Virus record (IMG/VR): IMGVR_UViG_3300024520_000007 | Location: 1 to 47,534 of that record | DNA: 47,534 nucleotides | From: a virus | Strand: one strand, 5' to 3' | Shown: positions 1-47,534 of the stretch, one piece after another | Layout of the letters: every line of letters starts with the position of its first letter | How positions within the stretch are numbered: position 1 is the first letter of the stretch | Made by a program: the position numbers and the translations under genes | The notes under the pieces: model-generated | Told to the model about the DNA's origin: nothing | Databases searched by the model: none | Seen by the model: the letters and a program-made list of their open reading frames with translations, nothing else

Positions 1-127
1 ACCACCACCAACGTGCCGATAGATAACTTGGCAGGGGGAGCGGTGACGGATGCTGATAAGGTTGGGGTACACGCTACCGCTAGTTGGTCGTATAGTAATA
101 AATTCGGCGCAAACGCTCAACAAGTGG
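1..127. repeat. Terminal direct repeat, copy 1 (identical to 47408..47534); circular-assembly overlap or terminal redundancy
   Basis: Read directly: nt 1..127 equal nt 47408..47534 base for base; the match stops exactly at the window ends. Confidence 0.95.
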
Positions 128-2466
128 GAGATATAACAACGGGAGACTTCACTGTTTCGTTATGGTTCAAAATGACCGCAAGTAGTTGGTATATCATAGA
201 TAAAAGGTACGGAAATTACGACTCAGGGTGGGATCTGTGGGTGAGTAGCGCAGGGGTTCACCCTTTGATAGAGGATAGTACTGCCACATCCGCTACTGGA
301 ACCGTTGCCGTCACTGGCTTGGACGATGGGAAATGGCATCATCTGATGGTGTCTTTTGATCGGTCAGGAGATGCCACTGTTTATACGGATGGTGTTGCCC
401 GAGGTACAGTTACTATCAGTGGGGCATCAGCAACCATAACCACCTCACAGCATTTATGGGTTGGTGGTGGAAGTTTAGGTGGTCTTCTTGATGGTACAGG
501 AAGTCTCCGAGATGTAGCCATTTGGAATTCAGCATTAACAGCCGCCAACGCTTTATCGTTAGCGACCAATCCTCTGAACGCTACAGCCGCCGTATCCATT
601 CCAGCATGGTGGTGGAAGATGGACGAAGCGTGGTCAGTGCAAGTAGCGGATTCGGGATCTGTTACGGGTGCGGATGTCCTCGGTGTTGTCGGCACTGTCA
701 CACGCACACAACTGGCATACATCAGCAAGAATCTGATCGCTGATGGCAACATGGAAAACGGTGGGATTGGTGGGTGGACGCCGCTGGACTCAGCCAGCCT
801 GTTGGCAAAAGAAAGCACCATCGTCCGAAAAGATGCAGAATCTCTAAAGATCACCAATGATGACGCAACCGTTTCAGGGGCAAGGCAAACAATTACTACG
901 GCATCTGGTGAGGATTGGGTAGTCCGTGATTGGGTTTATACTCCATCGGCAACCACCTATGCAGGAACCGAACAGCTTTTTGTAATCGATCAGGTCGTCA
1001 ACCAAAGTGCTACACCTAACGGTCAACTGGGTTCTGGGTTCACGGGTGACAATGCGTGGCATTTCACCGAGTTGTGTTTTGAAGCGGATCAAACTGATCC
1101 TGTCCTCATGCTTAGACCAGCATCTACAACAAGCGGTGATTCCATATACCACGATGCTACCCAACTCCTACCCAACCTCGTCAATAACGGCGGCATGGAA
1201 GGTACTTGGACAGGTGCGGCAGGGGCAGAAGTGCCACCAGATTGGAACAGGTTATATTCTCCAAATACCTATGAGATCACAAGCGGTCAGCATTCGGGGA
1301 GTGCCTGTTTGCAGATGGATAATGAATATGTCTATCAAACTTTGCCTGAATATTTAACCCTAGGAGATTTTTACGAAGTTTCGTGGTGGGTGAAAGTTGT
1401 GTCGGGGTCAGGTGGTTCCAGAATTCGCCTATACTCAGGTGCGCCATACGCCGCATGGGTTAAGGATGTTAGCGGCCCAACAGGGTCAGAGTCGGGATGG
1501 AACCGTTATTCTGAAATAGTCCAAGTGCCGACCACTTTGAGTTATGGGCAAGTGATCTCTTATCTTAGTTGTTGGGGCGGCATCGTGATCCAAGTCGATG
1601 ATGTATCAATCGTCCACCGTCCAGATCTCAGTCCAACGTTAACAGCCATGTCCACCAATTACCGTTACGAGCCGACCAGATTGGGCATGGGATATCACAC
1701 GGGCGGCAATGAGAACATGGTTTATGCGGCAGTCGGCAACAAGGGTCAGAGTGCTGGTCGTGTGGTGTTCCGTCCTCAGTTCCCGTATGACATTGGCGCA
1801 GGGACAAATAACTCCAAAAGCATCTTCGTCCATGCCGCTAATTCTACTAATTATATTGAACTGTTTTATTACGCACCGAATGACGAGTGGTGGTTTGCCA
1901 AGAATGCTAATGGCTCTTATGTCTATGCAAGATCTGTTCAACAGAATTTTAGTGCTAACGATGAGGTCGAGGTCGGTTGGTATACTGACCCCAGTTCGGG
2001 GATTCAAATATTTGTTAACGGAAGTGCTTCGGGGTCTACCATCAGTGCAAACACGGACTCACTGGCAACCAATCCGGCAACCCTGTATGTCGGCAATTAT
2101 TACAACTTTACACAACAGACAAACAACATCATCGACGATCTGGAAATCCTTACCAAGTCCATGCCAGCCGAATGGTTCGCTGAACAGTACGCCAAACGTC
2201 TAGCCAGTAAGAACCAGAATTTGTACTTGAGCTATTACGGTACATTGGATACGGGCGATATCCTTACATTGGATTGTGCTAGCACCAAAACTGTTACACG
2301 GGCAGAACTGTACGATGCTTCAGCGGGAACCCGTACATCAGCCATCAATAACGCCACTATTTACGGGTCGAAGATGCCGATCCTTTCGGAACGGAAATCC
2401 ATGTTGTACTTCCCTGCTACGATTAGTAACGGGGTAGATATTCACTTTAAAAAGTCGTGGCAATAA
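1..2466 (+). CDS. Continuation of the Dit-like protein: LamG-like, two CBM4/9-like and a third LamG-like module, then the Dit C-terminal domain
   Basis: Position 1 starts a codon of the same frame. The GTG at 13 in the ORF track is an artefact of the window edge. Motifs: SLRDVAIWNSALTAANA (LamG), NLIADGNMENGGIGGW and NLVNNGGMEGTW (CBM-type openings), NNIIDDLEILTKSMPAEW (LamG). Confidence 0.8.
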   Translation, partial: TTTNVPIDNLAGGAVTDADKVGVHATASWSYSNKFGANAQQVGDITTGDFTVSLWFKMTASSWYIIDKRYGNYDSGWDLWVSSAGVHPLIEDSTATSATGTVAVTGLDDGKWHHLMVSFDRSGDATVYTDGVARGTVTISGASATITTSQHLWVGGGSLGGLLDGTGSLRDVAIWNSALTAANALSLATNPLNATAAVSIPAWWWKMDEAWSVQVADSGSVTGADVLGVVGTVTRTQLAYISKNLIADGNMENGGIGGWTPLDSASLLAKESTIVRKDAESLKITNDDATVSGARQTITTASGEDWVVRDWVYTPSATTYAGTEQLFVIDQVVNQSATPNGQLGSGFTGDNAWHFTELCFEADQTDPVLMLRPASTTSGDSIYHDATQLLPNLVNNGGMEGTWTGAAGAEVPPDWNRLYSPNTYEITSGQHSGSACLQMDNEYVYQTLPEYLTLGDFYEVSWWVKVVSGSGGSRIRLYSGAPYAAWVKDVSGPTGSESGWNRYSEIVQVPTTLSYGQVISYLSCWGGIVIQVDDVSIVHRPDLSPTLTAMSTNYRYEPTRLGMGYHTGGNENMVYAAVGNKGQSAGRVVFRPQFPYDIGAGTNNSKSIFVHAANSTNYIELFYYAPNDEWWFAKNANGSYVYARSVQQNFSANDEVEVGWYTDPSSGIQIFVNGSASGSTISANTDSLATNPATLYVGNYYNFTQQTNNIIDDLEILTKSMPAEWFAEQYAKRLASKNQNLYLSYYGTLDTGDILTLDCASTKTVTRAELYDASAGTRTSAINNATIYGSKMPILSERKSMLYFPATISNGVDIHFKKSWQ

Positions 2467-5400
2467 ATGAATAATTATCGTTTAGAATTGTGGGATAGGG
2501 AACACCGTGAACGGTTGGCATTTCTGGATGCTGTGGATCAGGGTAGCGTCCAGATAACCGAAAAGCTGAACGGTCAGCATACCCTGACATTTCGGTTGGC
2601 TCAGGACGACCCAATAGCCATTTATAAAGAAGGTCAAATTGACCCCGCCCAACTTCCTACCTATCAAAGATTCTTGCAACCCCGACAGATTGTGCGGTTG
2701 GTGGATAACAGGGTAACGGAATGGCGGTCAACTGATTTCAATAGTTTCGGCTCCAATTACATTGACTTTTCCGCTCCTACCGATGTTAGCGATATAGCCG
2801 TAAACGACTATATCCATCTGGCTACCGTTTCTCCTACCAATCCATATATAACCAAAATAGAAAGCATTGATTCCGCTAACCGTAAACTGTATGTCAGCCG
2901 TGATCCTACCCGTTACATTGCTGACCAATATACAGGGGTGGTAGCTACCCGTAACAAGTTTGATTTCTTTAGGATCAACCGTATCAGGCAGACACGGGAC
3001 GATTCGGGGGTGATGTTTGTTAATATCGAATGCGAACACCATTCTTACGATATGCTTGACCGTCCGTTTCTGAAAGGAGCCAGAAGCGATTTGAGTTACA
3101 GTCAGGATCAGTATGGGGGAAGTGTTCAAGCGGTCACAGTCTCAGCCAGCACGGTAGTAAATGATGTTATCAGCAATTTCGATAAACTGTCCACCACCAT
3201 GCCAGCCGATGCACCTTGGCTCTCCAAAACGGATACCACCAGTTTCGGGGTAGGAACCATCGATTTCACTTCGGAACGGGAAATGACTTTCAACCGTGAT
3301 ACCTGTCTTGATGCCTTGCGTAAAATCCGACAGGCGTGGGAAGGGGATTTGAAGTTCAACTTGGACGGTACGGTAGATTTGCTATATATGCAGGGGCAAT
3401 TTAGTAACCTTCAAGTCGATTACGGTAAGAACCTCAATTCCGTGTCCAAGGAAACAGATATTTCGAGTATGTTCAACGTGGTTTATCCCGTAGGGGCATC
3501 CAGTGCATGGGAAGATAATTACTCTGGCATATATGGCACAGCAGGGTCAGTCACGGCATCTTTGGAACCGACGAAGGATGTTTTGACCTTGGCATCAGGG
3601 GATGCTAAAAAGTTCCGTTACGGTGACATTCTGGCTGTCTGGGATGGAGCCAAGCAGATCACTACCACAGGAGCAACCGATTCTACCATTACAGGTGATC
3701 TTGCTACAGCGGGATGGGTATCGGGAGAATTGGTGGGAACCAATATTCTTGTCACTTCTGGAAGCGGTACGGGACAAATGCGGCAAGTGGTTTCTAATAG
3801 CACCAATACCATCACGGTAGATAGGAAATTTGACATTACGCCCAGTGTCAGCGGCACGTTCTGGACAGCACGGCATATACACATAACCGATTTATTGGCA
3901 TTCGGAATCAAGAAAGCAACGGTCACAACTGCAACAGCTTCCACAGTGACTCAGGCTGACCACACTTTGACGGTAAACGAATATTCCTCTGGACAGATAA
4001 CTATTATTGAGGGGTTGGGTGTAGGGCAACGAAGGATGATTTCATCCAATTCCGCTACGGTATTCACTATCGCTCCTGATTGGGATACTCAGCCAGATAC
4101 TACCAGCATTATCGAATTCAAAGCTCCACATACCTACGGGGCAATAGCCACCAACGAACAGATCTCCGTTTCCCCGTTACCTGTACCTCCAGCCAATAAT
4201 TCGTATGTGGTCAGTCTTGATGCAGAGGAACCGTTACGGGTAGGTAAATCATATGATTTCCGTAGCCATGTTTCAGAATACAAAGTTCCCACCGTTTCTA
4301 CTGCATTGACTACTATTAGTATGCCAGTGGTGAACAATGTATCGGAAGCCAAGAAATTCTTGGATAACAAGGTGCATTCAATAGCGGTTTACGAAACCAT
4401 TTTGTCATCGTTGGGCATCCCATTACGCAAAAGCCTAGAGACAACAATCACATCCGTTTCCTATCAAACAGGCGCACCTTATGCGGGATATCTTATTTGT
4501 CCGTATAAACCGTTGACTTCCGTGCCAAGCGGTTACGGTACGACAGCCAGTTCACCAAGTGAATATTCCCGTGTGGAAGCCTTGAGCCTGTATGATTCGA
4601 CCTCGGTGACATCGTGGGGAGCCATTGCCAAGACCTACGCCCAGTTCGACCAGCATTCAGCGTTGATGCTTGGCGAGGACGCTAAACGCACGTTAGGATT
4701 GAACTCTTTTCCCAAGGCAAGATTTACGTTTCGTATTGGTGATCTGTACGAATTTGATTATCTCCAGTTTTCTCAGGATGAAGTCAAGGTAGGTGATCTG
4801 TTCCAATTCAGTGATACGACAGGGAATAGAGGGTTGACAGGCACAGGGCAAATTAGACCCCCTCACCTTGGTTACACGCAACAAATGCTTTATGATTCTA
4901 TCACCACCGATGCCAGTTCAACTTATTCTGTGATAGCGGTCAATTCAACTTATACTTCCAATTGGTTGACAGGGCAGTTTCACGGGTACATGGCTTATGT
5001 GGTTCCGTTGGATCTTTCGGGAACCGATGTTCTGCCTATCGTCACCAATACGGAAACGCTACTGATAACCCAAAAAATAGATAGCAGTTTGGGTGCGGGT
5101 GCAGGGTTGATGTCAATAGATTTCGGTATGAGGATCAACAGCAAAACATGGAACCCGTTCCAGCCCGATAATTTACAAATAGAGGTATCTCACGGCACTC
5201 CCATCAATTTCTATGATGATATTAATGCCATTATGAAGAAACAGAAAGAGGGTAGCGGGGTGCAACCCGAAACAGCCTTAGCCAGAACGCAACAGGCAAC
5301 GTGTAGTTTCTGGGATTTCAATAAACGGCAATGCGGTAGAACTCAATATCCTAACTGGTTTTGCCAATCGGAACAATCTAACCGTGACGGCAAGATGACA

Positions 5401-5817
5401 GCCGAGCTTCACCCTCTCACCAAAGCGCATTGCACGGCACACAGGCCATTGGATCAGAAGCTGTTGGCAACGGATGAAAAGGTGGAGAGCTTTGCCGATG
5501 TCATCAGTTCCAACGAAACGTTTGATAACACCAACCGATTGACTGTCAATACTGACTTCATCGTTTTCAAAGATTCATGTACGATAGTTCTTGATGGGAT
5601 AATCCAATACGGGATTCCAGCAAACATTCCTTCTCCAGAAGCTATCGACTACCGAATCCAAACCTACGACAATGGAGAAGTAGTGCCGACCAATTTGGAA
5701 ACTTTAACAGGATGCTATATCCAGTACCGTAACCCTCCGGGCGAGGTGGATTGTAGTGTTTGGTTGACTGCTACTATCAGGGGTAGCGGAGCGGGAGTTT
5801 TTAATTATGTGGGTTGA
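2467..5817 (+). CDS. Tal-like tail-tip / tail fibre protein (1116 aa)
   Basis: ATG lies immediately after the Dit stop (taaATG). The N-terminus MNNYRLELWDREHRERLAFLD...LNGQHTLTFRL resembles siphovirus tail-tip N-domains. Gene order is TMP-Dit-Tal. Confidence 0.6.
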   Translation: MNNYRLELWDREHRERLAFLDAVDQGSVQITEKLNGQHTLTFRLAQDDPIAIYKEGQIDPAQLPTYQRFLQPRQIVRLVDNRVTEWRSTDFNSFGSNYIDFSAPTDVSDIAVNDYIHLATVSPTNPYITKIESIDSANRKLYVSRDPTRYIADQYTGVVATRNKFDFFRINRIRQTRDDSGVMFVNIECEHHSYDMLDRPFLKGARSDLSYSQDQYGGSVQAVTVSASTVVNDVISNFDKLSTTMPADAPWLSKTDTTSFGVGTIDFTSEREMTFNRDTCLDALRKIRQAWEGDLKFNLDGTVDLLYMQGQFSNLQVDYGKNLNSVSKETDISSMFNVVYPVGASSAWEDNYSGIYGTAGSVTASLEPTKDVLTLASGDAKKFRYGDILAVWDGAKQITTTGATDSTITGDLATAGWVSGELVGTNILVTSGSGTGQMRQVVSNSTNTITVDRKFDITPSVSGTFWTARHIHITDLLAFGIKKATVTTATASTVTQADHTLTVNEYSSGQITIIEGLGVGQRRMISSNSATVFTIAPDWDTQPDTTSIIEFKAPHTYGAIATNEQISVSPLPVPPANNSYVVSLDAEEPLRVGKSYDFRSHVSEYKVPTVSTALTTISMPVVNNVSEAKKFLDNKVHSIAVYETILSSLGIPLRKSLETTITSVSYQTGAPYAGYLICPYKPLTSVPSGYGTTASSPSEYSRVEALSLYDSTSVTSWGAIAKTYAQFDQHSALMLGEDAKRTLGLNSFPKARFTFRIGDLYEFDYLQFSQDEVKVGDLFQFSDTTGNRGLTGTGQIRPPHLGYTQQMLYDSITTDASSTYSVIAVNSTYTSNWLTGQFHGYMAYVVPLDLSGTDVLPIVTNTETLLITQKIDSSLGAGAGLMSIDFGMRINSKTWNPFQPDNLQIEVSHGTPINFYDDINAIMKKQKEGSGVQPETALARTQQATCSFWDFNKRQCGRTQYPNWFCQSEQSNRDGKMTAELHPLTKAHCTAHRPLDQKLLATDEKVESFADVISSNETFDNTNRLTVNTDFIVFKDSCTIVLDGIIQYGIPANIPSPEAIDYRIQTYDNGEVVPTNLETLTGCYIQYRNPPGEVDCSVWLTATIRGSGAGVFNYVG

Positions 5818-5819
5818 GA

Positions 5820-5948
5820 ATGAAGCTGAGTGAGTTAAAGTTTACCGTGGTGATAGATACTTTTGATGTGTTGTTGGTCTTCCTAACGATAACGGCTACG
5901 GTTTCAGTGGCTTTACTGGTAGCACGTAAAATTCTGGATAAAGGGTAA
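5820..5948 (+). CDS. Small predicted membrane peptide (42 aa)
   Basis: ATG lies 2 nt after the Tal stop; hydrophobic stretch VLLVFLTITATVSVALLVA. Below the ORF-track size cutoff, translated by hand. Confidence 0.3.
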   Translation: MKLSELKFTVVIDTFDVLLVFLTITATVSVALLVARKILDKG

Positions 5949-6028
5949 TGTTAGACGGAATCATATTGGTAGCAATGGCATTCGGCGTAATGGTCACCTT
6001 ACGCTGGTTTATTAATAATATTTACAAA
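5948..6028 (+). CDS. Small predicted membrane peptide (26 aa)
   Basis: taATG overlap with the previous ORF; sequence MLDGIILVAMAFGVMVTLRWFINNIYK. Confidence 0.25.
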
Positions 6029-6049
6029 TAAAGTGGAGAACGATCCAGT

Positions 6050-6253
6050 ATGGAAACCATCGAAAATGTCGAATTCAGTTACGGTGAATTGAAAGAATAT
6101 ATCCTGATTAGGGAAAAGGGTTGGTCAGGGGAAGATATCAACCTATTATTAACAGAAAGTGATTTCAAGGTTTTGAGGGAACGGGCTGAGAAGATGGCGC
6201 ACATTATTCCTGACAGCAACGGCGGTGGGTTCCTGTCACGGTGGTTCGCATGA
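6050..6253 (+). CDS. Hypothetical protein (67 aa)
   Basis: ORF track; ATGA overlap with the next gene. Confidence 0.5.
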   Translation: METIENVEFSYGELKEYILIREKGWSGEDINLLLTESDFKVLRERAEKMAHIIPDSNGGGFLSRWFA

Positions 6254-6612
6254 TTGCATTCCGATACAAAGCCATTCTACGCAGAATTGTGGACGGCGAT
6301 ACCCTGATTTGTGATGTGGACTTGGGGTTCAAAGTCTACACGACTCAAAGGGTACGATTATGGGGAATCAATACACCAGAAACCCGTACCCGCAACTTGG
6401 AGCAAAAGAAGAAGGGATTAGCGGCAAAGGAACGGCTGACAGAAATAATGGAATCGGTGGAAACCTTCTATTTGGAATCGCATGAGGTAGGCAAATATGG
6501 TAGATGTTTGGGATCGCTTTTCCTACAGGAAGATTTCAGTAAATCCATAAATGAACAGTTAGTGGAAGAAGGTCATGCCGTGGAGTACTTCGGGGGAAGG
6601 AGATACCGATAA
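6250..6612 (+). CDS. Staphylococcal (micrococcal) nuclease-like protein
   Basis: Motif VDGDTLICDVD...RVRLWGINTPE is typical of the SNase fold. ATG 6250 overlaps the upstream TGA (ATGA), so it is preferred over the GTG at 6241. Confidence 0.7.
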   Translation: MIAFRYKAILRRIVDGDTLICDVDLGFKVYTTQRVRLWGINTPETRTRNLEQKKKGLAAKERLTEIMESVETFYLESHEVGKYGRCLGSLFLQEDFSKSINEQLVEEGHAVEYFGGRRYR

Positions 6613-6695
6613 TGGAAGCCCTTACAATTTTAGTTGTATTAGTGGTTTGTGTGCTTGGGGGAGTGTTCTTCATCAGGATGGTACAAGGGAAATGA
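6612..6695 (+). CDS. Small predicted membrane peptide (27 aa)
   Basis: taATG overlap upstream and ATGA overlap downstream; sequence MEALTILVVLVVCVLGGVFFIRMVQGK. Confidence 0.3.
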   Translation: MEALTILVVLVVCVLGGVFFIRMVQGK

Positions 6696-6904
6696 AGCAT
6701 GGAGAAAGGCTGAAAACGTTTCGTATCACTTACACCAAATCCACAGAACATATCGTGGAACTGGAAGCATCCTCCGCATCAAAGGCATGGGAAAAAATAA
6801 AATCCAAAACCTACAAAGCCGTCTGGGAACATGAAGGCAACCTAGTTTTTGATGTCAAAACAACAGAAGAAATCACCAAACACATTGCCAGCAACCCAAA
6901 ATAA
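6692..6904 (+). CDS. Hypothetical protein (70 aa)
   Basis: Internal ATG of track ORF 6575..6904, translationally coupled to the upstream peptide. Confidence 0.5.
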   Translation: MKHGERLKTFRITYTKSTEHIVELEASSASKAWEKIKSKTYKAVWEHEGNLVFDVKTTEEITKHIASNPK

Positions 6905-6915
6905 TTGGAGGGAAA

Positions 6916-7113
6916 ATGGCTTTATCATCGAAGCGAAGGCGTAAATTACCTGACAAGGATTTTGCGTTTCGTAAATCACGCAAGTATCCAATCCAAAGTC
7001 TCAAGCAAGCCAAGCTCGCTCTGTCGATGGGCAAGGGGCGTCTGACCGCTTCTGAGTATAAATATCTCAGGGGTCAAGTGACGAAAAGATACCCTAGCTT
7101 AAAATCAAAATAA
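6916..7113 (+). CDS. Small basic protein (65 aa)
   Basis: RBS ttGGAGGGaaaATG; sequence KRRRKLPDKDFAFRKSRKYPI. Confidence 0.5.
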   Translation: MALSSKRRRKLPDKDFAFRKSRKYPIQSLKQAKLALSMGKGRLTASEYKYLRGQVTKRYPSLKSK

Positions 7114-7445
7114 TGGAATCAGAAATAGATTTTGCCCATGAACCAGTTAAGGAAAATCAGCAACCGAACGGCAGACGGCACGAAATCAATCTGCAATTAG
7201 TGAAACTGATCCAGCAGAGAGAAGGCAGAAAGTTTTATCTTAGCATTTTTCTGGTATCTATCCTGTTCGTCATAATCGCCCTGATGATGATTTTTCAAGC
7301 GTTCCAATTGGATATCACGGCTGGCTGGAAAGAAATCTTGTTGGTGCTTGTGGGCGTTTTGTCGGTTAGCCTTAGTAAGCTCATAGATCACTGGTATGCC
7401 AATGATGAACGTGAAAGCGATTTACTTGAAAGCGCACAAGATTGA
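7113..7445 (+). CDS. Membrane protein (110 aa)
   Basis: taATG overlap; two hydrophobic spans (FYLSIFLVSILFVIIALMMIF, ILLVLVGVLSVSL). Confidence 0.55.
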   Translation: MESEIDFAHEPVKENQQPNGRRHEINLQLVKLIQQREGRKFYLSIFLVSILFVIIALMMIFQAFQLDITAGWKEILLVLVGVLSVSLSKLIDHWYANDERESDLLESAQD

Positions 7446-7459
7446 TAACGAGATTCCAG

Positions 7460-7780
7460 ATGGCAAAAAAAATGAACCGCAACCATATCGACGAAGACAG
7501 AGACAGATTGTTTGAGACACTTGATGAAATAAAGAGGGAGATAGCTGTTCTCCAAACAGAGGTCAAACGGGAGATAGCTGTTCTCCAGACAGAGGTTGCC
7601 ACCATCAAAAAAGTTGTGGTAGGTAACGGTCAACCGCCATTAGAGAAACGGCTGTCCTCCCTTGAATCTGAACTGAAGCAAATACAGAGCCAATCAGCCA
7701 AGTCGTGGCAATTCATTGTCGCTATATCGGCGGCGGTCGGCTCCGTGCTACTGACATTTATTTTAAATGTACTGAGGTAA
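7460..7780 (+). CDS. Coiled-coil protein with a C-terminal membrane anchor
   Basis: ATG 7460 (a TTG at 7442 is also possible); internal duplication REIAVLQTEVK x2; C-terminus FIVAISAAVGSVLLTFILNVL. Confidence 0.55.
   Translation: MAKKMNRNHIDEDRDRLFETLDEIKREIAVLQTEVKREIAVLQTEVATIKKVVVGNGQPPLEKRLSSLESELKQIQSQSAKSWQFIVAISAAVGSVLLTFILNVLR
7536..7601. repeat. 33-bp tandem duplication inside the CDS
   Basis: gggagatagctgttctccaaacagaggtcaaac / gggagatagctgttctccagacagaggttgcca. Confidence 0.85.
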
Positions 7781-7782
7781 AA

Positions 7783-7962
7783 ATGAGTTGGACAGATAAA
7801 ATACTTAGAAGCGTGAATACGGACGAAATAGTGAGTGAAGTGGCTGATAAAATCATGGATACCCTTGACCTAGATGAGTTTGTGAAAGGGTTACAGGAAA
7901 AGTTGGTTAGTACACTGATTGACAGGATAACCGCCAACCTAAGTGAAGCCATAAAAAAATGA
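7783..7962 (+). CDS. Hypothetical protein (59 aa)
   Basis: ATG lies 2 nt after the upstream stop, with gaGGtaaaaATG upstream. Confidence 0.45.
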   Translation: MSWTDKILRSVNTDEIVSEVADKIMDTLDLDEFVKGLQEKLVSTLIDRITANLSEAIKK

Positions 7963-7963
7963 G

Positions 7964-8221
7964 ATGCTTGGACTTAAAGACGATCTTAACGAACTGCACC
8001 CACTGGAAAAGGAAGCCCACGATAAAGACCGCAAAAGTGCTATCACGGGAACCCTCGCCGTTACTTCAACAGCGGCAGGGTCAGCCATGATGGAACTGGT
8101 AAATGAAGCACTCCCGTTTGAATATTTTGCTTCGGCTGGAGCAGTCGGGTTCATAGGGTGGGCAATTGTGAAGGTGTTCATGGTTGAAGCGGAAGCTGGA
8201 TTGGAACATTATTTAGAGTAA
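7964..8221 (+). CDS. Hypothetical membrane protein (85 aa)
   Basis: ORF track; hydrophobic segments AVTSTAAGSAMMELV and AGAVGFIGWAIVKVFMV. Confidence 0.5.
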   Translation: MLGLKDDLNELHPLEKEAHDKDRKSAITGTLAVTSTAAGSAMMELVNEALPFEYFASAGAVGFIGWAIVKVFMVEAEAGLEHYLE

Positions 8222-8226
8222 ATGGT

Positions 8227-8255
8227 TTGACACAATTCGCCTTTCGTGATAGGAT
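8227..8255 (+). promoter_or_regulatory. Candidate sigma70 promoter (TTGACA-17-TGaTAGGAT)
   Basis: Consensus -35 at 8227..8232, a 17-nt spacer, an extended -10 TG, and TAGGAT at 8250..8255. Confidence 0.35.
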
Positions 8256-8460
8256 GTTGGGTGTTATCGATTACCTTATCGTTAATTGTAGCTACCTAGC
8301 GTTTTGACCTCGCCGTAATGGTAGCCCTCTAATTTGTATGATCCTTTCCTATACAGGTGGGATGTTAGAAAAAACGGTCAAAATAATTGGTGTCAGCAAA
8401 CGCTAAAAGCCCTTACGGCTTACGAGTGCCTGATCCAGTTCTGATTAGTATTTTTTCCTC

Positions 8461-8505
8461 AGCCCTCGGTTATATTGCTCCTTATCTGATCGGGGGCTTT
8501 TTTAT
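8461..8505 (+). terminator. Candidate intrinsic terminator for rightward transcription
   Basis: AGCCCTCG ... CGGGGGCT stem (one G-U pair) followed by TTTTTTATT. The 22-nt loop makes it weak. Confidence 0.4.
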
Positions 8506-8858
8506 TGGTGACCGAATCTCAGCCTGAGCGTATCCCACCACCCTTTCGGTTGCGTCTGGTCGGTAATCAACTCCAGCTTTTCGTGCATCTGGGCCAGCAG
8601 TATATCCTTCCTGTTTTCCGATTCCTTTAACATTGTTCTCATCTCTGTAAGCTCTGTCCGTAGATACTCATTCTCAGACTGCAACTGGGTTACCAATGTG
8701 TTGTCAACCTGATTGCCAACCGCTCCTTCTCTCACCATCCATTTCCCGTCCACCTGTTCCGCTTCCAGCGTGCCACGTTGGATTCTAGCATACAGCGTTT
8801 GTGTTGATACTCCTTGCTGTCGGGAAAGTTCCTGTACCGAAATGTAGCCGTTTTCCAT
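8502..8858 (-). CDS. HTH (MerR/excisionase-type) DNA-binding regulator with a coiled-coil tail; the only leftward gene
   Basis: YISVQELSRQQGVSTQTLYARIQRGTLEAEQVDGKWMV; AGGAG RBS 6 nt upstream on the - strand; divergent from early promoter P1. Confidence 0.75.
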   Translation of the reverse strand: MENGYISVQELSRQQGVSTQTLYARIQRGTLEAEQVDGKWMVREGAVGNQVDNTLVTQLQSENEYLRTELTEMRTMLKESENRKDILLAQMHEKLELITDQTQPKGWWDTLRLRFGHQ

Positions 8859-8868
8859 CCTAATCTCC

Positions 8869-8912
8869 TAATGGACTTATTGGCTCCTCAGAACCCGTTA
8901 ATAAGTCCATTA
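8869..8912. promoter_or_regulatory. 13-bp perfect inverted repeat (TAATGGACTTATT-N18-AATAAGTCCATTA); operator or 5'-UTR hairpin
   Basis: Read directly; it abuts the RBS of the leftward regulator. Confidence 0.4.
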
Positions 8913-9013
8913 CCAAATCTGTTGCCATTGATATTGACAACGTGGTTGGCTCCGAACGGTTGCAAAAAAAGACGTTTTTTTTGCCTTTCTACCTGTATTT
9001 CTATCATTTTAGC

Positions 9014-9042
9014 TTGCAACATGGGAAGCTAGATGCTATAAT
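9014..9042 (+). promoter_or_regulatory. Early promoter P1 (TTGCAA-17-TGcTATAAT)
   Basis: -35 at 9014..9019, 17-nt spacer, extended -10 TG, TATAAT at 9037..9042. A near-identical block recurs at 12142..12170. Confidence 0.7.
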
Positions 9043-9072
9043 AAGAACATGAAACAACAAAGGAGAGAATCA

Positions 9073-9207
9073 ATGAAACGCATCAGAAACCTCATCATAG
9101 CCCTCATCACCCAGAAGGCTACGGCTCAGCAAGAACGAGACGCCAGAGTACAAGCGTACATCGAACGAATCAGAATCAGCCTACAGCAAAATAAGGGGCG
9201 CAACTAA
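9073..9207 (+). CDS. Small protein (44 aa; 52 aa if started at 9049)
   Basis: aaaGGAGAGAATCAATG start-associated sequence; translated by hand as MKRIRNLIIALITQKATAQQERDARVQAYIERIRISLQQNKGRN. Confidence 0.4.
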   Translation: MKRIRNLIIALITQKATAQQERDARVQAYIERIRISLQQNKGRN

Positions 9208-9208
9208 G

Positions 9209-9406
9209 ATGATATCGAACCCAAGATCAATAACCCTCTACCGCTCATTATGCGGAAAAGAGATTAAGGCCGGAACCTTTTCGGATCTGGTAATTTGGAT
9301 TAACCTCTTAGCTAAAAAATATCAACTGAGCAAGAAGCGTGATGCTCAGATGCACAAACTATACAAGCAAGAATACAGCAGAAACTTCAGCCAGAGACAA
9401 AATTGA
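9209..9406 (+). CDS. Hypothetical protein (65 aa)
   Basis: ORF track; ATG lies 1 nt after the upstream stop. Confidence 0.5.
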   Translation: MISNPRSITLYRSLCGKEIKAGTFSDLVIWINLLAKKYQLSKKRDAQMHKLYKQEYSRNFSQRQN

Positions 9407-9441
9407 CGCAACATACCCAACACTAAAGGAGAAACGCTAAG

Positions 9442-9918
9442 ATGAGTTTAAGCGAGAAACTACACGGCAGAAACCAAGAACTTTACGCCAAGCTGGTAAG
9501 CCCAATGGGAGCCAGCGGTACGGTTGAGGGCGAGATGCTGAGAGCCACCAACAAAATCGGATATCGGTATTACAACGACGGGGATGTGTTCTACGAAGGA
9601 TACGGTGCTGAAACAGCGGGACAGGCACACTCCTTCCTCTCCAATTCTGACGAAATCCCCTTGGAAATCAGAATCAAGCTCCGGCACGAATTCCAGCAAG
9701 CCGAGAACTTTTGCTTGAGGGACGCATACAAAGAAATGCTGGAGAACATTCACCAGATTACGGTTGACTATATCGAGGGCAAAAGTGAAGGGGGATGCAC
9801 TCCATCGGATGTGGATATGCTCGACTTCGAATCCGAATACGAAGATTTCGGAGAGGGGATAGATTGGTATGAAGATGACGACGAGGAATTAGACGAAATC
9901 TGGAACGCAGAAATATAA
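9442..9918 (+). CDS. Hypothetical protein with a very acidic C-terminus (158 aa)
   Basis: RBS AAGGAGAaacgctaagATG; C-terminus DMLDFESEYEDFGEGIDWYEDDDEELDEIWNAEI. Confidence 0.6.
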   Translation: MSLSEKLHGRNQELYAKLVSPMGASGTVEGEMLRATNKIGYRYYNDGDVFYEGYGAETAGQAHSFLSNSDEIPLEIRIKLRHEFQQAENFCLRDAYKEMLENIHQITVDYIEGKSEGGCTPSDVDMLDFESEYEDFGEGIDWYEDDDEELDEIWNAEI

Positions 9919-9991
9919 CGCAGAGCCGCCTATCTTCGGATAGGTGTAATGCGGCTGGCATGGAGCCAACGGTGGCAAGCCCGGACAAAAG
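9916..9991 (+). ncRNA. Twister-like double-pseudoknot RNA, copy A (candidate self-cleaving ribozyme, with extra P3-like hairpin)
   Basis: UAA-CGCA-GAG-CC / hairpin CCTATC-ttcg-GATAGG / U^AA-UGCG-GC / TGGC-atgga-GCCA / CGG-UGGCAAGC-CCG-GACAAAAG. The loop GGC can pair with the 5' GCC, and the loop GC with the GC after UGCG. Confidence 0.55.
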
Positions 9992-10021
9992 AGCCAACAG
10001 CCTTAATCTAAGGAGAAACAA

Positions 10022-10780
10022 ATGTCGAATCTCATGCTTCATTGTGGGGCGCACCTCACAGAAAAGAACGAAGTGCTGGCAACGAAAGCACCAGCACCGA
10101 CCCGTTCACACTTCCCTATCGACCACAGCGTCTTGATAGAGGAAGCGGAAAATCTCATCAGTAAAGTGGGTTACGAAATCACTACCGAAGCTCACGCCCT
10201 CTCCCATGAGGAAATGCGGTACTTTGGACTGTACGAACTCACCAGCAATATCGAGGGAGTAGGTGACTACAACCCAGTGGTAGGTTTACGGAACAGCCAC
10301 GATATGTGCTACGCCGCCGGATTGGTGTGCGGCAAAAGCGTGTTCGTATGTGACAACCTGAGCTTCAGCGGCGACTATAAGTTCAGCCGGAAGCACACAA
10401 AAAACGGTGAGGAAGAAACCCTATCGGGAATGGCTGAAGTTTTTGCTCAGCTACCAGCCTTTGAGGAAAAGTTAAAGGAACGGGTGGACCTATACAAGAA
10501 CACCGAGGTGCCGAGGGATATCAGCAAGTTTATCATCGAATGTGCCAAACGGCGCATCATCGCTCCAAACCAAGTTGTCAACGTGTACGACGAATGGAAC
10601 GAGCCGAAGGACAACTTCGGAGATGAGCCAAGAAACTTGTGGCGGCTGACAAACGCTTTCACTAGCACCATGAAACAAAAGAAGTACAACGTTTTCCGCA
10701 ACGCTCCGGCAACGCTCAAACTGGACGATATCGTAGGAGAACACTTCGGTATCAAGAGCCTGTTGAACGGAGAGGGGTAA
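10022..10780 (+). CDS. DUF932-like protein (phage/ICE-associated family)
   Basis: VVGLRNSHDMCYAAGLVCGKSVFVCDNLSFSG resembles the DUF932 core; RBS AAGGAGAaacaaATG. Confidence 0.7.
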   Translation: MSNLMLHCGAHLTEKNEVLATKAPAPTRSHFPIDHSVLIEEAENLISKVGYEITTEAHALSHEEMRYFGLYELTSNIEGVGDYNPVVGLRNSHDMCYAAGLVCGKSVFVCDNLSFSGDYKFSRKHTKNGEEETLSGMAEVFAQLPAFEEKLKERVDLYKNTEVPRDISKFIIECAKRRIIAPNQVVNVYDEWNEPKDNFGDEPRNLWRLTNAFTSTMKQKKYNVFRNAPATLKLDDIVGEHFGIKSLLNGEG

Positions 10781-10840
10781 CACAAACTTGCTGGCTCGGC
10801 AAGGTTTCCGAGCCAGCATTATCTACAAAGGAGAGAATCG

Positions 10841-11071
10841 ATGAAAAAGAAATCCCCCTTTAAAGCCATAGACGTATTAACGAATCTCACGATCTACATT
10901 CAGACATTGCATCATGCGTGTTCAGAAAAACAAGTCGCACATGAGCGAAAGCATAAGCCCCCCTCCGATAAGTTTTATCGGGAAAGGATAGGATATTTGC
11001 AAGCTCTGGAAGACATACAAATGCAGATCACACGCATAGAAACAGAAAAGGAAAAAGGAGAGAATCAATGA
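10841..11071 (+). CDS. Hypothetical protein (76 aa)
   Basis: Start-associated sequence aaaGGAGAGAATCGATG. Confidence 0.55.
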   Translation: MKKKSPFKAIDVLTNLTIYIQTLHHACSEKQVAHERKHKPPSDKFYRERIGYLQALEDIQMQITRIETEKEKGENQ

Positions 11072-11673
11072 AGGGTACGGTTTGGAGATTGGGAGCATTG
11101 ATGCACCAGTATTCCCGGCTTAACGGGGATTGCGAAGATGTTCTTTTGTTTGAGACAGAAGCGAAAATGGAAAGATACATCAAAAAGATCATGTGCGATT
11201 TTGACCAGCTTGTTAAAGATGGGGTTTGTTCTTCCCTTGAGGAACCTTCGTTTCGCAAAAGAAAGATCAGTTTTGATTCTAAAGAAGATTTGTGTTTTTC
11301 CCTTTCCCTAATGCGTCAGTCTTACTACATGGAACAGGAAAGCGAAGATGAATGCGGTGAGATGGAATATCACGAGCCGGAATCTGTGGATGGCGAACAT
11401 TCGTATTACCAGTTTATGGTACAGGAATACAGGAACAGAAAGGAGAGGGAGATATCCAAACTCCAAAAGGAGCAAACGCTTGCTGAGGAAACCCTTACCC
11501 TCTCCCATAAGGAACTCTACATGAAACTGGTGAAAAAGTTTCACCCTGATAAAGCGAACAGGAAAAATCAGGTTGACAGGTTCACACGCATCACCAAGGA
11601 AGTCAACCGCTATAACGACCTACAGGCAACATCAAAGTTACGGGAAATCTACATACAGGAGATGATAAGATGA
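11068..11673 (+). CDS. J-domain (DnaJ-like) protein
   Basis: C-terminal LYMKLVKKFHPDKANRKNQVDRFTRITKEVNRYNDL carries the HPD tripeptide; start-associated sequence; ATGA overlap upstream. Confidence 0.7.
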   Translation: MKGTVWRLGALMHQYSRLNGDCEDVLLFETEAKMERYIKKIMCDFDQLVKDGVCSSLEEPSFRKRKISFDSKEDLCFSLSLMRQSYYMEQESEDECGEMEYHEPESVDGEHSYYQFMVQEYRNRKEREISKLQKEQTLAEETLTLSHKELYMKLVKKFHPDKANRKNQVDRFTRITKEVNRYNDLQATSKLREIYIQEMIR

Positions 11674-11993
11674 ATAAGCAACTCAGGAAATCTATTGTAA
11701 CTCAAGGATCTTCTTACAGCGAAACGGCACAACGTATCCAGAACCGTCAGGAAGTTGACAATCTGGCTCGGAGCATTTGTAGTTTCACCAGCCATTTAAA
11801 AGACGTACAGGAAGATTTCTGTGTGGAGCTTTGCCAGCAACACCGCACACACCAGCAATCGGTGATGCGTTTGTTCATGCGGTTTGTAGACAAGCTGGCT
11901 GAAAATCCTACCGATATGAGGAACGAAGCGGCTGTGGAACTGGCACAGAAAATCAAAGAACAATTCCCCGATCCTTATCTACCCTATATATAG
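11670..11993 (+). CDS. Hypothetical protein (107 aa)
   Basis: ATGA overlap with the upstream gene; GGAGA RBS. Confidence 0.55.
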   Translation: MNKQLRKSIVTQGSSYSETAQRIQNRQEVDNLARSICSFTSHLKDVQEDFCVELCQQHRTHQQSVMRLFMRFVDKLAENPTDMRNEAAVELAQKIKEQFPDPYLPYI

Positions 11994-12141
11994 CACGGGT
12001 TAAGGTGGGTTGACACAAAACCCCAAATCCGGGGGTTTGAATTATCTAGGGATACGGAAGTTACGGCTGAGCCGGAGCGGGAAAAGGCGTGAATAAAACG
12101 TCTTTTTTTGCGTTTTATCCCTGTTTTCTTATCAATCTAGC

Positions 12142-12170
12142 TTGCAATATAGAAACCTAGATGCTATAAT
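12142..12170 (+). promoter_or_regulatory. Early promoter P2 (TTGCAA-17-TGcTATAAT), paralog of P1
   Basis: -35 at 12142..12147, TATAAT at 12165..12170. About 105 nt (12103..12206) are near-identical to 8974..9080. Confidence 0.7.
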
Positions 12171-12200
12171 AAGGGTATGAAACAACAAAGGAGAGAATCA

Positions 12201-12575
12201 ATGAAACGGAACACAACAAAAAAATTCGACGCTAAAACTGGGATGCGGCTGACAACCTGTTGTGCCGCACACAGCACATACATGGATGACGGAATCGGAG
12301 GAATGGATTTGTGCTGTAAGGCTTGCTACTACGAAGTCGAAGTTGGAGAAGGGGATGGCAACGAATACAAAAAAAGAGAAATCACCAAGAATGAATTAAT
12401 GCAAGAAATCGTTGATCTTTTTGCCCAACATTCCTATCAGGCAACGCCAAACTTGGTCAGGGCATACGCCAAAAGAATGATGAGCATCTACCGGGAATAT
12501 GACCTCTGTGGAGAAGAAATCTTCAAGCAGATAGAAACCAGATACACAATAACAATCTTCGGAAACGGATCATAA
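12201..12575 (+). CDS. Cys-rich hypothetical protein (124 aa)
   Basis: Start-associated sequence; N-terminal TTCCAAHSTYMDDGIGGMDLCCKACYYE suggests metal binding. Confidence 0.6.
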   Translation: MKRNTTKKFDAKTGMRLTTCCAAHSTYMDDGIGGMDLCCKACYYEVEVGEGDGNEYKKREITKNELMQEIVDLFAQHSYQATPNLVRAYAKRMMSIYREYDLCGEEIFKQIETRYTITIFGNGS

Positions 12576-12642
12576 ACGCAGAGTCACCCACCCAAATGGG
12601 TGGGGTAATGCGACCGAATGGCGGTGGCAAGTCCGCAAGGAA
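12573..12642 (+). ncRNA. Twister-like double-pseudoknot RNA, copy B
   Basis: UAAA-CGCA-GAG-UC / CCCACCC-aaat-GGGTGGG / U^AA-UGCG-AC-CGAAUG / GCGG-UGGCAAGU-CCGC. Loop GGC pairs with GUC (one G-U); loop GU pairs with AC. Confidence 0.55.
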
Positions 12643-12672
12643 TCAACACAATATCGTATGGAGAGAATCAAA

Positions 12673-13002
12673 ATGAAGACGAAACAATTTCAAGAAGCAA
12701 ATCAGAGAGCGTGGGACAAGTTTCACTCTGAAAACGGACATATTATTCGGAAGCGCAAGTATGGGAAGAACACTCTTTTGGGATATCCCAAAGTTGAGCT
12801 TTGGGATTGGCTTGACAACCTTCTGGAATCTGGGGTAACGAAAGCCGAAATGTGTGATGCTCCTCATTTGATGGAACGAGAATTCGGACTATCCTTTCAA
12901 AAAGCGGAAAGAGTTTGGGATTCATGGTATAGAGAAGCGTCACGCATACAATCTAACGCATACTACAAAATCTTCCGTAGAAAATCTTCTTCATGCCTTT
13001 AA
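12673..13002 (+). CDS. Hypothetical protein, paralog of 13110..13310
   Basis: SD-led ATG at 12673, preferred over 12658. ELWDWLDNLLESGVT...LMEREFGLSFQKAERVWDSW aligns with the next gene. Confidence 0.6.
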   Translation: MKTKQFQEANQRAWDKFHSENGHIIRKRKYGKNTLLGYPKVELWDWLDNLLESGVTKAEMCDAPHLMEREFGLSFQKAERVWDSWYREASRIQSNAYYKIFRRKSSSCL

Positions 13003-13077
13003 ACGCAGAGTCACCCACCCAAATGGGTGGGCGTAATGCGGCTGGCATGGAGCCAACGGTGACAAGCCCGGACAAAG
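13000..13077 (+). ncRNA. Twister-like double-pseudoknot RNA, copy C (with P3-like hairpin)
   Basis: Same 5' half as copy B and same 3' half as copy A. The loop is UGACAAGC, so GAC pairs with the 5' GUC by Watson-Crick pairing (a compensatory change). Confidence 0.55.
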
Positions 13078-13109
13078 AGCATTTAATCCTAACCAAAGGA
13101 GAGAATCAA

Positions 13110-13310
13110 ATGAGTGCAAAACGCAAGCATGGCACGAGGGGTTTTACCCAAGCCGAGCTTTTCAGATTCCTTGATAACCTCAGAGAATCAGGGGCGATCA
13201 ATATGTACGGTGCGCCACGAGTGATGGAACAACAAATGGGGCTGTCCTCAAAAGAAGCCAAAGAAGTGTGGGTAGCATGGACAGAAACTTTTCAAGGAGA
13301 GAATCGATGA
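13110..13310 (+). CDS. Hypothetical protein (66 aa), paralog of 12673..13002
   Basis: Start-associated sequence aaaGGAGAGAATCAAATG; ELFRFLDNLRESGAINMYGAPRVMEQQMGLSSKEAKEVWVAW. Confidence 0.6.
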   Translation: MSAKRKHGTRGFTQAELFRFLDNLRESGAINMYGAPRVMEQQMGLSSKEAKEVWVAWTETFQGENR

Positions 13311-13597
13311 ATCTTAAACCAAGCACGAAATTCTACACAGTCCATCCAGCGTGGCGTATGGACGCTGGCTCAGGAATGTCAGCATCAGTACCCGAAGGCA
13401 TCCGAGAATTTGACCATTTCCCACCAAGCGAAGATGGAATATGTGGGGTGAAATGGATTAATGAAAAACCGAATTTCACACTAATCGGGATCAAGAAAAA
13501 AGCTGACGGAACCTTAAAACGCTACGACAGGCTTTTCCCCATTTTCAATCGAAACGGGGATGTTCCTACACGCAAAGAAGCCGAGGGGAATCAATAA
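13307..13597 (+). CDS. Hypothetical protein (96 aa)
   Basis: Start-associated sequence caaGGAGAGAATCGATG; ATGA overlap with the upstream stop. Confidence 0.55.
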   Translation: MNLKPSTKFYTVHPAWRMDAGSGMSASVPEGIREFDHFPPSEDGICGVKWINEKPNFTLIGIKKKADGTLKRYDRLFPIFNRNGDVPTRKEAEGNQ

Positions 13598-13665
13598 CGC
13601 AGAGCCACCCACCTCTCCGGGGGTGGGGTAATGCGACCGATTGGCGGTGGCAAGTCCGCAAGGAA
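13595..13665 (+). ncRNA. Twister-like double-pseudoknot RNA, copy D
   Basis: UAA-CGCA-GAG-CC / CCCACC...GGTGGG hairpin / U^AA-UGCG-AC-CGAUUG / GCGG-UGGCAAGU-CCGC. Confidence 0.55.
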
Positions 13666-13692
13666 AACCAATATCGTATGGAGAGAATCAAA

Positions 13693-13974
13693 ATGACTTA
13701 CGAAGCAATCGTAAAAAAGAGCATTGATATGTCACACGCTTACTTCAAGCAGTGTCCTTGCACTGAAGAATCCATCAGGGATTACGCATATCGAATGAGC
13801 TTTTTCTGGAAGCTGGAAATCGACAGACTCGAAAGGCCCGTGCATATTGGAGAAGGGCTTTACCGTTATCCAAAGACGGGTCTGGATTCCCTAATGGTTG
13901 AGGAGCTTTATCATAGCCTGATGCACGAAATTGACGCAACCCACCCAACAATAAAGTGGAACGCAGAAATATAA
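13693..13974 (+). CDS. Hypothetical protein (93 aa)
   Basis: SD-led ATG at 13693. It ends WNAEI, like 9442..9918, because the last 17 coding nt are shared. Confidence 0.55.
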   Translation: MTYEAIVKKSIDMSHAYFKQCPCTEESIRDYAYRMSFFWKLEIDRLERPVHIGEGLYRYPKTGLDSLMVEELYHSLMHEIDATHPTIKWNAEI

Positions 13975-14042
13975 CGCAGAGCCACCCACCTCTCCGGGGG
14001 TGGGGTAATGCGACCGATTGGCGGTGGCAAGTCCGTAAGGAA
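13972..14042 (+). ncRNA. Twister-like double-pseudoknot RNA, copy E
   Basis: As copy D, but the loop-closing stem is GCGG/CCGU (a G-U pair). Confidence 0.55.
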
Positions 14043-14070
14043 AAACCAATATCGTATGGAGAGAATCAAA

Positions 14071-14559
14071 ATGCCAGAATTGTATACAACTCCGAGCGTG
14101 GCTGATGTAGCCATGCGTAATCACATGAGGGGTGATGACATGAAGTCTGATTGGCAGGGACAGGTCGATCAATCACACCCAAACGATTTGACTGGTCAAA
14201 TGAAGATACAACAGCCAGTTACAAATAACCAAAGGGGAGAATCAACGATGACATACAGCCAAGCTAAAGAACTGATAAACATGATGGGGCGTGACCACCT
14301 CGTTGAACTTCTCGGCTGGATGGAAGAAGATGCACTTGTTGCCGCACTGGATTTGGGGCTGGCATGGAACATCCATGACGATTTCCAATATGAGGGAGAA
14401 CACAGTAACGATGAGGAGTTTGTCCAAGAAATGTTGGACGGAACAGGTGACATCCCTCACGATTTACCAGCCTATATCCACATAGATTGGACTGCCACAG
14501 CCCGTGACATAATGATGGATTACAGCGAATCGGGGGGGCATTATTTCCGTAGTGTTTAG
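14071..14559 (+). CDS. ArdA-like antirestriction candidate, with a second in-frame start-associated sequence at 14248
   Basis: C-terminal half EEFVQEMLDGTGDIPHDLPAYIHIDWTATARDIMMDYSESGGHYFRSV resembles the ArdA C-terminal motif (from memory). The sequence is acidic. Confidence 0.5.
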   Translation: MPELYTTPSVADVAMRNHMRGDDMKSDWQGQVDQSHPNDLTGQMKIQQPVTNNQRGESTMTYSQAKELINMMGRDHLVELLGWMEEDALVAALDLGLAWNIHDDFQYEGEHSNDEEFVQEMLDGTGDIPHDLPAYIHIDWTATARDIMMDYSESGGHYFRSV

Positions 14560-14560
14560 C

Positions 14561-14590
14561 TTGCCGCTCAGTGACCTAATATGCTATAAT
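14561..14590 (+). promoter_or_regulatory. Early/middle promoter P3 (TTGCCG-18-TGcTATAAT)
   Basis: It shares tagcttgc...atgctataataag with P1 and P2. Confidence 0.6.
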
Positions 14591-14671
14591 AAGGTAAGGG
14601 GAGCAATGACGAGTTGCTCCCCTTAGTAAACCAAAAATCCGGTTTTCACCGGAAACCAAAAGGAGTCTACC

Positions 14672-14815
14672 ATGACTGCCATAATAGTTTCAAGAGATTA
14701 TCCTTTCTCCATCCGCAACCGTAGAATGCTGGAGAAAGTTCACATGGGGCTGGTTCGCCGGAACCTCACTAGGATCTTAATCATCGTTGCTGTAACGGCA
14801 ATGATATTACTCTAA
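14672..14815 (+). CDS. Small membrane protein (47 aa)
   Basis: RBS aaAGGAGtctaccATG; C-terminus ILIIVAVTAMILL; translated by hand. Confidence 0.35.
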   Translation: MTAIIVSRDYPFSIRNRRMLEKVHMGLVRRNLTRILIIVAVTAMILL

Positions 14816-14832
14816 TATCGTATGGAGCCAAA

Positions 14833-15537
14833 ATGCCAGAGAAAAATCAAACGCCGGATTCGGGATCTGTAAAGATCAAAGGGAATCCTTACACCAAAGT
14901 TTGGAAACGGCGGGATGAGTTTCTCCTTGATATCGGGTTCAAAGCCCTTATCAATGAGAAGGAACTGACTTCACTAAAGCGTGAGACGACCATCGTGGAA
15001 GAAAATGACGAGTTTCTTCATATGCTATGTACCCTGTCAGTCCAATTCGGAGACCTCGACTTCAACGTTGAGGGTAACGCCCGAAATTGGAAAACCCATA
15101 CCAAAGAAGATGCCAAGCTGATAGAGAAATGTGAAAGTATCGCTTTCGGTCGAGCCTTGTCTGTATTGGGTTACGGGGGTGAAATGGCTACGGCTGAGGA
15201 AATGCAATCCATCGATGAAGATGGTAAACAGATTGAGAAAAACCACGCCATGAAGAAAGCTAAGGAAGCTGAGGAAGTCAAGAAACAGCAACAGCAGGGT
15301 TTTGAAGACAGAGAATCAGCCGTGAGTTTCGGCACGAAAGGGGAAATCACGAACGCCAAAAATAAATTGTTGGGCTTGGGTATGTCAGCCAAAGCAATAA
15401 GCAAGCTCTACACAGAGGAGTTTGGTGAGAGAAAAAGTGACACTTTGAATACTGAGGAGCTTAAGAAATTCCTTAGCAATCTGAAATCCAGTGTAGAGGT
15501 GCTGGCGAAAACCGAAACCACAGAACAGGTTTCGTAG
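14833..15537 (+). CDS. Candidate single-strand annealing protein (Rad52/Sak-like)
   Basis: KGNPYTKVW ... KCESIAFGRALSVLGYGGE resembles the conserved end of Rad52-superfamily SSAP cores. The tail is Lys/Glu-rich. The match is weak. Confidence 0.4.
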   Translation: MPEKNQTPDSGSVKIKGNPYTKVWKRRDEFLLDIGFKALINEKELTSLKRETTIVEENDEFLHMLCTLSVQFGDLDFNVEGNARNWKTHTKEDAKLIEKCESIAFGRALSVLGYGGEMATAEEMQSIDEDGKQIEKNHAMKKAKEAEEVKKQQQQGFEDRESAVSFGTKGEITNAKNKLLGLGMSAKAISKLYTEEFGERKSDTLNTEELKKFLSNLKSSVEVLAKTETTEQVS

Positions 15538-15774
15538 TAGTTTAAACTTATGGTGGGAGTTCGGCATTTTGTTAATACAAAACTAGAAATGACGACTTTG
15601 GTTTGGCAAGACGGACAGATAACCAAAGCGATCAATCTCGACCTTGACCAACTATCTCGGCTGTTGTTGCCACGAGTAGAAGCGGGATAGTAGCAACATA
15701 GAAACTATCCATACAAGGGAGAGTCGTGAAGTAAAGCCATGTGCCAACTCCCACCTACCTTAAGGAGAGAATCA

Positions 15775-15951
15775 ATGAAAAAGAAAAAAACTGTTAGTGC
15801 TGAGGAGTTTGAGTTTTTTAAGGACAGGGTTAGAGCCTTGGAACTGGGCCACAAGGCAATGATATATATCCTGATACAGATGTTGTCGGGAAAGAAGATT
15901 GACCCGGAACTGATAAAAAGGGCTGAGGAAGCCGTCCGAGATTTAGGTTGA
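15775..15951 (+). CDS. Hypothetical protein (58 aa)
   Basis: Start-associated sequence ttaaGGAGAGAATCAATG. Confidence 0.5.
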   Translation: MKKKKTVSAEEFEFFKDRVRALELGHKAMIYILIQMLSGKKIDPELIKRAEEAVRDLG

Positions 15952-15974
15952 CTTTTAAGAAGCAAAAGGGTAAG

Positions 15975-16430
15975 ATGATGTTTATGCCAAAAAACTATTT
16001 ATCCGCAACTGAAGCGGCAAAGAAATACGGTTGCTCAAGTTCGGCAATTCGGAGCTTTGTCAGGCAGGGGGTCTTACATTGGGACGAACTTGCCCTGACT
16101 GAGTTTGGAGTGCGCCGAATCACTAAGAAGGACTTTGATAATTTTGTAGGGAGCCGGAGCGACTTGATAGAATCCCGACGAGCCAACGCCTACGCTGGTA
16201 TGCCGGAGGGATATTTGACAATCAACCAGTTCTCACAAAAATACCACATCAGTCCTGCCAAGCTGATGCAAGCCGTTAATGGTAATGTTCTGGAGCATCG
16301 GGTTTCCGACCGAGGGTGGAAACTTTTACCAGAGGGGGAAACGTGTCAAAAACTGAAAGTGGGAGAGTATGCCAACGGGACTGAAATCAATCAGGGAGAT
16401 AACTTACAGAAAGATAAAACCACTGGCTGA
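15975..16430 (+). CDS. DNA-binding protein with two excisionase-type HTH repeats
   Basis: YLSATEAAKKYGCSSSAIRSFVRQGVL and YLTINQFSQKYHISPAKLMQAVNGNVL. The start is uncertain (TTG 15948 or ATG 15975). Confidence 0.6.
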   Translation: MMFMPKNYLSATEAAKKYGCSSSAIRSFVRQGVLHWDELALTEFGVRRITKKDFDNFVGSRSDLIESRRANAYAGMPEGYLTINQFSQKYHISPAKLMQAVNGNVLEHRVSDRGWKLLPEGETCQKLKVGEYANGTEINQGDNLQKDKTTG

Positions 16431-16719
16431 GGAACTTGGGATTTCTCGTAGACGGCTGGAGCGGTTCGTCAGGGGTGAACTGGATCAGCTTGACCTTACC
16501 CTGCGGGAACATCAAGCCCTATCCAACCATCCCGTTTTTCAAGGGACGATGGAAGGGTTGTGTCCTGATGTTTCACAGCCGCCAAGCATGGCAAGTAATG
16601 AACCAACAGAGAAACCGTCTTTTGAAGTTAAGCTAAAAGTGGAGTTGACCAATGGGGCAGTCCACCTTAAAACAGATAAAGGAGAAGTGGAAGAATCGCT
16701 CCAACTTGATCTATTGTAA
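16369..16719 (+). CDS. HTH protein (116 aa)
   Basis: LAEELGISRRRLERFVRG; it overlaps the upstream gene by 62 nt, so the start is uncertain. Confidence 0.45.
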   Translation: MPTGLKSIREITYRKIKPLAEELGISRRRLERFVRGELDQLDLTLREHQALSNHPVFQGTMEGLCPDVSQPPSMASNEPTEKPSFEVKLKVELTNGAVHLKTDKGEVEESLQLDLL

Positions 16720-16736
16720 CAACTGAATAAAAAAGT

Positions 16737-16765
16737 TTACTTTTTCCAAATAAGATAATATAATA
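16737..16765 (+). promoter_or_regulatory. Candidate promoter (TTTACT-17-TATAAT) in the AT-rich noncoding block
   Basis: -35 at 16737..16742, 17-nt spacer, perfect TATAAT at 16760..16765. Confidence 0.4.
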
Positions 16766-17037
16766 GAAATAGGAAATGGGTGAAGGATACAAAATCCCCC
16801 ACCCATAATATCGTACAGAGGAACAACAGGTTGCCAGACTTGCCGCTCTCTTTTTATCAAACAACAAATTCCCAAAAAGGGACGGGGATTTCCGTTTGAT
16901 GCCCTTATTGTACCACAAAAGCAAACTTGCCGTCAAAAAAATAATACTTTTTCGGGGAAAGTTCCACAAAGGAAAACTAGCGTTCCCCTTCCGTGACATT
17001 TTAAAATCAATTTCTAGACGCAAAAAAGGCATCCGAG

Positions 17038-17080
17038 AGACTGCTACGAAACTCGGATGCCCTTTTTATTGTCAATTTTC
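17038..17080 (+). terminator. Intrinsic terminator
   Basis: Perfect 10-bp stem GGCATCCGAG/CTCGGATGCC followed by CTTTTTATT. An upstream A6 run makes it potentially bidirectional. Confidence 0.8.
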
Positions 17081-17151
17081 ATCGGAGAGAATCGAATTGA
17101 CCGCTCTCTGTTACCCAATCACCCATAATCAAATAACAAGGAGAAACTTTA

Positions 17152-18468
17152 ATGTCTGCCATACAGCGTAGCATAGAAGTGAGCCGTAGTCAAGAAAAAC
17201 CTTCCGAATCCCGTCAGGTGAAAAATCGATCTCCGTACACCGAGTTCGATTTACAGAAAGCCAAGAAACGATTGTGCGATCAGTACGAGGTTCCCAAGCT
17301 GGGGTATTACCGATCCATTATCGAACTGTTAATGAATCGGCTGAACGGACAGTTCCGAAAATACGTCAACATGAAGCCGCAATTGTGCTACGGAGAAACC
17401 GTTCCCATTACCGACAGGTGCGTAGCCGAACAGGTAGGATGCTCAGAGAAGATCGTTGGCGATTGCCGGAGGTTTTGTAAACGCTCAGGATTGTTGAATG
17501 TGATACGGGCAACGGGCAAGCATGGAAACGGTCGATGCGGGGTGTGGATATACGCTTTTGTCGGATACATGAATCTGCTACCAGAACAGCCGGGGGAAGT
17601 CATGTTTGAGGAAGATGAAGACAAGGTTTTAATAGTCGATTTCGAGGGGGAAAATCCGTCTCTTTGCTCGGAAGAAAAAGTTCCGTCTACTCGGAAAAAA
17701 AGTTCCGTCTACTCGGAACTTTCTCAGCTTGTCGAAACCTGTTTCAACCCAGACAGTGACAGGGTTTCATCCGGGTCGGGAATTTCAGCTACTAAAACAA
17801 GCTTACAAAAACAATATTACTCTTCTTCTATAGAGGGAGAAGAAGACAAATTTAACAAGGAAAAACACCCTCATTCCAGAGATCGAAACGAGCCAGTTTT
17901 ACAGGTGGATTCAGACTTGGAAAAAACATTGGTTAAGCTGAGCGAAATACGTCAAGATTCTGATGGGAATGCCAACCCTATCGACGAAGCTGAGAAACCA
18001 CAGTTTCGTGTCTGGCTGGACACCTATGCACAAAGACGTATGAAAGACTTAAGCATCTCTTACCAAGAAGCCCTCGAAATATTGCCAGTGGCGTGGGGGC
18101 TGGCAAACCGTGCCAGCCTTAATTACCGACCCGACACCCCGTGCTATTTCGCCAATGGGCGGTCAAATACATATGCCAAACCGTTATTATACGATGCCTT
18201 AAAAACAATACAATCCGGCGGGGAGCCGGAACAGGAGCCGAAGATGGATCTTGACCCAATTCTTTCACAGGGAGATGAAACCGAATCCGTTGTCAATTCA
18301 GAGGAACAGGAATTACGGATGTATATCAGTAAATACAGCACCCTTTTGAAAGCCAGAGAAGCGAATAACGGCTCAGCCTTGTCACGGTTGATGCGTACTC
18401 CTTTGGCTAAGAAACTTGGTGAGGAGACAGCAAGGCGGCTGTTGATAATTGAGGGGATCTGTGGATAA
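17152..18468 (+). CDS. Replication-initiator-like DNA-binding protein (438 aa)
   Basis: RBS AAGGAGAaactttaATG; winged-helix-like ITDRCVAEQVGCSEKIVGDCRRFCKRSGLL; tandem iterons inside the gene; it follows an AT-rich noncoding block. Confidence 0.45.
   Translation: MSAIQRSIEVSRSQEKPSESRQVKNRSPYTEFDLQKAKKRLCDQYEVPKLGYYRSIIELLMNRLNGQFRKYVNMKPQLCYGETVPITDRCVAEQVGCSEKIVGDCRRFCKRSGLLNVIRATGKHGNGRCGVWIYAFVGYMNLLPEQPGEVMFEEDEDKVLIVDFEGENPSLCSEEKVPSTRKKSSVYSELSQLVETCFNPDSDRVSSGSGISATKTSLQKQYYSSSIEGEEDKFNKEKHPHSRDRNEPVLQVDSDLEKTLVKLSEIRQDSDGNANPIDEAEKPQFRVWLDTYAQRRMKDLSISYQEALEILPVAWGLANRASLNYRPDTPCYFANGRSNTYAKPLLYDALKTIQSGGEPEQEPKMDLDPILSQGDETESVVNSEEQELRMYISKYSTLLKAREANNGSALSRLMRTPLAKKLGEETARRLLIIEGICG
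17675..17718. repeat. Two perfect tandem 22-bp repeats (candidate origin iterons)
   Basis: aaaaagttccgtctactcggaa x2, with a degenerate copy ccgtctctttgctcggaa at 17656..17673. Confidence 0.6.
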
Positions 18469-18742
18469 AGAAGACCTGATAGAAGCGATGAAAGATGGTG
18501 CCAACTTTCATACTAAACTTATTGGGGAACGGGAGGTGATCTGTTTTCGGTGCAAGGGATATGAAATCGTTACCGATTACAACAGCGACCATGAAGCCTA
18601 CGAGTCGGTGGTTGTCAAGATGGGTGACAGTACCGTTTTGCATTCGGTGATGAGCGATTTCCATCGGAGAGCCTTAAGTCTGGCTGTCGAGTGGTTGGGT
18701 AAAGAGCTTGATCCACAACTTAGCTTCTTAGAGGAATCGTAA
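18461..18742 (+). CDS. Hypothetical protein
   Basis: GTG 18461 after GAGGGG (TTG 18449 is also possible); it overlaps the end of the upstream gene. Confidence 0.45.
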   Translation: MDKEDLIEAMKDGANFHTKLIGEREVICFRCKGYEIVTDYNSDHEAYESVVVKMGDSTVLHSVMSDFHRRALSLAVEWLGKELDPQLSFLEES

Positions 18743-18746
18743 CAAA

Positions 18747-19238
18747 ATGGCACAGGTAGAACTAACGTATCAGGAAATGGTGTTGGGTTGCACGGTGGGG
18801 CTTACCCGGCACACGGAGAGCGTAGCCAAAAGAAGGACACCTCACTTTCCTGAGAAGTTCCCAGACCAGATGTTGTTGTCTCATCAACTGGGAGCCTGTG
18901 CGGAACTGGCGTTCTGTAAACTGGTGGACAGGTTTTATTCTCCCACCGTAAACACCTTTAAGGCTCCTGATATTGGTGATGATATCGAAGTTAGGTGGAG
19001 CAATAACGGACGCTTGAAAGTTCGACCTGATGACGTAAATGTTTACTGTGTAGCCATGAGCGGCAACTTGCCACGATTTGTGTATCACGGCTGGATGTGG
19101 TCTGAGGATGCTAAACGGGATGAATGGAAAGCTGACCCAAACGGATGGGGGAAACCAGCTTATTTTGTGCCTAACGACCAGTTGCGGCGAGGAAAAATCA
19201 AGCGGGAAGGTAAACAGGTTGCCAGTGTTAAGGGATAA
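18747..19238 (+). CDS. Hypothetical protein, possibly with a PD-(D/E)xK nuclease fold
   Basis: GACAELAF ... PDIGDDIEVRW resembles an E...D...ExK/R arrangement; weak. Confidence 0.4.
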   Translation: MAQVELTYQEMVLGCTVGLTRHTESVAKRRTPHFPEKFPDQMLLSHQLGACAELAFCKLVDRFYSPTVNTFKAPDIGDDIEVRWSNNGRLKVRPDDVNVYCVAMSGNLPRFVYHGWMWSEDAKRDEWKADPNGWGKPAYFVPNDQLRRGKIKREGKQVASVKG

Positions 19239-19878
19239 GAACGGGGAAAGAAACGCACTTTCCAAACAAGAGGTGCATGAGAAATACGATTATGTGCCTA
19301 TTGAGAAAGCACGACCTCTGATTAGCAGATACGATTCACCCCGTAGCAAACGGGGTGACCCAGTTGGGCATCTGGCTCGGAGACATGATAGTTATGTGAC
19401 ACCTGTTCATGGAAAGACTTACTTGGTTCACAGGTTGGTATGGTTGTGGAAAGATAAGGCTACCTACACGTATGGGGAGGTGCCAAAAATGTTAGACCAT
19501 ATTAACCGTGACCATCACGATAACCGATATGAGAACTTGCGTCCTGTAGCTTCGAGCCACAACGGGGTGAATTCCAAATTATCAGATTATGAGAAAACGT
19601 CAATGTACAGGGGTGTTTGTATGAAAAAAGACCGGGGCAAATGGACGGCACAGTTAGGTGGCAAAACGATAGGTGAGTTTGATGACGAGGTGACGGCGGC
19701 ACTAGCGTATGACCGTGCCGCCTATCAAAAGTACGGGGAACTCAACGCTCTTAACTTCCCTGAGAACAAGCGCAATTATCTTGGGCTTGACCATCACGAA
19801 CAATTAGAGTTTAGCCTGTTTAAGAATTGCGATGTACAGCAAACCCTAGACCTGTCAGACGTTATTTTGATTCGATAG
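19225..19878 (+). CDS. HNH endonuclease with an AP2 DNA-binding domain (homing-endonuclease type)
   Basis: LDHINRDHHDNRYENLRPVASSHN (HNH) and YRGVCMKKDRGKWTAQLGGKTIGEFDDEVTAALAYDRAA (AP2). GTG 19225 is proposed as the start because it avoids a long overlap. Confidence 0.75.
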   Translation: MLRDKNGERNALSKQEVHEKYDYVPIEKARPLISRYDSPRSKRGDPVGHLARRHDSYVTPVHGKTYLVHRLVWLWKDKATYTYGEVPKMLDHINRDHHDNRYENLRPVASSHNGVNSKLSDYEKTSMYRGVCMKKDRGKWTAQLGGKTIGEFDDEVTAALAYDRAAYQKYGELNALNFPENKRNYLGLDHHEQLEFSLFKNCDVQQTLDLSDVILIR

Positions 19879-20151
19879 CTTGTACTAAAGATTAAATGTT
19901 TAAAACATTCAAAGTAAAATACAAGCAGAATCAAGCTATCACTAAGGCGTGTTGTACTTAAGCCTAGAGTAAAATATATGTACAAAAGTCTTAACTTAAA
20001 TACAAGGAGACATTTGATTTGCCCTCCGACAGAACTACAGCAAACCTTCTAGGGATGGAAAGGTTTGTGGGGCAAACACGGGACGCTTAATTTAAAGACT
20101 GAAATCTTATAAAGGGGAAGCGTCCCGTTTAAACTTATGATAGGAGATGGC

Positions 20152-20337
20152 ATGAATATGATATGTGGGTTATGCACAGCACCCCATCCACGTGGGCGTC
20201 TTTGCTTATTTGCTACTGAACTTGTCGTCTCTTATCACCAAACTTATCGCTGGAACAGGATCTTGTACAGGCAATATCCCACCAAATGTTCCAGCGTCCA
20301 GTTTACAGGGAGAAAAGTAAATGGGATATTCGGGTAA
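20152..20337 (+). CDS. Small Cys-containing protein (61 aa), doubtful
   Basis: RBS tAGGAGAtggcATG, but the composition is not clearly protein-like. Confidence 0.3.
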   Translation: MNMICGLCTAPHPRGRLCLFATELVVSYHQTYRWNRILYRQYPTKCSSVQFTGRKVNGIFG

Positions 20338-20353
20338 CTTAGCAGGGGAAGCA

Positions 20354-20569
20354 ATGAGTGATGGATTGCCGAAACGGGAACCGCATCACAATAACAGCAC
20401 AAATCATGTTCTGGGGAGTGATGGTTTTTTCACTGTTAAAGAGGTAATCTGCGGTGGCATGGTAATCAGTTTCGGGATGACATGGGGTGGTGCTTGCCTG
20501 TTTTGTGGGTGGCAGTTTGGGCGGCTGATTTACTATTCCGTGAGAAGCCTGATAACACTAATTTTATAA
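20354..20569 (+). CDS. Holin candidate (71 aa)
   Basis: Hydrophobic VICGGMVISFGMTWGGACLFCGWQFGRLIYY; it lies immediately upstream of the endolysin. Confidence 0.4.
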   Translation: MSDGLPKREPHHNNSTNHVLGSDGFFTVKEVICGGMVISFGMTWGGACLFCGWQFGRLIYYSVRSLITLIL

Positions 20570-20579
20570 GGAGGTAAAA

Positions 20580-21206
20580 ATGGCAGATTTTGACTCGTGG
20601 GTTTCTATGGTACTTCAGCACGAAGGAGGATTCGTTAATTCAGCAGAAGATCGGGGAGGTATGACCTCCCGAGGGATAACAAGGGAAAATTGGTCTGAAT
20701 TTATTGGTAGAGAAGCTACCGAAGAAGATATGCGTAACCTCACGGAACAGCAAGCGGTGGATTTTTATCGTGACCTGTGGGAGAAAATGAACCTTGACAG
20801 ATACCCTCCGGCTTTGCATCTTCAATATGCCGATATGCAAGTTAATACGGGGCGAGGGGGAAGCGATATGATTCTTCAAATGGCTGTCAATACCCGTGCT
20901 AATCCTAATGAGCCAGAACGGTGGATCGATGTTGACGGTATTGCTGGGAGGGGAACGATATCCGCACTTGAAAATGCTAATGTAACTCCGTTTGAATATT
21001 TCAGTGAAAGCCTGATGTTCCATGCTAACAACGCTTTCGTTGGTTCAAAGTATGGATTCAAGTTGCGTGATTACCTGTCTAAAAAAGAAGCTAATCCTGA
21101 TGACCAGAATGCGTGGGGCAGAACCCGTACCTCTCAAAATGGGTTCATTAGAGGATGGCACCGTAGGGATCTGGAGACGTATTTGAAAGCTACGGAGGAT
21201 GATTAA
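20580..21206 (+). CDS. Endolysin, glycoside hydrolase family 108-like with a PG-binding C-terminal part
   Basis: VLQHEGGFVNSAEDRGGMTSRGIT matches the GH108 N-terminal signature (HEGG..N...D.GG.T..GIT). Strong RBS AAGGAGGtaaaaATG. Confidence 0.8.
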   Translation: MADFDSWVSMVLQHEGGFVNSAEDRGGMTSRGITRENWSEFIGREATEEDMRNLTEQQAVDFYRDLWEKMNLDRYPPALHLQYADMQVNTGRGGSDMILQMAVNTRANPNEPERWIDVDGIAGRGTISALENANVTPFEYFSESLMFHANNAFVGSKYGFKLRDYLSKKEANPDDQNAWGRTRTSQNGFIRGWHRRDLETYLKATEDD

Positions 21207-21208
21207 GG

Positions 21209-21385
21209 GTGGCTAAGGAAAGTAAGAAAATATTTGCCATCTGTAAGAATCCTGAGTGTGAAAAGGAATTTTCTTTTATTCCCAGCAGAAAGCAGAAGTA
21301 CTGTCAGTACGAATGCTATAAGAGCGATCCGGCGCAAAAGCGGAGACGTAGGCATTCTCTGACATATCTATATACAAAAGATTAA
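21209..21385 (+). CDS. Small zinc-ribbon-like protein (58 aa, GTG start)
   Basis: Translated by hand: CKNPEC...CQYEC with a basic tail; below the ORF-track cutoff. Confidence 0.3.
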   Translation: MAKESKKIFAICKNPECEKEFSFIPSRKQKYCQYECYKSDPAQKRRRRHSLTYLYTKD

Positions 21386-21483
21386 ACTTGCGGGGCGAAA
21401 AAATAAAGAAGGAGGAATGCAAATGTGGATTTCCAAGACTCTTTCTAATAATACGCCCCATCAAAATTAGGAGCTTCGGATAG

Positions 21484-21744
21484 GTGGGGAAAAGAACGTG
21501 GACAAAAAAAGCTCCTCTACCTAACGTTTCAGCTTACAAAGAGTCGATTCTTACAATGATGCGGTATGGGGGAGCAGTTGATAAAATTGCAAAAGACTTG
21601 GGGTTTCCTGAGAAATCTGTTGTCGATTATATCAGAGCGGAAGGGATTGACATACAACTCAGCCGCCGAAGCTGGGTATGGAAATCCAGCCGAGTCACAA
21701 GGAGAAGGATTGGATACCGAAACCCCAAAAAGGAAAGAATTTAA
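21484..21744 (+). CDS. Small HTH-like protein (start and true 3' end uncertain)
   Basis: GGAVDKIAKDLGFPEKSVVDYIRAEG. The last 30 aa look like out-of-frame sequence. Confidence 0.4.
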   Translation: MGKRTWTKKAPLPNVSAYKESILTMMRYGGAVDKIAKDLGFPEKSVVDYIRAEGIDIQLSRRSWVWKSSRVTRRRIGYRNPKKERI

Positions 21745-21916
21745 ATACGGAGCTTTCTATTTCACTCCTGACGGTGACTTTAGGCACTTCTATGCTGGAG
21801 CCGATTGTATGACAGAGTTTGTCACTATCCTTAAGAAATCTGATCCTCATTATTCTTTGATGAGGGTGATGGAATTCTACAGGGATGAAACCGAGAAAGG
21901 AACCGAAACCGAATAA
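21647..21916 (+). CDS. Hypothetical protein (TTG start) or the frameshifted continuation of the upstream ORF
   Basis: The protein-like sequence FKYGAFYFTPDGDFRHFYAGADCMTEFVTILKK lies in the +1 frame relative to 21484..21744. Confidence 0.35.
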   Translation: MTYNSAAEAGYGNPAESQGEGLDTETPKRKEFKYGAFYFTPDGDFRHFYAGADCMTEFVTILKKSDPHYSLMRVMEFYRDETEKGTETE

Positions 21917-22260
21917 TGAAAATGAAAGAATCTCAGTTACAGTCGGCTATCGAGGATATGCTGAAAATCTATGAGAAGGTTAAATCCCTGATCTATATCA
22001 AAAACAATTCGGGAGCTACCAAGGTAGGGGATTCGTTTATCAGGTTCGGTAAAGCGGGTTCCCCGGACTTCCTCGTATTTCTTAGAGGGGGCAAAACGCT
22101 ACACTTGGAAGTAAAGGTAGGTAAAAACAGGCAGACAGCCAACCAAAAAGCCTATCAGCAACAATGTGAACGATTGGGGCATATCTATCAAGTGGTGAAA
22201 TCAATTAAAGAGGTACAGGAACTATTGCATGAAGAAACAATCCTTCAGTCTGCTAGTTGA
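21916..22260 (+). CDS. VRR-NUC-type nuclease
   Basis: GSPDFLVFLRGGKTLHLEVKVGKNRQTANQKAY fits the PD...E-x-K core followed by a conserved Q. Confidence 0.65.
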   Translation: MKMKESQLQSAIEDMLKIYEKVKSLIYIKNNSGATKVGDSFIRFGKAGSPDFLVFLRGGKTLHLEVKVGKNRQTANQKAYQQQCERLGHIYQVVKSIKEVQELLHEETILQSAS

Positions 22261-22507
22261 TTCTATTAGAGACAACAACTTTGATTCCCTGCTACAACTT
22301 TTGGTCAACGCTAGAATCAGGGTCGTGTCCAAATTGGTGAAAAAAGCGGTCATTATGGTCGAAGCGGATAAAGTCGTTTCGAGTTTTCACCCCACAATAT
22401 TGCAATCCGAATCTATCCCGTACAAATATGTAGCCAGAAGGGTGAGCGAAAGACTGAATAAGGACGTGACAGAAAATACCGTACGATATTATCTGGGTAT
22501 CATGTGA
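22229..22507 (+). CDS. Hypothetical protein (92 aa)
   Basis: ORF track only. Confidence 0.4.
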   Translation: MKKQSFSLLVDSIRDNNFDSLLQLLVNARIRVVSKLVKKAVIMVEADKVVSSFHPTILQSESIPYKYVARRVSERLNKDVTENTVRYYLGIM

Positions 22508-22589
22508 TTGAAAAAGTGGACGTTTTTGCTGTGAACGCTTGAAAAAGTGTCACTTCTCATCTAGTTTTTGACAAGTTCGAAAAAGTATG
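22508..22589. promoter_or_regulatory. Three direct repeats TYGAAAAAGTR upstream of the TerS-like gene
   Basis: ttgaaaaagtg at 22508 and 22539, ttcgaaaaagta at 22576. Confidence 0.35.
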
Positions 22590-22603
22590 GTAACAAACGT
22601 GAC

Positions 22604-23077
22604 ATGAGCCAAGCGGAAGTTGGTCAACAAATAGACGGTGAAACTCCTTTAGCCTACGAATATTTCAAGGTTTACAGGGATACTAACCCTGACGAAAGAT
22701 CCCTTGAACGGCTCAGTGACCACGCTGTGTCGGGCAAAAAAAGAACCGCTACCGTTTTTAAACGCTGGTCATCAGATCATAATTGGCAACGTAGAGTCAG
22801 GGATTGGGATGTTGAAAGAAGCAAAGATACCTTACGAGCCGTTATCTTACAGCGCAACAAAGAAGTGGTGGAATTCATTAACCGAGACTTCGCCATCGCC
22901 AAAGTCGCACAAGGGCTGGCTCAGAAGAAATTAGTGGAATTGAACGGACAGGAGTCACTTGACGCTCTGGAGTACAGGCAAGTGATGATGGGCTATCGGG
23001 AAGCACGGGAATTCCTCAAGGAGCTTATCGGTATCTTTGAGGGGCAAACGGACATACTGAACAGGGTAGGAGTTTGA
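22604..23077 (+). CDS. Terminase small subunit-like protein
   Basis: Position at the head of the late operon; LAYEYFKVYRD...RSLERLS...TVFKRWSSDHNWQRRVRDWD resembles HTH-type TerS N-termini. The start is uncertain (TTG 22568 or ATG 22604). Confidence 0.4.
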   Translation: MSQAEVGQQIDGETPLAYEYFKVYRDTNPDERSLERLSDHAVSGKKRTATVFKRWSSDHNWQRRVRDWDVERSKDTLRAVILQRNKEVVEFINRDFAIAKVAQGLAQKKLVELNGQESLDALEYRQVMMGYREAREFLKELIGIFEGQTDILNRVGV

Positions 23078-24834
23078 TGGAAACCCAGCTACAAATTGAA
23101 TATGTGGATACAGAAGAACTGAAACCCTTTGTTGACAATCCAAGGGCGCATTCTGAACGGAATATTGGTGATATTGCTCGTTCCATTAAACGGTTCGGCT
23201 GGACTAATCCCATCATTGTTCGCCGGAGCGACAACATGATAGTCGCAGGGCATGGTAGGGTGGAAGCCGCACAGAATCAGGGGTTAGAGCAAGTGCCTGT
23301 TATCTATGTTGACATGAGTGAGAATGATGCCAAACTCTACAGCATTGCCGACAATAGGACAGCCGAAACCAGCGAATGGGATTTCACCACTCTGACCGAG
23401 TTGCTGAAAGAACTTAATGCTCTCCCAGATATAGACATCGATGACAGCGGGTTTGACTCTACAGAGATTGAGGAGCTTGACCAGTTGCTGGCAAATATTG
23501 ACACCGATATAAGCCAACATCTTCTACAGGGAACGGAAGAAGAAATCCCTCGACCCAAACTGGTTGACAAGTTTATCGTGCCGCCGTTCTCGGTTCTGGA
23601 CGCACGGGCTGGATACTGGCAAACACGGAAACGGGAATGGTTGAACTTGGGGATCAGTAGTGAGTTGGGACGGGGAGCGAACTTATTGCAATTCTCCGAT
23701 ACGGTACTGGAACCTGATGCTGAGAAACGGAAACAGCGGTCTATTACTGAAGGGCATTTGTTACAGGGCGGCATCTCCGGCAAAGACCCAAGTTTCTATG
23801 AACAGAAACGAGAGAAGGAAAAAGAGTTAGGTCGGGAACTTACCACCACCGAGTTTAGGGAAGACCATTACGAAGCAGGGTGGAAAAAGAGACAGAAGCA
23901 ATATGTGGACGGTGGGCTTCTAATGAAAGCCGATAACGGGAACGACCCAGCCTACTATTTTAAAAAGCAACAGGTGGAAGCTGATTTGGGACATGAAATC
24001 TCTACGGCTGAATTCCAAGAGAAATATTATACGGGATCGACCACCTACGCTTCTGGAACCTCTGTCTTTGATCCTGTCTTATGTGAACTGGCATACAGAT
24101 GGTTTTGTCCTGACGGCGGCGGCATCCTTGACCCGTTTGCTGGTGGGTCTATCAGGGGCGTGGTAGCCGAGATGCTGGGGTACAAATATTGCGGTATAGA
24201 ACTGAGGGCAGAACAGGTAGAGGAAAACAGGAGACAAGCCGAAGCCCTGAGCGTGGAGCCGGAGTGGATAGTGGAAGACAGTTCTAAAATCGAGGGGTTG
24301 GTCAAGTCTCAATTCGACCTTATATTTTCATGCCCACCGTATTACGACCTTGAAGTCTACAGCCAGCTAGAAGGGGAGTTGAGTGCCTTTAAAACCTACG
24401 GGGAGTTTCTGGAAGTCTATAGGAACATTGTCACTCAGACTGTCTCCTTCCTAAATGATAACCGATTCGCTTGTTTCGTTGTTGGAGACATCAGGGATCA
24501 GGAAGGGATATACAGGAATTTTGTCAGCGATACCATACAGGCGTTCACGGATGCTGGCATGAAATACTACAACGAAATGATCCTCGTTCAGCCTGTCGGT
24601 TCACTGGCAATCAGGATAAACAACCAGTTTCAAGGATACAGGAAAGTGGGGAAAGCCCACCAGAACGTTCTTGTTTTCTACAAGGGCAATGTCAAGGATA
24701 TCAAGCAAGAATTCCCTGAGTTGGCACTTGACTATGAGTTGTCTCAGTTTGATAAAAGCGACCCAGAGGAACCGAACAAAGACGAATATGGTGAGCCTTT
24801 GACTTTTGAGGGCATCAGTGGAGAGTTGCTGTGA
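23077..24834 (+). CDS. ParB-like N-terminal domain fused to an amino-type (N6A/N4C) DNA methyltransferase
   Basis: ParB/Srx motif NMIVAGHGRVEAA; SAM motif ILDPFAGGSIRG; catalytic motif FSCPPYYD (PPY with an unusual Cys). AGGAG RBS; tgATG overlap with the upstream stop. Confidence 0.85.
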   Translation: METQLQIEYVDTEELKPFVDNPRAHSERNIGDIARSIKRFGWTNPIIVRRSDNMIVAGHGRVEAAQNQGLEQVPVIYVDMSENDAKLYSIADNRTAETSEWDFTTLTELLKELNALPDIDIDDSGFDSTEIEELDQLLANIDTDISQHLLQGTEEEIPRPKLVDKFIVPPFSVLDARAGYWQTRKREWLNLGISSELGRGANLLQFSDTVLEPDAEKRKQRSITEGHLLQGGISGKDPSFYEQKREKEKELGRELTTTEFREDHYEAGWKKRQKQYVDGGLLMKADNGNDPAYYFKKQQVEADLGHEISTAEFQEKYYTGSTTYASGTSVFDPVLCELAYRWFCPDGGGILDPFAGGSIRGVVAEMLGYKYCGIELRAEQVEENRRQAEALSVEPEWIVEDSSKIEGLVKSQFDLIFSCPPYYDLEVYSQLEGELSAFKTYGEFLEVYRNIVTQTVSFLNDNRFACFVVGDIRDQEGIYRNFVSDTIQAFTDAGMKYYNEMILVQPVGSLAIRINNQFQGYRKVGKAHQNVLVFYKGNVKDIKQEFPELALDYELSQFDKSDPEEPNKDEYGEPLTFEGISGELL

Positions 24835-25973
24835 CAGCGCAAGCGGAGTGGCAACAGGGGTACGATATTGATTATCTGAAAGGCATATACCAGCCTTTCA
24901 AAGAGTTGCACAAACCTCTGGTGTATGGAGCTTTCGGATTGGTTAAGGAACGTGACATTGCTGTAGCCCTGACCAAAGAGCAATGCTGTTTTGACTCTAA
25001 ACGCACCACCTGTCTGATTTGGAAATGGCTTAAACGAGGATCGACCAAGACTGATTTCAAAGGGGAGCCGTTCAAATATGAACCTGACTCTTTGGTGATA
25101 ACGCATTTCGTCACTACCGATCCTGAGATTGGAAGCCAACTGATGGGAAAAGTTATGACCCAGTTTGAAGCTACAGGCAAACCCGTTTACGCTGAGGTTT
25201 TCGAGGAAGACATAACAGCAAGAGAGATTGTGCAGTTTTACGGGTTCGGCTGGCAACGGACAAAGGTTACAGCGGGGTCGGAAATAATGGGTCTTTACCG
25301 TTTGGGCCATCCTCACGGTGGAGAAGACAGCAGGGAAGCGTTCACTCTTGGGGCGGCTGACACCGAGTTGCTGGACGAATGCCAGCCTTTAACGGATGAT
25401 GAACTGGAAGCGGTCAGGGCAGAACTGGACAACTGTTCGCTTTATGCACAGCACTATTCCTCATACAACAAACGGAAATCTTGGACATCCTTTGCCTTGA
25501 GAGGATACAGCCGGGACGACCCAGAGTTTATTATCAAACCCTCGGAAATGAGTAAGAAGTGGAAACAGGGAAACGCCGAGATGCTGGACAATCCGGCTGA
25601 GTGGACGAATGTGGCTGAACAGTTTCCTACCTCGGTATCCATTGCTGAAAGATTCGGAACCCTTGACCGTGTTCGGTTTATGAAATTGGGCGCAGGGGGA
25701 GAGTTGAGCCGTCACGCAGATATTACCGACAGGGATGCGGGAGTACGAAAAGGAAAAGTGATGCGGTTGCATATCCCTATATATACGAATAATGACATCA
25801 CATTTTACGCTTGGGATTTGCGTGGCAGTCTTTTGACCATGAGTTTCGAGGTGGGCAACGTTTATTATCTGGATCAGAGGAAGCCGCACCGAGTGACAAA
25901 CAATTCCAAGGAAGATCGTGTGCATTTGGTTATTGATGTCGTTTCTAGTGGTGAGAGCCGGAGGGTTGCATGA
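24831..25973 (+). CDS. Two-domain enzyme: GNAT-like N-terminal half plus an aspartyl/asparaginyl beta-hydroxylase-like cupin
   Basis: C-terminal half LSRHADITD...MRLHIPIYTNN...VYYLDQRKPHRVTNNSKEDRVHLVIDV fits the AspH-family pattern. N-terminal half VTTDPEIGSQLMGKVMTQFEATGKPVYAEVFEEDITAREIVQFYGFG is GNAT-like (weak). GTGA overlap. Confidence 0.65.
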   Translation: MTAQAEWQQGYDIDYLKGIYQPFKELHKPLVYGAFGLVKERDIAVALTKEQCCFDSKRTTCLIWKWLKRGSTKTDFKGEPFKYEPDSLVITHFVTTDPEIGSQLMGKVMTQFEATGKPVYAEVFEEDITAREIVQFYGFGWQRTKVTAGSEIMGLYRLGHPHGGEDSREAFTLGAADTELLDECQPLTDDELEAVRAELDNCSLYAQHYSSYNKRKSWTSFALRGYSRDDPEFIIKPSEMSKKWKQGNAEMLDNPAEWTNVAEQFPTSVSIAERFGTLDRVRFMKLGAGGELSRHADITDRDAGVRKGKVMRLHIPIYTNNDITFYAWDLRGSLLTMSFEVGNVYYLDQRKPHRVTNNSKEDRVHLVIDVVSSGESRRVA

Positions 25974-26707
25974 CCATACCCAATGTTCGTAAATGGCTGG
26001 AGATCCCACCCGTTATTGAACGGCACGGAGAGATAGATGTCTTGCGTGACGATTTGATCGACGGTGGGTCAAAGGCACGGTTCCTTCCGTTCCTCATAAA
26101 CGGGGCCAAAGAAGTGGTGTTCGGTGGGCCTTTTTGCGGGGGTGCGCCGTACTCGTTAGCAGTCTTAGGTAGGGAAGCGGGAATCAAGGTGACGCTGTTC
26201 TATGCTAAAAGGAAAAACCATCACCGCCGACAGGTGGGATCATTGAAACATGGAGCAAAGATATACCAAGTGCCATACGGGTACATGACCAATGTGCAGT
26301 CCAAGGCACGGAGATATGCTGAAGACAATGACGCTTTGTTTCTTCCTCTGGGGTTCGATGTGCCGGAAGCGGAAGACCCGTTTGTGGAATTCATAGAATC
26401 TATCCGTAAGAAACAGGGCGATTATGATGAGGTCTGGTGTGCTGTCGGGTCGGGTATGCTGGCTCGTTGCCTGTCACGGGGGTTTCCAAATTCAAGCATA
26501 CAGGGAGTCTCGGTGGGGCTGAAAAGCAGACAGGACAAACAGGATTTCGGCGGCAATGTGACAATCCATGAAAGCGGTTATAAGTTCGCTCAGCCCTCGA
26601 AAGGTAGTAGTCCGTTTTCCAGTTGCGAAAACTATGACAAGAAAGCGTGGGAGCAATGCGTGACTAAAAGCAAGAACCGTGTGCTGTTCTGGAACGTGAT
26701 GGGCTGA
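25970..26707 (+). CDS. Short PLP-dependent fold-type II enzyme (ACC deaminase / D-cysteine desulfhydrase-like)
   Basis: VLRDDLIDGGSKARFLPFL parallels the RDDL..GGNK.RKLEFL lysine motif. ATGA overlap with the upstream gene. Confidence 0.55.
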   Translation: MTIPNVRKWLEIPPVIERHGEIDVLRDDLIDGGSKARFLPFLINGAKEVVFGGPFCGGAPYSLAVLGREAGIKVTLFYAKRKNHHRRQVGSLKHGAKIYQVPYGYMTNVQSKARRYAEDNDALFLPLGFDVPEAEDPFVEFIESIRKKQGDYDEVWCAVGSGMLARCLSRGFPNSSIQGVSVGLKSRQDKQDFGGNVTIHESGYKFAQPSKGSSPFSSCENYDKKAWEQCVTKSKNRVLFWNVMG

Positions 26708-26720
26708 GGGGGGAAAGGAA

Positions 26721-28064
26721 ATGTCGTCATTTTTTCAATACAGGTATCCTCAAGCTGTAGCATTGACTCCTTTGATGAAACCTTATTTCGATGCCTTGCC
26801 CAAACAACAACTATTCATGGATTCAGAGAAAGCAGAGAACCTGTACTCAGGTGCCGTCCGAGCGGGAAAGAGTCGAGCCTTGATGGAGAAGCTGTACCAG
26901 ACAGCCGTTGAATATCCGGGTATCCGGTGCGGCGTGTTCCGAAAGGTGCGGTCAACTCTGGCAGAAACCACGCTACGGACATTGCTGGTAGACGTTATTG
27001 GCTGGGGGTCGGTAGAGAACGAGGAATCCGGCATTGTCAAGACCTACCGTAAATCGGACATGAAACTGATATTTTATAATGGGAGTGAAATAATCTTCTT
27101 CGGTATGGATAAGGAAACCAAGATAGGGTCGTTGGAATTGGGAGCGGCATTCTTGGATGAGGTACACGAGTTTGAAGAAGGTGATTGGAACATGATACAA
27201 ACACGGCTGTCACAACCCCTTTTGGAGAAACCGCAAATGTGGTCGGCTTGCAATCCAGCCAGCCCCACGCATTGGCTGTACGAAAAGTTCTTTCGTTCTC
27301 CAACGGAAGAAACGTTCAGCGTGGCTACCAACTCCTATGAAAATCCTTATTTGGGTGACGAATATATCGCACGGCTTAACCGTATGTCCGGCATTATGAA
27401 ACGGCGTTTAGTCGACGGGGAATGGGTGGGGTATGCCGGAGTTATCTACAACTGTTTCGATCCTGATAAACACCTGATTGACGAACCTTTTGAGGGGGAA
27501 CATATTAACTTCCGCTGTCTGGATTTCGGTGGCTTGAATCCTTATGTATGCCAATGGTGGAGATATTATCCAGAAACCAAACGCATGGTGCTGTTCCGTG
27601 AAATCTATTTCTCCGACATCTCTATAGAGGATTTCTGTCGCATGATCCACGAACATCAGCCGAAAGAGGAACCCGTTAACTTTACTGTATCTGACCATGA
27701 TGCCAGTGACCGTATATTCCTCGCCAAGCATGGCATTTTAACTTTATCGGCTCTGAAGGATGTGCGGAAAGGCGTGCAAGATACATACGAGAAAATCGCT
27801 AATGATGAAATCTATTTCGTTAAGGACACGGTAGTTGAACCTGATTGGAAGCTGAAAGATGATAGCGGAGCCATCAAGCGTAAACGTCCTCAGAGTACCG
27901 TAGAGGAATTGTCAGGTTACGAATGGGCGACTTCCGGCGATACAGCCAAGGATCAGCCTGTCAAACGTGACGATCATGGAATGGATGCAATGCGGTACGC
28001 CGTTGAAGCGATCATACACGGGCAGAATAAGAAACCGACTTGGAGTTATCTCAGGGGGGTATGA
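26721..28064 (+). CDS. terL: Terminase large subunit
   Basis: Walker A GAVRAGKSRAL, Walker B AAFLDEV, C-terminal nuclease motif DDHGMDAMRYAV. Confidence 0.9.
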   Translation: MSSFFQYRYPQAVALTPLMKPYFDALPKQQLFMDSEKAENLYSGAVRAGKSRALMEKLYQTAVEYPGIRCGVFRKVRSTLAETTLRTLLVDVIGWGSVENEESGIVKTYRKSDMKLIFYNGSEIIFFGMDKETKIGSLELGAAFLDEVHEFEEGDWNMIQTRLSQPLLEKPQMWSACNPASPTHWLYEKFFRSPTEETFSVATNSYENPYLGDEYIARLNRMSGIMKRRLVDGEWVGYAGVIYNCFDPDKHLIDEPFEGEHINFRCLDFGGLNPYVCQWWRYYPETKRMVLFREIYFSDISIEDFCRMIHEHQPKEEPVNFTVSDHDASDRIFLAKHGILTLSALKDVRKGVQDTYEKIANDEIYFVKDTVVEPDWKLKDDSGAIKRKRPQSTVEELSGYEWATSGDTAKDQPVKRDDHGMDAMRYAVEAIIHGQNKKPTWSYLRGV

Positions 28065-28364
28065 ATGAGAATACCACGGTCATTTTATGTTTGGGACTTA
28101 AAGGAACCCCAGATAGAAAAAGATATCGTTGATCCTCACTTTGGGCGCATGGTTCAACTCAGATGCGATACCGATATGGAATACCGTGATCTGGTTAGCT
28201 ACGATGATATGCTGTTTACCGTTTCCAAGACAGTGATAACCCACCCTGATTATTGTATATACAGGCTAGTAGAGAAAGACAAGTTTGAATATTTGTTGGA
28301 AACCAAACGGGGTGAAGAACGGAACAGAAACAGCCTGATTTTCTTACCAACGGGATGGAGCTAA
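28065..28364 (+). CDS. Hypothetical protein (99 aa)
   Basis: ATG lies directly after the terL stop. Confidence 0.5.
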   Translation: MRIPRSFYVWDLKEPQIEKDIVDPHFGRMVQLRCDTDMEYRDLVSYDDMLFTVSKTVITHPDYCIYRLVEKDKFEYLLETKRGEERNRNSLIFLPTGWS

Positions 28365-28365
28365 G

Positions 28366-29802
28366 ATGGCATACGAACAGATAGCAGATTATAACGATAT
28401 CTACGAGAAGTACAGCACCGATTGGGATTTCTTTGAGCAATCTTATGTGGGCGGCAGAAGGTACGTTACCAATAAGAACTTGTTTCGCCATTCACGGGAA
28501 AACCAAGATGATTTTAATACACGGATGAAACGCAGTCCTTTTATCAATTATTGCCGACCCATTATTGATATCTATACCAGCTTCATCTTCGGCATTGAAA
28601 CCAATATTGCCCGAAACACTGAGAACGAAAGTTACCGTGCCTTTATTGAAGACGCTGATTATCAGGGTCACAATATGCACACGTTCATGGAACAGGTAGC
28701 TACCTTTGCTATGGTCTATGGTCATGTAGGCGTGGTGGTGGATATGCCGCAATCGGAGATGGATATCATCTCGATGGCTGACTTGCAAGCTACCGATATT
28801 CGCCCTTACTGTACATGGTATGACGCTCCAAATATTACCAACTGGCGTATGGATAAATTCAACCAGCTTCTGTGGGTACGATTAAGGGAACTGGATTACG
28901 CTGAAGTCGATCCTTTTGTTGAACAGTCTTCCTCATACAATTATCAGTACCGTACATGGACACGGACAGAATGGTATTTGCATGACTCTGACGGCAACCT
29001 CAAGGAATCGGGTGAACATGGGTTAGGGGTTGTGCCTTTTATCAGTGTCCAGTTTAAAGAGAATCCTGTTGACGAATTTGTAGGGATGTCGAGGTTGACT
29101 GATATCGCACCCATCAACCGATTATTGACCAATGTGATCTCATATATAGAAGAATTCGTTTCCAAGCAAGCATTCCCGTTTCTGGCTACTCCTGATGATC
29201 CGATAGGTGCAGGGATACAGCAAGAGGAAGAACAGGTTATTTCATCTTCCAATGTATACCAGTTTCCAGCAGGGTCGCAACCTCCACAATACGTTTCACC
29301 TCCGACTGATCCCGCCACGTTCATGCGTGAGTTCGCTTCCCAATATCTGGTAAAGGAGATGTTGAGGTTGGCACATTTGGAGTTCCGTGAACTGGCAGAG
29401 CAAAGCGGGGTGGCGAAGCAATACGATTTCCATCAGTTGAATCAGGTGCTTGTACGGTTCAGCCGAACATTGGAAGCCACAGAAACCAAGATGGCACGAT
29501 TGTTTGATAGATGGATGAATACTGAAACGGATTACGAGGTGGATTACCCTGACGATTTCCAGACCAACCCTGTACAGATGGCAATTGAAAACGGGTTGGA
29601 GATTCGCAAACTGATGGGAGACAAGTCACCGACTTTCGTTAATGCTCATTTGAGAAAACTGATGGAACAATTGGAACCCAAACTGTCGTCAGAAATACAA
29701 CGTATTATAGATGCTGAGATGGATGAGTCCACGCAGACCGAATTGATAATGACCAACATCGATGAGACTGTCAACGGCAATGGCACCTTCATGGCAACCT
29801 GA
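28366..29802 (+). CDS. Portal protein
   Basis: 478 aa, located after terL and before the MuF gene; GGAG RBS. Confidence 0.75.
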   Translation: MAYEQIADYNDIYEKYSTDWDFFEQSYVGGRRYVTNKNLFRHSRENQDDFNTRMKRSPFINYCRPIIDIYTSFIFGIETNIARNTENESYRAFIEDADYQGHNMHTFMEQVATFAMVYGHVGVVVDMPQSEMDIISMADLQATDIRPYCTWYDAPNITNWRMDKFNQLLWVRLRELDYAEVDPFVEQSSSYNYQYRTWTRTEWYLHDSDGNLKESGEHGLGVVPFISVQFKENPVDEFVGMSRLTDIAPINRLLTNVISYIEEFVSKQAFPFLATPDDPIGAGIQQEEEQVISSSNVYQFPAGSQPPQYVSPPTDPATFMREFASQYLVKEMLRLAHLEFRELAEQSGVAKQYDFHQLNQVLVRFSRTLEATETKMARLFDRWMNTETDYEVDYPDDFQTNPVQMAIENGLEIRKLMGDKSPTFVNAHLRKLMEQLEPKLSSEIQRIIDAEMDESTQTELIMTNIDETVNGNGTFMAT

Positions 29803-31730
29803 TGTCAATAAGCGATTATGAAAAAACCATCTACAATATGCGAAGCGTACCGCTTAAACGTACCAAGGAAGTGGAGGAACGTTTAATGACGGCACTGGAA
29901 ATGGCAAACGCTCAGTTACGGGTAATCATCGGGCAAGAGGATGAGCCGCTAAAGATTCGTGCCTATCAGGAAAAACGGATGAAGGTGGTACAAATGATGA
30001 ACGAGTTGGGTATCAGTCTCAAACGGGATATCACCGCCGCCATCAGCGAAGTTGTCAATGACATTGCCAGCACGGAACAGGACGCTACCAATGATTTGTT
30101 GCTGGAACATGACGATGCCAACCTGATGGTTGATTTCACCGAGATACCACGACAAACGATAGACGCTCTGGCTCATAGATACGATACGGAAGGTTTGAGA
30201 ATCTCATCCACTATTTGGGCGCAAGCGCAGATAGGTGAAATTGAAAATGTGGTTTTATCAGGTATAGCTAGAGGGCAATCAGCGGCAGAAATGAGTAACC
30301 AGTTATCGAAATTCATAATGGGTGGTGGTACGGGCATGGGGACGTCCGTCCAAGCTAAAGCCATGAGATTAGCACGAACAGAAATCAACAATGCGTATTG
30401 GGAATCAGCCAGAAGGTCGAGCGACCAAAGCCCTATTGTTGGAGCGGTCAAGTGGCAGTTGAGCGGGAGACATCCAGAATATGACGTTTGTAACTTGCTG
30501 GCTGAAAGCAGTGTGTTTCAATTGGGGCCGGGGGTGTATCCACCGGAATATTTGCCACCCAAGCCGCACCCTAACTGTCTGTGTTATCAGACAGATCTCC
30601 TTAGGCATCCTTCTTTGTGGGAAAAGCCGAAAAAGATTTACACTGATGCCGAATTGACCAAAGCCCTGACAACAGCCCTTCATACAGAAACACCTTCCTC
30701 TGCAACGGGAAGCAAGGGGTTCAAGGAAAAGCAATTACAGCTTTTCAAGGAAACGGTATCCAATGTAGTCAGAAAAGGACTGCCGGGGAAAGCTGTGTCG
30801 ACAGCGTTTTTGGAAGCTCCAGACTTGCCACCTGATACACCAGTAGCAACGCTGTACAATATGTTCCTTGAAGGAGGTAGGGCATTAGCTGAAAGACTAG
30901 ATGCGGGATTCAGTAAAAAAAGAGAGACGGACGTACATGGTTTTTATACGGGGAAATACGAGTGGAGACAGGATTTGACTGACAGCGACATTGGGTATGC
31001 TCAGAAAATAGGGTCGGCTTTAAGATCAGACGCTATCCCGATTTCGGTTAATATTCCTATCTCTGAGTCGAGAGTGTTCAAGGCAATGTTGAAATCAGGT
31101 CGGTCGAAGAACCTGTTTGAAACTGGCAGGGGGTACGGCTCAGCCGATAAAAAAAGGCGTGCGGGTTGGGAAGCATCGTTGGTTTCCGAAGGGCTTGACC
31201 AGCAGGATAAAGCTGAGGGGGAGAAACTCTATGATGAAATGCCGCCAAGAGAGAAACCCAGCTACGGTGCTTTGAATCTGGGTAATGATCCTAAAGGTGC
31301 GGCTTCTCAATATGGTAAAGCGTATTTTGAAATGGAACCTCACGTTAAGAATCGGTCTACTTTCACTCCCAACAATTCTTCACAAACTTCTCAGGTTTCT
31401 ACTTTTAGAAATGCGGAAACCTTTTCACTGTCTGAGGAAGGCAGGGAATATCAAGGCTCGGTGGATGCCAACAGGAAAGACCCAACCAAATATATCGAAG
31501 TGCAGATTTGGAACGGGTTTGATTTCAAGAAAGACGTTAAAGCCTTGCATATCAACCGATCCGTCTTGAAGGAGCTAAAAAAAGTACCCGATTTCTGGGA
31601 TGCTAAAACTAAATCTTATCGACCTGATATCATGGCGGCTGACTACCTAGAAATTGATGGGGATTTACGAGAGTTTGCCGACAAATACGATGTGGAAATA
31701 GTGGTGCATGAGGACGAGGATACCGAATGA
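29802..31730 (+). CDS. MuF / SPP1 gp7-like head morphogenesis protein with a C-terminal extension of about 375 aa
   Basis: VKWQLSGRHPEYDVCNLL...PKPHPNCLCY is the MuF signature; tgATG overlap with the portal gene. Confidence 0.8.
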   Translation: MSISDYEKTIYNMRSVPLKRTKEVEERLMTALEMANAQLRVIIGQEDEPLKIRAYQEKRMKVVQMMNELGISLKRDITAAISEVVNDIASTEQDATNDLLLEHDDANLMVDFTEIPRQTIDALAHRYDTEGLRISSTIWAQAQIGEIENVVLSGIARGQSAAEMSNQLSKFIMGGGTGMGTSVQAKAMRLARTEINNAYWESARRSSDQSPIVGAVKWQLSGRHPEYDVCNLLAESSVFQLGPGVYPPEYLPPKPHPNCLCYQTDLLRHPSLWEKPKKIYTDAELTKALTTALHTETPSSATGSKGFKEKQLQLFKETVSNVVRKGLPGKAVSTAFLEAPDLPPDTPVATLYNMFLEGGRALAERLDAGFSKKRETDVHGFYTGKYEWRQDLTDSDIGYAQKIGSALRSDAIPISVNIPISESRVFKAMLKSGRSKNLFETGRGYGSADKKRRAGWEASLVSEGLDQQDKAEGEKLYDEMPPREKPSYGALNLGNDPKGAASQYGKAYFEMEPHVKNRSTFTPNNSSQTSQVSTFRNAETFSLSEEGREYQGSVDANRKDPTKYIEVQIWNGFDFKKDVKALHINRSVLKELKKVPDFWDAKTKSYRPDIMAADYLEIDGDLREFADKYDVEIVVHEDEDTE

Positions 31731-32041
31731 AAATCAAAGCAATCCTAGCGGGAAACAATGCCCGTAACGGCAATGTTGCGGTAGAAGTGAACTCGCAGAT
31801 GATGACGTATGTCGAGGGGGGCGAGGGGTTCAGAGATTCTCGGCAACGGTTCCCATTGATTTACATACAGGCGGCGATGGCAAAGTATATGTATTTGCCT
31901 GTCACGCCACCAGTAGAAGTGGACACGTTCTCGGATATACCTGAGATCATGTCGGGCATGAGGAAGATTGTTAATTCAACATCGGGGTATCCCGATCCAT
32001 CAATAGATTATTGGACGTATCAACCTGTCGACGGACTCTAA
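31727..32041 (+). CDS. Hypothetical protein (104 aa)
   Basis: ATGA overlap. Confidence 0.5.
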   Translation: MKIKAILAGNNARNGNVAVEVNSQMMTYVEGGEGFRDSRQRFPLIYIQAAMAKYMYLPVTPPVEVDTFSDIPEIMSGMRKIVNSTSGYPDPSIDYWTYQPVDGL

Positions 32042-32072
32042 ACGGTGCTGACGAGCATACGGAGATAAAAAA

Positions 32073-32906
32073 ATGGCTGAAGAAACCATTGAGCAACAAC
32101 CACAAGTTGAACCGCTAGTTGAACCGATGAAGGGGAATATGTCTTTCACGGAAGAACAGCAAACCTATATAGATAATACCTTGATTCCAGAACGGTTGAC
32201 CCGATTGCGTAAACAGATGGAAAAGTCTGTGGACGCTCAGGCTAATCAGGAAGAAAGGGAAGAATTAACCAAGTATCGCCAAGCCGAAGCAGAACGGTTA
32301 TCAGCGGAAGAAGCCGAAAAACAGAAACAAGCTGAAGAACGGGGTGAGTTTCAGCGTATCCTTGAAGAAAAGGATACTGCTTACTCGAGAACCCTTGACG
32401 AACTGAACCAAGCCTTGGACACGGAACGCCGATCTTCGGAACGGATGTTTCTTTCTAATAGCTTGCAGTCGTCTTTGGCTCGGAGTAAAGGGGGGATATT
32501 GCCGAACATGATAAATATCGCCGCTACTCAACTGGAAGTGGGAACGCCGCTATTGCCAAATTCTGACGATTTATATCGTGCCACCGCAGTGAAGAATGAG
32601 GATTCGGGATATCGGGTTTCGCTTACCGATACGAATGGACATTCGGCACTCAACGATAAAGGTGAAGATCTGAGTTTGGATGAAGCTGTGGAACTGTTCT
32701 TGGACAGGCATCCCGCTTTTATCCCTGCCAACGTGAGAAACGGAGGCTCAGGATCACACAATTCCAGAATGACTCAAGCTGATTCCTTGCGCAAAGATTA
32801 CGAAACAGCTATGGAAAAAGCGGGGAAATCTGGGCAACGGGCAGACCAGAATGAAATGATGCGGCTACGGCGAGAACTAAGCAAAATTGAAGGAGATACA
32901 TCGTAA
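32073..32906 (+). CDS. Scaffolding protein
   Basis: Glu/Lys/Gln-rich coiled-coil sequence located immediately before the capsid gene. Confidence 0.65.
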   Translation: MAEETIEQQPQVEPLVEPMKGNMSFTEEQQTYIDNTLIPERLTRLRKQMEKSVDAQANQEEREELTKYRQAEAERLSAEEAEKQKQAEERGEFQRILEEKDTAYSRTLDELNQALDTERRSSERMFLSNSLQSSLARSKGGILPNMINIAATQLEVGTPLLPNSDDLYRATAVKNEDSGYRVSLTDTNGHSALNDKGEDLSLDEAVELFLDRHPAFIPANVRNGGSGSHNSRMTQADSLRKDYETAMEKAGKSGQRADQNEMMRLRRELSKIEGDTS

Positions 32907-34039
32907 TGGCATTTACAGGTAGAGCGACTTATTCTAATCCTACGGCAATAGCGGAAGATGTTTCTGATATTATCACTATGATTAGTCCTTTTGAAACTCC
33001 ACTTTTGGATTATTTGGGTGATTCAGTTCGACCAGCAACAAACGTTCTACACGAATGGCTGGAAGAAAGCCTAGCACCTCCATCCATTATCAACTCCACC
33101 GCTATTACTTCCGATACGGCTAATACGACATTCCGTATCAATGGCACGGGCGATTCCATTCAAACTGGTGACTTGCTCAGGATCACGGGTAACAGTTCGT
33201 TGACCTATGAAGAAGTAATGCAAGTTACAGCTACAGCAACCAACTCCATTACCGTTCTCAGGGGCGTAGGCTCAGTCGGCCCGTCATCTTTGGCTCCGGG
33301 CGGGACGGTTGAACTTATCTCCAATGCTACCATTGAAGGTGCAGACGTCAGTGGTGACATTTCCCAAAACAGAACACGCAACTACAACTGGGTACAAATC
33401 TATCGTAAATCGGTAGAAGTTTCCGACACGGAACAAGCCGTAAGCCAGTTGGGTGATATCTCTAACGAATACGATCATCAACTTCGTAATCGTACCCGTG
33501 AGATTTTGCGTGATTTGGAAAAGAACCTTATCTTGGGTGTTGACGCTGGCAACAGTTTTGCTTCCGCTTCAACGTATCGTACCATGAAAGGTATCTGGAG
33601 ATATATCACCACTAACCAGCAATCAGCCGCTACATTCAGTGAGTCCTTCCTTAATGCAGTTGTTATCAAATCCGCATGGGATAACGGCGCACAGGACTTG
33701 GATTTCATTGTAGCAGATGCCAACCTCAAACGTGAGATTGACAATCTGGCAGACAGCCGTATCAGGCAAACGATGGACGATGAAACTTACAAGAGCGAAA
33801 TTACGCTTTATGAAAGTTCCTATGGTCGACAGCAGATATTGCCGCCGAACAGATGGATGCCGACTAACAGCCTGATGGTATTGGCTAGTGATCGCATCAA
33901 CGTTCTACCGTTGGATGGTATGAGCTTCCAGCAGAAACCTCTCGCCACAACAGGACTTGCCACCAATGGCGTAGTCTTTGGTGAGTACACGGCTGAAGTT
34001 CGCAATGAATCAGGATTGGCAAGAGCCAACCTAACATAG
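32906..34039 (+). CDS. Major capsid protein (HK97 fold; the N-terminus resembles the SU10-type family)
   Basis: AEDVSDIITMISPFETPLLDYLG N-terminal motif; size and position; taATG overlap with the scaffold gene. Confidence 0.8.
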   Translation: MAFTGRATYSNPTAIAEDVSDIITMISPFETPLLDYLGDSVRPATNVLHEWLEESLAPPSIINSTAITSDTANTTFRINGTGDSIQTGDLLRITGNSSLTYEEVMQVTATATNSITVLRGVGSVGPSSLAPGGTVELISNATIEGADVSGDISQNRTRNYNWVQIYRKSVEVSDTEQAVSQLGDISNEYDHQLRNRTREILRDLEKNLILGVDAGNSFASASTYRTMKGIWRYITTNQQSAATFSESFLNAVVIKSAWDNGAQDLDFIVADANLKREIDNLADSRIRQTMDDETYKSEITLYESSYGRQQILPPNRWMPTNSLMVLASDRINVLPLDGMSFQQKPLATTGLATNGVVFGEYTAEVRNESGLARANLT

Positions 34040-34075
34040 AACCTCATAATTGATTCTCCTTATGGGTGAAGTGGA

Positions 34076-34108
34076 GGGGTGAACCGTCCGGCATAAGCGG
34101 TTCATCCC
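34076..34108 (+). terminator. Stem-loop after the capsid gene (possible attenuator)
   Basis: 11-bp stem GGGGTGAACCG/CGGTTCATCCC (one G-U pair); the downstream U tract is poor. Confidence 0.35.
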
Positions 34109-34124
34109 ACCCTTTAATAATATT

Positions 34125-34604
34125 ATGAAAATGGGGTTCACTTGCGGATCATTTGACTTGCTTCATGCGGGTCATGTGCTGATGTTGGAGGAATGCAAAA
34201 ACAACTGTGATTATATGGTTGTAGGTTTGCAGACTGATCCCACCGTTGACCGCAGAGAAAAACAAAAACCTATCCAAACCGTGTATGAACGGTTCATCCA
34301 GTTAAGAGCCGTCAAATACATAGACGAAATTGTTGTCTATGAAACGGAAACCGACTTGATGAACGTGTTGTTGTCGTTGATGCCAGATATACGGTTCTTG
34401 GGTGAAGACCATAAACAGAAGGATTATACAGGTAAGGGCATTGAGGGAATTGAAATCATGTTTAACATGAGAAAAAATGATTACAGTTCTACCGATTTGC
34501 GTAACCGATGCGTGGAAGTTGTTTCCTTGTATCACAGCACCATGTCACATGACACGGATATTGAACGTGACGAGGAAATGCGCCCATTGGAGCCTATCAA
34601 ATAA
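34125..34604 (+). CDS. Cytidylyltransferase-family nucleotidyltransferase (TagD / RfaE domain II-like)
   Basis: GFTCGSFDLLHAGHVLML carries the HxGH signature. At 159 aa its size fits glycerol-3-phosphate cytidylyltransferase-type enzymes. Confidence 0.8.
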   Translation: MKMGFTCGSFDLLHAGHVLMLEECKNNCDYMVVGLQTDPTVDRREKQKPIQTVYERFIQLRAVKYIDEIVVYETETDLMNVLLSLMPDIRFLGEDHKQKDYTGKGIEGIEIMFNMRKNDYSSTDLRNRCVEVVSLYHSTMSHDTDIERDEEMRPLEPIK

Positions 34605-34605
34605 T

Positions 34606-34791
34606 ATGGAACATCACGATACTCTTAACCAATTTCTAAAACACCATCCCAATCGGGATTTCAACCCTAATTTCGTTGACAAGGTAAAGAAATCAATCGA
34701 ATTAATGATGAACACCCTTCAAAACCAGAACAACGAAATAGCCAAGCTGAAAAAGCAAATCAAAAAGGAAAATCCAAAGGAAAATCCATGA
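34606..34791 (+). CDS. Hypothetical protein (61 aa)
   Basis: ATG lies 1 nt after the upstream stop, and ATGA overlaps the next gene. Confidence 0.45.
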   Translation: MEHHDTLNQFLKHHPNRDFNPNFVDKVKKSIELMMNTLQNQNNEIAKLKKQIKKENPKENP

Positions 34792-37688
34792 AATACAATA
34801 TCGCTTTCTATTGCAAGTCCATACCCTTCACAGCCGATGCCATCAACCTCAACTCCAGTTTAGGAGGTAGCGAATCAGCCTTGGTATACATGGCACGGGA
34901 ACTGGTGAAACGGGATCATAAAGTTACCGTATTCACTGAGTTCGCTGATCCTGAGAAGGATGTGGGTGTTTATGACGGTGTTCGATGGGAATCTGTGGGT
35001 AACCTATACCCTTGTTGTGAAGCGATGGATTACGAGATCTTTATCAGTTTGAGGATGTGGGAGATTATGGACGCCCCCATCCAAGCCAAGTACAAAATAT
35101 TATGGAATCAAGATGTGTTGAGCCGACCCAAAGACGTAGCGGGGTCGATCTATAAAACCGATGAAATGATGTATGTCTCCAATTGGCAACGCCAGAACTA
35201 TGAAGGGCAGTTACCAGAAGTGGTACATAATCTCGGTTATGTGACAAAGAACGGTATTGATCTGGAAACGGTAGACCGAAATATTGAACGGGATGAAGAC
35301 GGTAAGATTATCAAGGATAAGAACAAGCTGATTTATATCAGCCGACCAGAACGGGGGTTGGCTCCCTTATTGAAGATATTTCCCAAGATGCTCCAGAGCC
35401 GCCCGAATTTGCAATTGAAAGTGGCACGCTATTATTCTATGTATGAACCCAACCCCGAAGTGAAACGCATTTGTGATGAAGCTGATAAGATTATGGAAGT
35501 AACGGATAACGTGGAATATCTGGGCAACTTGGGTAAAGACGAATTGTATCAAGAAATAGCGTCCAGCAACTTGATGGTTTATCCGGGCGTTCCCCATTTT
35601 GATGAAACAAGTTGTATCGCCGCCCTTGAAGCTCAAGCCTGTCAAACCCCGCTTATCTGTTCCTCTAAAGGTGGATTGGTGGAAACCATGAACGCCTTTG
35701 CTGGAGCTAAAATCGAAGGGAGTGCCTTTACCGATGAATACCATCAGGAATTCATTAAACAAGCCTTCTACCTGATGGATAATGACCAAGCCTATGAACG
35801 TGCGCAGAAAGATGGGAGAGCTTGGGTGGAAAGGAATTATCAGTACAAAGATATAGCAGGGGAGTGGGAAGAACATTTTGATGATTTCTTTGAACGGCGA
35901 TATGCTGAGAACAAAAACAAAGTAGTTGAGAACCTTATACATTTCGATGATTTCTTTGCCGCTAGGGTAGCCGATCCCGATTGCGTATTACCCGAAGCTA
36001 ACGAGTCACCCGAAACCTACGCTAAGAACGCCATTGCCATCAGTGACGAAATTGGTGAAGGGCGGTTCCGTGCCATGTTGACGGTTGCCCGTGAATGTAA
36101 CCCTGCACCTGACCGTATATTGGATTTTGCTTGCGGTAACGGTTCTTTGACCCATGACTTGAAAACGGTATTCCCAGACGCTGAAGTCATGGGGGTGGAT
36201 TATGCTTCCGACCTGATAGAAAAAGCAATTATCTTCTGTGAAGAACGGGAGGTGGATATTGAGTTTAGGGTAGGTTCGTTTGAAGCGGTGGATGAAACAG
36301 AGAAATTCGATATCATTATGTGCGGTGAATTTCTGGAACATCACGACGATTATAAAAATGTGATTGAGTACATGGAAGCCAGATTAGCACCCGAAGGGTA
36401 CATTATCTGGTCAGTACCTCACGGGGCATTACATGAACACTTGTTAGCTACTAGCGGTTCGGTTAGGTTGGGCAATGGTAGGTTGGTGGAGTTAGAAATA
36501 CGGGGTCACAAAATACACTGGGACTATTCCACTATCCATGAAGTATTTGGTGAGAAACCCAACTTCATTGCTTCACATTTGTGCTACCCACCAACGCCAA
36601 GAGGATGTATGACAGGCTGTTTCGTTATCAGGCATCAGCAAGGGGTTACGGGTGAGGTTAATTGGGATCGCAAGATAAAGACCATGCGACCGTATCAATC
36701 CCTATCAGTTTGTATGATAGCCAAGAACGAATCCAAAGATTTGGAACGGTGTTTGGCTTCGGTGGAACGCATAGCTGATGAGATTATTCTGTGTGATCAT
36801 GGTTCCTATGACGACACGGTAGCAATTGCTGAAAGGTTCGGAGCCAAGGTAAAGCATATGCCAGCCTTTTGCCCTGATTTACCAGCCATTACCGACATGG
36901 ATGGCAACCCCATTAATATCCCCGCTCCGGGCAGTTTTGAGTGGGCGAGAAACGCTTCTATCGAGGATGCTGTAGGGGATTGGATATTGTGGATTGATGC
37001 TGATGAGGTGTTGGAGAGTCCTCTGTTTTTGCGTCAGCATTTGGATACCTCTATCTATGAAGGGTTCGTTGTCAGGCAGAACCATTTGATTTGGGATGCT
37101 GAGAACAGGCATGACAAACCCGTGAGACTGTTTCGCAATAACAAGGGGTATCGATTCTGGGGAGCCATCCACGAACATTGCCAGAAAGATATTAACTCAC
37201 CGATAGAGCCAGCATTTGAACTTCAGCATACCCAGATAATGCACTACGGCTATATCACGGAAGCTGGTAGGCAAGATAAATGTAAGGACAGAAACCTTGC
37301 CTTATTGATGGTTGACAGAGTGCTTAATCCTGAGCGGGAATTGGGTAAGGTGCTGTTACAACGTGACTATTTGAACATGGTACATTGGGAAGTGCAGAAA
37401 CACGGGCAAGTGACACCTCAAGCGAGGGAATATCTGACCACCATTATTGAATTGTATCAAACCAACTTCACCGATCCAAAACAACGAATGCACGACCTCA
37501 GTTTTGAGCAGTATCAAAAAGCTCTTGAATGGTTGGATCACGGTATTCCGTTTAATGTTTCCATTGAACCAGCCAGTAAGGAAAACCTTAATGGAGCCAA
37601 ACGGTTCTTATCGCATGATGAATTACAAACGTATGTAGCCAAACAAACGGCTGAAGCCCTTGACCAATCAGGGTTCATAATTTCATAG
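34788..37688 (+). CDS. Trifunctional fusion: GT4-type (GT-B) glycosyltransferase, class I SAM methyltransferase, GT2-type (GT-A) glycosyltransferase
   Basis: SLGGSESALVYMARELVKRDHKV and ETSCIAALEAQACQTPLICSSKGGLVET (GT4); ILDFACGNGSLTHDL...FDIIMCGEFLEH (MTase); LSVCMIAKNESKDLERCLASV...ILCDHGSYDDT...WILWIDADEVL (GT2). Confidence 0.85.
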   Translation: MKYNIAFYCKSIPFTADAINLNSSLGGSESALVYMARELVKRDHKVTVFTEFADPEKDVGVYDGVRWESVGNLYPCCEAMDYEIFISLRMWEIMDAPIQAKYKILWNQDVLSRPKDVAGSIYKTDEMMYVSNWQRQNYEGQLPEVVHNLGYVTKNGIDLETVDRNIERDEDGKIIKDKNKLIYISRPERGLAPLLKIFPKMLQSRPNLQLKVARYYSMYEPNPEVKRICDEADKIMEVTDNVEYLGNLGKDELYQEIASSNLMVYPGVPHFDETSCIAALEAQACQTPLICSSKGGLVETMNAFAGAKIEGSAFTDEYHQEFIKQAFYLMDNDQAYERAQKDGRAWVERNYQYKDIAGEWEEHFDDFFERRYAENKNKVVENLIHFDDFFAARVADPDCVLPEANESPETYAKNAIAISDEIGEGRFRAMLTVARECNPAPDRILDFACGNGSLTHDLKTVFPDAEVMGVDYASDLIEKAIIFCEEREVDIEFRVGSFEAVDETEKFDIIMCGEFLEHHDDYKNVIEYMEARLAPEGYIIWSVPHGALHEHLLATSGSVRLGNGRLVELEIRGHKIHWDYSTIHEVFGEKPNFIASHLCYPPTPRGCMTGCFVIRHQQGVTGEVNWDRKIKTMRPYQSLSVCMIAKNESKDLERCLASVERIADEIILCDHGSYDDTVAIAERFGAKVKHMPAFCPDLPAITDMDGNPINIPAPGSFEWARNASIEDAVGDWILWIDADEVLESPLFLRQHLDTSIYEGFVVRQNHLIWDAENRHDKPVRLFRNNKGYRFWGAIHEHCQKDINSPIEPAFELQHTQIMHYGYITEAGRQDKCKDRNLALLMVDRVLNPERELGKVLLQRDYLNMVHWEVQKHGQVTPQAREYLTTIIELYQTNFTDPKQRMHDLSFEQYQKALEWLDHGIPFNVSIEPASKENLNGAKRFLSHDELQTYVAKQTAEALDQSGFIIS

Positions 37689-37697
37689 GAGATATTT

Positions 37698-38306
37698 ATG
37701 GCAGTCCGAGCAAGTATGAGCGACCTCATTACCTATACCAAACGCTTAGTCAATCAGACAGCGGCGGCATCACCTTGGACAGAACAGCAGATACAGGATG
37801 TTCTTGACCAGCATCGGACGCATTTCAATTTCATATTGCTTGACCATGACAGCCAGTATAACTTCTATTATACCCGTGCCTATAACCGTGAATCGTTGGC
37901 ACTTGCCGACAGCCTTACATACGGGGAAAGCAACTTGTCAGGAGTCACGGTTCCCGATTTCAGTCTGTATACTCAAGTGGGATTCTTTGAATCCGATATA
38001 GCCTTATATAATGGCAGGGATACCAGTAACACAGCGCATTCGCCCGACGATACCAACCTTTATGACGGCACGTTCATATTCAGTACGGCTCCTGATACTG
38101 ACTTATACGTTTTCGGTAAGGGTTACAACGTTTGGGCGGGAGCGGCTGACCTATTACTCGAAACACCTGATTTCGGAAGGTTGCCCTTGAAATCTGAATC
38201 ACGGGGAGCCGTATCACAGACAATTTCTTGGAATGATAAAATCACCATGTATTATCAGCGGGGAGCCAAGCTGAACCGCAGAATAACCAAGCTGTTGAGG
38301 GCATGA
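37698..38306 (+). CDS. Virion protein, possible head-tail adaptor
   Basis: AGGAGA RBS; called from position only. Confidence 0.4.
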   Translation: MAVRASMSDLITYTKRLVNQTAAASPWTEQQIQDVLDQHRTHFNFILLDHDSQYNFYYTRAYNRESLALADSLTYGESNLSGVTVPDFSLYTQVGFFESDIALYNGRDTSNTAHSPDDTNLYDGTFIFSTAPDTDLYVFGKGYNVWAGAADLLLETPDFGRLPLKSESRGAVSQTISWNDKITMYYQRGAKLNRRITKLLRA

Positions 38307-38307
38307 T

Positions 38308-38643
38308 ATGAACCTGTTTATAAACGCTACTGATATCACGACTGTGACGATCAATCAAATGGTGTTCAGTCAGGATAGCGACTTCAATTACACTGATGCC
38401 GATTCAGCTTTACAGACGGATGTACAGGTAGATATTCAACCGTTCCAAGTGCGTTATGCGGAATCGGAATCGGGGGGTACGACACGGATAACGCACCTGA
38501 TGTTTTCACAGCAATATGCTAATGTGACATCAGCCCAGAAAAGCGGAGATGTAAGCGTTACAGATGGCGCAACAACCTACGATATACGCACTGTGAAGGA
38601 TTATGTCTCCCACATGGAATCTGAGCTAGAGGAACGGACATAA
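38308..38643 (+). CDS. Head-tail joining (head closure) protein-like
   Basis: Size, position and pattern (...DIQPFQVRYAESESGG...YDIRTVKDY). Confidence 0.45.
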   Translation: MNLFINATDITTVTINQMVFSQDSDFNYTDADSALQTDVQVDIQPFQVRYAESESGGTTRITHLMFSQQYANVTSAQKSGDVSVTDGATTYDIRTVKDYVSHMESELEERT

Positions 38644-38996
38644 TGGGGTTCGATCTGAAATTCAACAAAGTCAAAGCCAATCAAGCGTTGACCAAACAAC
38701 GGCAGATTATTAACAAGATTGAAACCAAAGCGCATCAGGTGCTTGATGCAGTCGCTAGGGAAGGGGTGAACGCTTCCAAAGACAAAGGCAGGGCTGACAC
38801 ATGGCAAGATCAAACAGGGAACCTCAGAAGCAGTATTGACCATTTTGTAGAGAAAACTTTTAAGGGTGAGCAAGCTGTTGTGTTTGCTGGTATGGATTAC
38901 GCCCCATTCGTCCACTTTCGGGATGGGTACAGGGTGTTGGTCATGCCCGATAGCGATACCATAAAGAAATATACCAACATACTCAAAAACCTATAA
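38643..38996 (+). CDS. HK97 gp10-like head-tail connector
   Basis: WQDQTGNLRSSI...VVFAGMDYAPFV resembles the gp10 family (TGNLR.SI, Y..fvE). Confidence 0.6.
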   Translation: MGFDLKFNKVKANQALTKQRQIINKIETKAHQVLDAVAREGVNASKDKGRADTWQDQTGNLRSSIDHFVEKTFKGEQAVVFAGMDYAPFVHFRDGYRVLVMPDSDTIKKYTNILKNL

Positions 38997-39008
38997 AGGA
39001 GGAAGGAA

Positions 39009-39140
39009 ATGCCGTACAAAAACATTAACCGTAAATCGTTGCAACCGAAATCTCCCAACAGGAAGAAACGAAACCCGAAACGTAAGGTCGTGTCCAAGAA
39101 GAAAAGGAAAGCCCATTCATTCTATTATGGGCAAGCGTGA
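39009..39140 (+). CDS. Extremely basic 43-aa peptide
   Basis: RBS aAGGAGGAAGGAAATG; MPYKNINRKSLQPKSPNRKKRNPKRKVVSKKKRKAHSFYYGQA, translated by hand. Confidence 0.35.
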   Translation: MPYKNINRKSLQPKSPNRKKRNPKRKVVSKKKRKAHSFYYGQA

Positions 39141-39151
39141 GGAACTAGAAA

Positions 39152-39574
39152 TTGATTACCGTAGATAATTATCTGACAGGGGTAGCCAAGCTGATAAACG
39201 ATTCCAGTGTTACCAGCCAGTTAAACGGCGGCATCACCAAGGGAGCCAAGCGTCCTGATAATGTGGATTATCCGTGTCTGACCGTGTTGGGTACGGAAGC
39301 ATCGGTAGGGCAGAATACGGAACTGCAAACCTTTAATGGCATTATCAATATCTTTGTGGCATCCAACGGGAACGGTACAGCACCTACCAGTGCATTAAGC
39401 AGTATCGAATCAGCCTTGATAGCTTTGGTCAATGTCGTCAATTGGGATAACGGAACTACCCGTTGCATCTCACAATATTTTACAGGTACAACACAACCGT
39501 TTTGGGATCCCAATGACGGGAACGTGCATTTTTGCGCTTTACAATTACGATCTTTCATGGTCGATGCCAGTTAA
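39152..39574 (+). CDS. Tail terminator/completion-like protein (TTG start)
   Basis: Called from position before the tail tube block; GAGGAA RBS. Confidence 0.4.
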   Translation: MITVDNYLTGVAKLINDSSVTSQLNGGITKGAKRPDNVDYPCLTVLGTEASVGQNTELQTFNGIINIFVASNGNGTAPTSALSSIESALIALVNVVNWDNGTTRCISQYFTGTTQPFWDPNDGNVHFCALQLRSFMVDAS

Positions 39575-39598
39575 ACCTTAACAAAAGGAGGAAATTAT

Positions 39599-40180
39599 AT
39601 GAGTGACATTACTATAAGGGATTTGGATACTAGCAACTATCCAAATGTGCAAGCAACGGCTGTTCGAGGTTCCGATCAGGCTTCCGTTGATGTGTCAGGT
39701 ACTTATGTTATTGTGGGTGCTGACGCTGATGCTAAACAACAGGATTTGGGGGTGAAATTGCTTAAACGGGCAATAACATCTTTTGCTGATTTTGACGCTC
39801 AGGCGGCACGGAATGCGGCTTTCTATTCTAACCGTGACGACTTGAAAGGGTTGGAAGATAAATCCATTGTCAGCCCTGCTACACCGACTGACCCGACAGT
39901 TAGCATCTCCGCTACTGCCACTCTGGTAAAAGTTACGGGGTCAACAGATACCGTGACTCAGAGCCTAACTATAGGATTGACCGATCAGGACGGGAGATTG
40001 GTTCATAACCAGAATCTAATCGAAGGGTCGGACGGATTTGCCACGCAATCTTATTCCATATCGCTGAAAAAAGCCGATCATATTGGCTTGGATACAGCGA
40101 CTAAACTAACAGCCACCGTGACAGCTACCAATGAAATTGGTGTTGCGTCTAACGCAGTATCTGAAACATGGGAAAGCTAA
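39599..40180 (+). CDS. Virion protein with a Thr/Ser-rich Ig-like C-terminal half
   Basis: Strong RBS AAGGAGGaaattatATG; C-terminal beta-rich repeats TVSISATATLVKVTGSTDTVTQSLTIGL. Confidence 0.45.
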   Translation: MSDITIRDLDTSNYPNVQATAVRGSDQASVDVSGTYVIVGADADAKQQDLGVKLLKRAITSFADFDAQAARNAAFYSNRDDLKGLEDKSIVSPATPTDPTVSISATATLVKVTGSTDTVTQSLTIGLTDQDGRLVHNQNLIEGSDGFATQSYSISLKKADHIGLDTATKLTATVTATNEIGVASNAVSETWES

Positions 40181-40398
40181 ACACAAAATTCAAATGGATG
40201 GGGCAGGGAGAATCCAATTACATTCCCGAAGTGCCGTGTCCTTTGTATGAAGATCAACATTCAGTTGTCGTTACTCCGAATTATTGCATGGAGTCCAAAT
40301 GCGTGTGGTTCAGCCACTATTATGAGGACGGGGTGGAATGCAAACATGGTGATGATGATTGGAAACAACAGCTAACAGCTAGAGGGGTAATATTGTAA
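40168..40398 (+). CDS. Hypothetical Cys-containing protein (76 aa)
   Basis: ORF track only. Confidence 0.35.
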   Translation: MGKLNTKFKWMGQGESNYIPEVPCPLYEDQHSVVVTPNYCMESKCVWFSHYYEDGVECKHGDDDWKQQLTARGVIL

Positions 40399-40931
40399 TG
40401 GCTACGAATCAACAAAAACTAATGGTCGGTGCAGGGTCAGTTCTAACGGATGTTGCTACCACCGCAGGGAATTTTTATGATCTTGGGGGATACCGTGACA
40501 GCTTGTCTATTCGGTTCTCCGAAGAACGGTTCAACTTGGAAGTAGCGGATCATCTTTGCTATGTCAAATCGGTACGAACACGATTGGACGCTTTCGTCAA
40601 TACTTCGTTGGTGCAAGCTACCCATGAAAGTCTGATAAATGCTATCGGGTTCACCGCCGCCAGTATGCCAGCAACAGCGGCTACTTCAATGGAACTGAAG
40701 ATCCAAGAACCGGGAATTTCAGCCATGAAATTTATCGGTGGAACAGCAGGGTCTACCGCTTCCTTCGACTTGGTGAGTTATATCTTCAGCCAAACCGTAC
40801 CGATGACTGATGCCGAATTGTCATACGCCAAAGACGGTGAAACCTTGATACCTATTTCTTACATGGTATTAGGAACCATATCAGGTGCTAATGCTTCCTT
40901 CGGTTGGGTTGATCAATCAGTCAGTATTTAA
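40398..40931 (+). CDS. Major tail (tube) protein
   Basis: Size, position just upstream of the chaperone and TMP genes, and a tube-like pattern (GSVLTDV...LGGYRDSLSIRFSEE...LSYAKDGETLIPISYMVLG). Confidence 0.55.
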   Translation: MATNQQKLMVGAGSVLTDVATTAGNFYDLGGYRDSLSIRFSEERFNLEVADHLCYVKSVRTRLDAFVNTSLVQATHESLINAIGFTAASMPATAATSMELKIQEPGISAMKFIGGTAGSTASFDLVSYIFSQTVPMTDAELSYAKDGETLIPISYMVLGTISGANASFGWVDQSVSI

Positions 40932-40941
40932 CGGGGAACAT

Positions 40942-41517
40942 ATGAACCAAGAACAAGACACTACCACGCAAGAACAAAACAGCGAAACTCCAGCAGAACC
41001 AGAGGTAAGCGATGCGGCGAAAATGATAATGGAACGCCTAACGGTAATCGAAAACCGTATGGACAATATCTCCACCAACGGCACAGCCGAGCAACAGGAA
41101 CAAGGACGTGAAGTGGCGGCAGATATACCAGAGATTTTCGAGATAACTCCGAGAAATGGCGAACCCGTTACATTAACGTTGCATCATCCATCATTCTACA
41201 AATTGGAGTTTGTCGCCGATGAAGTTGAAGCGATGCTGAGTCTAGTGAAATCTGATGAGAATCTAATGACGGAAACAGGGGTAGGAAACTTCTTTTTACG
41301 CATCTTGGGACGCAGAGAACTCAGGGATCATGTATACAAGGTTTTGCAGATAGTGCTTGACCCGTTACCTGATCCCGACATGGACGATTTGTCTGTATCG
41401 GTCGACCTGATAAAACTGCTTAATCCCGCCGAAGTGATTGATGCACTTGTTAAAAAGTCCACCCCTTTTTTCATCAGGGCATTACAGATCTTCAAACTGA
41501 GTCGGGACAGCACTTAA
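40942..41517 (+). CDS. Tail assembly chaperone (G-like)
   Basis: Acidic protein directly upstream of the TMP gene; contains the slippery heptamer near its 3' end. Confidence 0.7.
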   Translation: MNQEQDTTTQEQNSETPAEPEVSDAAKMIMERLTVIENRMDNISTNGTAEQQEQGREVAADIPEIFEITPRNGEPVTLTLHHPSFYKLEFVADEVEAMLSLVKSDENLMTETGVGNFFLRILGRRELRDHVYKVLQIVLDPLPDPDMDDLSVSVDLIKLLNPAEVIDALVKKSTPFFIRALQIFKLSRDST

Positions 41518-41738
41518 TCCCTTCGTATCTCAATTTCGTTCAGCTTGAACTTAATCTGTGCCGCATTGCCCACATTCCACCTGACTATATATATAGAAAG
41601 ATGTCGTATTTGAAGTTGTTATCTCTCTGCCATGTCCTGTCTTTAGAGGAACAAGGACGCAAGGAAGAAGAACGACAACGCAAAGTGGATGAGTTCTCCC
41701 AAGGTGCAGGGGAACGGTTCCGTAGAGGACAAATGTAA
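41466..41738 (+). other. -1 programmed frameshift site (U UUU UUC at 41466..41472) and the T-like extension open to 41738
   Basis: In frame the sequence reads cct ttt ttc. The -1 frame is open from the heptamer to TAA 41736..41738, which abuts the TMP ATG at 41739. The predicted fusion is about 265 aa. Confidence 0.55.
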
Positions 41739-44700
41739 ATGGCTGTAATTGAGCAACTGGGAAACCTAGAATACAAGATCACGCTTAACACCACTGAGCT
41801 TGAACGGGGACAGAAAAAAGCGTCTTCCATCATGTCGAGGTTGGATACCAACCTAGGCAGACTTGCCAATCTCACCCTAGCATCTCAAGGTATAACGGCA
41901 TTCTCCAAACGTATTATCAGCATGGGGACTGATGTTATCAAAGCGGCTACTACTATGCAGTCCTTGGAACGTGGGTTGAGGGCGGTTGCTGGTGGAGCGG
42001 CGGCGGCAGATGCCCAGTTGATCGGGTTGCGTGAAGTAGCTAAATTGCCCGGACTTGGGTTACAGGAAGCGGTACAGGGAGCCGTCAACCTTCAAGCGGC
42101 AGGGTTATCAGCAGAACGGGCAACCGATTCACTGAAAGCCTTTGGTAATGCTCTGGCTACCGTAGGGAAAGGCAAAGCTGAACTTGACGGAGTAATACTT
42201 GCACTGACCCAGATGCAAGCTAAAGGAAAGCTCAGTGCCGAAGAAATTAATCAGATTGCAGAACGGGTTCCTCAGATCCGTAGAGTTATGGTGGAAGCAT
42301 TCGGCACAGCCATCCCAAAAGAAATTGAAAAGATGGGGATCAGTGTTGACGACTTCATTGATCGGGTCAATAAACAGTTAATGACATTACCTCAAGTTGT
42401 GGGTGGTGCGGCAAACACGTTTGAGAATCTTGGCGATACCATCTTTGAAGCTAAAACCCGTATCGGAGAATTATTCCTTCCAGCAGTCCTGTCAGCCGCC
42501 GAAGCGTTTGCTTCAGCTTTAGGGGATGTCAACCGAGCCTTAACACCTCTAAGTGACCAAGTAAAATCTGATATAGCCGCATGGGATTCATTGAAAACCC
42601 AGTGGCAAGCCCAAGATACTGAAATCACGAAATTGGTCGGGCAATACAATACTTTGCAGACCCGTTTGAAAGCCATCACCGAAAGCGGTGGTGATACCCA
42701 TGCCGTCCAAGCTGACCTTGAGAGGGTCAATAAGAGCTTGATCGAACTGGTTCCTCAATTGGGTGTTGCTTACGACAAAGAAAAACAAGCACTGGTAGGA
42801 CTGAATGAAACCCTTGAAAGGCATCGGGAAGCCAAAGGCAGAATGCTCAGGATGGCATTTAGGGAGAATCTTGAGAAAACCACCAAGGCAACGAAAGAAG
42901 CTACTGCCGCTGAAAAAATAGCTATAAAGCAACGTGATTTACAGTTGTACATAATGAAAAGGGTGAAAGAGGAAATATATGAAGTAGGGGAAGCAACAGG
43001 TAGGTTTGGTATTGAGATAGCTTTGAATACCGCAACCATGAAAAAAGCAACTACGGTTTCTCAGCTTTACAGAGATGCTAGAGAGGAGTTGGGTCTAACT
43101 GAAGAAGAAACCTCAAAGTCAGAAACCAAATTGAGGGCGGGGTTGAAGGAAAAGCTGGGTCTGGAGCAAGCCTTGGCTCTCCAAATTGGAGCTTCAACCG
43201 ATAAGGTAAACACCTACCGAACAGAGATAGAAAGTTTACAGGGAACGGTCAGGTCTTATGTTGAAACAACAGGCAAAAATAATGTAGAGCAGTTTAATAA
43301 ATTGGTGGACATTTATTCTAGTCTCCATGATGAGCAAGGGAAATTAAAGGAGATCACCCCAGAATATACAACCGCATTGAACAAACTAGCCACTCAAGTA
43401 AATTTAACAGGCACGGCACTGGAACAGGGGTTAGGCGCAAAGATCACGGTAGTGGAAGATAAGTTGGTCGCAGTTACCGAAAAAGATAGGTTTCCGGGGA
43501 TATTCCTTGATGCAGAAATCAAAGTGCCTACCGATGCAGAAATCAGCAAGAAAATTAGAGACTTTACCAGCAAAGTTAAAGACGCTATTGATTTGGTAGC
43601 CACTGAAGCTAAAGATGAAGGGAAGTATGATCCTAAGCAGGTCATGGAGGATCAACTTGATACTCTGAAATCGATGCTCAAAGCTGAAGGCATAACTGAA
43701 GCACAGCTTAAAAAAGAATACACGGCAATCTATACGGCACGGGCTAACCTGAGACATAACCTCAAGACAATTAATGACGGGATAGCCAAAGCGCAAGCGG
43801 ATAAAGAAATAGCCGAAAAAGCACGGGCAGATCAGGCGAATACTGCAAGTGGTAACGCCTACAACGCAATGATTAAAGGCTGGCATGAGGCAGAAGTCAA
43901 GGGAGCGGGAGAAGCCGCTACTGCTTTGATGGGTATCGTTGAGGGGAAAATTGATGACCATAAAGAACTAGAAGAAGGGTTGAATGACGTCATCTTGGGA
44001 TACCAAAACGCTACCACGACAGGGCAAGTTGACGCTTTAGACGCCCAGTTTAATGCTTTGAAAGAGCAACACCCTGAGACGTTACTGGAAGTAGCTCGTT
44101 TCCACGGCTTACAGGATGACGCTGATGAAGCCCGTGCCAATGCCCGAATTAAGTACAACAAAGATGCAGACAATAAAATCCTCGAAGATACCGAAGACTT
44201 TATCAATGACAGGGTCGAAGATGAGGAAGATGCCGCCGTCCTGAGGAAAAAGATAATCGACGATCTTGCATTGAAAGAAGCAAATGTAATGGCGGCGTAC
44301 ATAAAAGCATGGGATGAAGTTGGTAGTGCGGTCGTGGATCTGGCGTATCTTATAGACACGGATTTGGGGCAAAGTATGGAAACGGCTCTTATGGTAGGGG
44401 GGGCGTTCTTGGACACATGGCACGCTGTTAATTTGGCGATGGCGGGTGCTGGAACTTGGTGGACAGTAGCCGCAAAAGGGATTACGTTTGCCGCTAGTAT
44501 CGCTTCTATCGTTTTCGGTGAGAGTAAAAGTGCGGCTAAACGAAGGGAATTGTTTGAAGATTTGGAGAAGATTAAAGGTGAAGTTTCAGATTTGCGTAGC
44601 AGGGCAAGGGTAGGAGATAGTTGGGTAGATAGGTTCTTTGATCCAAAGAAAATCAAAGCGGCTGAAGAAGCATTAGCAACGGCATGGGACAGATTCCATA

Positions 44701-45563
44701 ATATCAGGGGTGATCTTGCCTTGAATCAAGATGAATGGGATCGATTGTTTCAAACAAGGCAAAATGCGTGGAAGGCGGCATCAAGAGAATTAGACAAAGT
44801 ACGGGAAGAAGAAGCAAGGAAAGAAATAATTTCAGCAGAAAACGAAAAGCTCCTACTCAAGCAAAGAATCGCCGAGATTGAAGGGTTGACAAGTGATTTA
44901 ACAGGAACAATCACTGATTCCTTGATTGAAGGAATGGATGAATTTGGGGGAGGATGGCAAAATGTCCAAGATGCTATATCCTCCAACCTAAGCAGGGCTA
45001 TCTTTAAAGGCATCGTCGATGCTCAAGTATCAAAACATCAGCTAGAACCTCTGGTTGAAAGATATGTAGCATTTTTGACTGATGCTATTTCGGGGCCAAG
45101 TGGGGAGCTTAATTGGCAAGAAAATCAGACCCTTAGGCAAATGGAAGGGGATATTCGTTTAGCGGCAACACGGATTAAAAACAATACGGAAGCGTTACTG
45201 AATGAAGCGTGGGATTTTAATTGGGAAGATGTTTCCCCAGACGAAGAAGACCTTGCTGATATCACTCCCTCTATTATACCCACTATAGATGTTCCCGAAA
45301 CGTCTACAGGGTTGACCACCAGTATCCGCAACATTACCCGTTCCCAAGCTGATGCGCTGTCAGCCGTATTCTCCAACATCTCAGCCATTAACGGAAGAAT
45401 AGCCGATAACACTTTACGGACAGCCGATTTGTTGGAAACTTATTTGCCTTCCATCTCAGGAGGGGGAATGATGGTGCAGTCAACGGATGTGGGAGGGGCA
45501 AGTTGGGTAGATCCAGCTTACGAAGCAATGATGCTTCAAAACGCTAACAGGGCAAATGGATAA
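41739..45563 (+). CDS. Tape measure protein (1274 aa)
   Basis: Length, long coiled-coil content, hydrophobic segment MVGGAFLDTWHAVNLAMAGAGTWWTVAAKGITFAASIASIVFG, and position. Confidence 0.9.
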   Translation: MAVIEQLGNLEYKITLNTTELERGQKKASSIMSRLDTNLGRLANLTLASQGITAFSKRIISMGTDVIKAATTMQSLERGLRAVAGGAAAADAQLIGLREVAKLPGLGLQEAVQGAVNLQAAGLSAERATDSLKAFGNALATVGKGKAELDGVILALTQMQAKGKLSAEEINQIAERVPQIRRVMVEAFGTAIPKEIEKMGISVDDFIDRVNKQLMTLPQVVGGAANTFENLGDTIFEAKTRIGELFLPAVLSAAEAFASALGDVNRALTPLSDQVKSDIAAWDSLKTQWQAQDTEITKLVGQYNTLQTRLKAITESGGDTHAVQADLERVNKSLIELVPQLGVAYDKEKQALVGLNETLERHREAKGRMLRMAFRENLEKTTKATKEATAAEKIAIKQRDLQLYIMKRVKEEIYEVGEATGRFGIEIALNTATMKKATTVSQLYRDAREELGLTEEETSKSETKLRAGLKEKLGLEQALALQIGASTDKVNTYRTEIESLQGTVRSYVETTGKNNVEQFNKLVDIYSSLHDEQGKLKEITPEYTTALNKLATQVNLTGTALEQGLGAKITVVEDKLVAVTEKDRFPGIFLDAEIKVPTDAEISKKIRDFTSKVKDAIDLVATEAKDEGKYDPKQVMEDQLDTLKSMLKAEGITEAQLKKEYTAIYTARANLRHNLKTINDGIAKAQADKEIAEKARADQANTASGNAYNAMIKGWHEAEVKGAGEAATALMGIVEGKIDDHKELEEGLNDVILGYQNATTTGQVDALDAQFNALKEQHPETLLEVARFHGLQDDADEARANARIKYNKDADNKILEDTEDFINDRVEDEEDAAVLRKKIIDDLALKEANVMAAYIKAWDEVGSAVVDLAYLIDTDLGQSMETALMVGGAFLDTWHAVNLAMAGAGTWWTVAAKGITFAASIASIVFGESKSAAKRRELFEDLEKIKGEVSDLRSRARVGDSWVDRFFDPKKIKAAEEALATAWDRFHNIRGDLALNQDEWDRLFQTRQNAWKAASRELDKVREEEARKEIISAENEKLLLKQRIAEIEGLTSDLTGTITDSLIEGMDEFGGGWQNVQDAISSNLSRAIFKGIVDAQVSKHQLEPLVERYVAFLTDAISGPSGELNWQENQTLRQMEGDIRLAATRIKNNTEALLNEAWDFNWEDVSPDEEDLADITPSIIPTIDVPETSTGLTTSIRNITRSQADALSAVFSNISAINGRIADNTLRTADLLETYLPSISGGGMMVQSTDVGGASWVDPAYEAMMLQNANRANG

Positions 45564-45574
45564 AGGAGTAACAA

Positions 45575-47534
45575 ATGGCATTCAAAGATAACGCTTCTGC
45601 CGTTACCCGCTTAAACGATTACAACCTTCGTGACTTGGGTGGGTCGGCATCATTTGAAGTTCAAACGATTAGTGGTAGAGGGTTAGCACCGACCCGTGAC
45701 CGAGAACTCCAGTTTCCGGGCGAAGTAGGCGCAAGGAATTACGGTTCATTCCCCGCCGTACGGAGAATCGAAGTCACGGGACTTTTGTATGCCAATACAC
45801 AACCTGATTTCCGTATAGGATTGGATAAGCTGAAGGAGTTGTGCCGTAACAGGATCAAGCTGAACGAGGTCTTGTACGGCGAGGTGGAAGCGCAAACATT
45901 ATGGTTCGCTGATGAAGGGGTAGTGCATGAAGGCACAGCGCAAGCGGGAGCCACTACCACCATTACACTGGATACCTCAGCCAGTTCTACCGACGATTAT
46001 TACAACGATATGGAAGTGGAAATTATCGGTGGCACGGGTGACGGGCAAGTCAGGAAGATTACTGATTACACGGGATCAAGCCGAGTGGCTACCATCGCAC
46101 CATTATTCGCTACCACGCCCGATAGCACCTCACAGTTCTGGATACGGGATAACCGTTACTATCTGGTGAATTATAGCGGCACGATGAATGAAACCCGTAT
46201 CACCAACCAGTGGATGCGAACAGGGTTCTCCAACGTAACATTACCTTTCAAAGCCGTGATGCCGTTTGCTGTAAGTGATTGGAAAAAGCAGAATATAGCT
46301 TCTGTGAATGGGGGAGACTTCCAAGCCATTGAAACGGGTACGGCTCCATCATATCCACGATACGAAATCAAAGGGGGCGGGGCATCTTCCACCAACCCTG
46401 CAATCATAGAAACCACTACAGCCTTCCAATCAAATTTCAATGCCGCCCAAGGTACAGGCATCGCCAACACGGCAATCACGCCATCTGTATCGACAGGTAT
46501 CAAGCACCAATCAGGCAAGTTGAATCAAGCGATAGAGTTTGACGGGAGTACTACCGCACCTGATAAGTTTGAGGTGTTGCCAAAATCCGCAGTTCGTATT
46601 CGGACTTTAGGGGGGCAAGCCGCTACGTCTATTGCCGACACCATCAACCTCAATCAAGGCACATTAGCATTTTGGGTTAAGCGCAATAATGATTGGGGGA
46701 CAGGAACGGAATATTTTTACTCAAACTACGGCACATGGGGGATGTCATTCTTTATCAGAAATAATGCAGGTTCCGGTATCCAGTTTCTTCTCAATGATGG
46801 GGCAGGTGGCGGCGGCATACAATCCGTCAGCACGGCAACCATGACGGCAGGGGCATGGTATTACATCGTTGCAAGATGGGATCAACGCCGAACAGGATTC
46901 AGCACGGCATACAGCACGGCATACACGGCACTGGCAGTTTATGACAGTGCTGGCAGTTTGGTCGGGCAAGGAAATAACGCCATTCAACCATACTTAGCAG
47001 GGAATAACACCAACACTATTGAAATCTCATCTATTGGTGCTTTTTATTATTGGGTAAGTGGGGAAAACTCAGAAAATTTCAAAGGGCAAATAGATGATTT
47101 CGCACAATGGGATCGACCTCTTACCGATTCAGAAATCACCACACTGGTCAACGGCGGCACGGGAGCCAGAGCCGATTCCGTTGGTTCCTCAGACCTGATA
47201 TATTACTCGGATTTTGATGGCACGGTTGGCACTGATATGGTGAATCCGATAGCGTCCAGTAATGTGGATACGGCATATGCTTCAGTTACCACCACCACCG
47301 CAGTCACAGTAAACGGAAACGGTGATAAGATCTTCGCTGATAACGACAGGATTGTGCTTTATGACGAGACAGGATATAAGGTTCAAGGAGCGGTAAACGG
47401 AACAGCCACCACCACCAACGTGCCGATAGATAACTTGGCAGGGGGAGCGGTGACGGATGCTGATAAGGTTGGGGTACACGCTACCGCTAGTTGGTCGTAT
47501 AGTAATAAATTCGGCGCAAACGCTCAACAAGTGG
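45575..47534 (+). CDS. Distal tail protein (Dit)-like, N-terminal part; the ORF runs off the window end and continues at 1..2466
   Basis: ATG 45575 follows aaaggagtaaca RBS, 11 nt after the tape-measure stop. I found no in-frame stop to 47534. The frame matches 1..2466 once the 127-nt overlap is collapsed (about 1432 aa in total). The N-terminus MAFKDNASAVTRLNDYNLRDLGG...RRIEVTGLLY is Dit-like. It is followed by a LamG-like module ending QIDDFAQWDRPLTDSEI. Confidence 0.8.
   Translation, partial: MAFKDNASAVTRLNDYNLRDLGGSASFEVQTISGRGLAPTRDRELQFPGEVGARNYGSFPAVRRIEVTGLLYANTQPDFRIGLDKLKELCRNRIKLNEVLYGEVEAQTLWFADEGVVHEGTAQAGATTTITLDTSASSTDDYYNDMEVEIIGGTGDGQVRKITDYTGSSRVATIAPLFATTPDSTSQFWIRDNRYYLVNYSGTMNETRITNQWMRTGFSNVTLPFKAVMPFAVSDWKKQNIASVNGGDFQAIETGTAPSYPRYEIKGGGASSTNPAIIETTTAFQSNFNAAQGTGIANTAITPSVSTGIKHQSGKLNQAIEFDGSTTAPDKFEVLPKSAVRIRTLGGQAATSIADTINLNQGTLAFWVKRNNDWGTGTEYFYSNYGTWGMSFFIRNNAGSGIQFLLNDGAGGGGIQSVSTATMTAGAWYYIVARWDQRRTGFSTAYSTAYTALAVYDSAGSLVGQGNNAIQPYLAGNNTNTIEISSIGAFYYWVSGENSENFKGQIDDFAQWDRPLTDSEITTLVNGGTGARADSVGSSDLIYYSDFDGTVGTDMVNPIASSNVDTAYASVTTTTAVTVNGNGDKIFADNDRIVLYDETGYKVQGAVNGTATTTNVPIDNLAGGAVTDADKVGVHATASWSYSNKFGANAQQV
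47408..47534. repeat. Terminal direct repeat, copy 2
   Basis: Identical to 1..127. Confidence 0.95.

Follow-up and report, generated by a model that had tools for sequence, protein, structure and literature searches.

What are the five elements (A–E) that recur between early genes of this phage, and what would they do to the transcripts that carry them? The window, the whole 47,534-nt stretch of DNA analysed here, is the genome of an uncultured tailed phage whose TerL shares less than 37% identity with that of any isolated phage.

Assignment of the elements to a ribozyme family

The preliminary description had likened each element to the core of the twister self-cleaving ribozyme, and an Infernal search with the Rfam twister models bore this out. 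RF02684 (Twister-P5) matched all five over the full model (positions 1–58), with B (53.7 bits), D (46.3 bits) and E (43.6 bits) above the gathering score of 37.6, and C (36.6 bits) and A (31.9 bits) 1–6 bits short of it. The shortfall of A and C is due solely to their inserted P3 hairpin. An Rfam scan detected no family other than Twister-P5 in the window. A strict core pattern, CGCAGAGYC..TAATGCGRC..CGGTGRCAAGYCCG, gave exactly five matches in the window and none in 100 shuffles, and the elements were found where they had been described, all on the plus strand:

9919..9984, +, ribozyme A, type P5 with P3 hairpin (9956-9968); RF02684 31.9 bits, E 7e-4 in 5 kb, full model; predicted cleavage U9947/A9948; begins 0 nt past the TAA of gene 9442-9918
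12577..12636, +, ribozyme B, type P5 without P3; RF02684 53.7 bits against gathering 37.6, E 1.7e-8; predicted cleavage U12606/A12607; begins 1 nt past the TAA of gene 12201-12575
13004..13071, +, ribozyme C, type P5 with P3 hairpin (13043-13055); RF02684 36.6 bits, E 4e-5; predicted cleavage U13034/A13035
13598..13659, +, ribozyme D, type P5 without P3; RF02684 46.3 bits, above gathering; predicted cleavage U13629/A13630; begins 0 nt past the TAA of gene 13307-13597
13975..14036, +, ribozyme E, type P5 without P3; RF02684 43.6 bits, above gathering; predicted cleavage U14006/A14007; begins 0 nt past the TAA of gene 13693-13974

Ribozyme A, the lowest-scoring copy, matches the core pattern exactly and scored 57.5 bits with our own model R2, whose building set included copy A. 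The five U^A bonds, already singled out in the preliminary description, are the U-A steps that align to the UAA junction of the model. With type-P5 twisters (RF02684; class described by Roth et al. 2014) the elements share the order P2' - GAG - T2 - P1 hairpin - U^AA - P2 - T1 - (P3) - P4 with L4 U..CAAG, the conserved nucleotides and the two pseudoknots. They differ from RF02684 in the P3 that keeps A and C under its threshold, and in having coding sequence and a stop codon as 5' flank, without a P5 helix. The lack of P5 pairing between the flanks had been raised as a caveat, and we likewise found no such helix there. However, the P5 stem is optional in twister (PMC5408937) and the Rfam type-P5 model contains zero P5 pairs; its absence is therefore no obstacle to the assignment. 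Judged by sequence, A–E are type-P5 twisters, three without and two with P3, and almost certainly belong to the self-cleaving ribozymes, with catalysis being predicted.

Helices, pseudoknots and covariation

The helices can be read directly in the sequence, much as first described. The P1 hairpin is formed by CCTATC/GATAGG in A, CCCACCC/GGGTGGG in B and C, and CCCACC/GGTGGG in D and E; the complementary CGCA and UGCG constitute P2, and the extra hairpin TGGC-atgga-GCCA is present in A and C. Both loop pairings also held: the loop triplet pairs with the GAG-YC block (T2) as GCC:GGC in A, D and E, GUC:GAC in C and GUC:GGC in B, while the loop dinucleotide pairs with the residues following UGCG (T1) as GC:GC in A and C and AC:GU in B, D and E. 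Wherever the copies depart from the Rfam consensus, they do so in T1 or T2 pairs and with compensation, T2 reading YC:GR instead of gG:Cc and T1 reading AC:GU in three copies; the unpaired consensus nucleotides (GAG, U-A-A, L4 U..CAAG) are all retained in the five copies. In contrast, the P4 variation GCGG/CCGC versus CCGU, initially taken as compensatory, is a one-sided change from G-C to G-U, and true double changes in P4 emerged only after other loci had been added.

Covariation in P1, P2, P4 and both pseudoknots, T1 and T2, is seen in two sets of related ribozymes from viral contigs, numbering 22 and 63. In the set of 22, aligned with a model that contained neither T1 nor T2, 99.5% of cells were paired and double changes occurred at 12 of 19 pairs, with none of 500 shuffles being as good. 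Compensatory changes in both pseudoknots were found among relatives whose alignment had drawn on no pseudoknot information. A second, independent set of 63 sequences gave 96.9% paired cells and double changes at 14 of 19 pairs; its middle T2 pair was UA in 33, GC in 11, CG in six and AU in two sequences.

Operon context and predicted processing of early transcripts

The ribozymes lie on the same strand as the genes, within two promoter-driven early operons of the sigma-70 type that are bounded by promoters and terminators:

9014..9042, +, early promoter-like site TTGCAA-17-TATAAT with extended -10, heading operon 1
9073-11993, +, genes of operon 1, which contains ribozyme A
9985..10021, +, leader and RBS (AAGGAG) of the DUF932 gene 10022-10780, downstream of ribozyme A
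12077-12111, terminator-like hairpin preceding the operon 2 promoter-like site
12142..12170, +, early promoter-like site TTGCAA-17-TATAAT, heading operon 2
12201..14559, +, operon 2 with ribozymes B–E and six small genes (12201-12575, 12673-13002, 13110-13310, 13307-13597, 13693-13974, 14071/14248-14559)
12637..12672, +, leader (..AATATCGTAT) and RBS GGAGAGAATC of gene 12673-13002, after ribozyme B
13072-13109, 13660-13692 and 14037-14070, equivalent leaders after C, D and E

Over 71 nt, the region of the first promoter shares 90% identity with the cassette at 12138-12208. In operon 2, a twister occupies all four non-overlapping junctions and is missing from the single overlapping one; the final gene, downstream of one ribozyme, belongs to the ArdA antirestriction family. 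All five ribozymes start 0–1 nt past a stop codon, the RBS follows 20–25 nt and the start codon 33–38 nt past P4', and the conserved RBS occurs 11 times on the plus strand within 9062-17084. Counted from the element ends of the preliminary description, the RBS lies 14–20 nt away, not 20–40 nt as stated there. The stop-ribozyme-leader-RBS cassette is also present in unrelated phage contigs, with a median P4'-to-start-codon distance of 31 nt across phage contigs and arrays of three to six copies spaced by 370–670 nt. A related phage, L016, retains a twister in front of its DUF932 gene, though as a different sequence variant.

The analysis thus establishes that A–E belong to the twister family, how they are built and covary, where they sit relative to genes and promoters, and that the cassette recurs in other phages. 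Cutting of the early polycistronic RNA would fit this anatomy and earlier proposals, and we infer cleavage in vivo together with its consequences for RNA stability and translation. Most likely, long early transcripts are cut into gene-sized mRNAs. A–E would be co-transcribed within the two operons, each ribozyme folding upon completion of P4 synthesis and cleaving at the U^A step at the P1/P2 boundary. On the upstream mRNA, the stop codon would be retained and the 3' end, bearing a 2',3'-cyclic phosphate, would fall ~30 nt beyond it in the GC-rich P1 hairpin (-11 to -17 kcal/mol). The downstream mRNA would carry a 5'-OH and open with what remains of P2, T1 and P4, after which come ~20 nt of leader and a strong Shine-Dalgarno sequence. 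Each resulting mRNA would hold one or two genes between defined, structured ends, so that neighbouring early genes, including those for ArdA antirestriction and DUF932, would no longer be coupled in stability or translation. The single-gene units originally envisaged are not obtained throughout, as the overlapping genes 13110-13310 and 13307-13597 stay joined and A divides a three-gene from a four-gene block. In nested-structure folding, cleavage did not alter RBS accessibility in a consistent way; a gain in translation is therefore unproven. The consequence of the 5'-OH end hinges on host RNases; RNase J1, as cited in PMC6765202, degrades the 5'-OH product of glmS. Going by anatomy and conservation, A–E are probably functional type-P5 twisters that cut two early operons into shorter mRNAs, and we lean towards intercistronic processing as their main role.

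The abutment with stop codons also invites a reading in which cleavage is a translation-coupled switch and not constitutive, with cutting confined to transcripts whose upstream gene is poorly translated, or timed by translation. A terminating ribosome would unwind P2', GAG and T2, because P2' starts 0–1 nt past the stop codon. Among 82 type-P5 twisters, 39 (48%) start 0–2 nt past a stop, compared to 2.1% of random positions, as do five of five in the window, and the spacing is asymmetric, with no 5' spacer and ~20 nt before the RBS. However, simple genome compaction predicts the same abutment, which may reflect genome economy instead of mechanism, and about half of the 82 lie away from stop codons. 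Moreover, we found no alternative structure or ligand pocket, and twisters are fast constitutive cleavers in vitro (~2 per minute in crystallised constructs; PMC5408937). We consider such a switch unlikely.

It is similarly doubtful that the cassettes are mainly recombination modules, stop-ribozyme-leader-RBS repeats of ~100 nt that serve as homology patches through which early genes are reordered, duplicated and lost, while the ribozyme travels with them or is a selfish passenger, with little effect on expression. Several features are in keeping with this view: between stop and start codon (103 nt), the cassettes of D and E share 98% identity; ribozyme C, flanked by the paralogous genes 12673 and 13110, is a chimera with a B-like 5' half (12573-12612 versus 13000-13040, 97.6% identity) and an A-like 3' half (9946-9989 versus 13033-13076, 97.7% identity); and two unrelated genes share a 27-nt stretch of identity that takes in their final five codons and the beginning of the ribozyme. 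In L016 the same genes are arranged differently, the order breaking at cassettes, and the homologous region holds just two ribozymes. Individual junctions can therefore dispense with a ribozyme, which also counts against the processing role. Yet a homology patch could do without a conserved catalytic core, whereas here the core nucleotides are invariant, changes in T1, T2, P1 and P4 are always compensated across unrelated phages, and the one difference from A in the 3' half of C restores a Watson-Crick T2 pair. These observations argue for selection on the fold itself, and recombination is more likely a side effect than the main role.

That A–E are inactive relics, serving only as stable RNA structures that, for instance, protect 3' ends or signal pausing or termination, appears very improbable. 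Many predicted ribozymes fail on testing (PMC8782182), A and C score below the Rfam threshold, and the base of P1 beside the cleavage site contains an A-G mismatch or bulge in B, D and E, which counts against activity. Nevertheless, the conserved unpaired nucleotides are intact in all copies, although GAG, UAA and CAAG would be superfluous in a stabiliser hairpin, and compensatory change upholds pseudoknots required only for the catalytic fold.

RtcB joins 5'-OH and 2',3'-cyclic phosphate ends, the principle behind the engineered Tornado system. We give little credence to early mRNAs becoming exonuclease-resistant circles, in which ribozyme pairs would excise gene-length RNAs whose terminal ribozyme halves re-pair via P2 and T2 for ligation by the ribozyme or host RtcB: the end chemistry suits RtcB, P2 is common to all copies and T2 strands are fully compatible in three of four neighbouring pairs of the window, but neighbouring T2 strands are mostly incompatible in L020, no ligase gene was found among the window proteins scanned, and circular or spliced products were sought with clustered phage hammerheads and not found (PMC3088659).

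Relation to known ribozymes

A–E are a clear new example of an arrangement known from phages and not a new kind of RNA; the twister family and such a phage arrangement have both been described. If A–E process early transcripts as proposed, the cassette would act like a natural ribozyme insulator. RiboJ, an engineered hammerhead-based insulator, combines a ribozyme, a hairpin and a short leader before the RBS to give a uniform 5' end whatever lies upstream; it is placed after the promoter, whereas A–E lie between natural cistrons. Felletti, Bieber and Hartig (2017) reportedly tested single bacterial chromosomal or prophage motifs in reporters, and structure at the new 3' end is said to influence expression. 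As far as summarised in PMC6765202, their bacterial twisters, located in 3' UTRs and polycistronic mRNAs, resemble A–E in lying downstream of a coding region and in a proposed role in polycistronic mRNA processing; unlike those single motifs, A–E are arrayed in an early anti-defence operon of a phage. The glmS ribozyme is likewise a bacterial self-cleaving ribozyme in an mRNA whose fate is set by a 5'-OH product, but it requires a metabolite cofactor, resides in the 5' UTR and destabilises its own mRNA, while A–E have no evident ligand dependence.

A close parallel is provided by the hammerheads reported by Perreault et al. in 2011 (PMC3088659), which cluster around single prophage genes, adjoin ardA and are active in vitro and in E. 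coli. As with A–E, several lie on one strand flanking single phage-origin genes or short gene blocks, one is directly upstream of an ardA-family gene, and the proposed role is the same, conversion of long phage transcripts into gene-length mRNAs. Unlike these hammerheads, the copies in the window, whose activity is predicted, are of the twister class and number five, filling every non-overlapping junction of one operon.

Five type-P5 twister ribozymes in the early region

A preliminary description, made from the sequence alone, had proposed five twister-like ribozymes between small early genes. The five elements were found where it had placed them, all on the + strand (A, 9919..9984; B, 12577..12636; C, 13004..13071; D, 13598..13659; E, 13975..14036). 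When the whole window was compared with all 4227 Rfam families at gathering thresholds, RF02684 (type-P5 twister ribozyme) was the sole family recovered. B (53.7 bits), D (46.3 bits) and E (43.6 bits) exceeded its gathering threshold of 37.6 bits, with alignments spanning model positions 1–58 of 58. With permissive filters, C (36.6 bits, E 4e-5 in 5 kb) and A (31.9 bits, E 7e-4 in 5 kb) also aligned over the full model, including all core positions, so that RF02684 matched all five elements, three above and two below threshold. A and C score lower because a P3-forming insertion of at least 9 nt is treated as an insert in RF02684; it is the hairpin TGGC-AUGGA-GCCA between T1 and P4, i.e. at the P3 position, where other phage twisters carry different self-complementary inserts. 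No other Rfam family reached an E value of 1 or better in the whole window with permissive filters, and no extra or decayed twister copies were detected with permissive filters across the window or with filters off over 5800–23000. A 15-bit match at 15048–15104, within a coding region, was judged to be due to chance.

A strict core pattern (P2'-GAG-T2, U^AA-P2-T1 and P4/L4, where L4 is the P4 loop and U^A the predicted scissile bond) matched the 47.5-kb window exactly five times and was absent from 100 dinucleotide-preserving shuffles. P1, P2 and P4 are all present, in the circular permutation whose chain ends sit at the P5 position. Checking the sequence bore out the variable P1 hairpins, the CGCA/UGCG pairing, the extra hairpin of A and C, and both loop-to-junction pairings. 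The scissile bonds predicted in the preliminary description (9947/9948, 12606/12607, 13034/13035, 13629/13630 and 14006/14007) coincide with the aligned U-A-A junction. The unpaired nucleotides of GAG, U-A-A and L4 U..CAAG, including the A 3' of the predicted scissile bond, are invariant in 5/5 copies. Departures from the Rfam consensus are confined to the pseudoknots T1 (GC:GC or AC:GU) and T2 (G-Y-C with G-R-C of L4: CC:GG, UC:GA or UC:GG), and all are compensated. P4 had been said to change in a compensatory manner as well; its sequence does differ, but the change in E is one-sided, from G-C to G-U.

The caveat that the flanks show no P5 pairing also held. Duplex energies between the 14 nt on either side of the core were no better than those of shuffles (mean z 0.07), and a plausible short flank pairing was seen in copy C only (z -2.9). 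Twister types are defined by the location of the chain ends; three helices (P1, P2 and P4) are essential to the class, and P0, P3 and P5 may or may not be present (PMC5408937). The RF02684 model contains three helices only, without P5. Since P5 is optional and absent from the Rfam model, its lack is no argument against membership.

For covariation analysis, type-P5 twisters were gathered from viral contigs with two DNA patterns. Only matches confirmed by covariance models (the first built from B, D and E, the second from 16 matches) were kept, because most raw pattern matches were due to chance, as arithmetic predicted; about 12 of the first 39 IMG/VR pattern matches were real twisters. In a set of 22 sequences, five of them from the window, 99.5% of cells were paired and 12/19 pairs showed double changes; the values for 63 further sequences were 96.9% and 14/19. 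None of 500 shuffles was as good in either set, and slid registers reduced pairing to 24–42% in both. Helices P1, P2 and P4 were paired at 97–100% (22 sequences) and 96–99% (63 sequences), with double changes in P1 and P4, counts that are biased towards structure as these nested helices belonged to the alignment model. T1 and T2 were absent from the alignment models, and their covariation therefore constitutes independent evidence. Among the 22 sequences, T2 was 100% paired with double changes in all three pairs, and T1 had one pair with double changes (G-C to A-U in 6/22). Among the 63, T2 was 91% paired with 4–5 pair types (middle pair: UA 33, GC 11, CG 6, AU 2); T1, fixed by the search pattern, is uninformative in that set. 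Of the pairs originally proposed in the pseudoknots, those of T2 covary in both sets and those of T1 in the first. The finding is real, and the identification of the elements as twisters is right.

Operon context and cassette architecture

The window corresponds to contig k141_3365862 of ENA assembly ERZ27250004. It carries tailed-phage genes (large terminase, portal, SU10-type major capsid, head morphogenesis, tape measure and tail proteins), and all its genes lie on the + strand. Among isolated phages, there was no nucleotide match to the window, and TerL identity was at most 37%. Two gene fusions were observed elsewhere in the window: 23074–24834, upstream of the terminase, encodes a ParB-N-terminal/N6-N4 DNA methylase fusion, and 34788–37688, inside the structural module, a 966-aa fusion of glycosyltransferase-1, methyltransferase and glycosyltransferase-2.

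Three near-identical promoter-like cassettes (9010–9080, 12138–12208 and 14558–14590) share the layout TAGCTTGCAA (TTGCAA) or TTGCCG, 17–18 nt, TGCTATAAT (TGnTATAAT). Over 71 nt that extend as far as the RBS and ATG, the first two share 90% identity; each is preceded by a terminator-like hairpin with a T run (8966–8990 and 12077–12111). The promoter cassettes are duplicated in the same manner as the ribozyme cassettes.

Promoter-like cores and operons of the early region
9014–9042, + strand: promoter-like core preceding operon 1
9073–11993, + strand: operon 1, with ribozyme A between gene 9442–9918 and the DUF932 gene
12142–12170, + strand: promoter-like core preceding operon 2
12201–14559, + strand: operon 2, six small genes with ribozymes B, C, D and E
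14561–14590, + strand: promoter-like core of the third cassette

The five ribozymes lie on the gene strand at spacings of 377–2658 nt. In operon 2, a twister occupies 4/4 non-overlapping junctions and is missing from the one overlapping junction. By strand, position and promoters, each of the five ribozymes belongs to a polycistronic early transcript. In operon 1, only one long spacer lacks a ribozyme; it separates the DUF932 gene from gene 10841 and is filled by an 11-bp GC-rich hairpin (10789–10818; GCTGGCTCGG..CCGAGCCAGC), which may be another processing or stabilising element.

P2' begins 0 or 1 nt past the TAA of the upstream gene in 5/5 copies; the Shine-Dalgarno sequence follows 20–25 nt, and the start codon 33–38 nt, past P4'. 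The distance from the element to the RBS, previously put at 20–40 nt, measures 14–20 nt from the element ends used in that estimate. Conservation covers the entire spacer, beyond the ribozyme: between stop and start codon, D and E share 98% identity over 103 nt, and from P1 through the start codon, B and D share 95%. C is a chimera, its 5' half equal to B and its 3' half to A, apart from a single G-to-A change in L4 that converts a T2 G-U pair to U-A.

Two further repeats were noted. Positions 9901–9927 and 13957–13983 are identical over 27 nt, which span the final five codons (WNAEI, stop) of two genes that are unrelated elsewhere, together with the start of ribozymes A and E. Within this stretch, AACGCAGA is directly repeated, so that the P2' strand has a further copy 15 nt upstream; this could be either a recombination scar or a decoy strand. 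In addition, cassettes B, D and E have a leader, AATATCGTATGGAG, that recurs without a ribozyme at 14813–14835, directly after the stop of a 47-codon ORF and before an ATG at 14833; it looks like a cassette whose twister was lost or never present.

The gene directly after E, the last of operon 2, is assigned by homology to the ArdA antirestriction family: PF07275 is present in the majority of its homologues, one of which, with 58% identity (E 2e-20), is named ArdA. Pfam searches of the flanked genes returned only DUF932, a weak DnaJ match and a sub-threshold ArdA match for the gene after E (E 6e-5), and PHROGs, NCBIfam and PDB sequence searches were all empty; the flanked genes other than the DUF932 and ArdA-family genes belong to no recognisable family. 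Genes 12673–13002 and 13110–13310, on either side of C, are paralogues (44% identity over 59 aa, E 4e-13), which suggests that a gene was duplicated together with its cassette. Gene 14071–14559 has a second in-frame RBS (GGGGAGAATC) and ATG at 14234–14250 (internal start 14248), so it may encode a nested pair of products, or an upstream ORF may have been fused to it in error; in L016, which is related to the window phage, each part forms a gene of its own and a twister lies between the two. In public gene calls of the contig, ORFs of 95 and 183 aa start inside ribozymes C and E (12993–13310 and 14008–14559; 4050–4337 and 5035–5586 in locus L162), and the RBS-preceded starts at 13110 and at 14071 or 14248 are missed. 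Unannotated ribozymes lead to gene mis-calls, with false ORFs running through C and E.

Recurrence in other contigs

Type-P5 twisters are common in IMG/VR contigs, often as same-strand arrays: six copies in L186 (within 2.7 kb, 2681–5405), five each in L235 and L020 (4585–7244 in the latter), four in L200, and three each in L198 and L025. Spacings within arrays are mostly 370–670 nt, about one small gene. Among the 82 type-P5 twisters having enough upstream sequence, 39 (48%) start 0–2 nt past the stop of an ORF of at least 40 codons, compared with 2.1% of random positions in the same loci. Downstream, 61/85 are followed by a Shine-Dalgarno sequence and by a start codon that begins an ORF of at least 35 codons, at a median of 31 nt past P4'.

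L016 is 70–92% identical in nucleotide sequence to, and collinear with, window positions 3975–18718. It keeps a twister ahead of the DUF932 gene, but as a B/D/E-like variant; the homologous region holds only two ribozymes, and the genes around them are arranged in a different order. Searching with the DUF932 protein yielded only two relatives, both distant loci. A core-pattern scan of GTDB genomes for the host was not informative, with ~1000 chance matches expected and a single convincing twister among 80 fetched loci. That twister (L058 2512–2570, in the Bdellovibrionales MAG CAYHNK010000093.1) abuts a stop codon (TAG, 0 nt) and has an RBS downstream.

Predicted role and known systems

Twister cleavage generates a 2',3'-cyclic phosphate and a 5'-OH (PMC5408937). 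Cutting at U^A would leave an upstream mRNA that keeps its stop codon, followed ~30 nt later by the P1 hairpin (-11 to -17 kcal/mol) and a terminal 2',3'-cyclic phosphate. On the downstream mRNA, the new 5'-OH end would be followed by what is left of the ribozyme (P2/T1/(P3)/P4), then by a short leader and a strong RBS. The operons would thereby be split into one- or two-gene mRNAs with uniform, structured ends, and the stability and translation of each early gene would be insulated from its neighbours. From the predicted ends of the cleavage products and the placement in operons, we therefore infer mRNA processing and insulation, with operons cut into one- or two-gene mRNAs, as the most likely function. 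The preliminary description had expected single-gene units throughout. The predicted cuts do fall between genes, but 13110–13310 and 13307–13597 overlap, with no ribozyme between them, and share one RNA, so not every product is monocistronic. Two points temper this reading: nested-fold predictions for unmasking of the RBS upon cleavage were inconsistent between copies, and the consequence of the 5'-OH end depends on host RNases.

Chimeras such as C, and the rearrangements around the ribozymes, would be expected if the cassette repeats acted chiefly as recombination modules; as this would leave the conserved catalytic core unexplained, we regard it as unlikely. Gating of cleavage by the terminating ribosome, to which the abutment of stop codons could point, seems similarly improbable, genome economy accounting for the abutment equally well. 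Less probable still is that consecutive twisters excise single-gene RNAs whose ends re-pair via shared P2 and T2 strands, with host RtcB or ribozyme ligation giving circular mRNAs. Neighbouring T2 strands are compatible in 3/4 neighbour pairs of the window, but not in L020, where each copy has a different self-compensated T2 pair; across arrays, compatibility was mixed, with no consistent pattern of being required or avoided, and for clustered hammerheads, circles were sought and not found (PMC3088659). If true, such early mRNAs would resist exonucleases and be translatable, and would be the natural equivalent, in bacteria, of the circular RNA systems engineered with twisters. That the elements are inactive relics is just as remote a prospect. 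Processing of the early operons remains our preferred reading.

What self-cleaving ribozymes do for bacteria and phages has been called largely elusive (PMC6765202). For this question, the locus offers a clean natural test case: its two operons are short and run from promoter to terminator, its five ribozymes represent two architectures, all non-overlapping junctions of operon 2 are occupied, the cargo includes ArdA-family and DUF932 genes, and a close relative carries fewer copies. The family-wide regularity, with the ribozyme at the stop codon and the start codon ~31 nt past P4', provides testable design rules, which could also find use as compact insulator parts of natural origin. Searches of the accessible literature, a scope outside which Roth 2014, Weinberg 2015 and Felletti 2017 fall, turned up no numerical rules for the spacing to stop codon and RBS.

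Twister and hammerhead ribozymes occur near phage genes and near one another (PMC4604425, PMC6765202), and polycistronic mRNA processing has been proposed for bacterial twisters (PMC6765202). Perreault et al. [quoted passage not shown] Like those clusters, the five ribozymes of the window flank single genes or short blocks on the coding strand of a phage genome, and E precedes an ArdA-family gene (sub-threshold in Pfam). The locus is no surprise to a specialist: it is the twister counterpart of an already described arrangement, from a family curated in Rfam, and is useful as a compact test system.

What the first reader, a model, noticed from the sequence alone, without database searches (positions are those of the whole stretch)
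23077..26707. Three translationally coupled enzymes inserted between the TerS-like gene and TerL: a candidate DNA (or virion) modification module
The small and large terminase genes are normally adjacent. Here 3.6 kb separate them, and the genes are chained by overlapping stop and start codons (tgATG at 23075..23079, GTGA at 24831..24834, ATGA at 25970..25973). The last gene ends 13 nt before terL.

The three genes are:
1. A ParB-like domain fused to an amino-methyltransferase. Its catalytic tetrapeptide is CPPY rather than the usual D/N/S-PPY.
2. A fusion of a GNAT-like half to an AspH-type cupin, with the HxD...H pattern RHAD ... PHRV ... RVHLVIDV.
3. A short PLP fold-type II protein that keeps the GGxK lysine motif (GGSKARFL).

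Inference only: a methyltransferase, an acyltransferase-like domain, an oxygenase and a PLP enzyme, co-translated with the packaging genes, would suit a multistep base hypermodification made at the time of packaging. Phage Mu Mom is reported to be GNAT-related. I know of no described system with this composition.
Basis: partly seen in the sequence, partly recalled or inferred. Interest (0 to 1): 0.7.

Follow-up and report, generated by a model that had tools for sequence, protein, structure and literature searches.

The report
Conserved phage DNA hypermodification gene trio
Three overlapping genes lie between the terminase genes of a complete 47-kb phage genome: a ParB-tethered DNA-methyltransferase-like enzyme, an iron/2-oxoglutarate hydroxylase and a vitamin-B6 enzyme. 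They recur together, sometimes fused into one protein, in many uncultured phages, which points to an undescribed multi-step chemical modification of phage DNA.

Summary
ORF A (23077..24834), ORF B (24831..25973) and ORF C (25970..26707) exist, overlap exactly as described, and lie between a TerS-like gene and terL.

The domain calls hold:
- A is a ParB N-domain plus an amino-methyltransferase with a CPPY motif.
- B is a family-specific N-domain (weakly GNAT-like) plus an AspH/proline-hydroxylase-type Fe/2OG oxygenase with an invariant HxD...H...R.
- C is a compact D-cysteine-desulfhydrase/ACC-deaminase-like PLP fold-II protein with the Schiff-base lysine.

The trio is a real module. Of 33 dereplicated viral loci with enough flank, 31 have the methyltransferase next to B and 25 have C. 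Natural fusions carry all the domains in one polypeptide, some with C and B nested inside the methyltransferase domain. A B homologue in Mycobacterium phage LilMcDreamy sits beside an amino-acid:DNA transferase. In cultured phages the same methyltransferase family is followed by a PLP enzyme or, twice, by a SAM decarboxylase.

No Mom similarity was found. Terminase adjacency is common (25 of 41) but not universal, and it has a precedent.

Most likely this is a post-replicative DNA hypermodification pathway with a new enzyme composition. The chemistry is unresolved. No description was found in the literature searched.

The parts
22568..23077 (+). TerS-like gene. It is upstream context; its stop codon overlaps the ORF A start (TGATG).
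   Evidence: phrog_6299 'terminase small subunit', E 1.1e-13. No Pfam hit. Junction read.
23077..23526 (+). ORF A, ParB/Srx N-terminal domain (residues 1-150), with NPR (residues 21-23) and GHGR (58-61).
   Evidence: PF02195, 40.2 bits against a cut-off of 26.3. PDB ParB/Spo0J/Noc hits at E 3e-5. N, R, G and ADN positions are conserved in at least 80% of 57 homologues.
23527..24081 (+). ORF A linker region (residues 151-335). It holds the conserved FIVPPFSVLD...W..RKR.W motif and two copies of a ~30-aa repeat (23785-23874 and 23944-24033).
   Evidence: The motif is conserved in phiFL3A gp36, P2559S_66, Pam4_70, Vincenzo gp1 and the long fusions. The length of this region varies among homologues.
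24082..24834 (+). ORF A SAM-dependent amino-methyltransferase-fold domain in gamma-like order: motif I LDPFAGGS (24127-24150), then motif IV FSCPPYYDLE (24325-24354).
   Evidence: PF01555, 50.9 bits. phrog_498, E 1.7e-128. CPPY in 63 of 68 homologous domains. At least 5,324 protein clusters at E<=1e-10.
24831..25385 (+). ORF B N-terminal domain (residues 1-185). It is family-specific and has a GNAT-like secondary-structure order (two helices, several strands, helix, strand, helix, two strands). Invariant residues include W7, G33, F35, E40, D75, F76, E126 and Y156.
   Evidence: AlphaFold model with pLDDT 93.9. Faint GNAT Pfam hits in 2 of 20 members each for Acetyltransf_1 and Acetyltransf_18. 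No PDB sequence hit. 323 representatives, found only in B-like proteins or long fusions.
25386..25973 (+). ORF B C-terminal Fe(II)/2-oxoglutarate oxygenase domain of the AspH/proline-hydroxylase type, with H295-x-D297, H353 and R363.
   Evidence: PF05118, 49.3 bits. Foldseek hits: 4p7w E 9e-12, AspH 5apa E 1.5e-8, nucleoside-antibiotic hydroxylase 7v4f E 3e-8. H295, D297, H353 and R363 are invariant in 42 sequences.
25970..26707 (+). ORF C, a compact PLP fold-type II protein of the D-cysteine desulfhydrase/ACC deaminase branch. Key features: K35 in GGSK, the PFCGGAP loop, the GSGM loop and Y222.
   Evidence: Model pLDDT 93.8. Foldseek hits: 4d8u E 5e-11 with TM 0.76, 9jqf, 1j0a. K35 aligns with the GGNK lysine of E. 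coli DcyD. The GSG loop aligns with the DcyD ASGSAGT loop. Invariant residues are listed.
26721..28064 (+). terL (PBSX/Terminase_3 type). It is downstream context and starts 13 nt after ORF C.
   Evidence: TIGR01547 E 1.5e-32, PF04466 E 1e-16. Junction read.

Best explanation
The trio is one conserved, physically coupled enzyme system that chemically modifies phage DNA after replication, and it does more than simple methylation.

Shown by comparative evidence:
- ORF A's partners B and C are inherited with it.
- B and C are often fused to A, or even nested inside its catalytic domain.

Inferred:
- ORF A uses its ParB domain to engage DNA. Its SAM-binding, CPPY-type amino-alkyltransferase domain acts on an exocyclic amino group of a base (A-N6 or C-N4).
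- B and C are both enzyme types that work on alpha-amino-acid moieties. B is a beta-hydroxylase-type Fe/2OG oxygenase with a possibly acyl-transferring N-domain. C is a PLP enzyme of the elimination/ring-opening branch. They would process an amino-acid-like side chain that ends up on the base.
- My preferred reading is that the side chain comes from the methionine part of SAM (3-amino-3-carboxypropyl or aminopropyl) and is processed before or after transfer. In cultured phages the gene directly after this methyltransferase family is either a PLP enzyme or a SAM decarboxylase.
- A less specific version is also allowed: N-methylation first, then oxidation and PLP-dependent elaboration.

The product would protect the DNA from host nucleases. 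If it is cationic, it might also aid packaging.
For: 1. Co-occurrence. There are 80 IMG/VR loci with ORF B, giving 56 groups at 80% identity. Of the 33 groups with at least 2.5 kb on both sides, 31 have the methyltransferase, 25 have C, 25 have ParB and 23 have both C and the methyltransferase. The same trio appears beside a DNA polymerase (L004) and among UvsW/Mre11/Rad50-like genes with a divergent SPPY methyltransferase (L085 group).

2. Fusions.
- L070, P0343, P0331 and P0358 carry A, C and B domains in one polypeptide of about 1,200 aa, with C and B lying between motif I and CPPY. ParB_N itself is detected in L070 and P0343.
- P0354 and P0341 have B nested in the same way.
- P0329, P0338, P0333 and P0344 are end-to-end fusions.
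- P0258 is a C-B fusion.
- In Pam4_70 and ZS04 gp7, C is nested in the methyltransferase domain.

3. Catalytic residues are conserved: B has H295/D297/H353/R363, and C has K35, the GSG loop and Y222.

4. DNA context for B. The only full-length structural homologue in BFVD is LilMcDreamy gp4 (TM 0.82). It follows gp1 ParB, gp2 (weak Tet_JBP) and gp3 (ADDT amino-acid:DNA transferase, 47.3 bits).

5. Precedents. PLP enzymes and GNATs sculpt amino acids appended to phage DNA (PMC8989533). ParB activates a phage DNA dioxygenase, and such clusters co-occur with terminases (PMC13229309).

6. Partner genes in cultured phages. A PLP fold-II enzyme follows ParB-CPPY-MT in Mae-JY30, ZS04, R6L, Pam4 and Vincenzo. 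A bona fide AdoMet decarboxylase overlaps the methyltransferase gene in P2559S (70.3 bits) and ZRG1 (83.5 bits), phages of hosts from different phyla.

7. Minimal A+C and A+B modules both exist. Each partner must therefore find its substrate in what A makes or uses.
Against: - There are no chemical data. Neither DNA as the substrate of B and C, nor the group transferred by A, is shown.
- The CPPY methyltransferase family is about ten times larger than the B or C families (at least 5,324 clusters against 458 and 410). Five sampled stand-alone members sit among ordinary DNA methyltransferases with no PLP or decarboxylase partner, which favours plain methylation as the default activity.
- C lacks the Ser-Asn of the DcyD/ACCD active-site loop (CGG instead) and falls below Pfam's cut-off in the window protein.
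- B's N-domain lacks a clear acyl-CoA motif.
- Fold-type II PLP enzymes are not typical decarboxylases.
- Fusions in phages can also reflect 'polyvalent' co-delivery of independent activities (PMC5512222).
- The AdoMet decarboxylase link rests on two phages.
Confidence: 0.55

Rival explanations
1. ORF A is an ordinary orphan m6A or m4C DNA methyltransferase. B and C are independent auxiliary or anti-defence enzymes that act on host metabolites or signalling molecules. They are linked to A only by co-expression or co-delivery ('polyvalent protein' logic), not by a shared pathway.
For: - The methyltransferase family mostly occurs without B or C and among other methyltransferases.
- ParB and N6A methylases are hubs of polyvalent proteins (PMC5512222).
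- The closest structural relatives of both B and C act on free amino acids: proline hydroxylase, and DcyD/ACC deaminase.
Against: - B and C are almost never found away from a methyltransferase (31 of 33 loci).
- B's N-domain occurs only in this context among 1.84 billion representatives.
- C and B are nested inside the methyltransferase catalytic domain in several independent fusions. That is not how polyvalent beads-on-a-string proteins are built.
- The B homologue sits in a DNA hypermodification cluster.
Confidence: 0.2
2. This is cofactor housekeeping. C, and AdoMet decarboxylase in other phages, with B, act on SAM or S-adenosylhomocysteine only to relieve product inhibition or to deplete host SAM. 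A simply methylates.
For: - C is inserted next to the SAM-binding half of the methyltransferase domain.
- AdoMet decarboxylase's only known substrate is SAM (established knowledge).
- Phage SAM-degrading enzymes are a known anti-restriction strategy (PMC7877911, abstract only).
Against: - A SAM-destroying enzyme translationally coupled to a SAM-dependent enzyme is self-defeating unless the product is used.
- The idea gives no role to the Fe/2OG hydroxylase and its N-domain, nor to B's presence beside an amino-acid:DNA transferase that does not use SAM.
Confidence: 0.12
3. The target is not DNA. It is a protein (terminase, portal, capsid or a host factor) or an RNA. Relatives of the methyltransferase fold include the PrmC/PrmB glutamine methyltransferases, and AspH enzymes hydroxylate proteins.
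For: - Weak NCBIfam hits of ORF A to PrmC and the L3 Gln methyltransferase (E about 2e-3 to 5e-3).
- AspH family members hydroxylate proteins and lipids (established knowledge).
- The trio sits next to the packaging genes.
Against: - ORF A carries a ParB fusion and is full-length homologous to phage DNA methyltransferases (phrog_498).
- The module also occurs among replication and recombination genes.
- B is associated with a DNA transferase cluster.
Confidence: 0.05
4. ORF A mainly serves packaging, with the ParB domain acting as a nicking or pac-recognition factor as proposed for B. cereus BCE_0392. B and C are incidental passengers.
For: - BCE_0392 ParB-MTase nicks DNA, lies between terS and terL, and showed only weak m6A activity (PMC3592412, PMC3459991).
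- A terL gene lies within 6 kb downstream in 25 of 41 loci.
Against: - The module is not tied to terminase in 16 of 41 loci.
- The methyltransferase catalytic motifs are strictly conserved.
- The idea does not explain the B/C conservation and fusions.
- No Bacillus phage appears in the CPPY family, so BCE_0392 may belong to another ParB-methyltransferase family.
Confidence: 0.05

Closest known systems
Phage thymidine hypermodification clusters: 5-hmdU kinase, amino-acid:DNA transferase (aGPT-Pplase/AADT), and tailoring by PLP decarboxylase, radical SAM, FAD lyase or GNAT enzymes (PMC8989533, PMC5889632)
   Same: Both are post-replicative, multi-enzyme and combinatorial. Both include PLP and GNAT-type enzymes that act on an amino-acid moiety tethered to DNA. 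A B homologue lies next to an ADDT gene in LilMcDreamy.
   Different: This complete genome has no 5-hmdU source, kinase or AADT. The installing enzyme here is an amino-methyltransferase-fold protein. The PLP enzyme is fold-type II of the DcyD/ACCD branch, which is not a typical decarboxylase fold (my own knowledge). An AspH-type oxygenase is not part of the described pathways.
Phage 5mYOX (TET/JBP-like) pathways, including ParB-dependent T-dioxygenases (PMC13229309, PMC8256090)
   Same: Both combine a ParB-family protein with a Fe/2OG oxygenase in a DNA modification cluster. Such clusters are frequently near terminase genes (19% of contigs in that study). In the 5mC pathways, a methyltransferase acts first and an oxygenase follows.
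   Different: The oxygenase here is AspH/proline-hydroxylase type, not TET/JBP. ParB is fused to the methyltransferase. The methyltransferase is an amino-methyltransferase, not a C5 one. A PLP enzyme is present.
ParB-N6/N4 methyltransferase fusions of phages and prophages (PMC12704722; B. cereus BCE_0392, PMC3592412, PMC3459991)
   Same: They share the ParB_N + PF01555 architecture, enrichment in phages, and a position at or between the terminase genes. The TerS - ParB-MTase - second modification enzyme - TerL order is seen in the B. cereus prophage.
   Different: Those fusions are described as predicted or weak m6A methyltransferases. The B and C partners, the CPPY subfamily and the nested fusions are not described there. 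Whether BCE_0392 is a CPPY-family member could not be checked.
Wybutosine pathway: TYW2 (class-I methyltransferase-fold aminocarboxypropyl transferase) followed by TYW5 (Fe/2OG hydroxylase). This comparison rests on my own knowledge.
   Same: It is a model for the proposed logic. A methyltransferase-fold enzyme transfers the amino-acid part of SAM to a base, and an Fe/2OG oxygenase then hydroxylates that side chain.
   Different: It acts on tRNA, not DNA. TYW5 is a JmjC enzyme. No sequence relationship was tested or claimed. Transfer of acp by ORF A is a hypothesis only.
Phage Mu Mom (N6-carbamoylmethyladenine; GNAT-like fold)
   Same: It is a phage modification of an adenine exocyclic amine by a GNAT-fold protein.
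   Different: No detectable similarity between the B N-domain profile and Mom (hhalign probability 0.13%). Mom works without methyltransferase, PLP or Fe/2OG partners.

Membership tests
ParB/Srx N-terminal (ParB-CTPase fold) domain | Match to PF02195 above its curated cut-off. | tested here: met
   40.2 bits against 26.3, residues 7-93. PDB ParB/Spo0J/Noc hits.
ParB/Srx N-terminal (ParB-CTPase fold) domain | Conserved GxxR nucleotide-binding arginine motif, and NTP binding. | tested here: inconclusive
   GHGR is present in the window protein (residues 58-61). Across 57 homologues only the first G reaches 80% conservation. NTP binding cannot be tested here.
N6-adenine/N4-cytosine DNA amino-methyltransferases (PF01555) | Profile match, and SAM-binding motif I (FxGxG). 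| tested here: met
   50.9 bits against 26.7. LDPFAGGS at residues 351-358.
N6-adenine/N4-cytosine DNA amino-methyltransferases (PF01555) | Catalytic motif IV (D/N/S)PP(Y/F/W). | tested here: not met
   The motif is CPPY, in 63 of 68 family domains; 4 divergent members have SPPY. Cys is isosteric with Ser, so the chemistry may be retained, but the canonical residue is absent.
N6-adenine/N4-cytosine DNA amino-methyltransferases (PF01555) | Transfer of a methyl group from SAM to DNA. | not testable with these tools
   The only experimental data found concern BCE_0392 (weak m6A, PMC3459991), and its membership of the CPPY family is unknown.
Fe(II)/2-oxoglutarate oxygenases, AspH/Asp_Arg_Hydrox family (PF05118) | Double-stranded beta-helix fold, HxD/E...H iron triad, and a basic residue for the 2OG C5 carboxylate. 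| tested here: met
   49.3 bits against 22.6. Foldseek 4p7w E 9e-12 and AspH E 1.5e-8. H295, D297, H353 and R363 are invariant in 42 sequences.
GNAT acyltransferases | GNAT fold. | tested here: inconclusive
   The predicted secondary-structure order matches GNAT, but the fold search returned only C-domain hits. Pfam Acetyltransf_1 and Acetyltransf_18 were each hit by 2 of 20 homologues (best E 6e-4), and the window protein gave no hit.
GNAT acyltransferases | Acyl-CoA pyrophosphate-binding motif Q/R-x-x-G-x-G/A after strand 4. | tested here: not met
   At that place the consensus shows only one conserved glycine (AFAAxxxxxGxxLL).
PLP-dependent enzymes, fold-type II (PF00291), DcyD/ACC deaminase branch | Fold-type II structure. 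| tested here: met
   Foldseek hits: 4d8u E 5e-11 with TM 0.76, 1j0a, 1tzk, 9jqf. Pfam gives 30.8 bits, below the cut-off of 35, for the window protein, but fused domains of the same family (P0331, P0358) reach 38-41 bits.
PLP-dependent enzymes, fold-type II (PF00291), DcyD/ACC deaminase branch | Schiff-base lysine in the GGxK motif, and a glycine-rich phosphate loop. | tested here: met
   K35 is invariant and aligns with the lysine of GGNK in E. coli DcyD. VGSGM aligns with ASGSAGT of DcyD.
PLP-dependent enzymes, fold-type II (PF00291), DcyD/ACC deaminase branch | Ser-Asn-His active-site loop (cofactor O3' and substrate contacts). | tested here: not met
   The loop is replaced by an invariant C56-G57-G58-A59.
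Thymidine hypermodification pathway (5-hmdU based) | A 5-hmdU source (TET/JBP or dUMP hydroxymethylase), a 5-hmdU DNA kinase, and an aGPT-Pplase/AADT. | tested here: not met
   None was found among the ORFs of this complete 47.4-kb genome that were scanned with Pfam or PHROGs. A few ORFs of about 90-110 aa were not scanned.
Mom-type adenine modification | Homology to Mu Mom. | tested here: not met
   hhalign probability 0.13%.

The most novel reading that the evidence does not exclude
The CPPY-type ParB 'methyltransferases' are DNA aminocarboxypropyl/aminopropyl transferases. They would move the amino-acid arm of SAM (or of decarboxylated SAM) onto an exocyclic amine of adenine or cytosine in double-stranded DNA. 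The PLP enzyme (or AdoMet decarboxylase in other phages) and the hydroxylase/acyltransferase-like protein would then tailor that arm. This would be the first amino-acid or polyamine-like hypermodification installed on DNA directly from SAM. It would also be the first DNA-directed roles for an AspH-type oxygenase and a fold-type II PLP enzyme.
Probability: 0.25. Interest if true: 0.9.

Novelty: new variant of a known kind. Interest (0 to 1): 0.75.

Why it matters
Known phage DNA hypermodifications mostly decorate C5 of pyrimidines or replace guanine by 7-deazaguanines. Enzymatic elaboration of exocyclic amines beyond methylation is known essentially only from Mu Mom.

Here a gene set with clear catalytic signatures is conserved in many uncultured phages: at least 458 and 410 protein clusters for B and C. 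It is nearly absent from cellular genomes, with 1 locus in 185,579 species representatives. No described product was found. If it makes a new base, four consequences follow:
- New chemistry is added to DNA biology.
- Phage resistance to restriction and CRISPR nucleases would be affected.
- Sequencing signals in viromes would be affected.
- New enzymes become available for site-directed DNA functionalisation.

The question is directly testable, because cultured phages carry sub-modules:
- Methyltransferase plus PLP enzyme: Vincenzo and AlanGrant on M. smegmatis, Pam4, R6L and ZS04, Mae-JY30.
- Methyltransferase plus SAM decarboxylase: ZRG1 and P2559S.
- The B homologue: LilMcDreamy.

Tried and rejected
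1. Mom relationship. The B N-domain profile against Mu Mom gave hhalign probability 0.13%. Rejected.
2. Naming B's N-domain by sequence. There was no PDB sequence hit at E<=10 and no Pfam hit for the window protein. An exhaustive HMM search of 1.84 billion representatives found only B-like proteins and fusions. Foldseek on the full model returned only C-domain hits, and sub-domains could not be submitted.
3. 7-deazaguanine link. This was suggested by the 'queuine tRNA-ribosyltransferase' annotation of LilMcDreamy gp2. Pfam gave only a weak Tet_JBP signal and the PDB only a Tet-like hit at E 0.85. No DpdA or Que genes are in the window. Rejected.
4. Close cultured relatives. blastn of the region found none.
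5. Prophage hosts. Only one locus, in an Anaerolineaceae MAG, was found in GTDB representatives.
6. AdoMet decarboxylase in B-containing loci. None was found.
7. Bacterial-L21 similarity of ORF C. Judged spurious against the high-confidence fold-II model.
8. Promoter and terminator scan. Uninformative.
9. Literature. Seven relevant searches found no description of a methyltransferase + AspH + PLP module. One search was wasted on the ambiguous term 'Pam4'.
10. Whether BCE_0392 belongs to the CPPY family could not be determined.

Full report
**1. What is in the window**

The contig carries an exact 127-bp terminal direct repeat, so it is a complete circular assembly of about 47.4 kb.

On the + strand the genes run as follows:
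- An HNH-AP2 endonuclease (19078..19878).
- An endolysin-like gene (20580..21206).
- A VRR-NUC-like endonuclease (21916..22260).
- A TerS-like gene (22568..23077; phrog_6299, E 1e-13).
- ORF A (23077..24834).
- ORF B (24831..25973).
- ORF C (25970..26707).
- terL (26721..28064; TIGR01547, E 1.5e-32).
- The portal gene (28366..29802).

Each start has a Shine-Dalgarno-like stretch upstream. No promoter-like or terminator-like signal above chance interrupts the block.

Nothing else resembling a DNA-modification enzyme was found among the ORFs I scanned: no TET/JBP, no amino-acid:DNA transferase, no nucleobase kinase and no DpdA. A few ORFs of about 90-110 aa were not scanned.

**2. The three proteins**

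ORF A
- It has a ParB N-domain (PF02195, 40.2 bits).
- It has a SAM-dependent amino-methyltransferase domain (PF01555, 50.9 bits).
- It matches phrog_498 'DNA methyltransferase' over its whole length (E 1.7e-128).
- Motif I (LDPFAGGS) precedes motif IV (FSCPPYYDLE), which is a gamma-like order.
- Between the ParB and methyltransferase domains lie a conserved FIVPPFSVLD...RKR.W motif and two copies of a ~30-aa repeat.

ORF B
- It has no PHROG family.
- Its AlphaFold model is confident (pLDDT 93.9).
- The C-terminal half is an Fe(II)/2OG oxygenase. It is closest to L-proline cis-4-hydroxylase (4p7w, E 9e-12), human AspH, and a nucleoside-antibiotic hydroxylase (7v4f).
- H295, D297, H353 and R363 are invariant in 42 homologues.
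- The N-terminal 185 residues have a GNAT-like order of secondary structure, but the evidence is thin. Two GNAT Pfam families were each hit faintly by 2 of 20 homologues. There was no PDB sequence hit. There is no acyl-CoA motif. There is no similarity to Mu Mom (probability 0.13%).
- An exhaustive profile search of 1.84 billion representative proteins found this N-domain only in B-like proteins or in longer fusions (323 hits).

ORF C
- Its model is also confident (pLDDT 93.8).
- It is a fold-type II PLP protein. It is closest to D-cysteine desulfhydrase (4d8u, E 5e-11, TM 0.76), ACC deaminase homologues and C. jejuni CJ0600.
- K35 (in GGSK) aligns with the lysine of GGNK in E. coli DcyD. From established knowledge of the family, that lysine is the Schiff-base residue.
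- VGSGM aligns with the DcyD phosphate loop.
- The Ser-Asn-His loop of DcyD/ACCD is replaced by an invariant Cys-Gly-Gly-Ala.
- The protein is about 80 residues shorter than DcyD.

**3. The trio is a conserved module**

Family sizes
- ORF B has at least 458 homologous protein clusters. They are nearly all 366-430 aa, and many of the longer contigs that carry them are of phage-genome size.
- ORF C has at least 410 clusters, at 55-70% identity.

Gene neighbourhoods
- A scan of IMG/VR with the B profile returned 80 loci.
- I called ORFs in these loci and searched them with profiles of A (three parts), B, C and TerL.
- After dereplication at 80% identity there are 56 groups.
- Of the 33 groups with at least 2.5 kb on both sides of B, 31 carry the methyltransferase domain, 25 carry C, 25 carry the ParB domain, and 23 carry both C and the methyltransferase.
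- The usual order is A-B-C.
- The genomic background varies. A terL gene of several different families lies within 6 kb downstream in 25 of 41 groups.
- In L004 the module lies by a family-A DNA polymerase.
- In the L063/L081/L085 group, B and C lie among UvsW-, Mre11- and Rad50-like genes with a divergent SPPY methyltransferase.
- In six loci that lack C, a ~208-aa beta-class methyltransferase-like protein follows B instead.

Fusions
- L070, P0343, P0331 and P0358 (about 1,200 aa) carry the A-type N-terminal part and the methyltransferase motif I region, then C, then B, and only then the CPPY half of the methyltransferase domain. ParB_N itself is detected in L070 and P0343.
- P0354 and P0341 have B nested in the same way.
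- P0329, P0338, P0333 and P0344 are end-to-end fusions.
- P0258 is a C-B fusion.
- In the cultured phages Pam4 (gp70) and Erythrobacter ZS04 and R6L, a PLP domain is nested at the same point, between motif I-II and the strand before CPPY.

Nested insertion into a catalytic domain argues for one physical machine rather than a string of independent activities.

**4. Evidence that the substrate is DNA**

- The fusion to ParB and the homology of A to phage DNA methyltransferases point to DNA.
- Independent support comes from Mycobacterium phage LilMcDreamy. Its gp4 is the only full-length structural homologue of B in the viral structure library (TM 0.82, E 1.5e-35).
- It follows gp1 (ParB-like) and gp2. 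The record calls gp2 a queuine tRNA-ribosyltransferase, but I found only a weak Tet_JBP match (E 0.002).
- It also follows gp3, which matches Pfam ADDT 'amino acid:DNA transferase' at 47.3 bits.
- That is the make-up of a thymidine hypermodification cluster. ParB-dependent T-dioxygenases were recently demonstrated, and such clusters often neighbour terminases (PMC13229309). Amino acids appended to DNA are known to be sculpted by PLP enzymes and GNAT acetyltransferases (PMC8989533).
- B therefore appears in two different DNA-modification contexts. What they have in common would be an amino-acid-like group on a base.

**5. What the chemistry might be (inference)**

The methyltransferase domain family
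- It is large (at least 5,324 clusters) but rare among cultured phages (27 of 50,697 records).
- CPPY is its hallmark whether or not B and C are present.
- Five sampled stand-alone members lie among ordinary methyltransferases. Plain methylation is therefore the default expectation for ORF A.

Two observations pull the other way
- Both minimal modules exist: A+C (Pam4, ZS04, R6L, Mae-JY30, Vincenzo) and A+B (for example L014, L045, L050). A PLP enzyme has nothing to do with an N-methyl group.
- In two cultured phages of hosts from different phyla, Croceibacter phage P2559S and Stutzerimonas phage ZRG1, the gene that overlaps the end of the ParB-CPPY-methyltransferase gene is a bona fide AdoMet decarboxylase (70.3 and 83.5 bits). 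Outside cyanophages this enzyme is rare in the phage collection: 131 of the 139 records with a match are Synechococcus, Prochlorococcus or 'Cyanophage' records. From established knowledge, its product, decarboxylated SAM, is the aminopropyl donor of methyltransferase-fold aminopropyltransferases.
- The PLP enzyme occupies the same slot in Vincenzo (gp2, PALP 40.6 bits) and in the window.

The reading I prefer
- Every partner enzyme (PLP fold II, AdoMet decarboxylase, AspH-type hydroxylase, GNAT-like domain) is an enzyme of alpha-amino-acid chemistry.
- The only amino acid in ORF A's reaction is the methionine arm of SAM.
- A unifying hypothesis is therefore transfer of an amino(carboxy)propyl arm to an exocyclic amine, with tailoring before or after transfer. 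The TYW2/TYW5 steps of wybutosine synthesis are a model (my own knowledge).
- I give this specific reading about 25%.
- I give the broader claim, a multi-step DNA hypermodification beyond methylation, about 55%.

**6. Rivals**

- Plain methylation with unrelated passengers ('polyvalent' logic, PMC5512222): 0.2. The near-obligate association, the context-restricted N-domain and the nested fusions count against it.
- SAM/SAH housekeeping: 0.12. It gives no role to B.
- A protein or RNA target: 0.05.
- A packaging or nicking role like that proposed for B. cereus BCE_0392: 0.05. That prophage shows that TerS - ParB-MTase - another methyltransferase - TerL has a precedent (PMC3592412). BCE_0392 gave only weak m6A (PMC3459991). 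Its membership of the CPPY family is unknown.

**7. Novelty and verdict**

- ParB-methyltransferase fusions are catalogued in phages (PMC12704722).
- Post-replicative hypermodification clusters with ParB, oxygenases, PLP enzymes and GNATs are a known kind (PMC8989533, PMC13229309).
- I found no description of an amino-methyltransferase + AspH-type oxygenase + fold-II PLP module, nor of the AdoMet decarboxylase link. The library searched is not exhaustive.
- The B family is almost absent from cellular genomes, with 1 locus in 185,579 species representatives.
- I class the finding as a new variant of a known kind. It is real, widespread and experimentally tractable. Interest 0.75.

Noticed in passing
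window 1-127 and 47408-47534: An exact 127-bp direct repeat at the two ends of the contig. This is the signature of a circular assembly, so the window is a complete phage genome of about 47.4 kb. The tail genes wrap around the ends.
   Followed up: yes
window 23785-23874 and 23944-24033 (ORF A residues 237-266 and 290-319): Two copies of a ~30-aa repeat (DPxxYxxK..LGxExxTxEFxExxY) lie between the ParB and methyltransferase domains. This linker varies in length among homologues. It may be a DNA-binding or target-recognition element.
   Followed up: partly
window 23572-23601 (ORF A residues 166-175): A second PPF motif, FIVPPFSVLD followed by W..RKR.W, is conserved across the whole CPPY methyltransferase family, including stand-alone members. 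Its role is unknown. It could be a remnant of a beta-class motif IV.
   Followed up: partly
window 19078-19878 and 21916-22260: An HNH-AP2 endonuclease and a VRR-NUC-like endonuclease lie upstream of terS. The same neighbourhood (Vrr_nuc, HNH, TerS, ParB-MTase, second methyltransferase, TerL) is reported for a B. cereus prophage (PMC3592412).
   Followed up: partly
L003 (Mycobacterium phage LilMcDreamy, NC_051582) 855-2665: gp2 is annotated as queuine tRNA-ribosyltransferase but shows only a weak TET/JBP signal. gp3, annotated 'hypothetical', matches Pfam ADDT (amino acid:DNA transferase). With the gp1 ParB this looks like an unrecognised thymidine hypermodification cluster.
   Followed up: partly
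L097 (Stutzerimonas phage ZRG1, OQ504961) 2317-4162; L090 (Croceibacter phage P2559S) 3344-4985: In both phages a genuine AdoMet decarboxylase gene overlaps the 3' end of a ParB-CPPY-methyltransferase gene. In ZRG1 the pair lies just upstream of terL. This suggests that decarboxylated SAM is used by this enzyme family.
   Followed up: partly
L094 (Mycobacterium phage Vincenzo, NC_028934) 1-2275: gp1 is a ParB-CPPY-methyltransferase. gp2 ('carboxylate deaminase', PALP 40.6 bits) is a divergent ACC-deaminase-like PLP enzyme. Both lie directly upstream of terS and terL. This is an easily cultured system carrying the A+C sub-module.
   Followed up: partly
L007 9145-9774; also L012, L013, L021, L076, L078; L096 (HCTV-2 gp12) 3808-4449: A ~208-aa beta-class methyltransferase-like protein takes the place of ORF C after ORF B in six loci. 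In the L007 member SLPD stands where DPPY would be, and the FxGxG motif is at the C-terminus. HCTV-2 gp12, next to that virus's ParB-CPPY-methyltransferase, shows a similar partial N6_N4_Mtase match.
   Followed up: partly
window 25970-26260 (ORF C residues 1-95): There is weak but repeated sequence similarity to ribosomal protein bL21 (PDB profile search E 7e-4). Some JGI records name homologues 'ribosomal protein L21'. Given the confident fold-type II model, this is probably a spurious annotation.
   Followed up: partly
window 14008-14559 and 6241-6612: A weak ArdA (anti-restriction) match (E 8e-5, below the Pfam cut-off) and a staphylococcal-nuclease-like gene. SNase, DUF932 and PAPS-reductase genes also recur in other contigs that carry the module.
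   Followed up: no

Follow-up and report, generated by a model that had tools for sequence, protein, structure and literature searches.

A glycosyltransferase–methyltransferase–glycosyltransferase fusion beside the major capsid gene of uncultivated phages, with a possible role in virion glycosylation

Layout of the locus

The window analysed here, IMGVR_UViG_3300024520_000007, is the whole stretch of 47,534 nucleotides and represents a complete siphovirus-like genome of ~47.5 kb. Every element named in an earlier, sequence-only reading was found where that reading had placed it. From the major capsid protein (MCP) gene onward, the order is strong hairpin, cytidylyltransferase-like gene, 61-aa ORF, 966-aa fusion and connector genes, with neck and tail genes further 3':

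32906..34039, + strand: MCP, SU10/DUF5309-type HK97 fold, presumed substrate (PF17236 SU10_MCP, 1e-66; phrog_1328, 2e-63)
34076..34108, + strand: GC-rich hairpin, core stem, in the 85-nt spacer 3' of the MCP gene
34125..34604, + strand: cytidylyltransferase-like nucleotidyltransferase, 159 aa (PF01467, 4e-15; phrog_7878, 2e-37)
34606..34791, + strand: conserved 61-aa helical, charged small protein, with its own ENA gene call
34788-37688, + strand: GT4–SAM methyltransferase–GT2 fusion, 966 aa
34788..35912, + strand: module 1, residues 1-375, retaining GT-B / GT4-like glycosyltransferase (Glycos_transf_1, 3.9e-14)
36099..36662, + strand: module 2, residues 438-625, class I SAM-dependent methyltransferase (Methyltransf_31, 6e-18; Methyltransf_25, 1.5e-14)
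36693..37253, + strand: module 3, residues 636-822, GT-A / GT2 glycosyltransferase, assigned by similarity to the GmaR/SunS group (Glycos_transf_2, 9.2e-14)
37260..37685, + strand: C-terminal helical (TPR-like) region 825-916 and variable tail (AF2 model)
37698..38306, + strand: first gene 3' of the fusion, 202 aa, conserved head-tail connector-region gene
38643-38996: neck gene, phrog_5 match (Neck1 / tail completion)
41739-45563: tape measure gene

Genes are tightly packed across the locus, with overlapping start and stop codons. The 61-aa ORF, which the independent ENA annotation also predicts as a gene, begins with an ATG 2 nt past the end of the cytidylyltransferase gene and ends in a TGA that shares the sequence ATGA with the fusion ATG. 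For the cytidylyltransferase gene, the ENA call starts 11 codons further 3' and gives 148 aa. The RBS of the 202-aa gene overlaps the fusion stop codon (local sequence TAGGAGATATTTATG). Its product had no family match in Pfam and PHROG profile searches, and the same gene (cluster 27) lies directly 3' of the fusion in the related loci L001-L004 and L023.

The 85-nt intergenic RNA behind the MCP gene has a folding energy of -30.4 kcal/mol (z = -3.3), a value matched by 1 of 200 dinucleotide shuffles. A weak U tract, CUUUAAUAAUAUU, stands directly 3' of the hairpin, which was not called as a terminator by a simple consensus terminator scan. Hairpins of similar kind (-15 kcal/mol or stronger) follow the MCP stop in 22 of 26 SU10-type and 19 of 28 gpE-type related loci, several of them accompanied by U tracts. 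These features suggest attenuation or partial termination, or else mRNA stabilisation, at the boundary between a high-copy capsid gene and enzyme genes.

The two small genes ahead of the fusion

The product of 34125..34604 has an HxGH motif (LLHAGH) and scores 56.6 bits against PF01467 (cutoff 21), in agreement with the HxGH cytidylyltransferase of the sequence-only reading. As to the further label of TagD/RfaE-II-like, the scores stay below cutoff for rfaE_dom_II (75.7 bits against 181.5) as well as for TagD (55.3 bits against 165.4), and glycerol-phosphate decoration is therefore left without specific support. Its PDB matches are ethanolamine-phosphate cytidylyltransferase 3elb (1e-19) and TagD 1coz (2e-11). 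The gene had also been counted as part of the module, but homologues occur in just two of 80 related loci (L001 and L023), in one of them elsewhere in the operon, and by this distribution it appears to be an accessory, lineage-specific gene outside the conserved module. It shares 55-65% identity with many ~135-aa proteins, some from contigs >100 kb, and looks recently acquired.

Small ORFs homologous to the 61-aa ORF (clusters 56, 58 and 37) adjoin the fusion start in L001-L004, L072, L012, L025, L069 and L079, and clusters 56 and 58 share the motif F..H...R.FNP.F. The 61-aa product had no family match in Pfam, PHROG and NCBIfam profile searches. These small proteins look like charged coiled-coil helices; Cys, Ser and Thr are not conserved in them, and Cys pairs of the glycocin kind are absent. 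The 61-aa protein may be a partner or adaptor of the fusion.

Modules and active sites of the fusion

The GT-B (GT4-like), class I SAM methyltransferase and GT-A (GT2) modules recognized in the earlier reading were all recovered above Pfam cutoffs. The AF2 model of the fusion is a confident single body (pLDDT 91.5, pTM 0.90), and 71 homologues of 26-94% identity to the window protein retain the catalytic motifs of each of the three modules. Glycos_transf_1 matches residues 170-345 (53 bits, cutoff 26.4). GGSE (26-29), RPER (186-189) and E281 are invariant or near-invariant; the EX7E motif is formed by E273 and E281, position 273 being E in 66 and D in 5 of the homologues. Foldseek matches of the GT-B module are BshA, the methylmannose-polysaccharide mannosyltransferase ManT, HepE and PimA, with a target TM of ~0.7.

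A helical linker (376-437) precedes the methyltransferase, which is matched by Methyltransf_31 and Methyltransf_25 at residues 443-545 (65 and 55 bits, cutoff 27). Its motif I is LDFACGNG, the homologues keep D446, G452, D471, E514 and H518, and its PDB profile matches include 3mgg, 3bus, MitM, UbiG and the D-glucose O-methyltransferase 6uv6.

Glycos_transf_2 matches residues 640-779 (52 bits, cutoff 23.3). The DADE motif occupies residues 737-740; D737, D739, E740, H795 and E796 are invariant in the 71 homologues, and H819 is kept in 69. Four long helices (825-916) follow with pLDDT >90 and contain the invariant residues R835 and N836; on the model of SunS and GmaR, this region is presumed to recognize the substrate. 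No transmembrane segment was predicted in the fusion, the maximum 19-residue Kyte-Doolittle average being 0.85.

Affinity of the GT2 module to protein glycosyltransferases

In a PDB profile search, the GT2 module matched GmaR (3.8e-39), SunS (2.3e-25) and ThuS (9.6e-24). The next GT2 match, chondroitin synthase, reached 3.9e-11 across only ~90 residues, so that these enzymes lead it by >12 orders of magnitude in E-value. Residue-level alignment shows the DADE, IHE and HYGY motifs to be common to the module and its GmaR/SunS-type relatives, and the Foldseek alignments to SunS and ThuS span 290-310 columns, which cover the GT-A and helical domains. These similarities place the module in the GmaR/SunS group of protein- and peptide-glycosylating enzymes rather than with polysaccharide synthases. 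The SunS family is also the best GT2-type NCBIfam model for the fusion, at 38 bits against an equivalog cutoff of 350, which makes the acceptor type an extrapolation from distant relatives.

GmaR, a flagellin O-GlcNAc transferase of Listeria (PMC9638930), and the glycocin S/O-glycosyltransferases SunS/ThuS are the closest solved relatives of fusion residues 635-831. In them, as in the fusion, a GT-A (GT2) domain with DxD(E), IHE and H-x-G-Y precedes a TPR-like helical domain; these cytoplasmic enzymes attach sugar to the side chain of a protein or peptide, with a nucleotide sugar as direct donor (PMC9638930). They are stand-alone cellular proteins, whereas the phage GT2 module is fused behind GT4 and methyltransferase modules and has a ~28-residue insertion relative to GmaR, which in turn carries an extra anti-repressor domain.

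Distribution and synteny

At least 120 full-length fusion protein clusters were found in metagenomes, and relatives of the fusion lie on 133 IMG/VR contigs; a sequence search found none in GenBank phages and none among cultivated phages. In 185,579 species genomes, only 3 of the 80 best loci were full length, one of them in a phage structural context. On this sequence evidence, the fusion appears nearly exclusive to phages and almost absent from bacterial genomes, their polysaccharide loci included. The fusion recurs in this position in well over a hundred further uncultivated phages, so the three-enzyme fusion and its position, described before as unusual, are unusual among cultivated phages alone; among uncultivated ones they are recurrent and conserved.

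Among 70 informative IMG/VR loci, each with at least 2 kb of upstream sequence, 59 have an MCP gene of one of two different families upstream on the same strand, which ties the fusion strongly to the capsid gene and bears out the earlier placement of the module within the late structural operon. As evidence for a role on the virion, gene order is correlative, and unrelated inserts are common in phage structural operons. The MCP gene lies within 1.7 kb upstream in 25 of 27 SU10-type loci (median gap ~280 nt) and within 2.2 kb in 30 of 32 phrog_1005/gpE-type loci. Connector, neck and tube genes follow the fusion in the related loci, and the fusion tree divides cleanly by MCP type, at identities down to 26%. 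The remaining 11 loci have no recognisable MCP gene upstream; in three of them (L058, L061 and L062) the fusion has FkbM/TylF methyltransferase and TPR genes as neighbours, a setting that looks polysaccharide-related.

That the fusion is a passenger (moron-like) insert at a permissive post-capsid site, with no role tied to the virion, is very unlikely. The spacer past the terminator-like hairpin of the MCP gene is indeed a common landing site, occupied in some related loci by HNH endonuclease genes (cluster 46), and the cytidylyltransferase, given its identity to homologues on large contigs, looks like a recent arrival. The fusion itself, however, is almost exclusive to phages, follows capsid type over deep divergence, is under purifying selection at all three active sites and comes with a conserved partner ORF that overlaps the fusion start codon with its stop.

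Proposed function in virion glycosylation

We suggest, with moderate confidence, that the fusion is a soluble, self-contained enzyme, made late and in catalytic amounts, whose most likely targets for glycosylation are the structural proteins of the virion, the MCP being the first candidate. The MCP of the window has PDB relatives in 9ny2, 9in6 and the SU10 capsid 7z45, and a candidate acceptor loop, GNSFASAST (residues ~215-223), lies directly C-terminal to its spine helix. The loop motif N-S/T-hydrophobic-G/A-S/T is present in 38 of 39 MCPs with the fusion and in 7 of 22 without it, an association confounded by phylogeny.

The data show the domain identities, the conserved motifs, the synteny with MCP genes and the restriction to phages; as to substrate, order of steps and sugars involved, we infer the following route. 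Read-through past the post-MCP hairpin would supply the fusion late and in small amounts, and virion proteins, the MCP foremost, would be glycosylated in the cytoplasm before or during assembly. The GT-A module and helical domain would bind the protein substrate in the manner of GmaR/SunS and move a first sugar from a nucleotide sugar to the side chain of a Ser, Thr or Cys residue. One or more further sugars would be added by the retaining GT4 module at the N-terminus, and the central methyltransferase would O-methylate the glycan and perhaps thereby cap it. The 61-aa protein would act as conserved partner of the fusion, and the cytidylyltransferase, accessory to a sub-lineage, may boost or create the activated donor.

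A fairly unlikely alternative is that the fusion extends and methyl-caps host envelope glycans (undecaprenyl-linked O-antigen, capsule or teichoic-acid intermediates) at the inner membrane face late in infection, which might mask receptors, keep progeny from re-adsorbing to debris or exclude superinfection. Pairing of GT4 and methyltransferase is typical for polysaccharide elongation and capping, ManT ranks second among the structural matches to the GT-B module, the cytidylyltransferase resembles the envelope-pathway enzymes TagD and RfaE-II, and L058, L061 and L062 have their FkbM-/TylF-type surroundings. Peripheral membrane enzymes need no transmembrane helix, and soluble GT4/methyltransferase enzymes can also act on membrane lipid-linked glycans. 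Against this stand the grouping of the GT2 module with GmaR, SunS and ThuS, the adjoining MCP gene in two capsid lineages with a tree divided accordingly, and the near absence of the fusion from bacterial genomes, polysaccharide loci among them. Scanning of the ORFs in the window genome also found no integrase, flippase or Gtr-type genes, which, with the predicted lack of a transmembrane segment and the phage restriction, makes serotype conversion look unlikely, in line with the earlier reading.

The acceptor could also be a non-virion protein or peptide (flagellin, pilin, a receptor, a scaffolding protein, or the 61-aa product in a glycocin/RiPP-like manner), but this is unlikely. GmaR acts on flagellin and SunS/ThuS on small peptides encoded alongside (PMC6405829), a conserved small ORF with a stop overlapping the fusion start lies directly 5', and loci of the gpE-type lineage repeatedly carry a radical SAM gene close to the fusion. 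The small proteins, however, have neither the conserved side chains nor the Cys pairs expected of such peptides, no export or immunity genes lie nearby, and a host-directed or toxin role would hardly explain why the gene keeps its place between capsid and connector genes in two lineages.

Hypermodification of phage DNA, in which modified bases would be glycosylated and then methylated against restriction, is highly improbable. Hydroxymethylated bases are commonly glycosylated by phage glycosyltransferases, according to a preprint (bioRxiv 10.1101/2023.12.21.572611), and the window genome encodes a ParB-DNA methyltransferase fusion. Yet no hydroxymethylase, TET/5mYOX or thymidylate-synthase-like gene was found among its scanned ORFs, the fusion gene belongs to the head module and not the replication module, and the GT2 module resembles protein glycosyltransferases.

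Comparison with known systems

Glycosyltransferase and methyltransferase genes among siphovirus head genes are shared with mycobacteriophages. In Corndog, the gp35 O-methyltransferase and gp36-38 glycosyltransferases are encoded within the structural operon, and the enzymes are produced in infected cells and absent from virions (PMC4351075). Capsid and tail-tube subunits of mycobacteriophages (Che8-type) carry glycans according to Freeman 2023, as cited in PMC12619734. For the parallel to mycobacteriophages drawn in the earlier reading, a sequence search of GenBank phages found no homology to their glycosylation genes. To our knowledge, no GmaR/SunS-type module has been described for mycobacteriophages. 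Hosts of the window phage and its relatives are probably not actinobacteria.

Geobacillus WsaE, with a methyltransferase and two rhamnosyltransferase domains for the S-layer glycan, and the elongation and capping system WbdA/WbdD of E. coli O9a likewise join glycosyltransferase and methyltransferase in one soluble or peripheral protein and give a methyl-capped glycan. They act on lipid-linked intermediates, which a separate oligosaccharyltransferase or ligase transfers later, whereas the phage fusion is accompanied by no oligosaccharyltransferase/ligase, ABC transporter or lipid-carrier enzyme.

Chlorovirus PBCV-1 builds its capsid glycan with A064R, which, like the fusion, unites two glycosyltransferase domains and a methyltransferase in one viral polypeptide (PMC7826918). 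A064R elongates the glycan of the major capsid protein and methylates the terminal sugar (PMC7826918), and A111/114R are also multidomain capsid-glycan enzymes of this virus. Unlike the fusion, A064R has 638 aa and the order GT-GT-MT, belongs to a eukaryotic giant virus with N-linked glycans, and elongates the glycan with no priming on protein. It was not among the top 50 BFVD structural matches of the fusion, and the resemblance appears to be a functional analogy rather than homology. On the preferred reading, the fusion would be a further case of phage and giant-virus virion glycosylation, a kind already known.

The fusion protein and its predicted activities

The 966-aa protein encoded at 34788-37688 (+) carries three catalytic domains, each scoring above its Pfam cutoff, and its sequence contains the EX7E, methyltransferase motif I and DADE motifs. 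Its AlphaFold2 model, built with 47 homologues, is a single confident body (pLDDT 91.5, pTM 0.90) with the following layout.

Residues 1-375: GT-B module, followed by a helical linker
Residues 438-625: Rossmann methyltransferase module
Residues 636-822: GT-A module
Residues 825-916: four-helix, TPR-like domain

The GT-B module matches PF00534 (Glycos_transf_1) over residues 170-345 with 53 bits against a cutoff of 26.4. Position 273 of its EX7E motif is Glu in 66 and Asp in 5 of 71 homologues, and E281 is invariant. By Foldseek comparison of the model, its fold is similar to those of BshA, ManT (the methylmannose-polysaccharide mannosyltransferase), HepE and PimA, with target TM scores of about 0.7. 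The module resembles GT4 glycosyltransferases and is predicted to be a retaining enzyme using a nucleotide-sugar donor. The methyltransferase module scores 65.4 bits with Methyltransf_31 and 54.9 bits with Methyltransf_25 (cutoff 27 for both) and has the features of class I SAM-dependent enzymes, including motif I (LDFACGNG) and residues D446, G452 and D471, which are conserved in the 71 homologues. Its PDB matches are distant and comprise small-molecule and sugar O-methyltransferases, such as the D-glucose O-methyltransferase 6uv6 (2e-12); it resembles these enzymes, and a sugar is its putative acceptor.

In a PDB profile search the GT2 module is nearest to GmaR (3.8e-39), SunS (2.3e-25) and ThuS (9.6e-24), the next GT2 enzyme following at 3.9e-11 over only ~90 residues. 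Pairwise alignment with the GmaR/SunS group reveals common DADE, IHE and HYGY motifs. Foldseek alignments with SunS and ThuS extend over 290-310 columns, corresponding to the GT-A module plus the helical domain, whose helices (825-846, 851-872, 877-893 and 902-916) are modelled in a TPR-like arrangement. GmaR is a flagellin GlcNAc transferase whose TPR domain has been proposed to recognise the protein substrate (PMC9638930), and enzymes of the SunS type attach sugars to peptides at Cys, Ser or Thr (PMC6405829, PMC12457901). With 38.4 bits against the 350-bit cutoff of the SunS-family equivalog (NCBIfam TIGR04195), the module is, as judged from its sequence, a distant member of the GmaR/SunS group and not a SunS orthologue, and protein glycosylation is its putative activity. 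Across 71 proteins drawn from both capsid lineages described below, the active-site residues of each module vary little or not at all, so that the three activities have seemingly been maintained.

Distribution of the fusion family

The fusion family is large and nearly confined to phages. Searching 5.8 billion proteins gave 642 matches, of which the best 120 are nearly all full length (about 940-1130 aa), share 32-94% identity with the fusion and are encoded on contigs of 4-64 kb. Relatives were found by profile scan on at least 133 IMG/VR contigs. A tblastn search of 50,697 GenBank phage records yielded single-domain matches and no full fusion, and BFVD contained no full-length structural twin (best query TM 0.34). 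When 185,579 species of bacteria and archaea were scanned, each represented by one genome, 277 stretches matched; of the best 80 cellular loci, just three hold full-length relatives, all from metagenome-assembled genomes (MAGs), and the other loci kept match one domain. In one of these three (L167), an obvious phage head module surrounds the fusion relative. No description of the fusion family was found in the searchable literature on capsid glycosylation and on the fusion itself. In a few related loci (L040:10004-12937 plus downstream, L070 and L043) a second copy or fragment lies directly 3' of the first (cluster 0 twice).

Gene order of the phage genome

All long ORFs of the window lie on the + strand. 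Its principal genes are as follows.

13-2466 and 2467-5817 (+): lectin-like tail proteins, at the start of the window
23074-24834 (+): ParB-like nuclease domain fused to a DNA methyltransferase (phrog_498, 6.5e-129)
24831-25973 (+): hydroxylase-like 380-aa ORF, C-terminal half similar to PF05118 (E 6e-13)
25970-26707 (+): 245-aa ORF, PALP 2.4e-7 (below cutoff), phrog_7093 'threonine dehydratase' 1e-33
26721-28064 (+): large terminase
28366-29802 (+): portal
29802-31730 (+): MuF-like head protein
32073-32906 (+): probable scaffold
32906-34039 (+): SU10-type major capsid protein (MCP)
3' of the MCP gene, in order: hairpin, cytidylyltransferase, small ORF, fusion, connector and neck genes
41739-45563 (+): tape measure

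Two differently permuted ENA contigs (47,548 and 47,564 bp) encode a fusion protein identical to that of the window, so the window, at 47,534 bp, represents an essentially complete genome. The ORFs scanned contain no integrase and the window no tRNA gene, and megablast gave no DNA-level match to the window region in GenBank phages. Every element named in the sequence-only reading, namely the hairpin, the cytidylyltransferase, the 61-aa ORF, the three-domain fusion and the connectors, is present.

Several further genes deserve mention. The first gene encodes an 817-aa protein in which two ConA-like lectin (Laminin_G_3) stretches accompany a carbohydrate-binding CBM_4_9 domain, and which is probably a glycan-binding receptor-binding protein; the adjacent 1116-aa protein matches minor tail proteins. 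Immediately 5' of the packaging genes and directly 3' of the ParB-DNA methyltransferase gene, the hydroxylase-like ORF belongs by its match to the aspartyl/asparaginyl beta-hydroxylase family (2OG/Fe oxygenase) and is a candidate for a second protein- or lipid-modifying enzyme in this phage. The 245-aa ORF occupies the expected small-terminase slot but resembles PLP-dependent enzymes. The MuF-like head protein (642 aa in the window) has a long C-terminal extension; its counterparts in relatives at ~45% fusion identity reach 1,726-1,987 aa (L002:1267-7227; L003:1220-6397), an architecture reminiscent of MuF-fused cargo or toxin domains.

Linkage of the fusion to the capsid gene

For the best 80 of the 133 IMG/VR contigs, ORFs were called and clustered, and the clusters were identified with PHROGs and Pfam. 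Two phage lineages emerged. In the SU10-type lineage, scaffold and SU10-type MCP genes are followed by 0-3 small ORFs, the fusion and connector genes. In the gpE-type lineage a protease (phrog_976), a small head protein and the phrog_1005/gpE-type MCP are followed by 0-3 ORFs and the fusion, then by a Mu gp36-like protein, a Neck1/tail-completion protein and, later, the tail tube (Phage_tube_2). Upstream sequence of 2 kb or more is available for 70 loci, and 59 of these have an MCP gene on the same strand upstream of the fusion; it lies within 1.7 kb in 25/27 SU10-type loci (median gap about 280 nt) and within 2.2 kb in 30/32 gpE-type loci. The earlier placement of the fusion inside the structural operon is borne out by these loci as by the window. 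In cultivated phages with an SU10-type MCP (Lietuvens, CB452P1, Bernal13 and SCYZ1), connector genes come straight after the MCP gene.

In a neighbour-joining tree, the fusion proteins separate cleanly according to MCP type, which indicates, at the level of sequence, that the fusion has long been inherited vertically together with the head module and not captured repeatedly. That the fusion is a passive passenger of these genomes is contradicted by this split and by the purifying selection on its active sites. Hypermodification of DNA by the fusion is unlikely, as the gene sits in the head module and no hydroxymethylase or TET-type gene was seen among the ORFs scanned.

A radical SAM protein of ~243 aa (PF04055, 4e-9; 13 ORFs, cluster 13) is encoded a few genes from the fusion in the gpE-type lineage (L063:5584-6315, L027, L040, L045, L052, L054, L059/L060 and L074), and the gene is also present in the Gammaproteobacteria MAG locus (L167:9564-10397). 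In the GenBank metagenomic phage ctKR88 (L081; MW202524.1 1-12000), a long run of separate genes lies 3' of the MCP gene, consisting of a 761-aa 'beta4glucosyltransferase', gtA, a yqgM-like gene, two methyltransferases and a HAS-type synthase. Judging from its gene content, this is a distinct, unfused glycosylation island at the same post-MCP place.

The hairpin and accessory genes

The spacer 3' of the MCP gene contains a strong hairpin (core stem 34076-34108, -30.4 kcal/mol, z = -3.3 by RNA folding). No clean U tract follows it, and it went undetected in a consensus terminator scan, so it is not termed a proven intrinsic terminator. Strong hairpins follow the MCP stop codon in 22/26 SU10-type and 19/28 gpE-type loci, several with U tracts, and such a hairpin is consistent with high-copy expression of the capsid gene and low-copy expression of the enzyme genes behind it. 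Some gpE-type loci (L029:3913-4449, L036, L046 and L055) have HNH/NUMOD4 homing-endonuclease genes inserted in the interval from the MCP gene to the fusion, so this spacer is also a landing site for mobile genes.

The cytidylyltransferase (34125-34604) matches PF01467 with 56.6 bits against a cutoff of 21 and has an HxGH motif (LLHAGH) near its N-terminus. It had been described as TagD/RfaE-II-like; the match and motif agree with this, but the score is below both equivalog cutoffs, at 55.3 versus 165.4 for TagD (TIGR01518) and 75.7 versus 181.5 for RfaE domain II (TIGR02199, heptose-1-P adenylyltransferase). Because the top PDB match is, moreover, an ethanolamine-phosphate cytidylyltransferase, no substrate is assigned. 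Among the 80 loci, homologues occur in two only, L001 and L023, in the latter downstream amid the connector genes. Many ~135-aa proteins that are 55-65% identical, some on contigs >100 kb, carry the pipeline label glycerol-3-phosphate cytidylyltransferase. The gene looks like a recent lineage-specific gain outside the core system.

The 61-aa ORF (34606-34791) starts 2 nt past the cytidylyltransferase stop and shares an ATGA overlap with the fusion start. It is conserved, with the motif F..H...R.FNP.F common to ORF clusters 56 and 58 and a looser coiled-coil relative in cluster 37, and in the SU10-type lineage it borders on or overlaps the start of the fusion in every case. As it has no conserved Ser, Thr or Cys, its product is more likely a partner of the fusion than a substrate. 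Modification of a host protein or of an adjacent small peptide by the fusion is possible and poorly supported.

Candidate acceptor sites on the capsid protein

A Ser/Thr-rich loop directly follows the spine helix of the MCP, reading GNSFASAST in the window and N-S-L/F-G-S/T in relatives, and gpE-type capsids have S-N-V-G-S at the equivalent place. The loop motif is present in 38/39 MCPs with the fusion and in 7/22 without it, a strong raw association that is confounded by shared ancestry, and in some of the latter (for example the L064/L103 lineage) the fusion may lie past the 6-kb flank; for these two reasons it is kept as a lead only. The loop is a possible acceptor on the MCP. The helical domain of the fusion gave no domain-specific signal of excess divergence between the capsid lineages, which would have been a sign of substrate co-adaptation (ratios 0.54-0.79).

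Many gpE-type MCPs end in short C-terminal tails containing Ser/Thr or Cys. They recall, in sequence, the C-terminal positions at which glycans are reported in mycobacteriophages (cited in PMC12619734). The insertion domain of the MCP (residues ~60-160) contains five N-x-S/T sequons. N-glycosylation of these was dropped, since the enzymes are of GT4/GT2 and not of PglB or NGT type and the sequons are unconserved in relatives.

Proposed mechanism

It is somewhat probable that the fusion glycosylates virion proteins. The GT-A and helical modules would bind a virion protein and attach the first sugar, the GT4 module would lengthen the chain and the methyltransferase module would methylate the glycan. 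Its conserved adjacency to the fusion makes the MCP the foremost candidate substrate.

Action on host envelope glycans fits less well. Methylated polysaccharides are built by GT4-methyltransferase pairs, and in three loci without a recognisable MCP (L058, L061 and L062; e.g., L058:5765-12805) FkbM- and TylF-type methyltransferases and a TPR protein precede the fusion; one of these contigs is 372 kb, and the setting may be of a polysaccharide type or that of a jumbo phage. Against this stand the GmaR/SunS affinity, the capsid synteny and the near absence of the family from bacterial genomes. A Gtr-type O-antigen conversion module was rejected: the fusion has no hydrophobic segment (top 19-residue Kyte-Doolittle average 0.85), the ORFs scanned include no integrase, and the gene is located in the head module. 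These same points agree with the earlier judgement that a serotype-converting role in lysogeny seems less likely.

Virion glycosylation can be elaborated into a joint reading that is tentative and rather doubtful, in which the fusion represents an ancient, phage-exclusive glycan line in one polypeptide, kept among the head genes of two or more large lineages of tailed phages that are uncultivated. The GmaR/SunS-like module would prime the conserved post-spine loop or the Ser/Thr/Cys C-terminal tails of gpE-type capsids, and the GT4 module would extend the glycan. The methyltransferase would methyl-cap it or alternate with GT4 to give a methyl-hexose chain, as in mycobacterial methylmannose polysaccharide, and the conserved ~60-aa partner protein would assist.

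Implications and comparison with known systems

To our knowledge, experimental demonstration of virion glycosylation by enzymes that a phage or virus encodes has hitherto been limited to a few actinobacteriophages and to giant algal viruses. The fusion family would widen such glycosylation to widespread uncultivated phages, on at least 133 IMG/VR contigs and in at least 120 protein clusters. If so, environmental phages would commonly be glycan-coated, far beyond the actinobacteriophages, and the fusion would be an easily recognised, widespread and phage-specific marker gene, a simple sequence feature predicting capsid glycosylation. Such coats could influence capsid stability, sticking to particles or mucus, grazing and antibody recognition, the last being relevant to phage ecology and to the design of therapeutic phages. 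As a compact one-protein system predicted to prime, extend and methylate, the fusion can be tested by co-expression with the neighbouring capsid gene, and its GT2 module, a new branch of the GmaR/SunS protein-glycosyltransferase group, may be of use in glyco-engineering.

The sequence-only reading had compared the system with mycobacteriophage virion glycosylation. Placement in the head module agrees with this, but tblastn of the fusion against the 50,697 phage records gave no match to a Mycobacterium phage at E <= 1e-5; its interpretation as a whole is partly supported. In the mycobacteriophage Corndog, glycosylation genes (gp35-38) are located within the structural operon (PMC4351075), and the chlorovirus protein A064R, a GT-GT-methyltransferase, elongates and methylates the capsid glycan (PMC7826918). 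Although neither is demonstrably homologous to the fusion by tblastn against phage records or by comparison with BFVD structures, the Corndog genes and A064R are its closest functional precedents.
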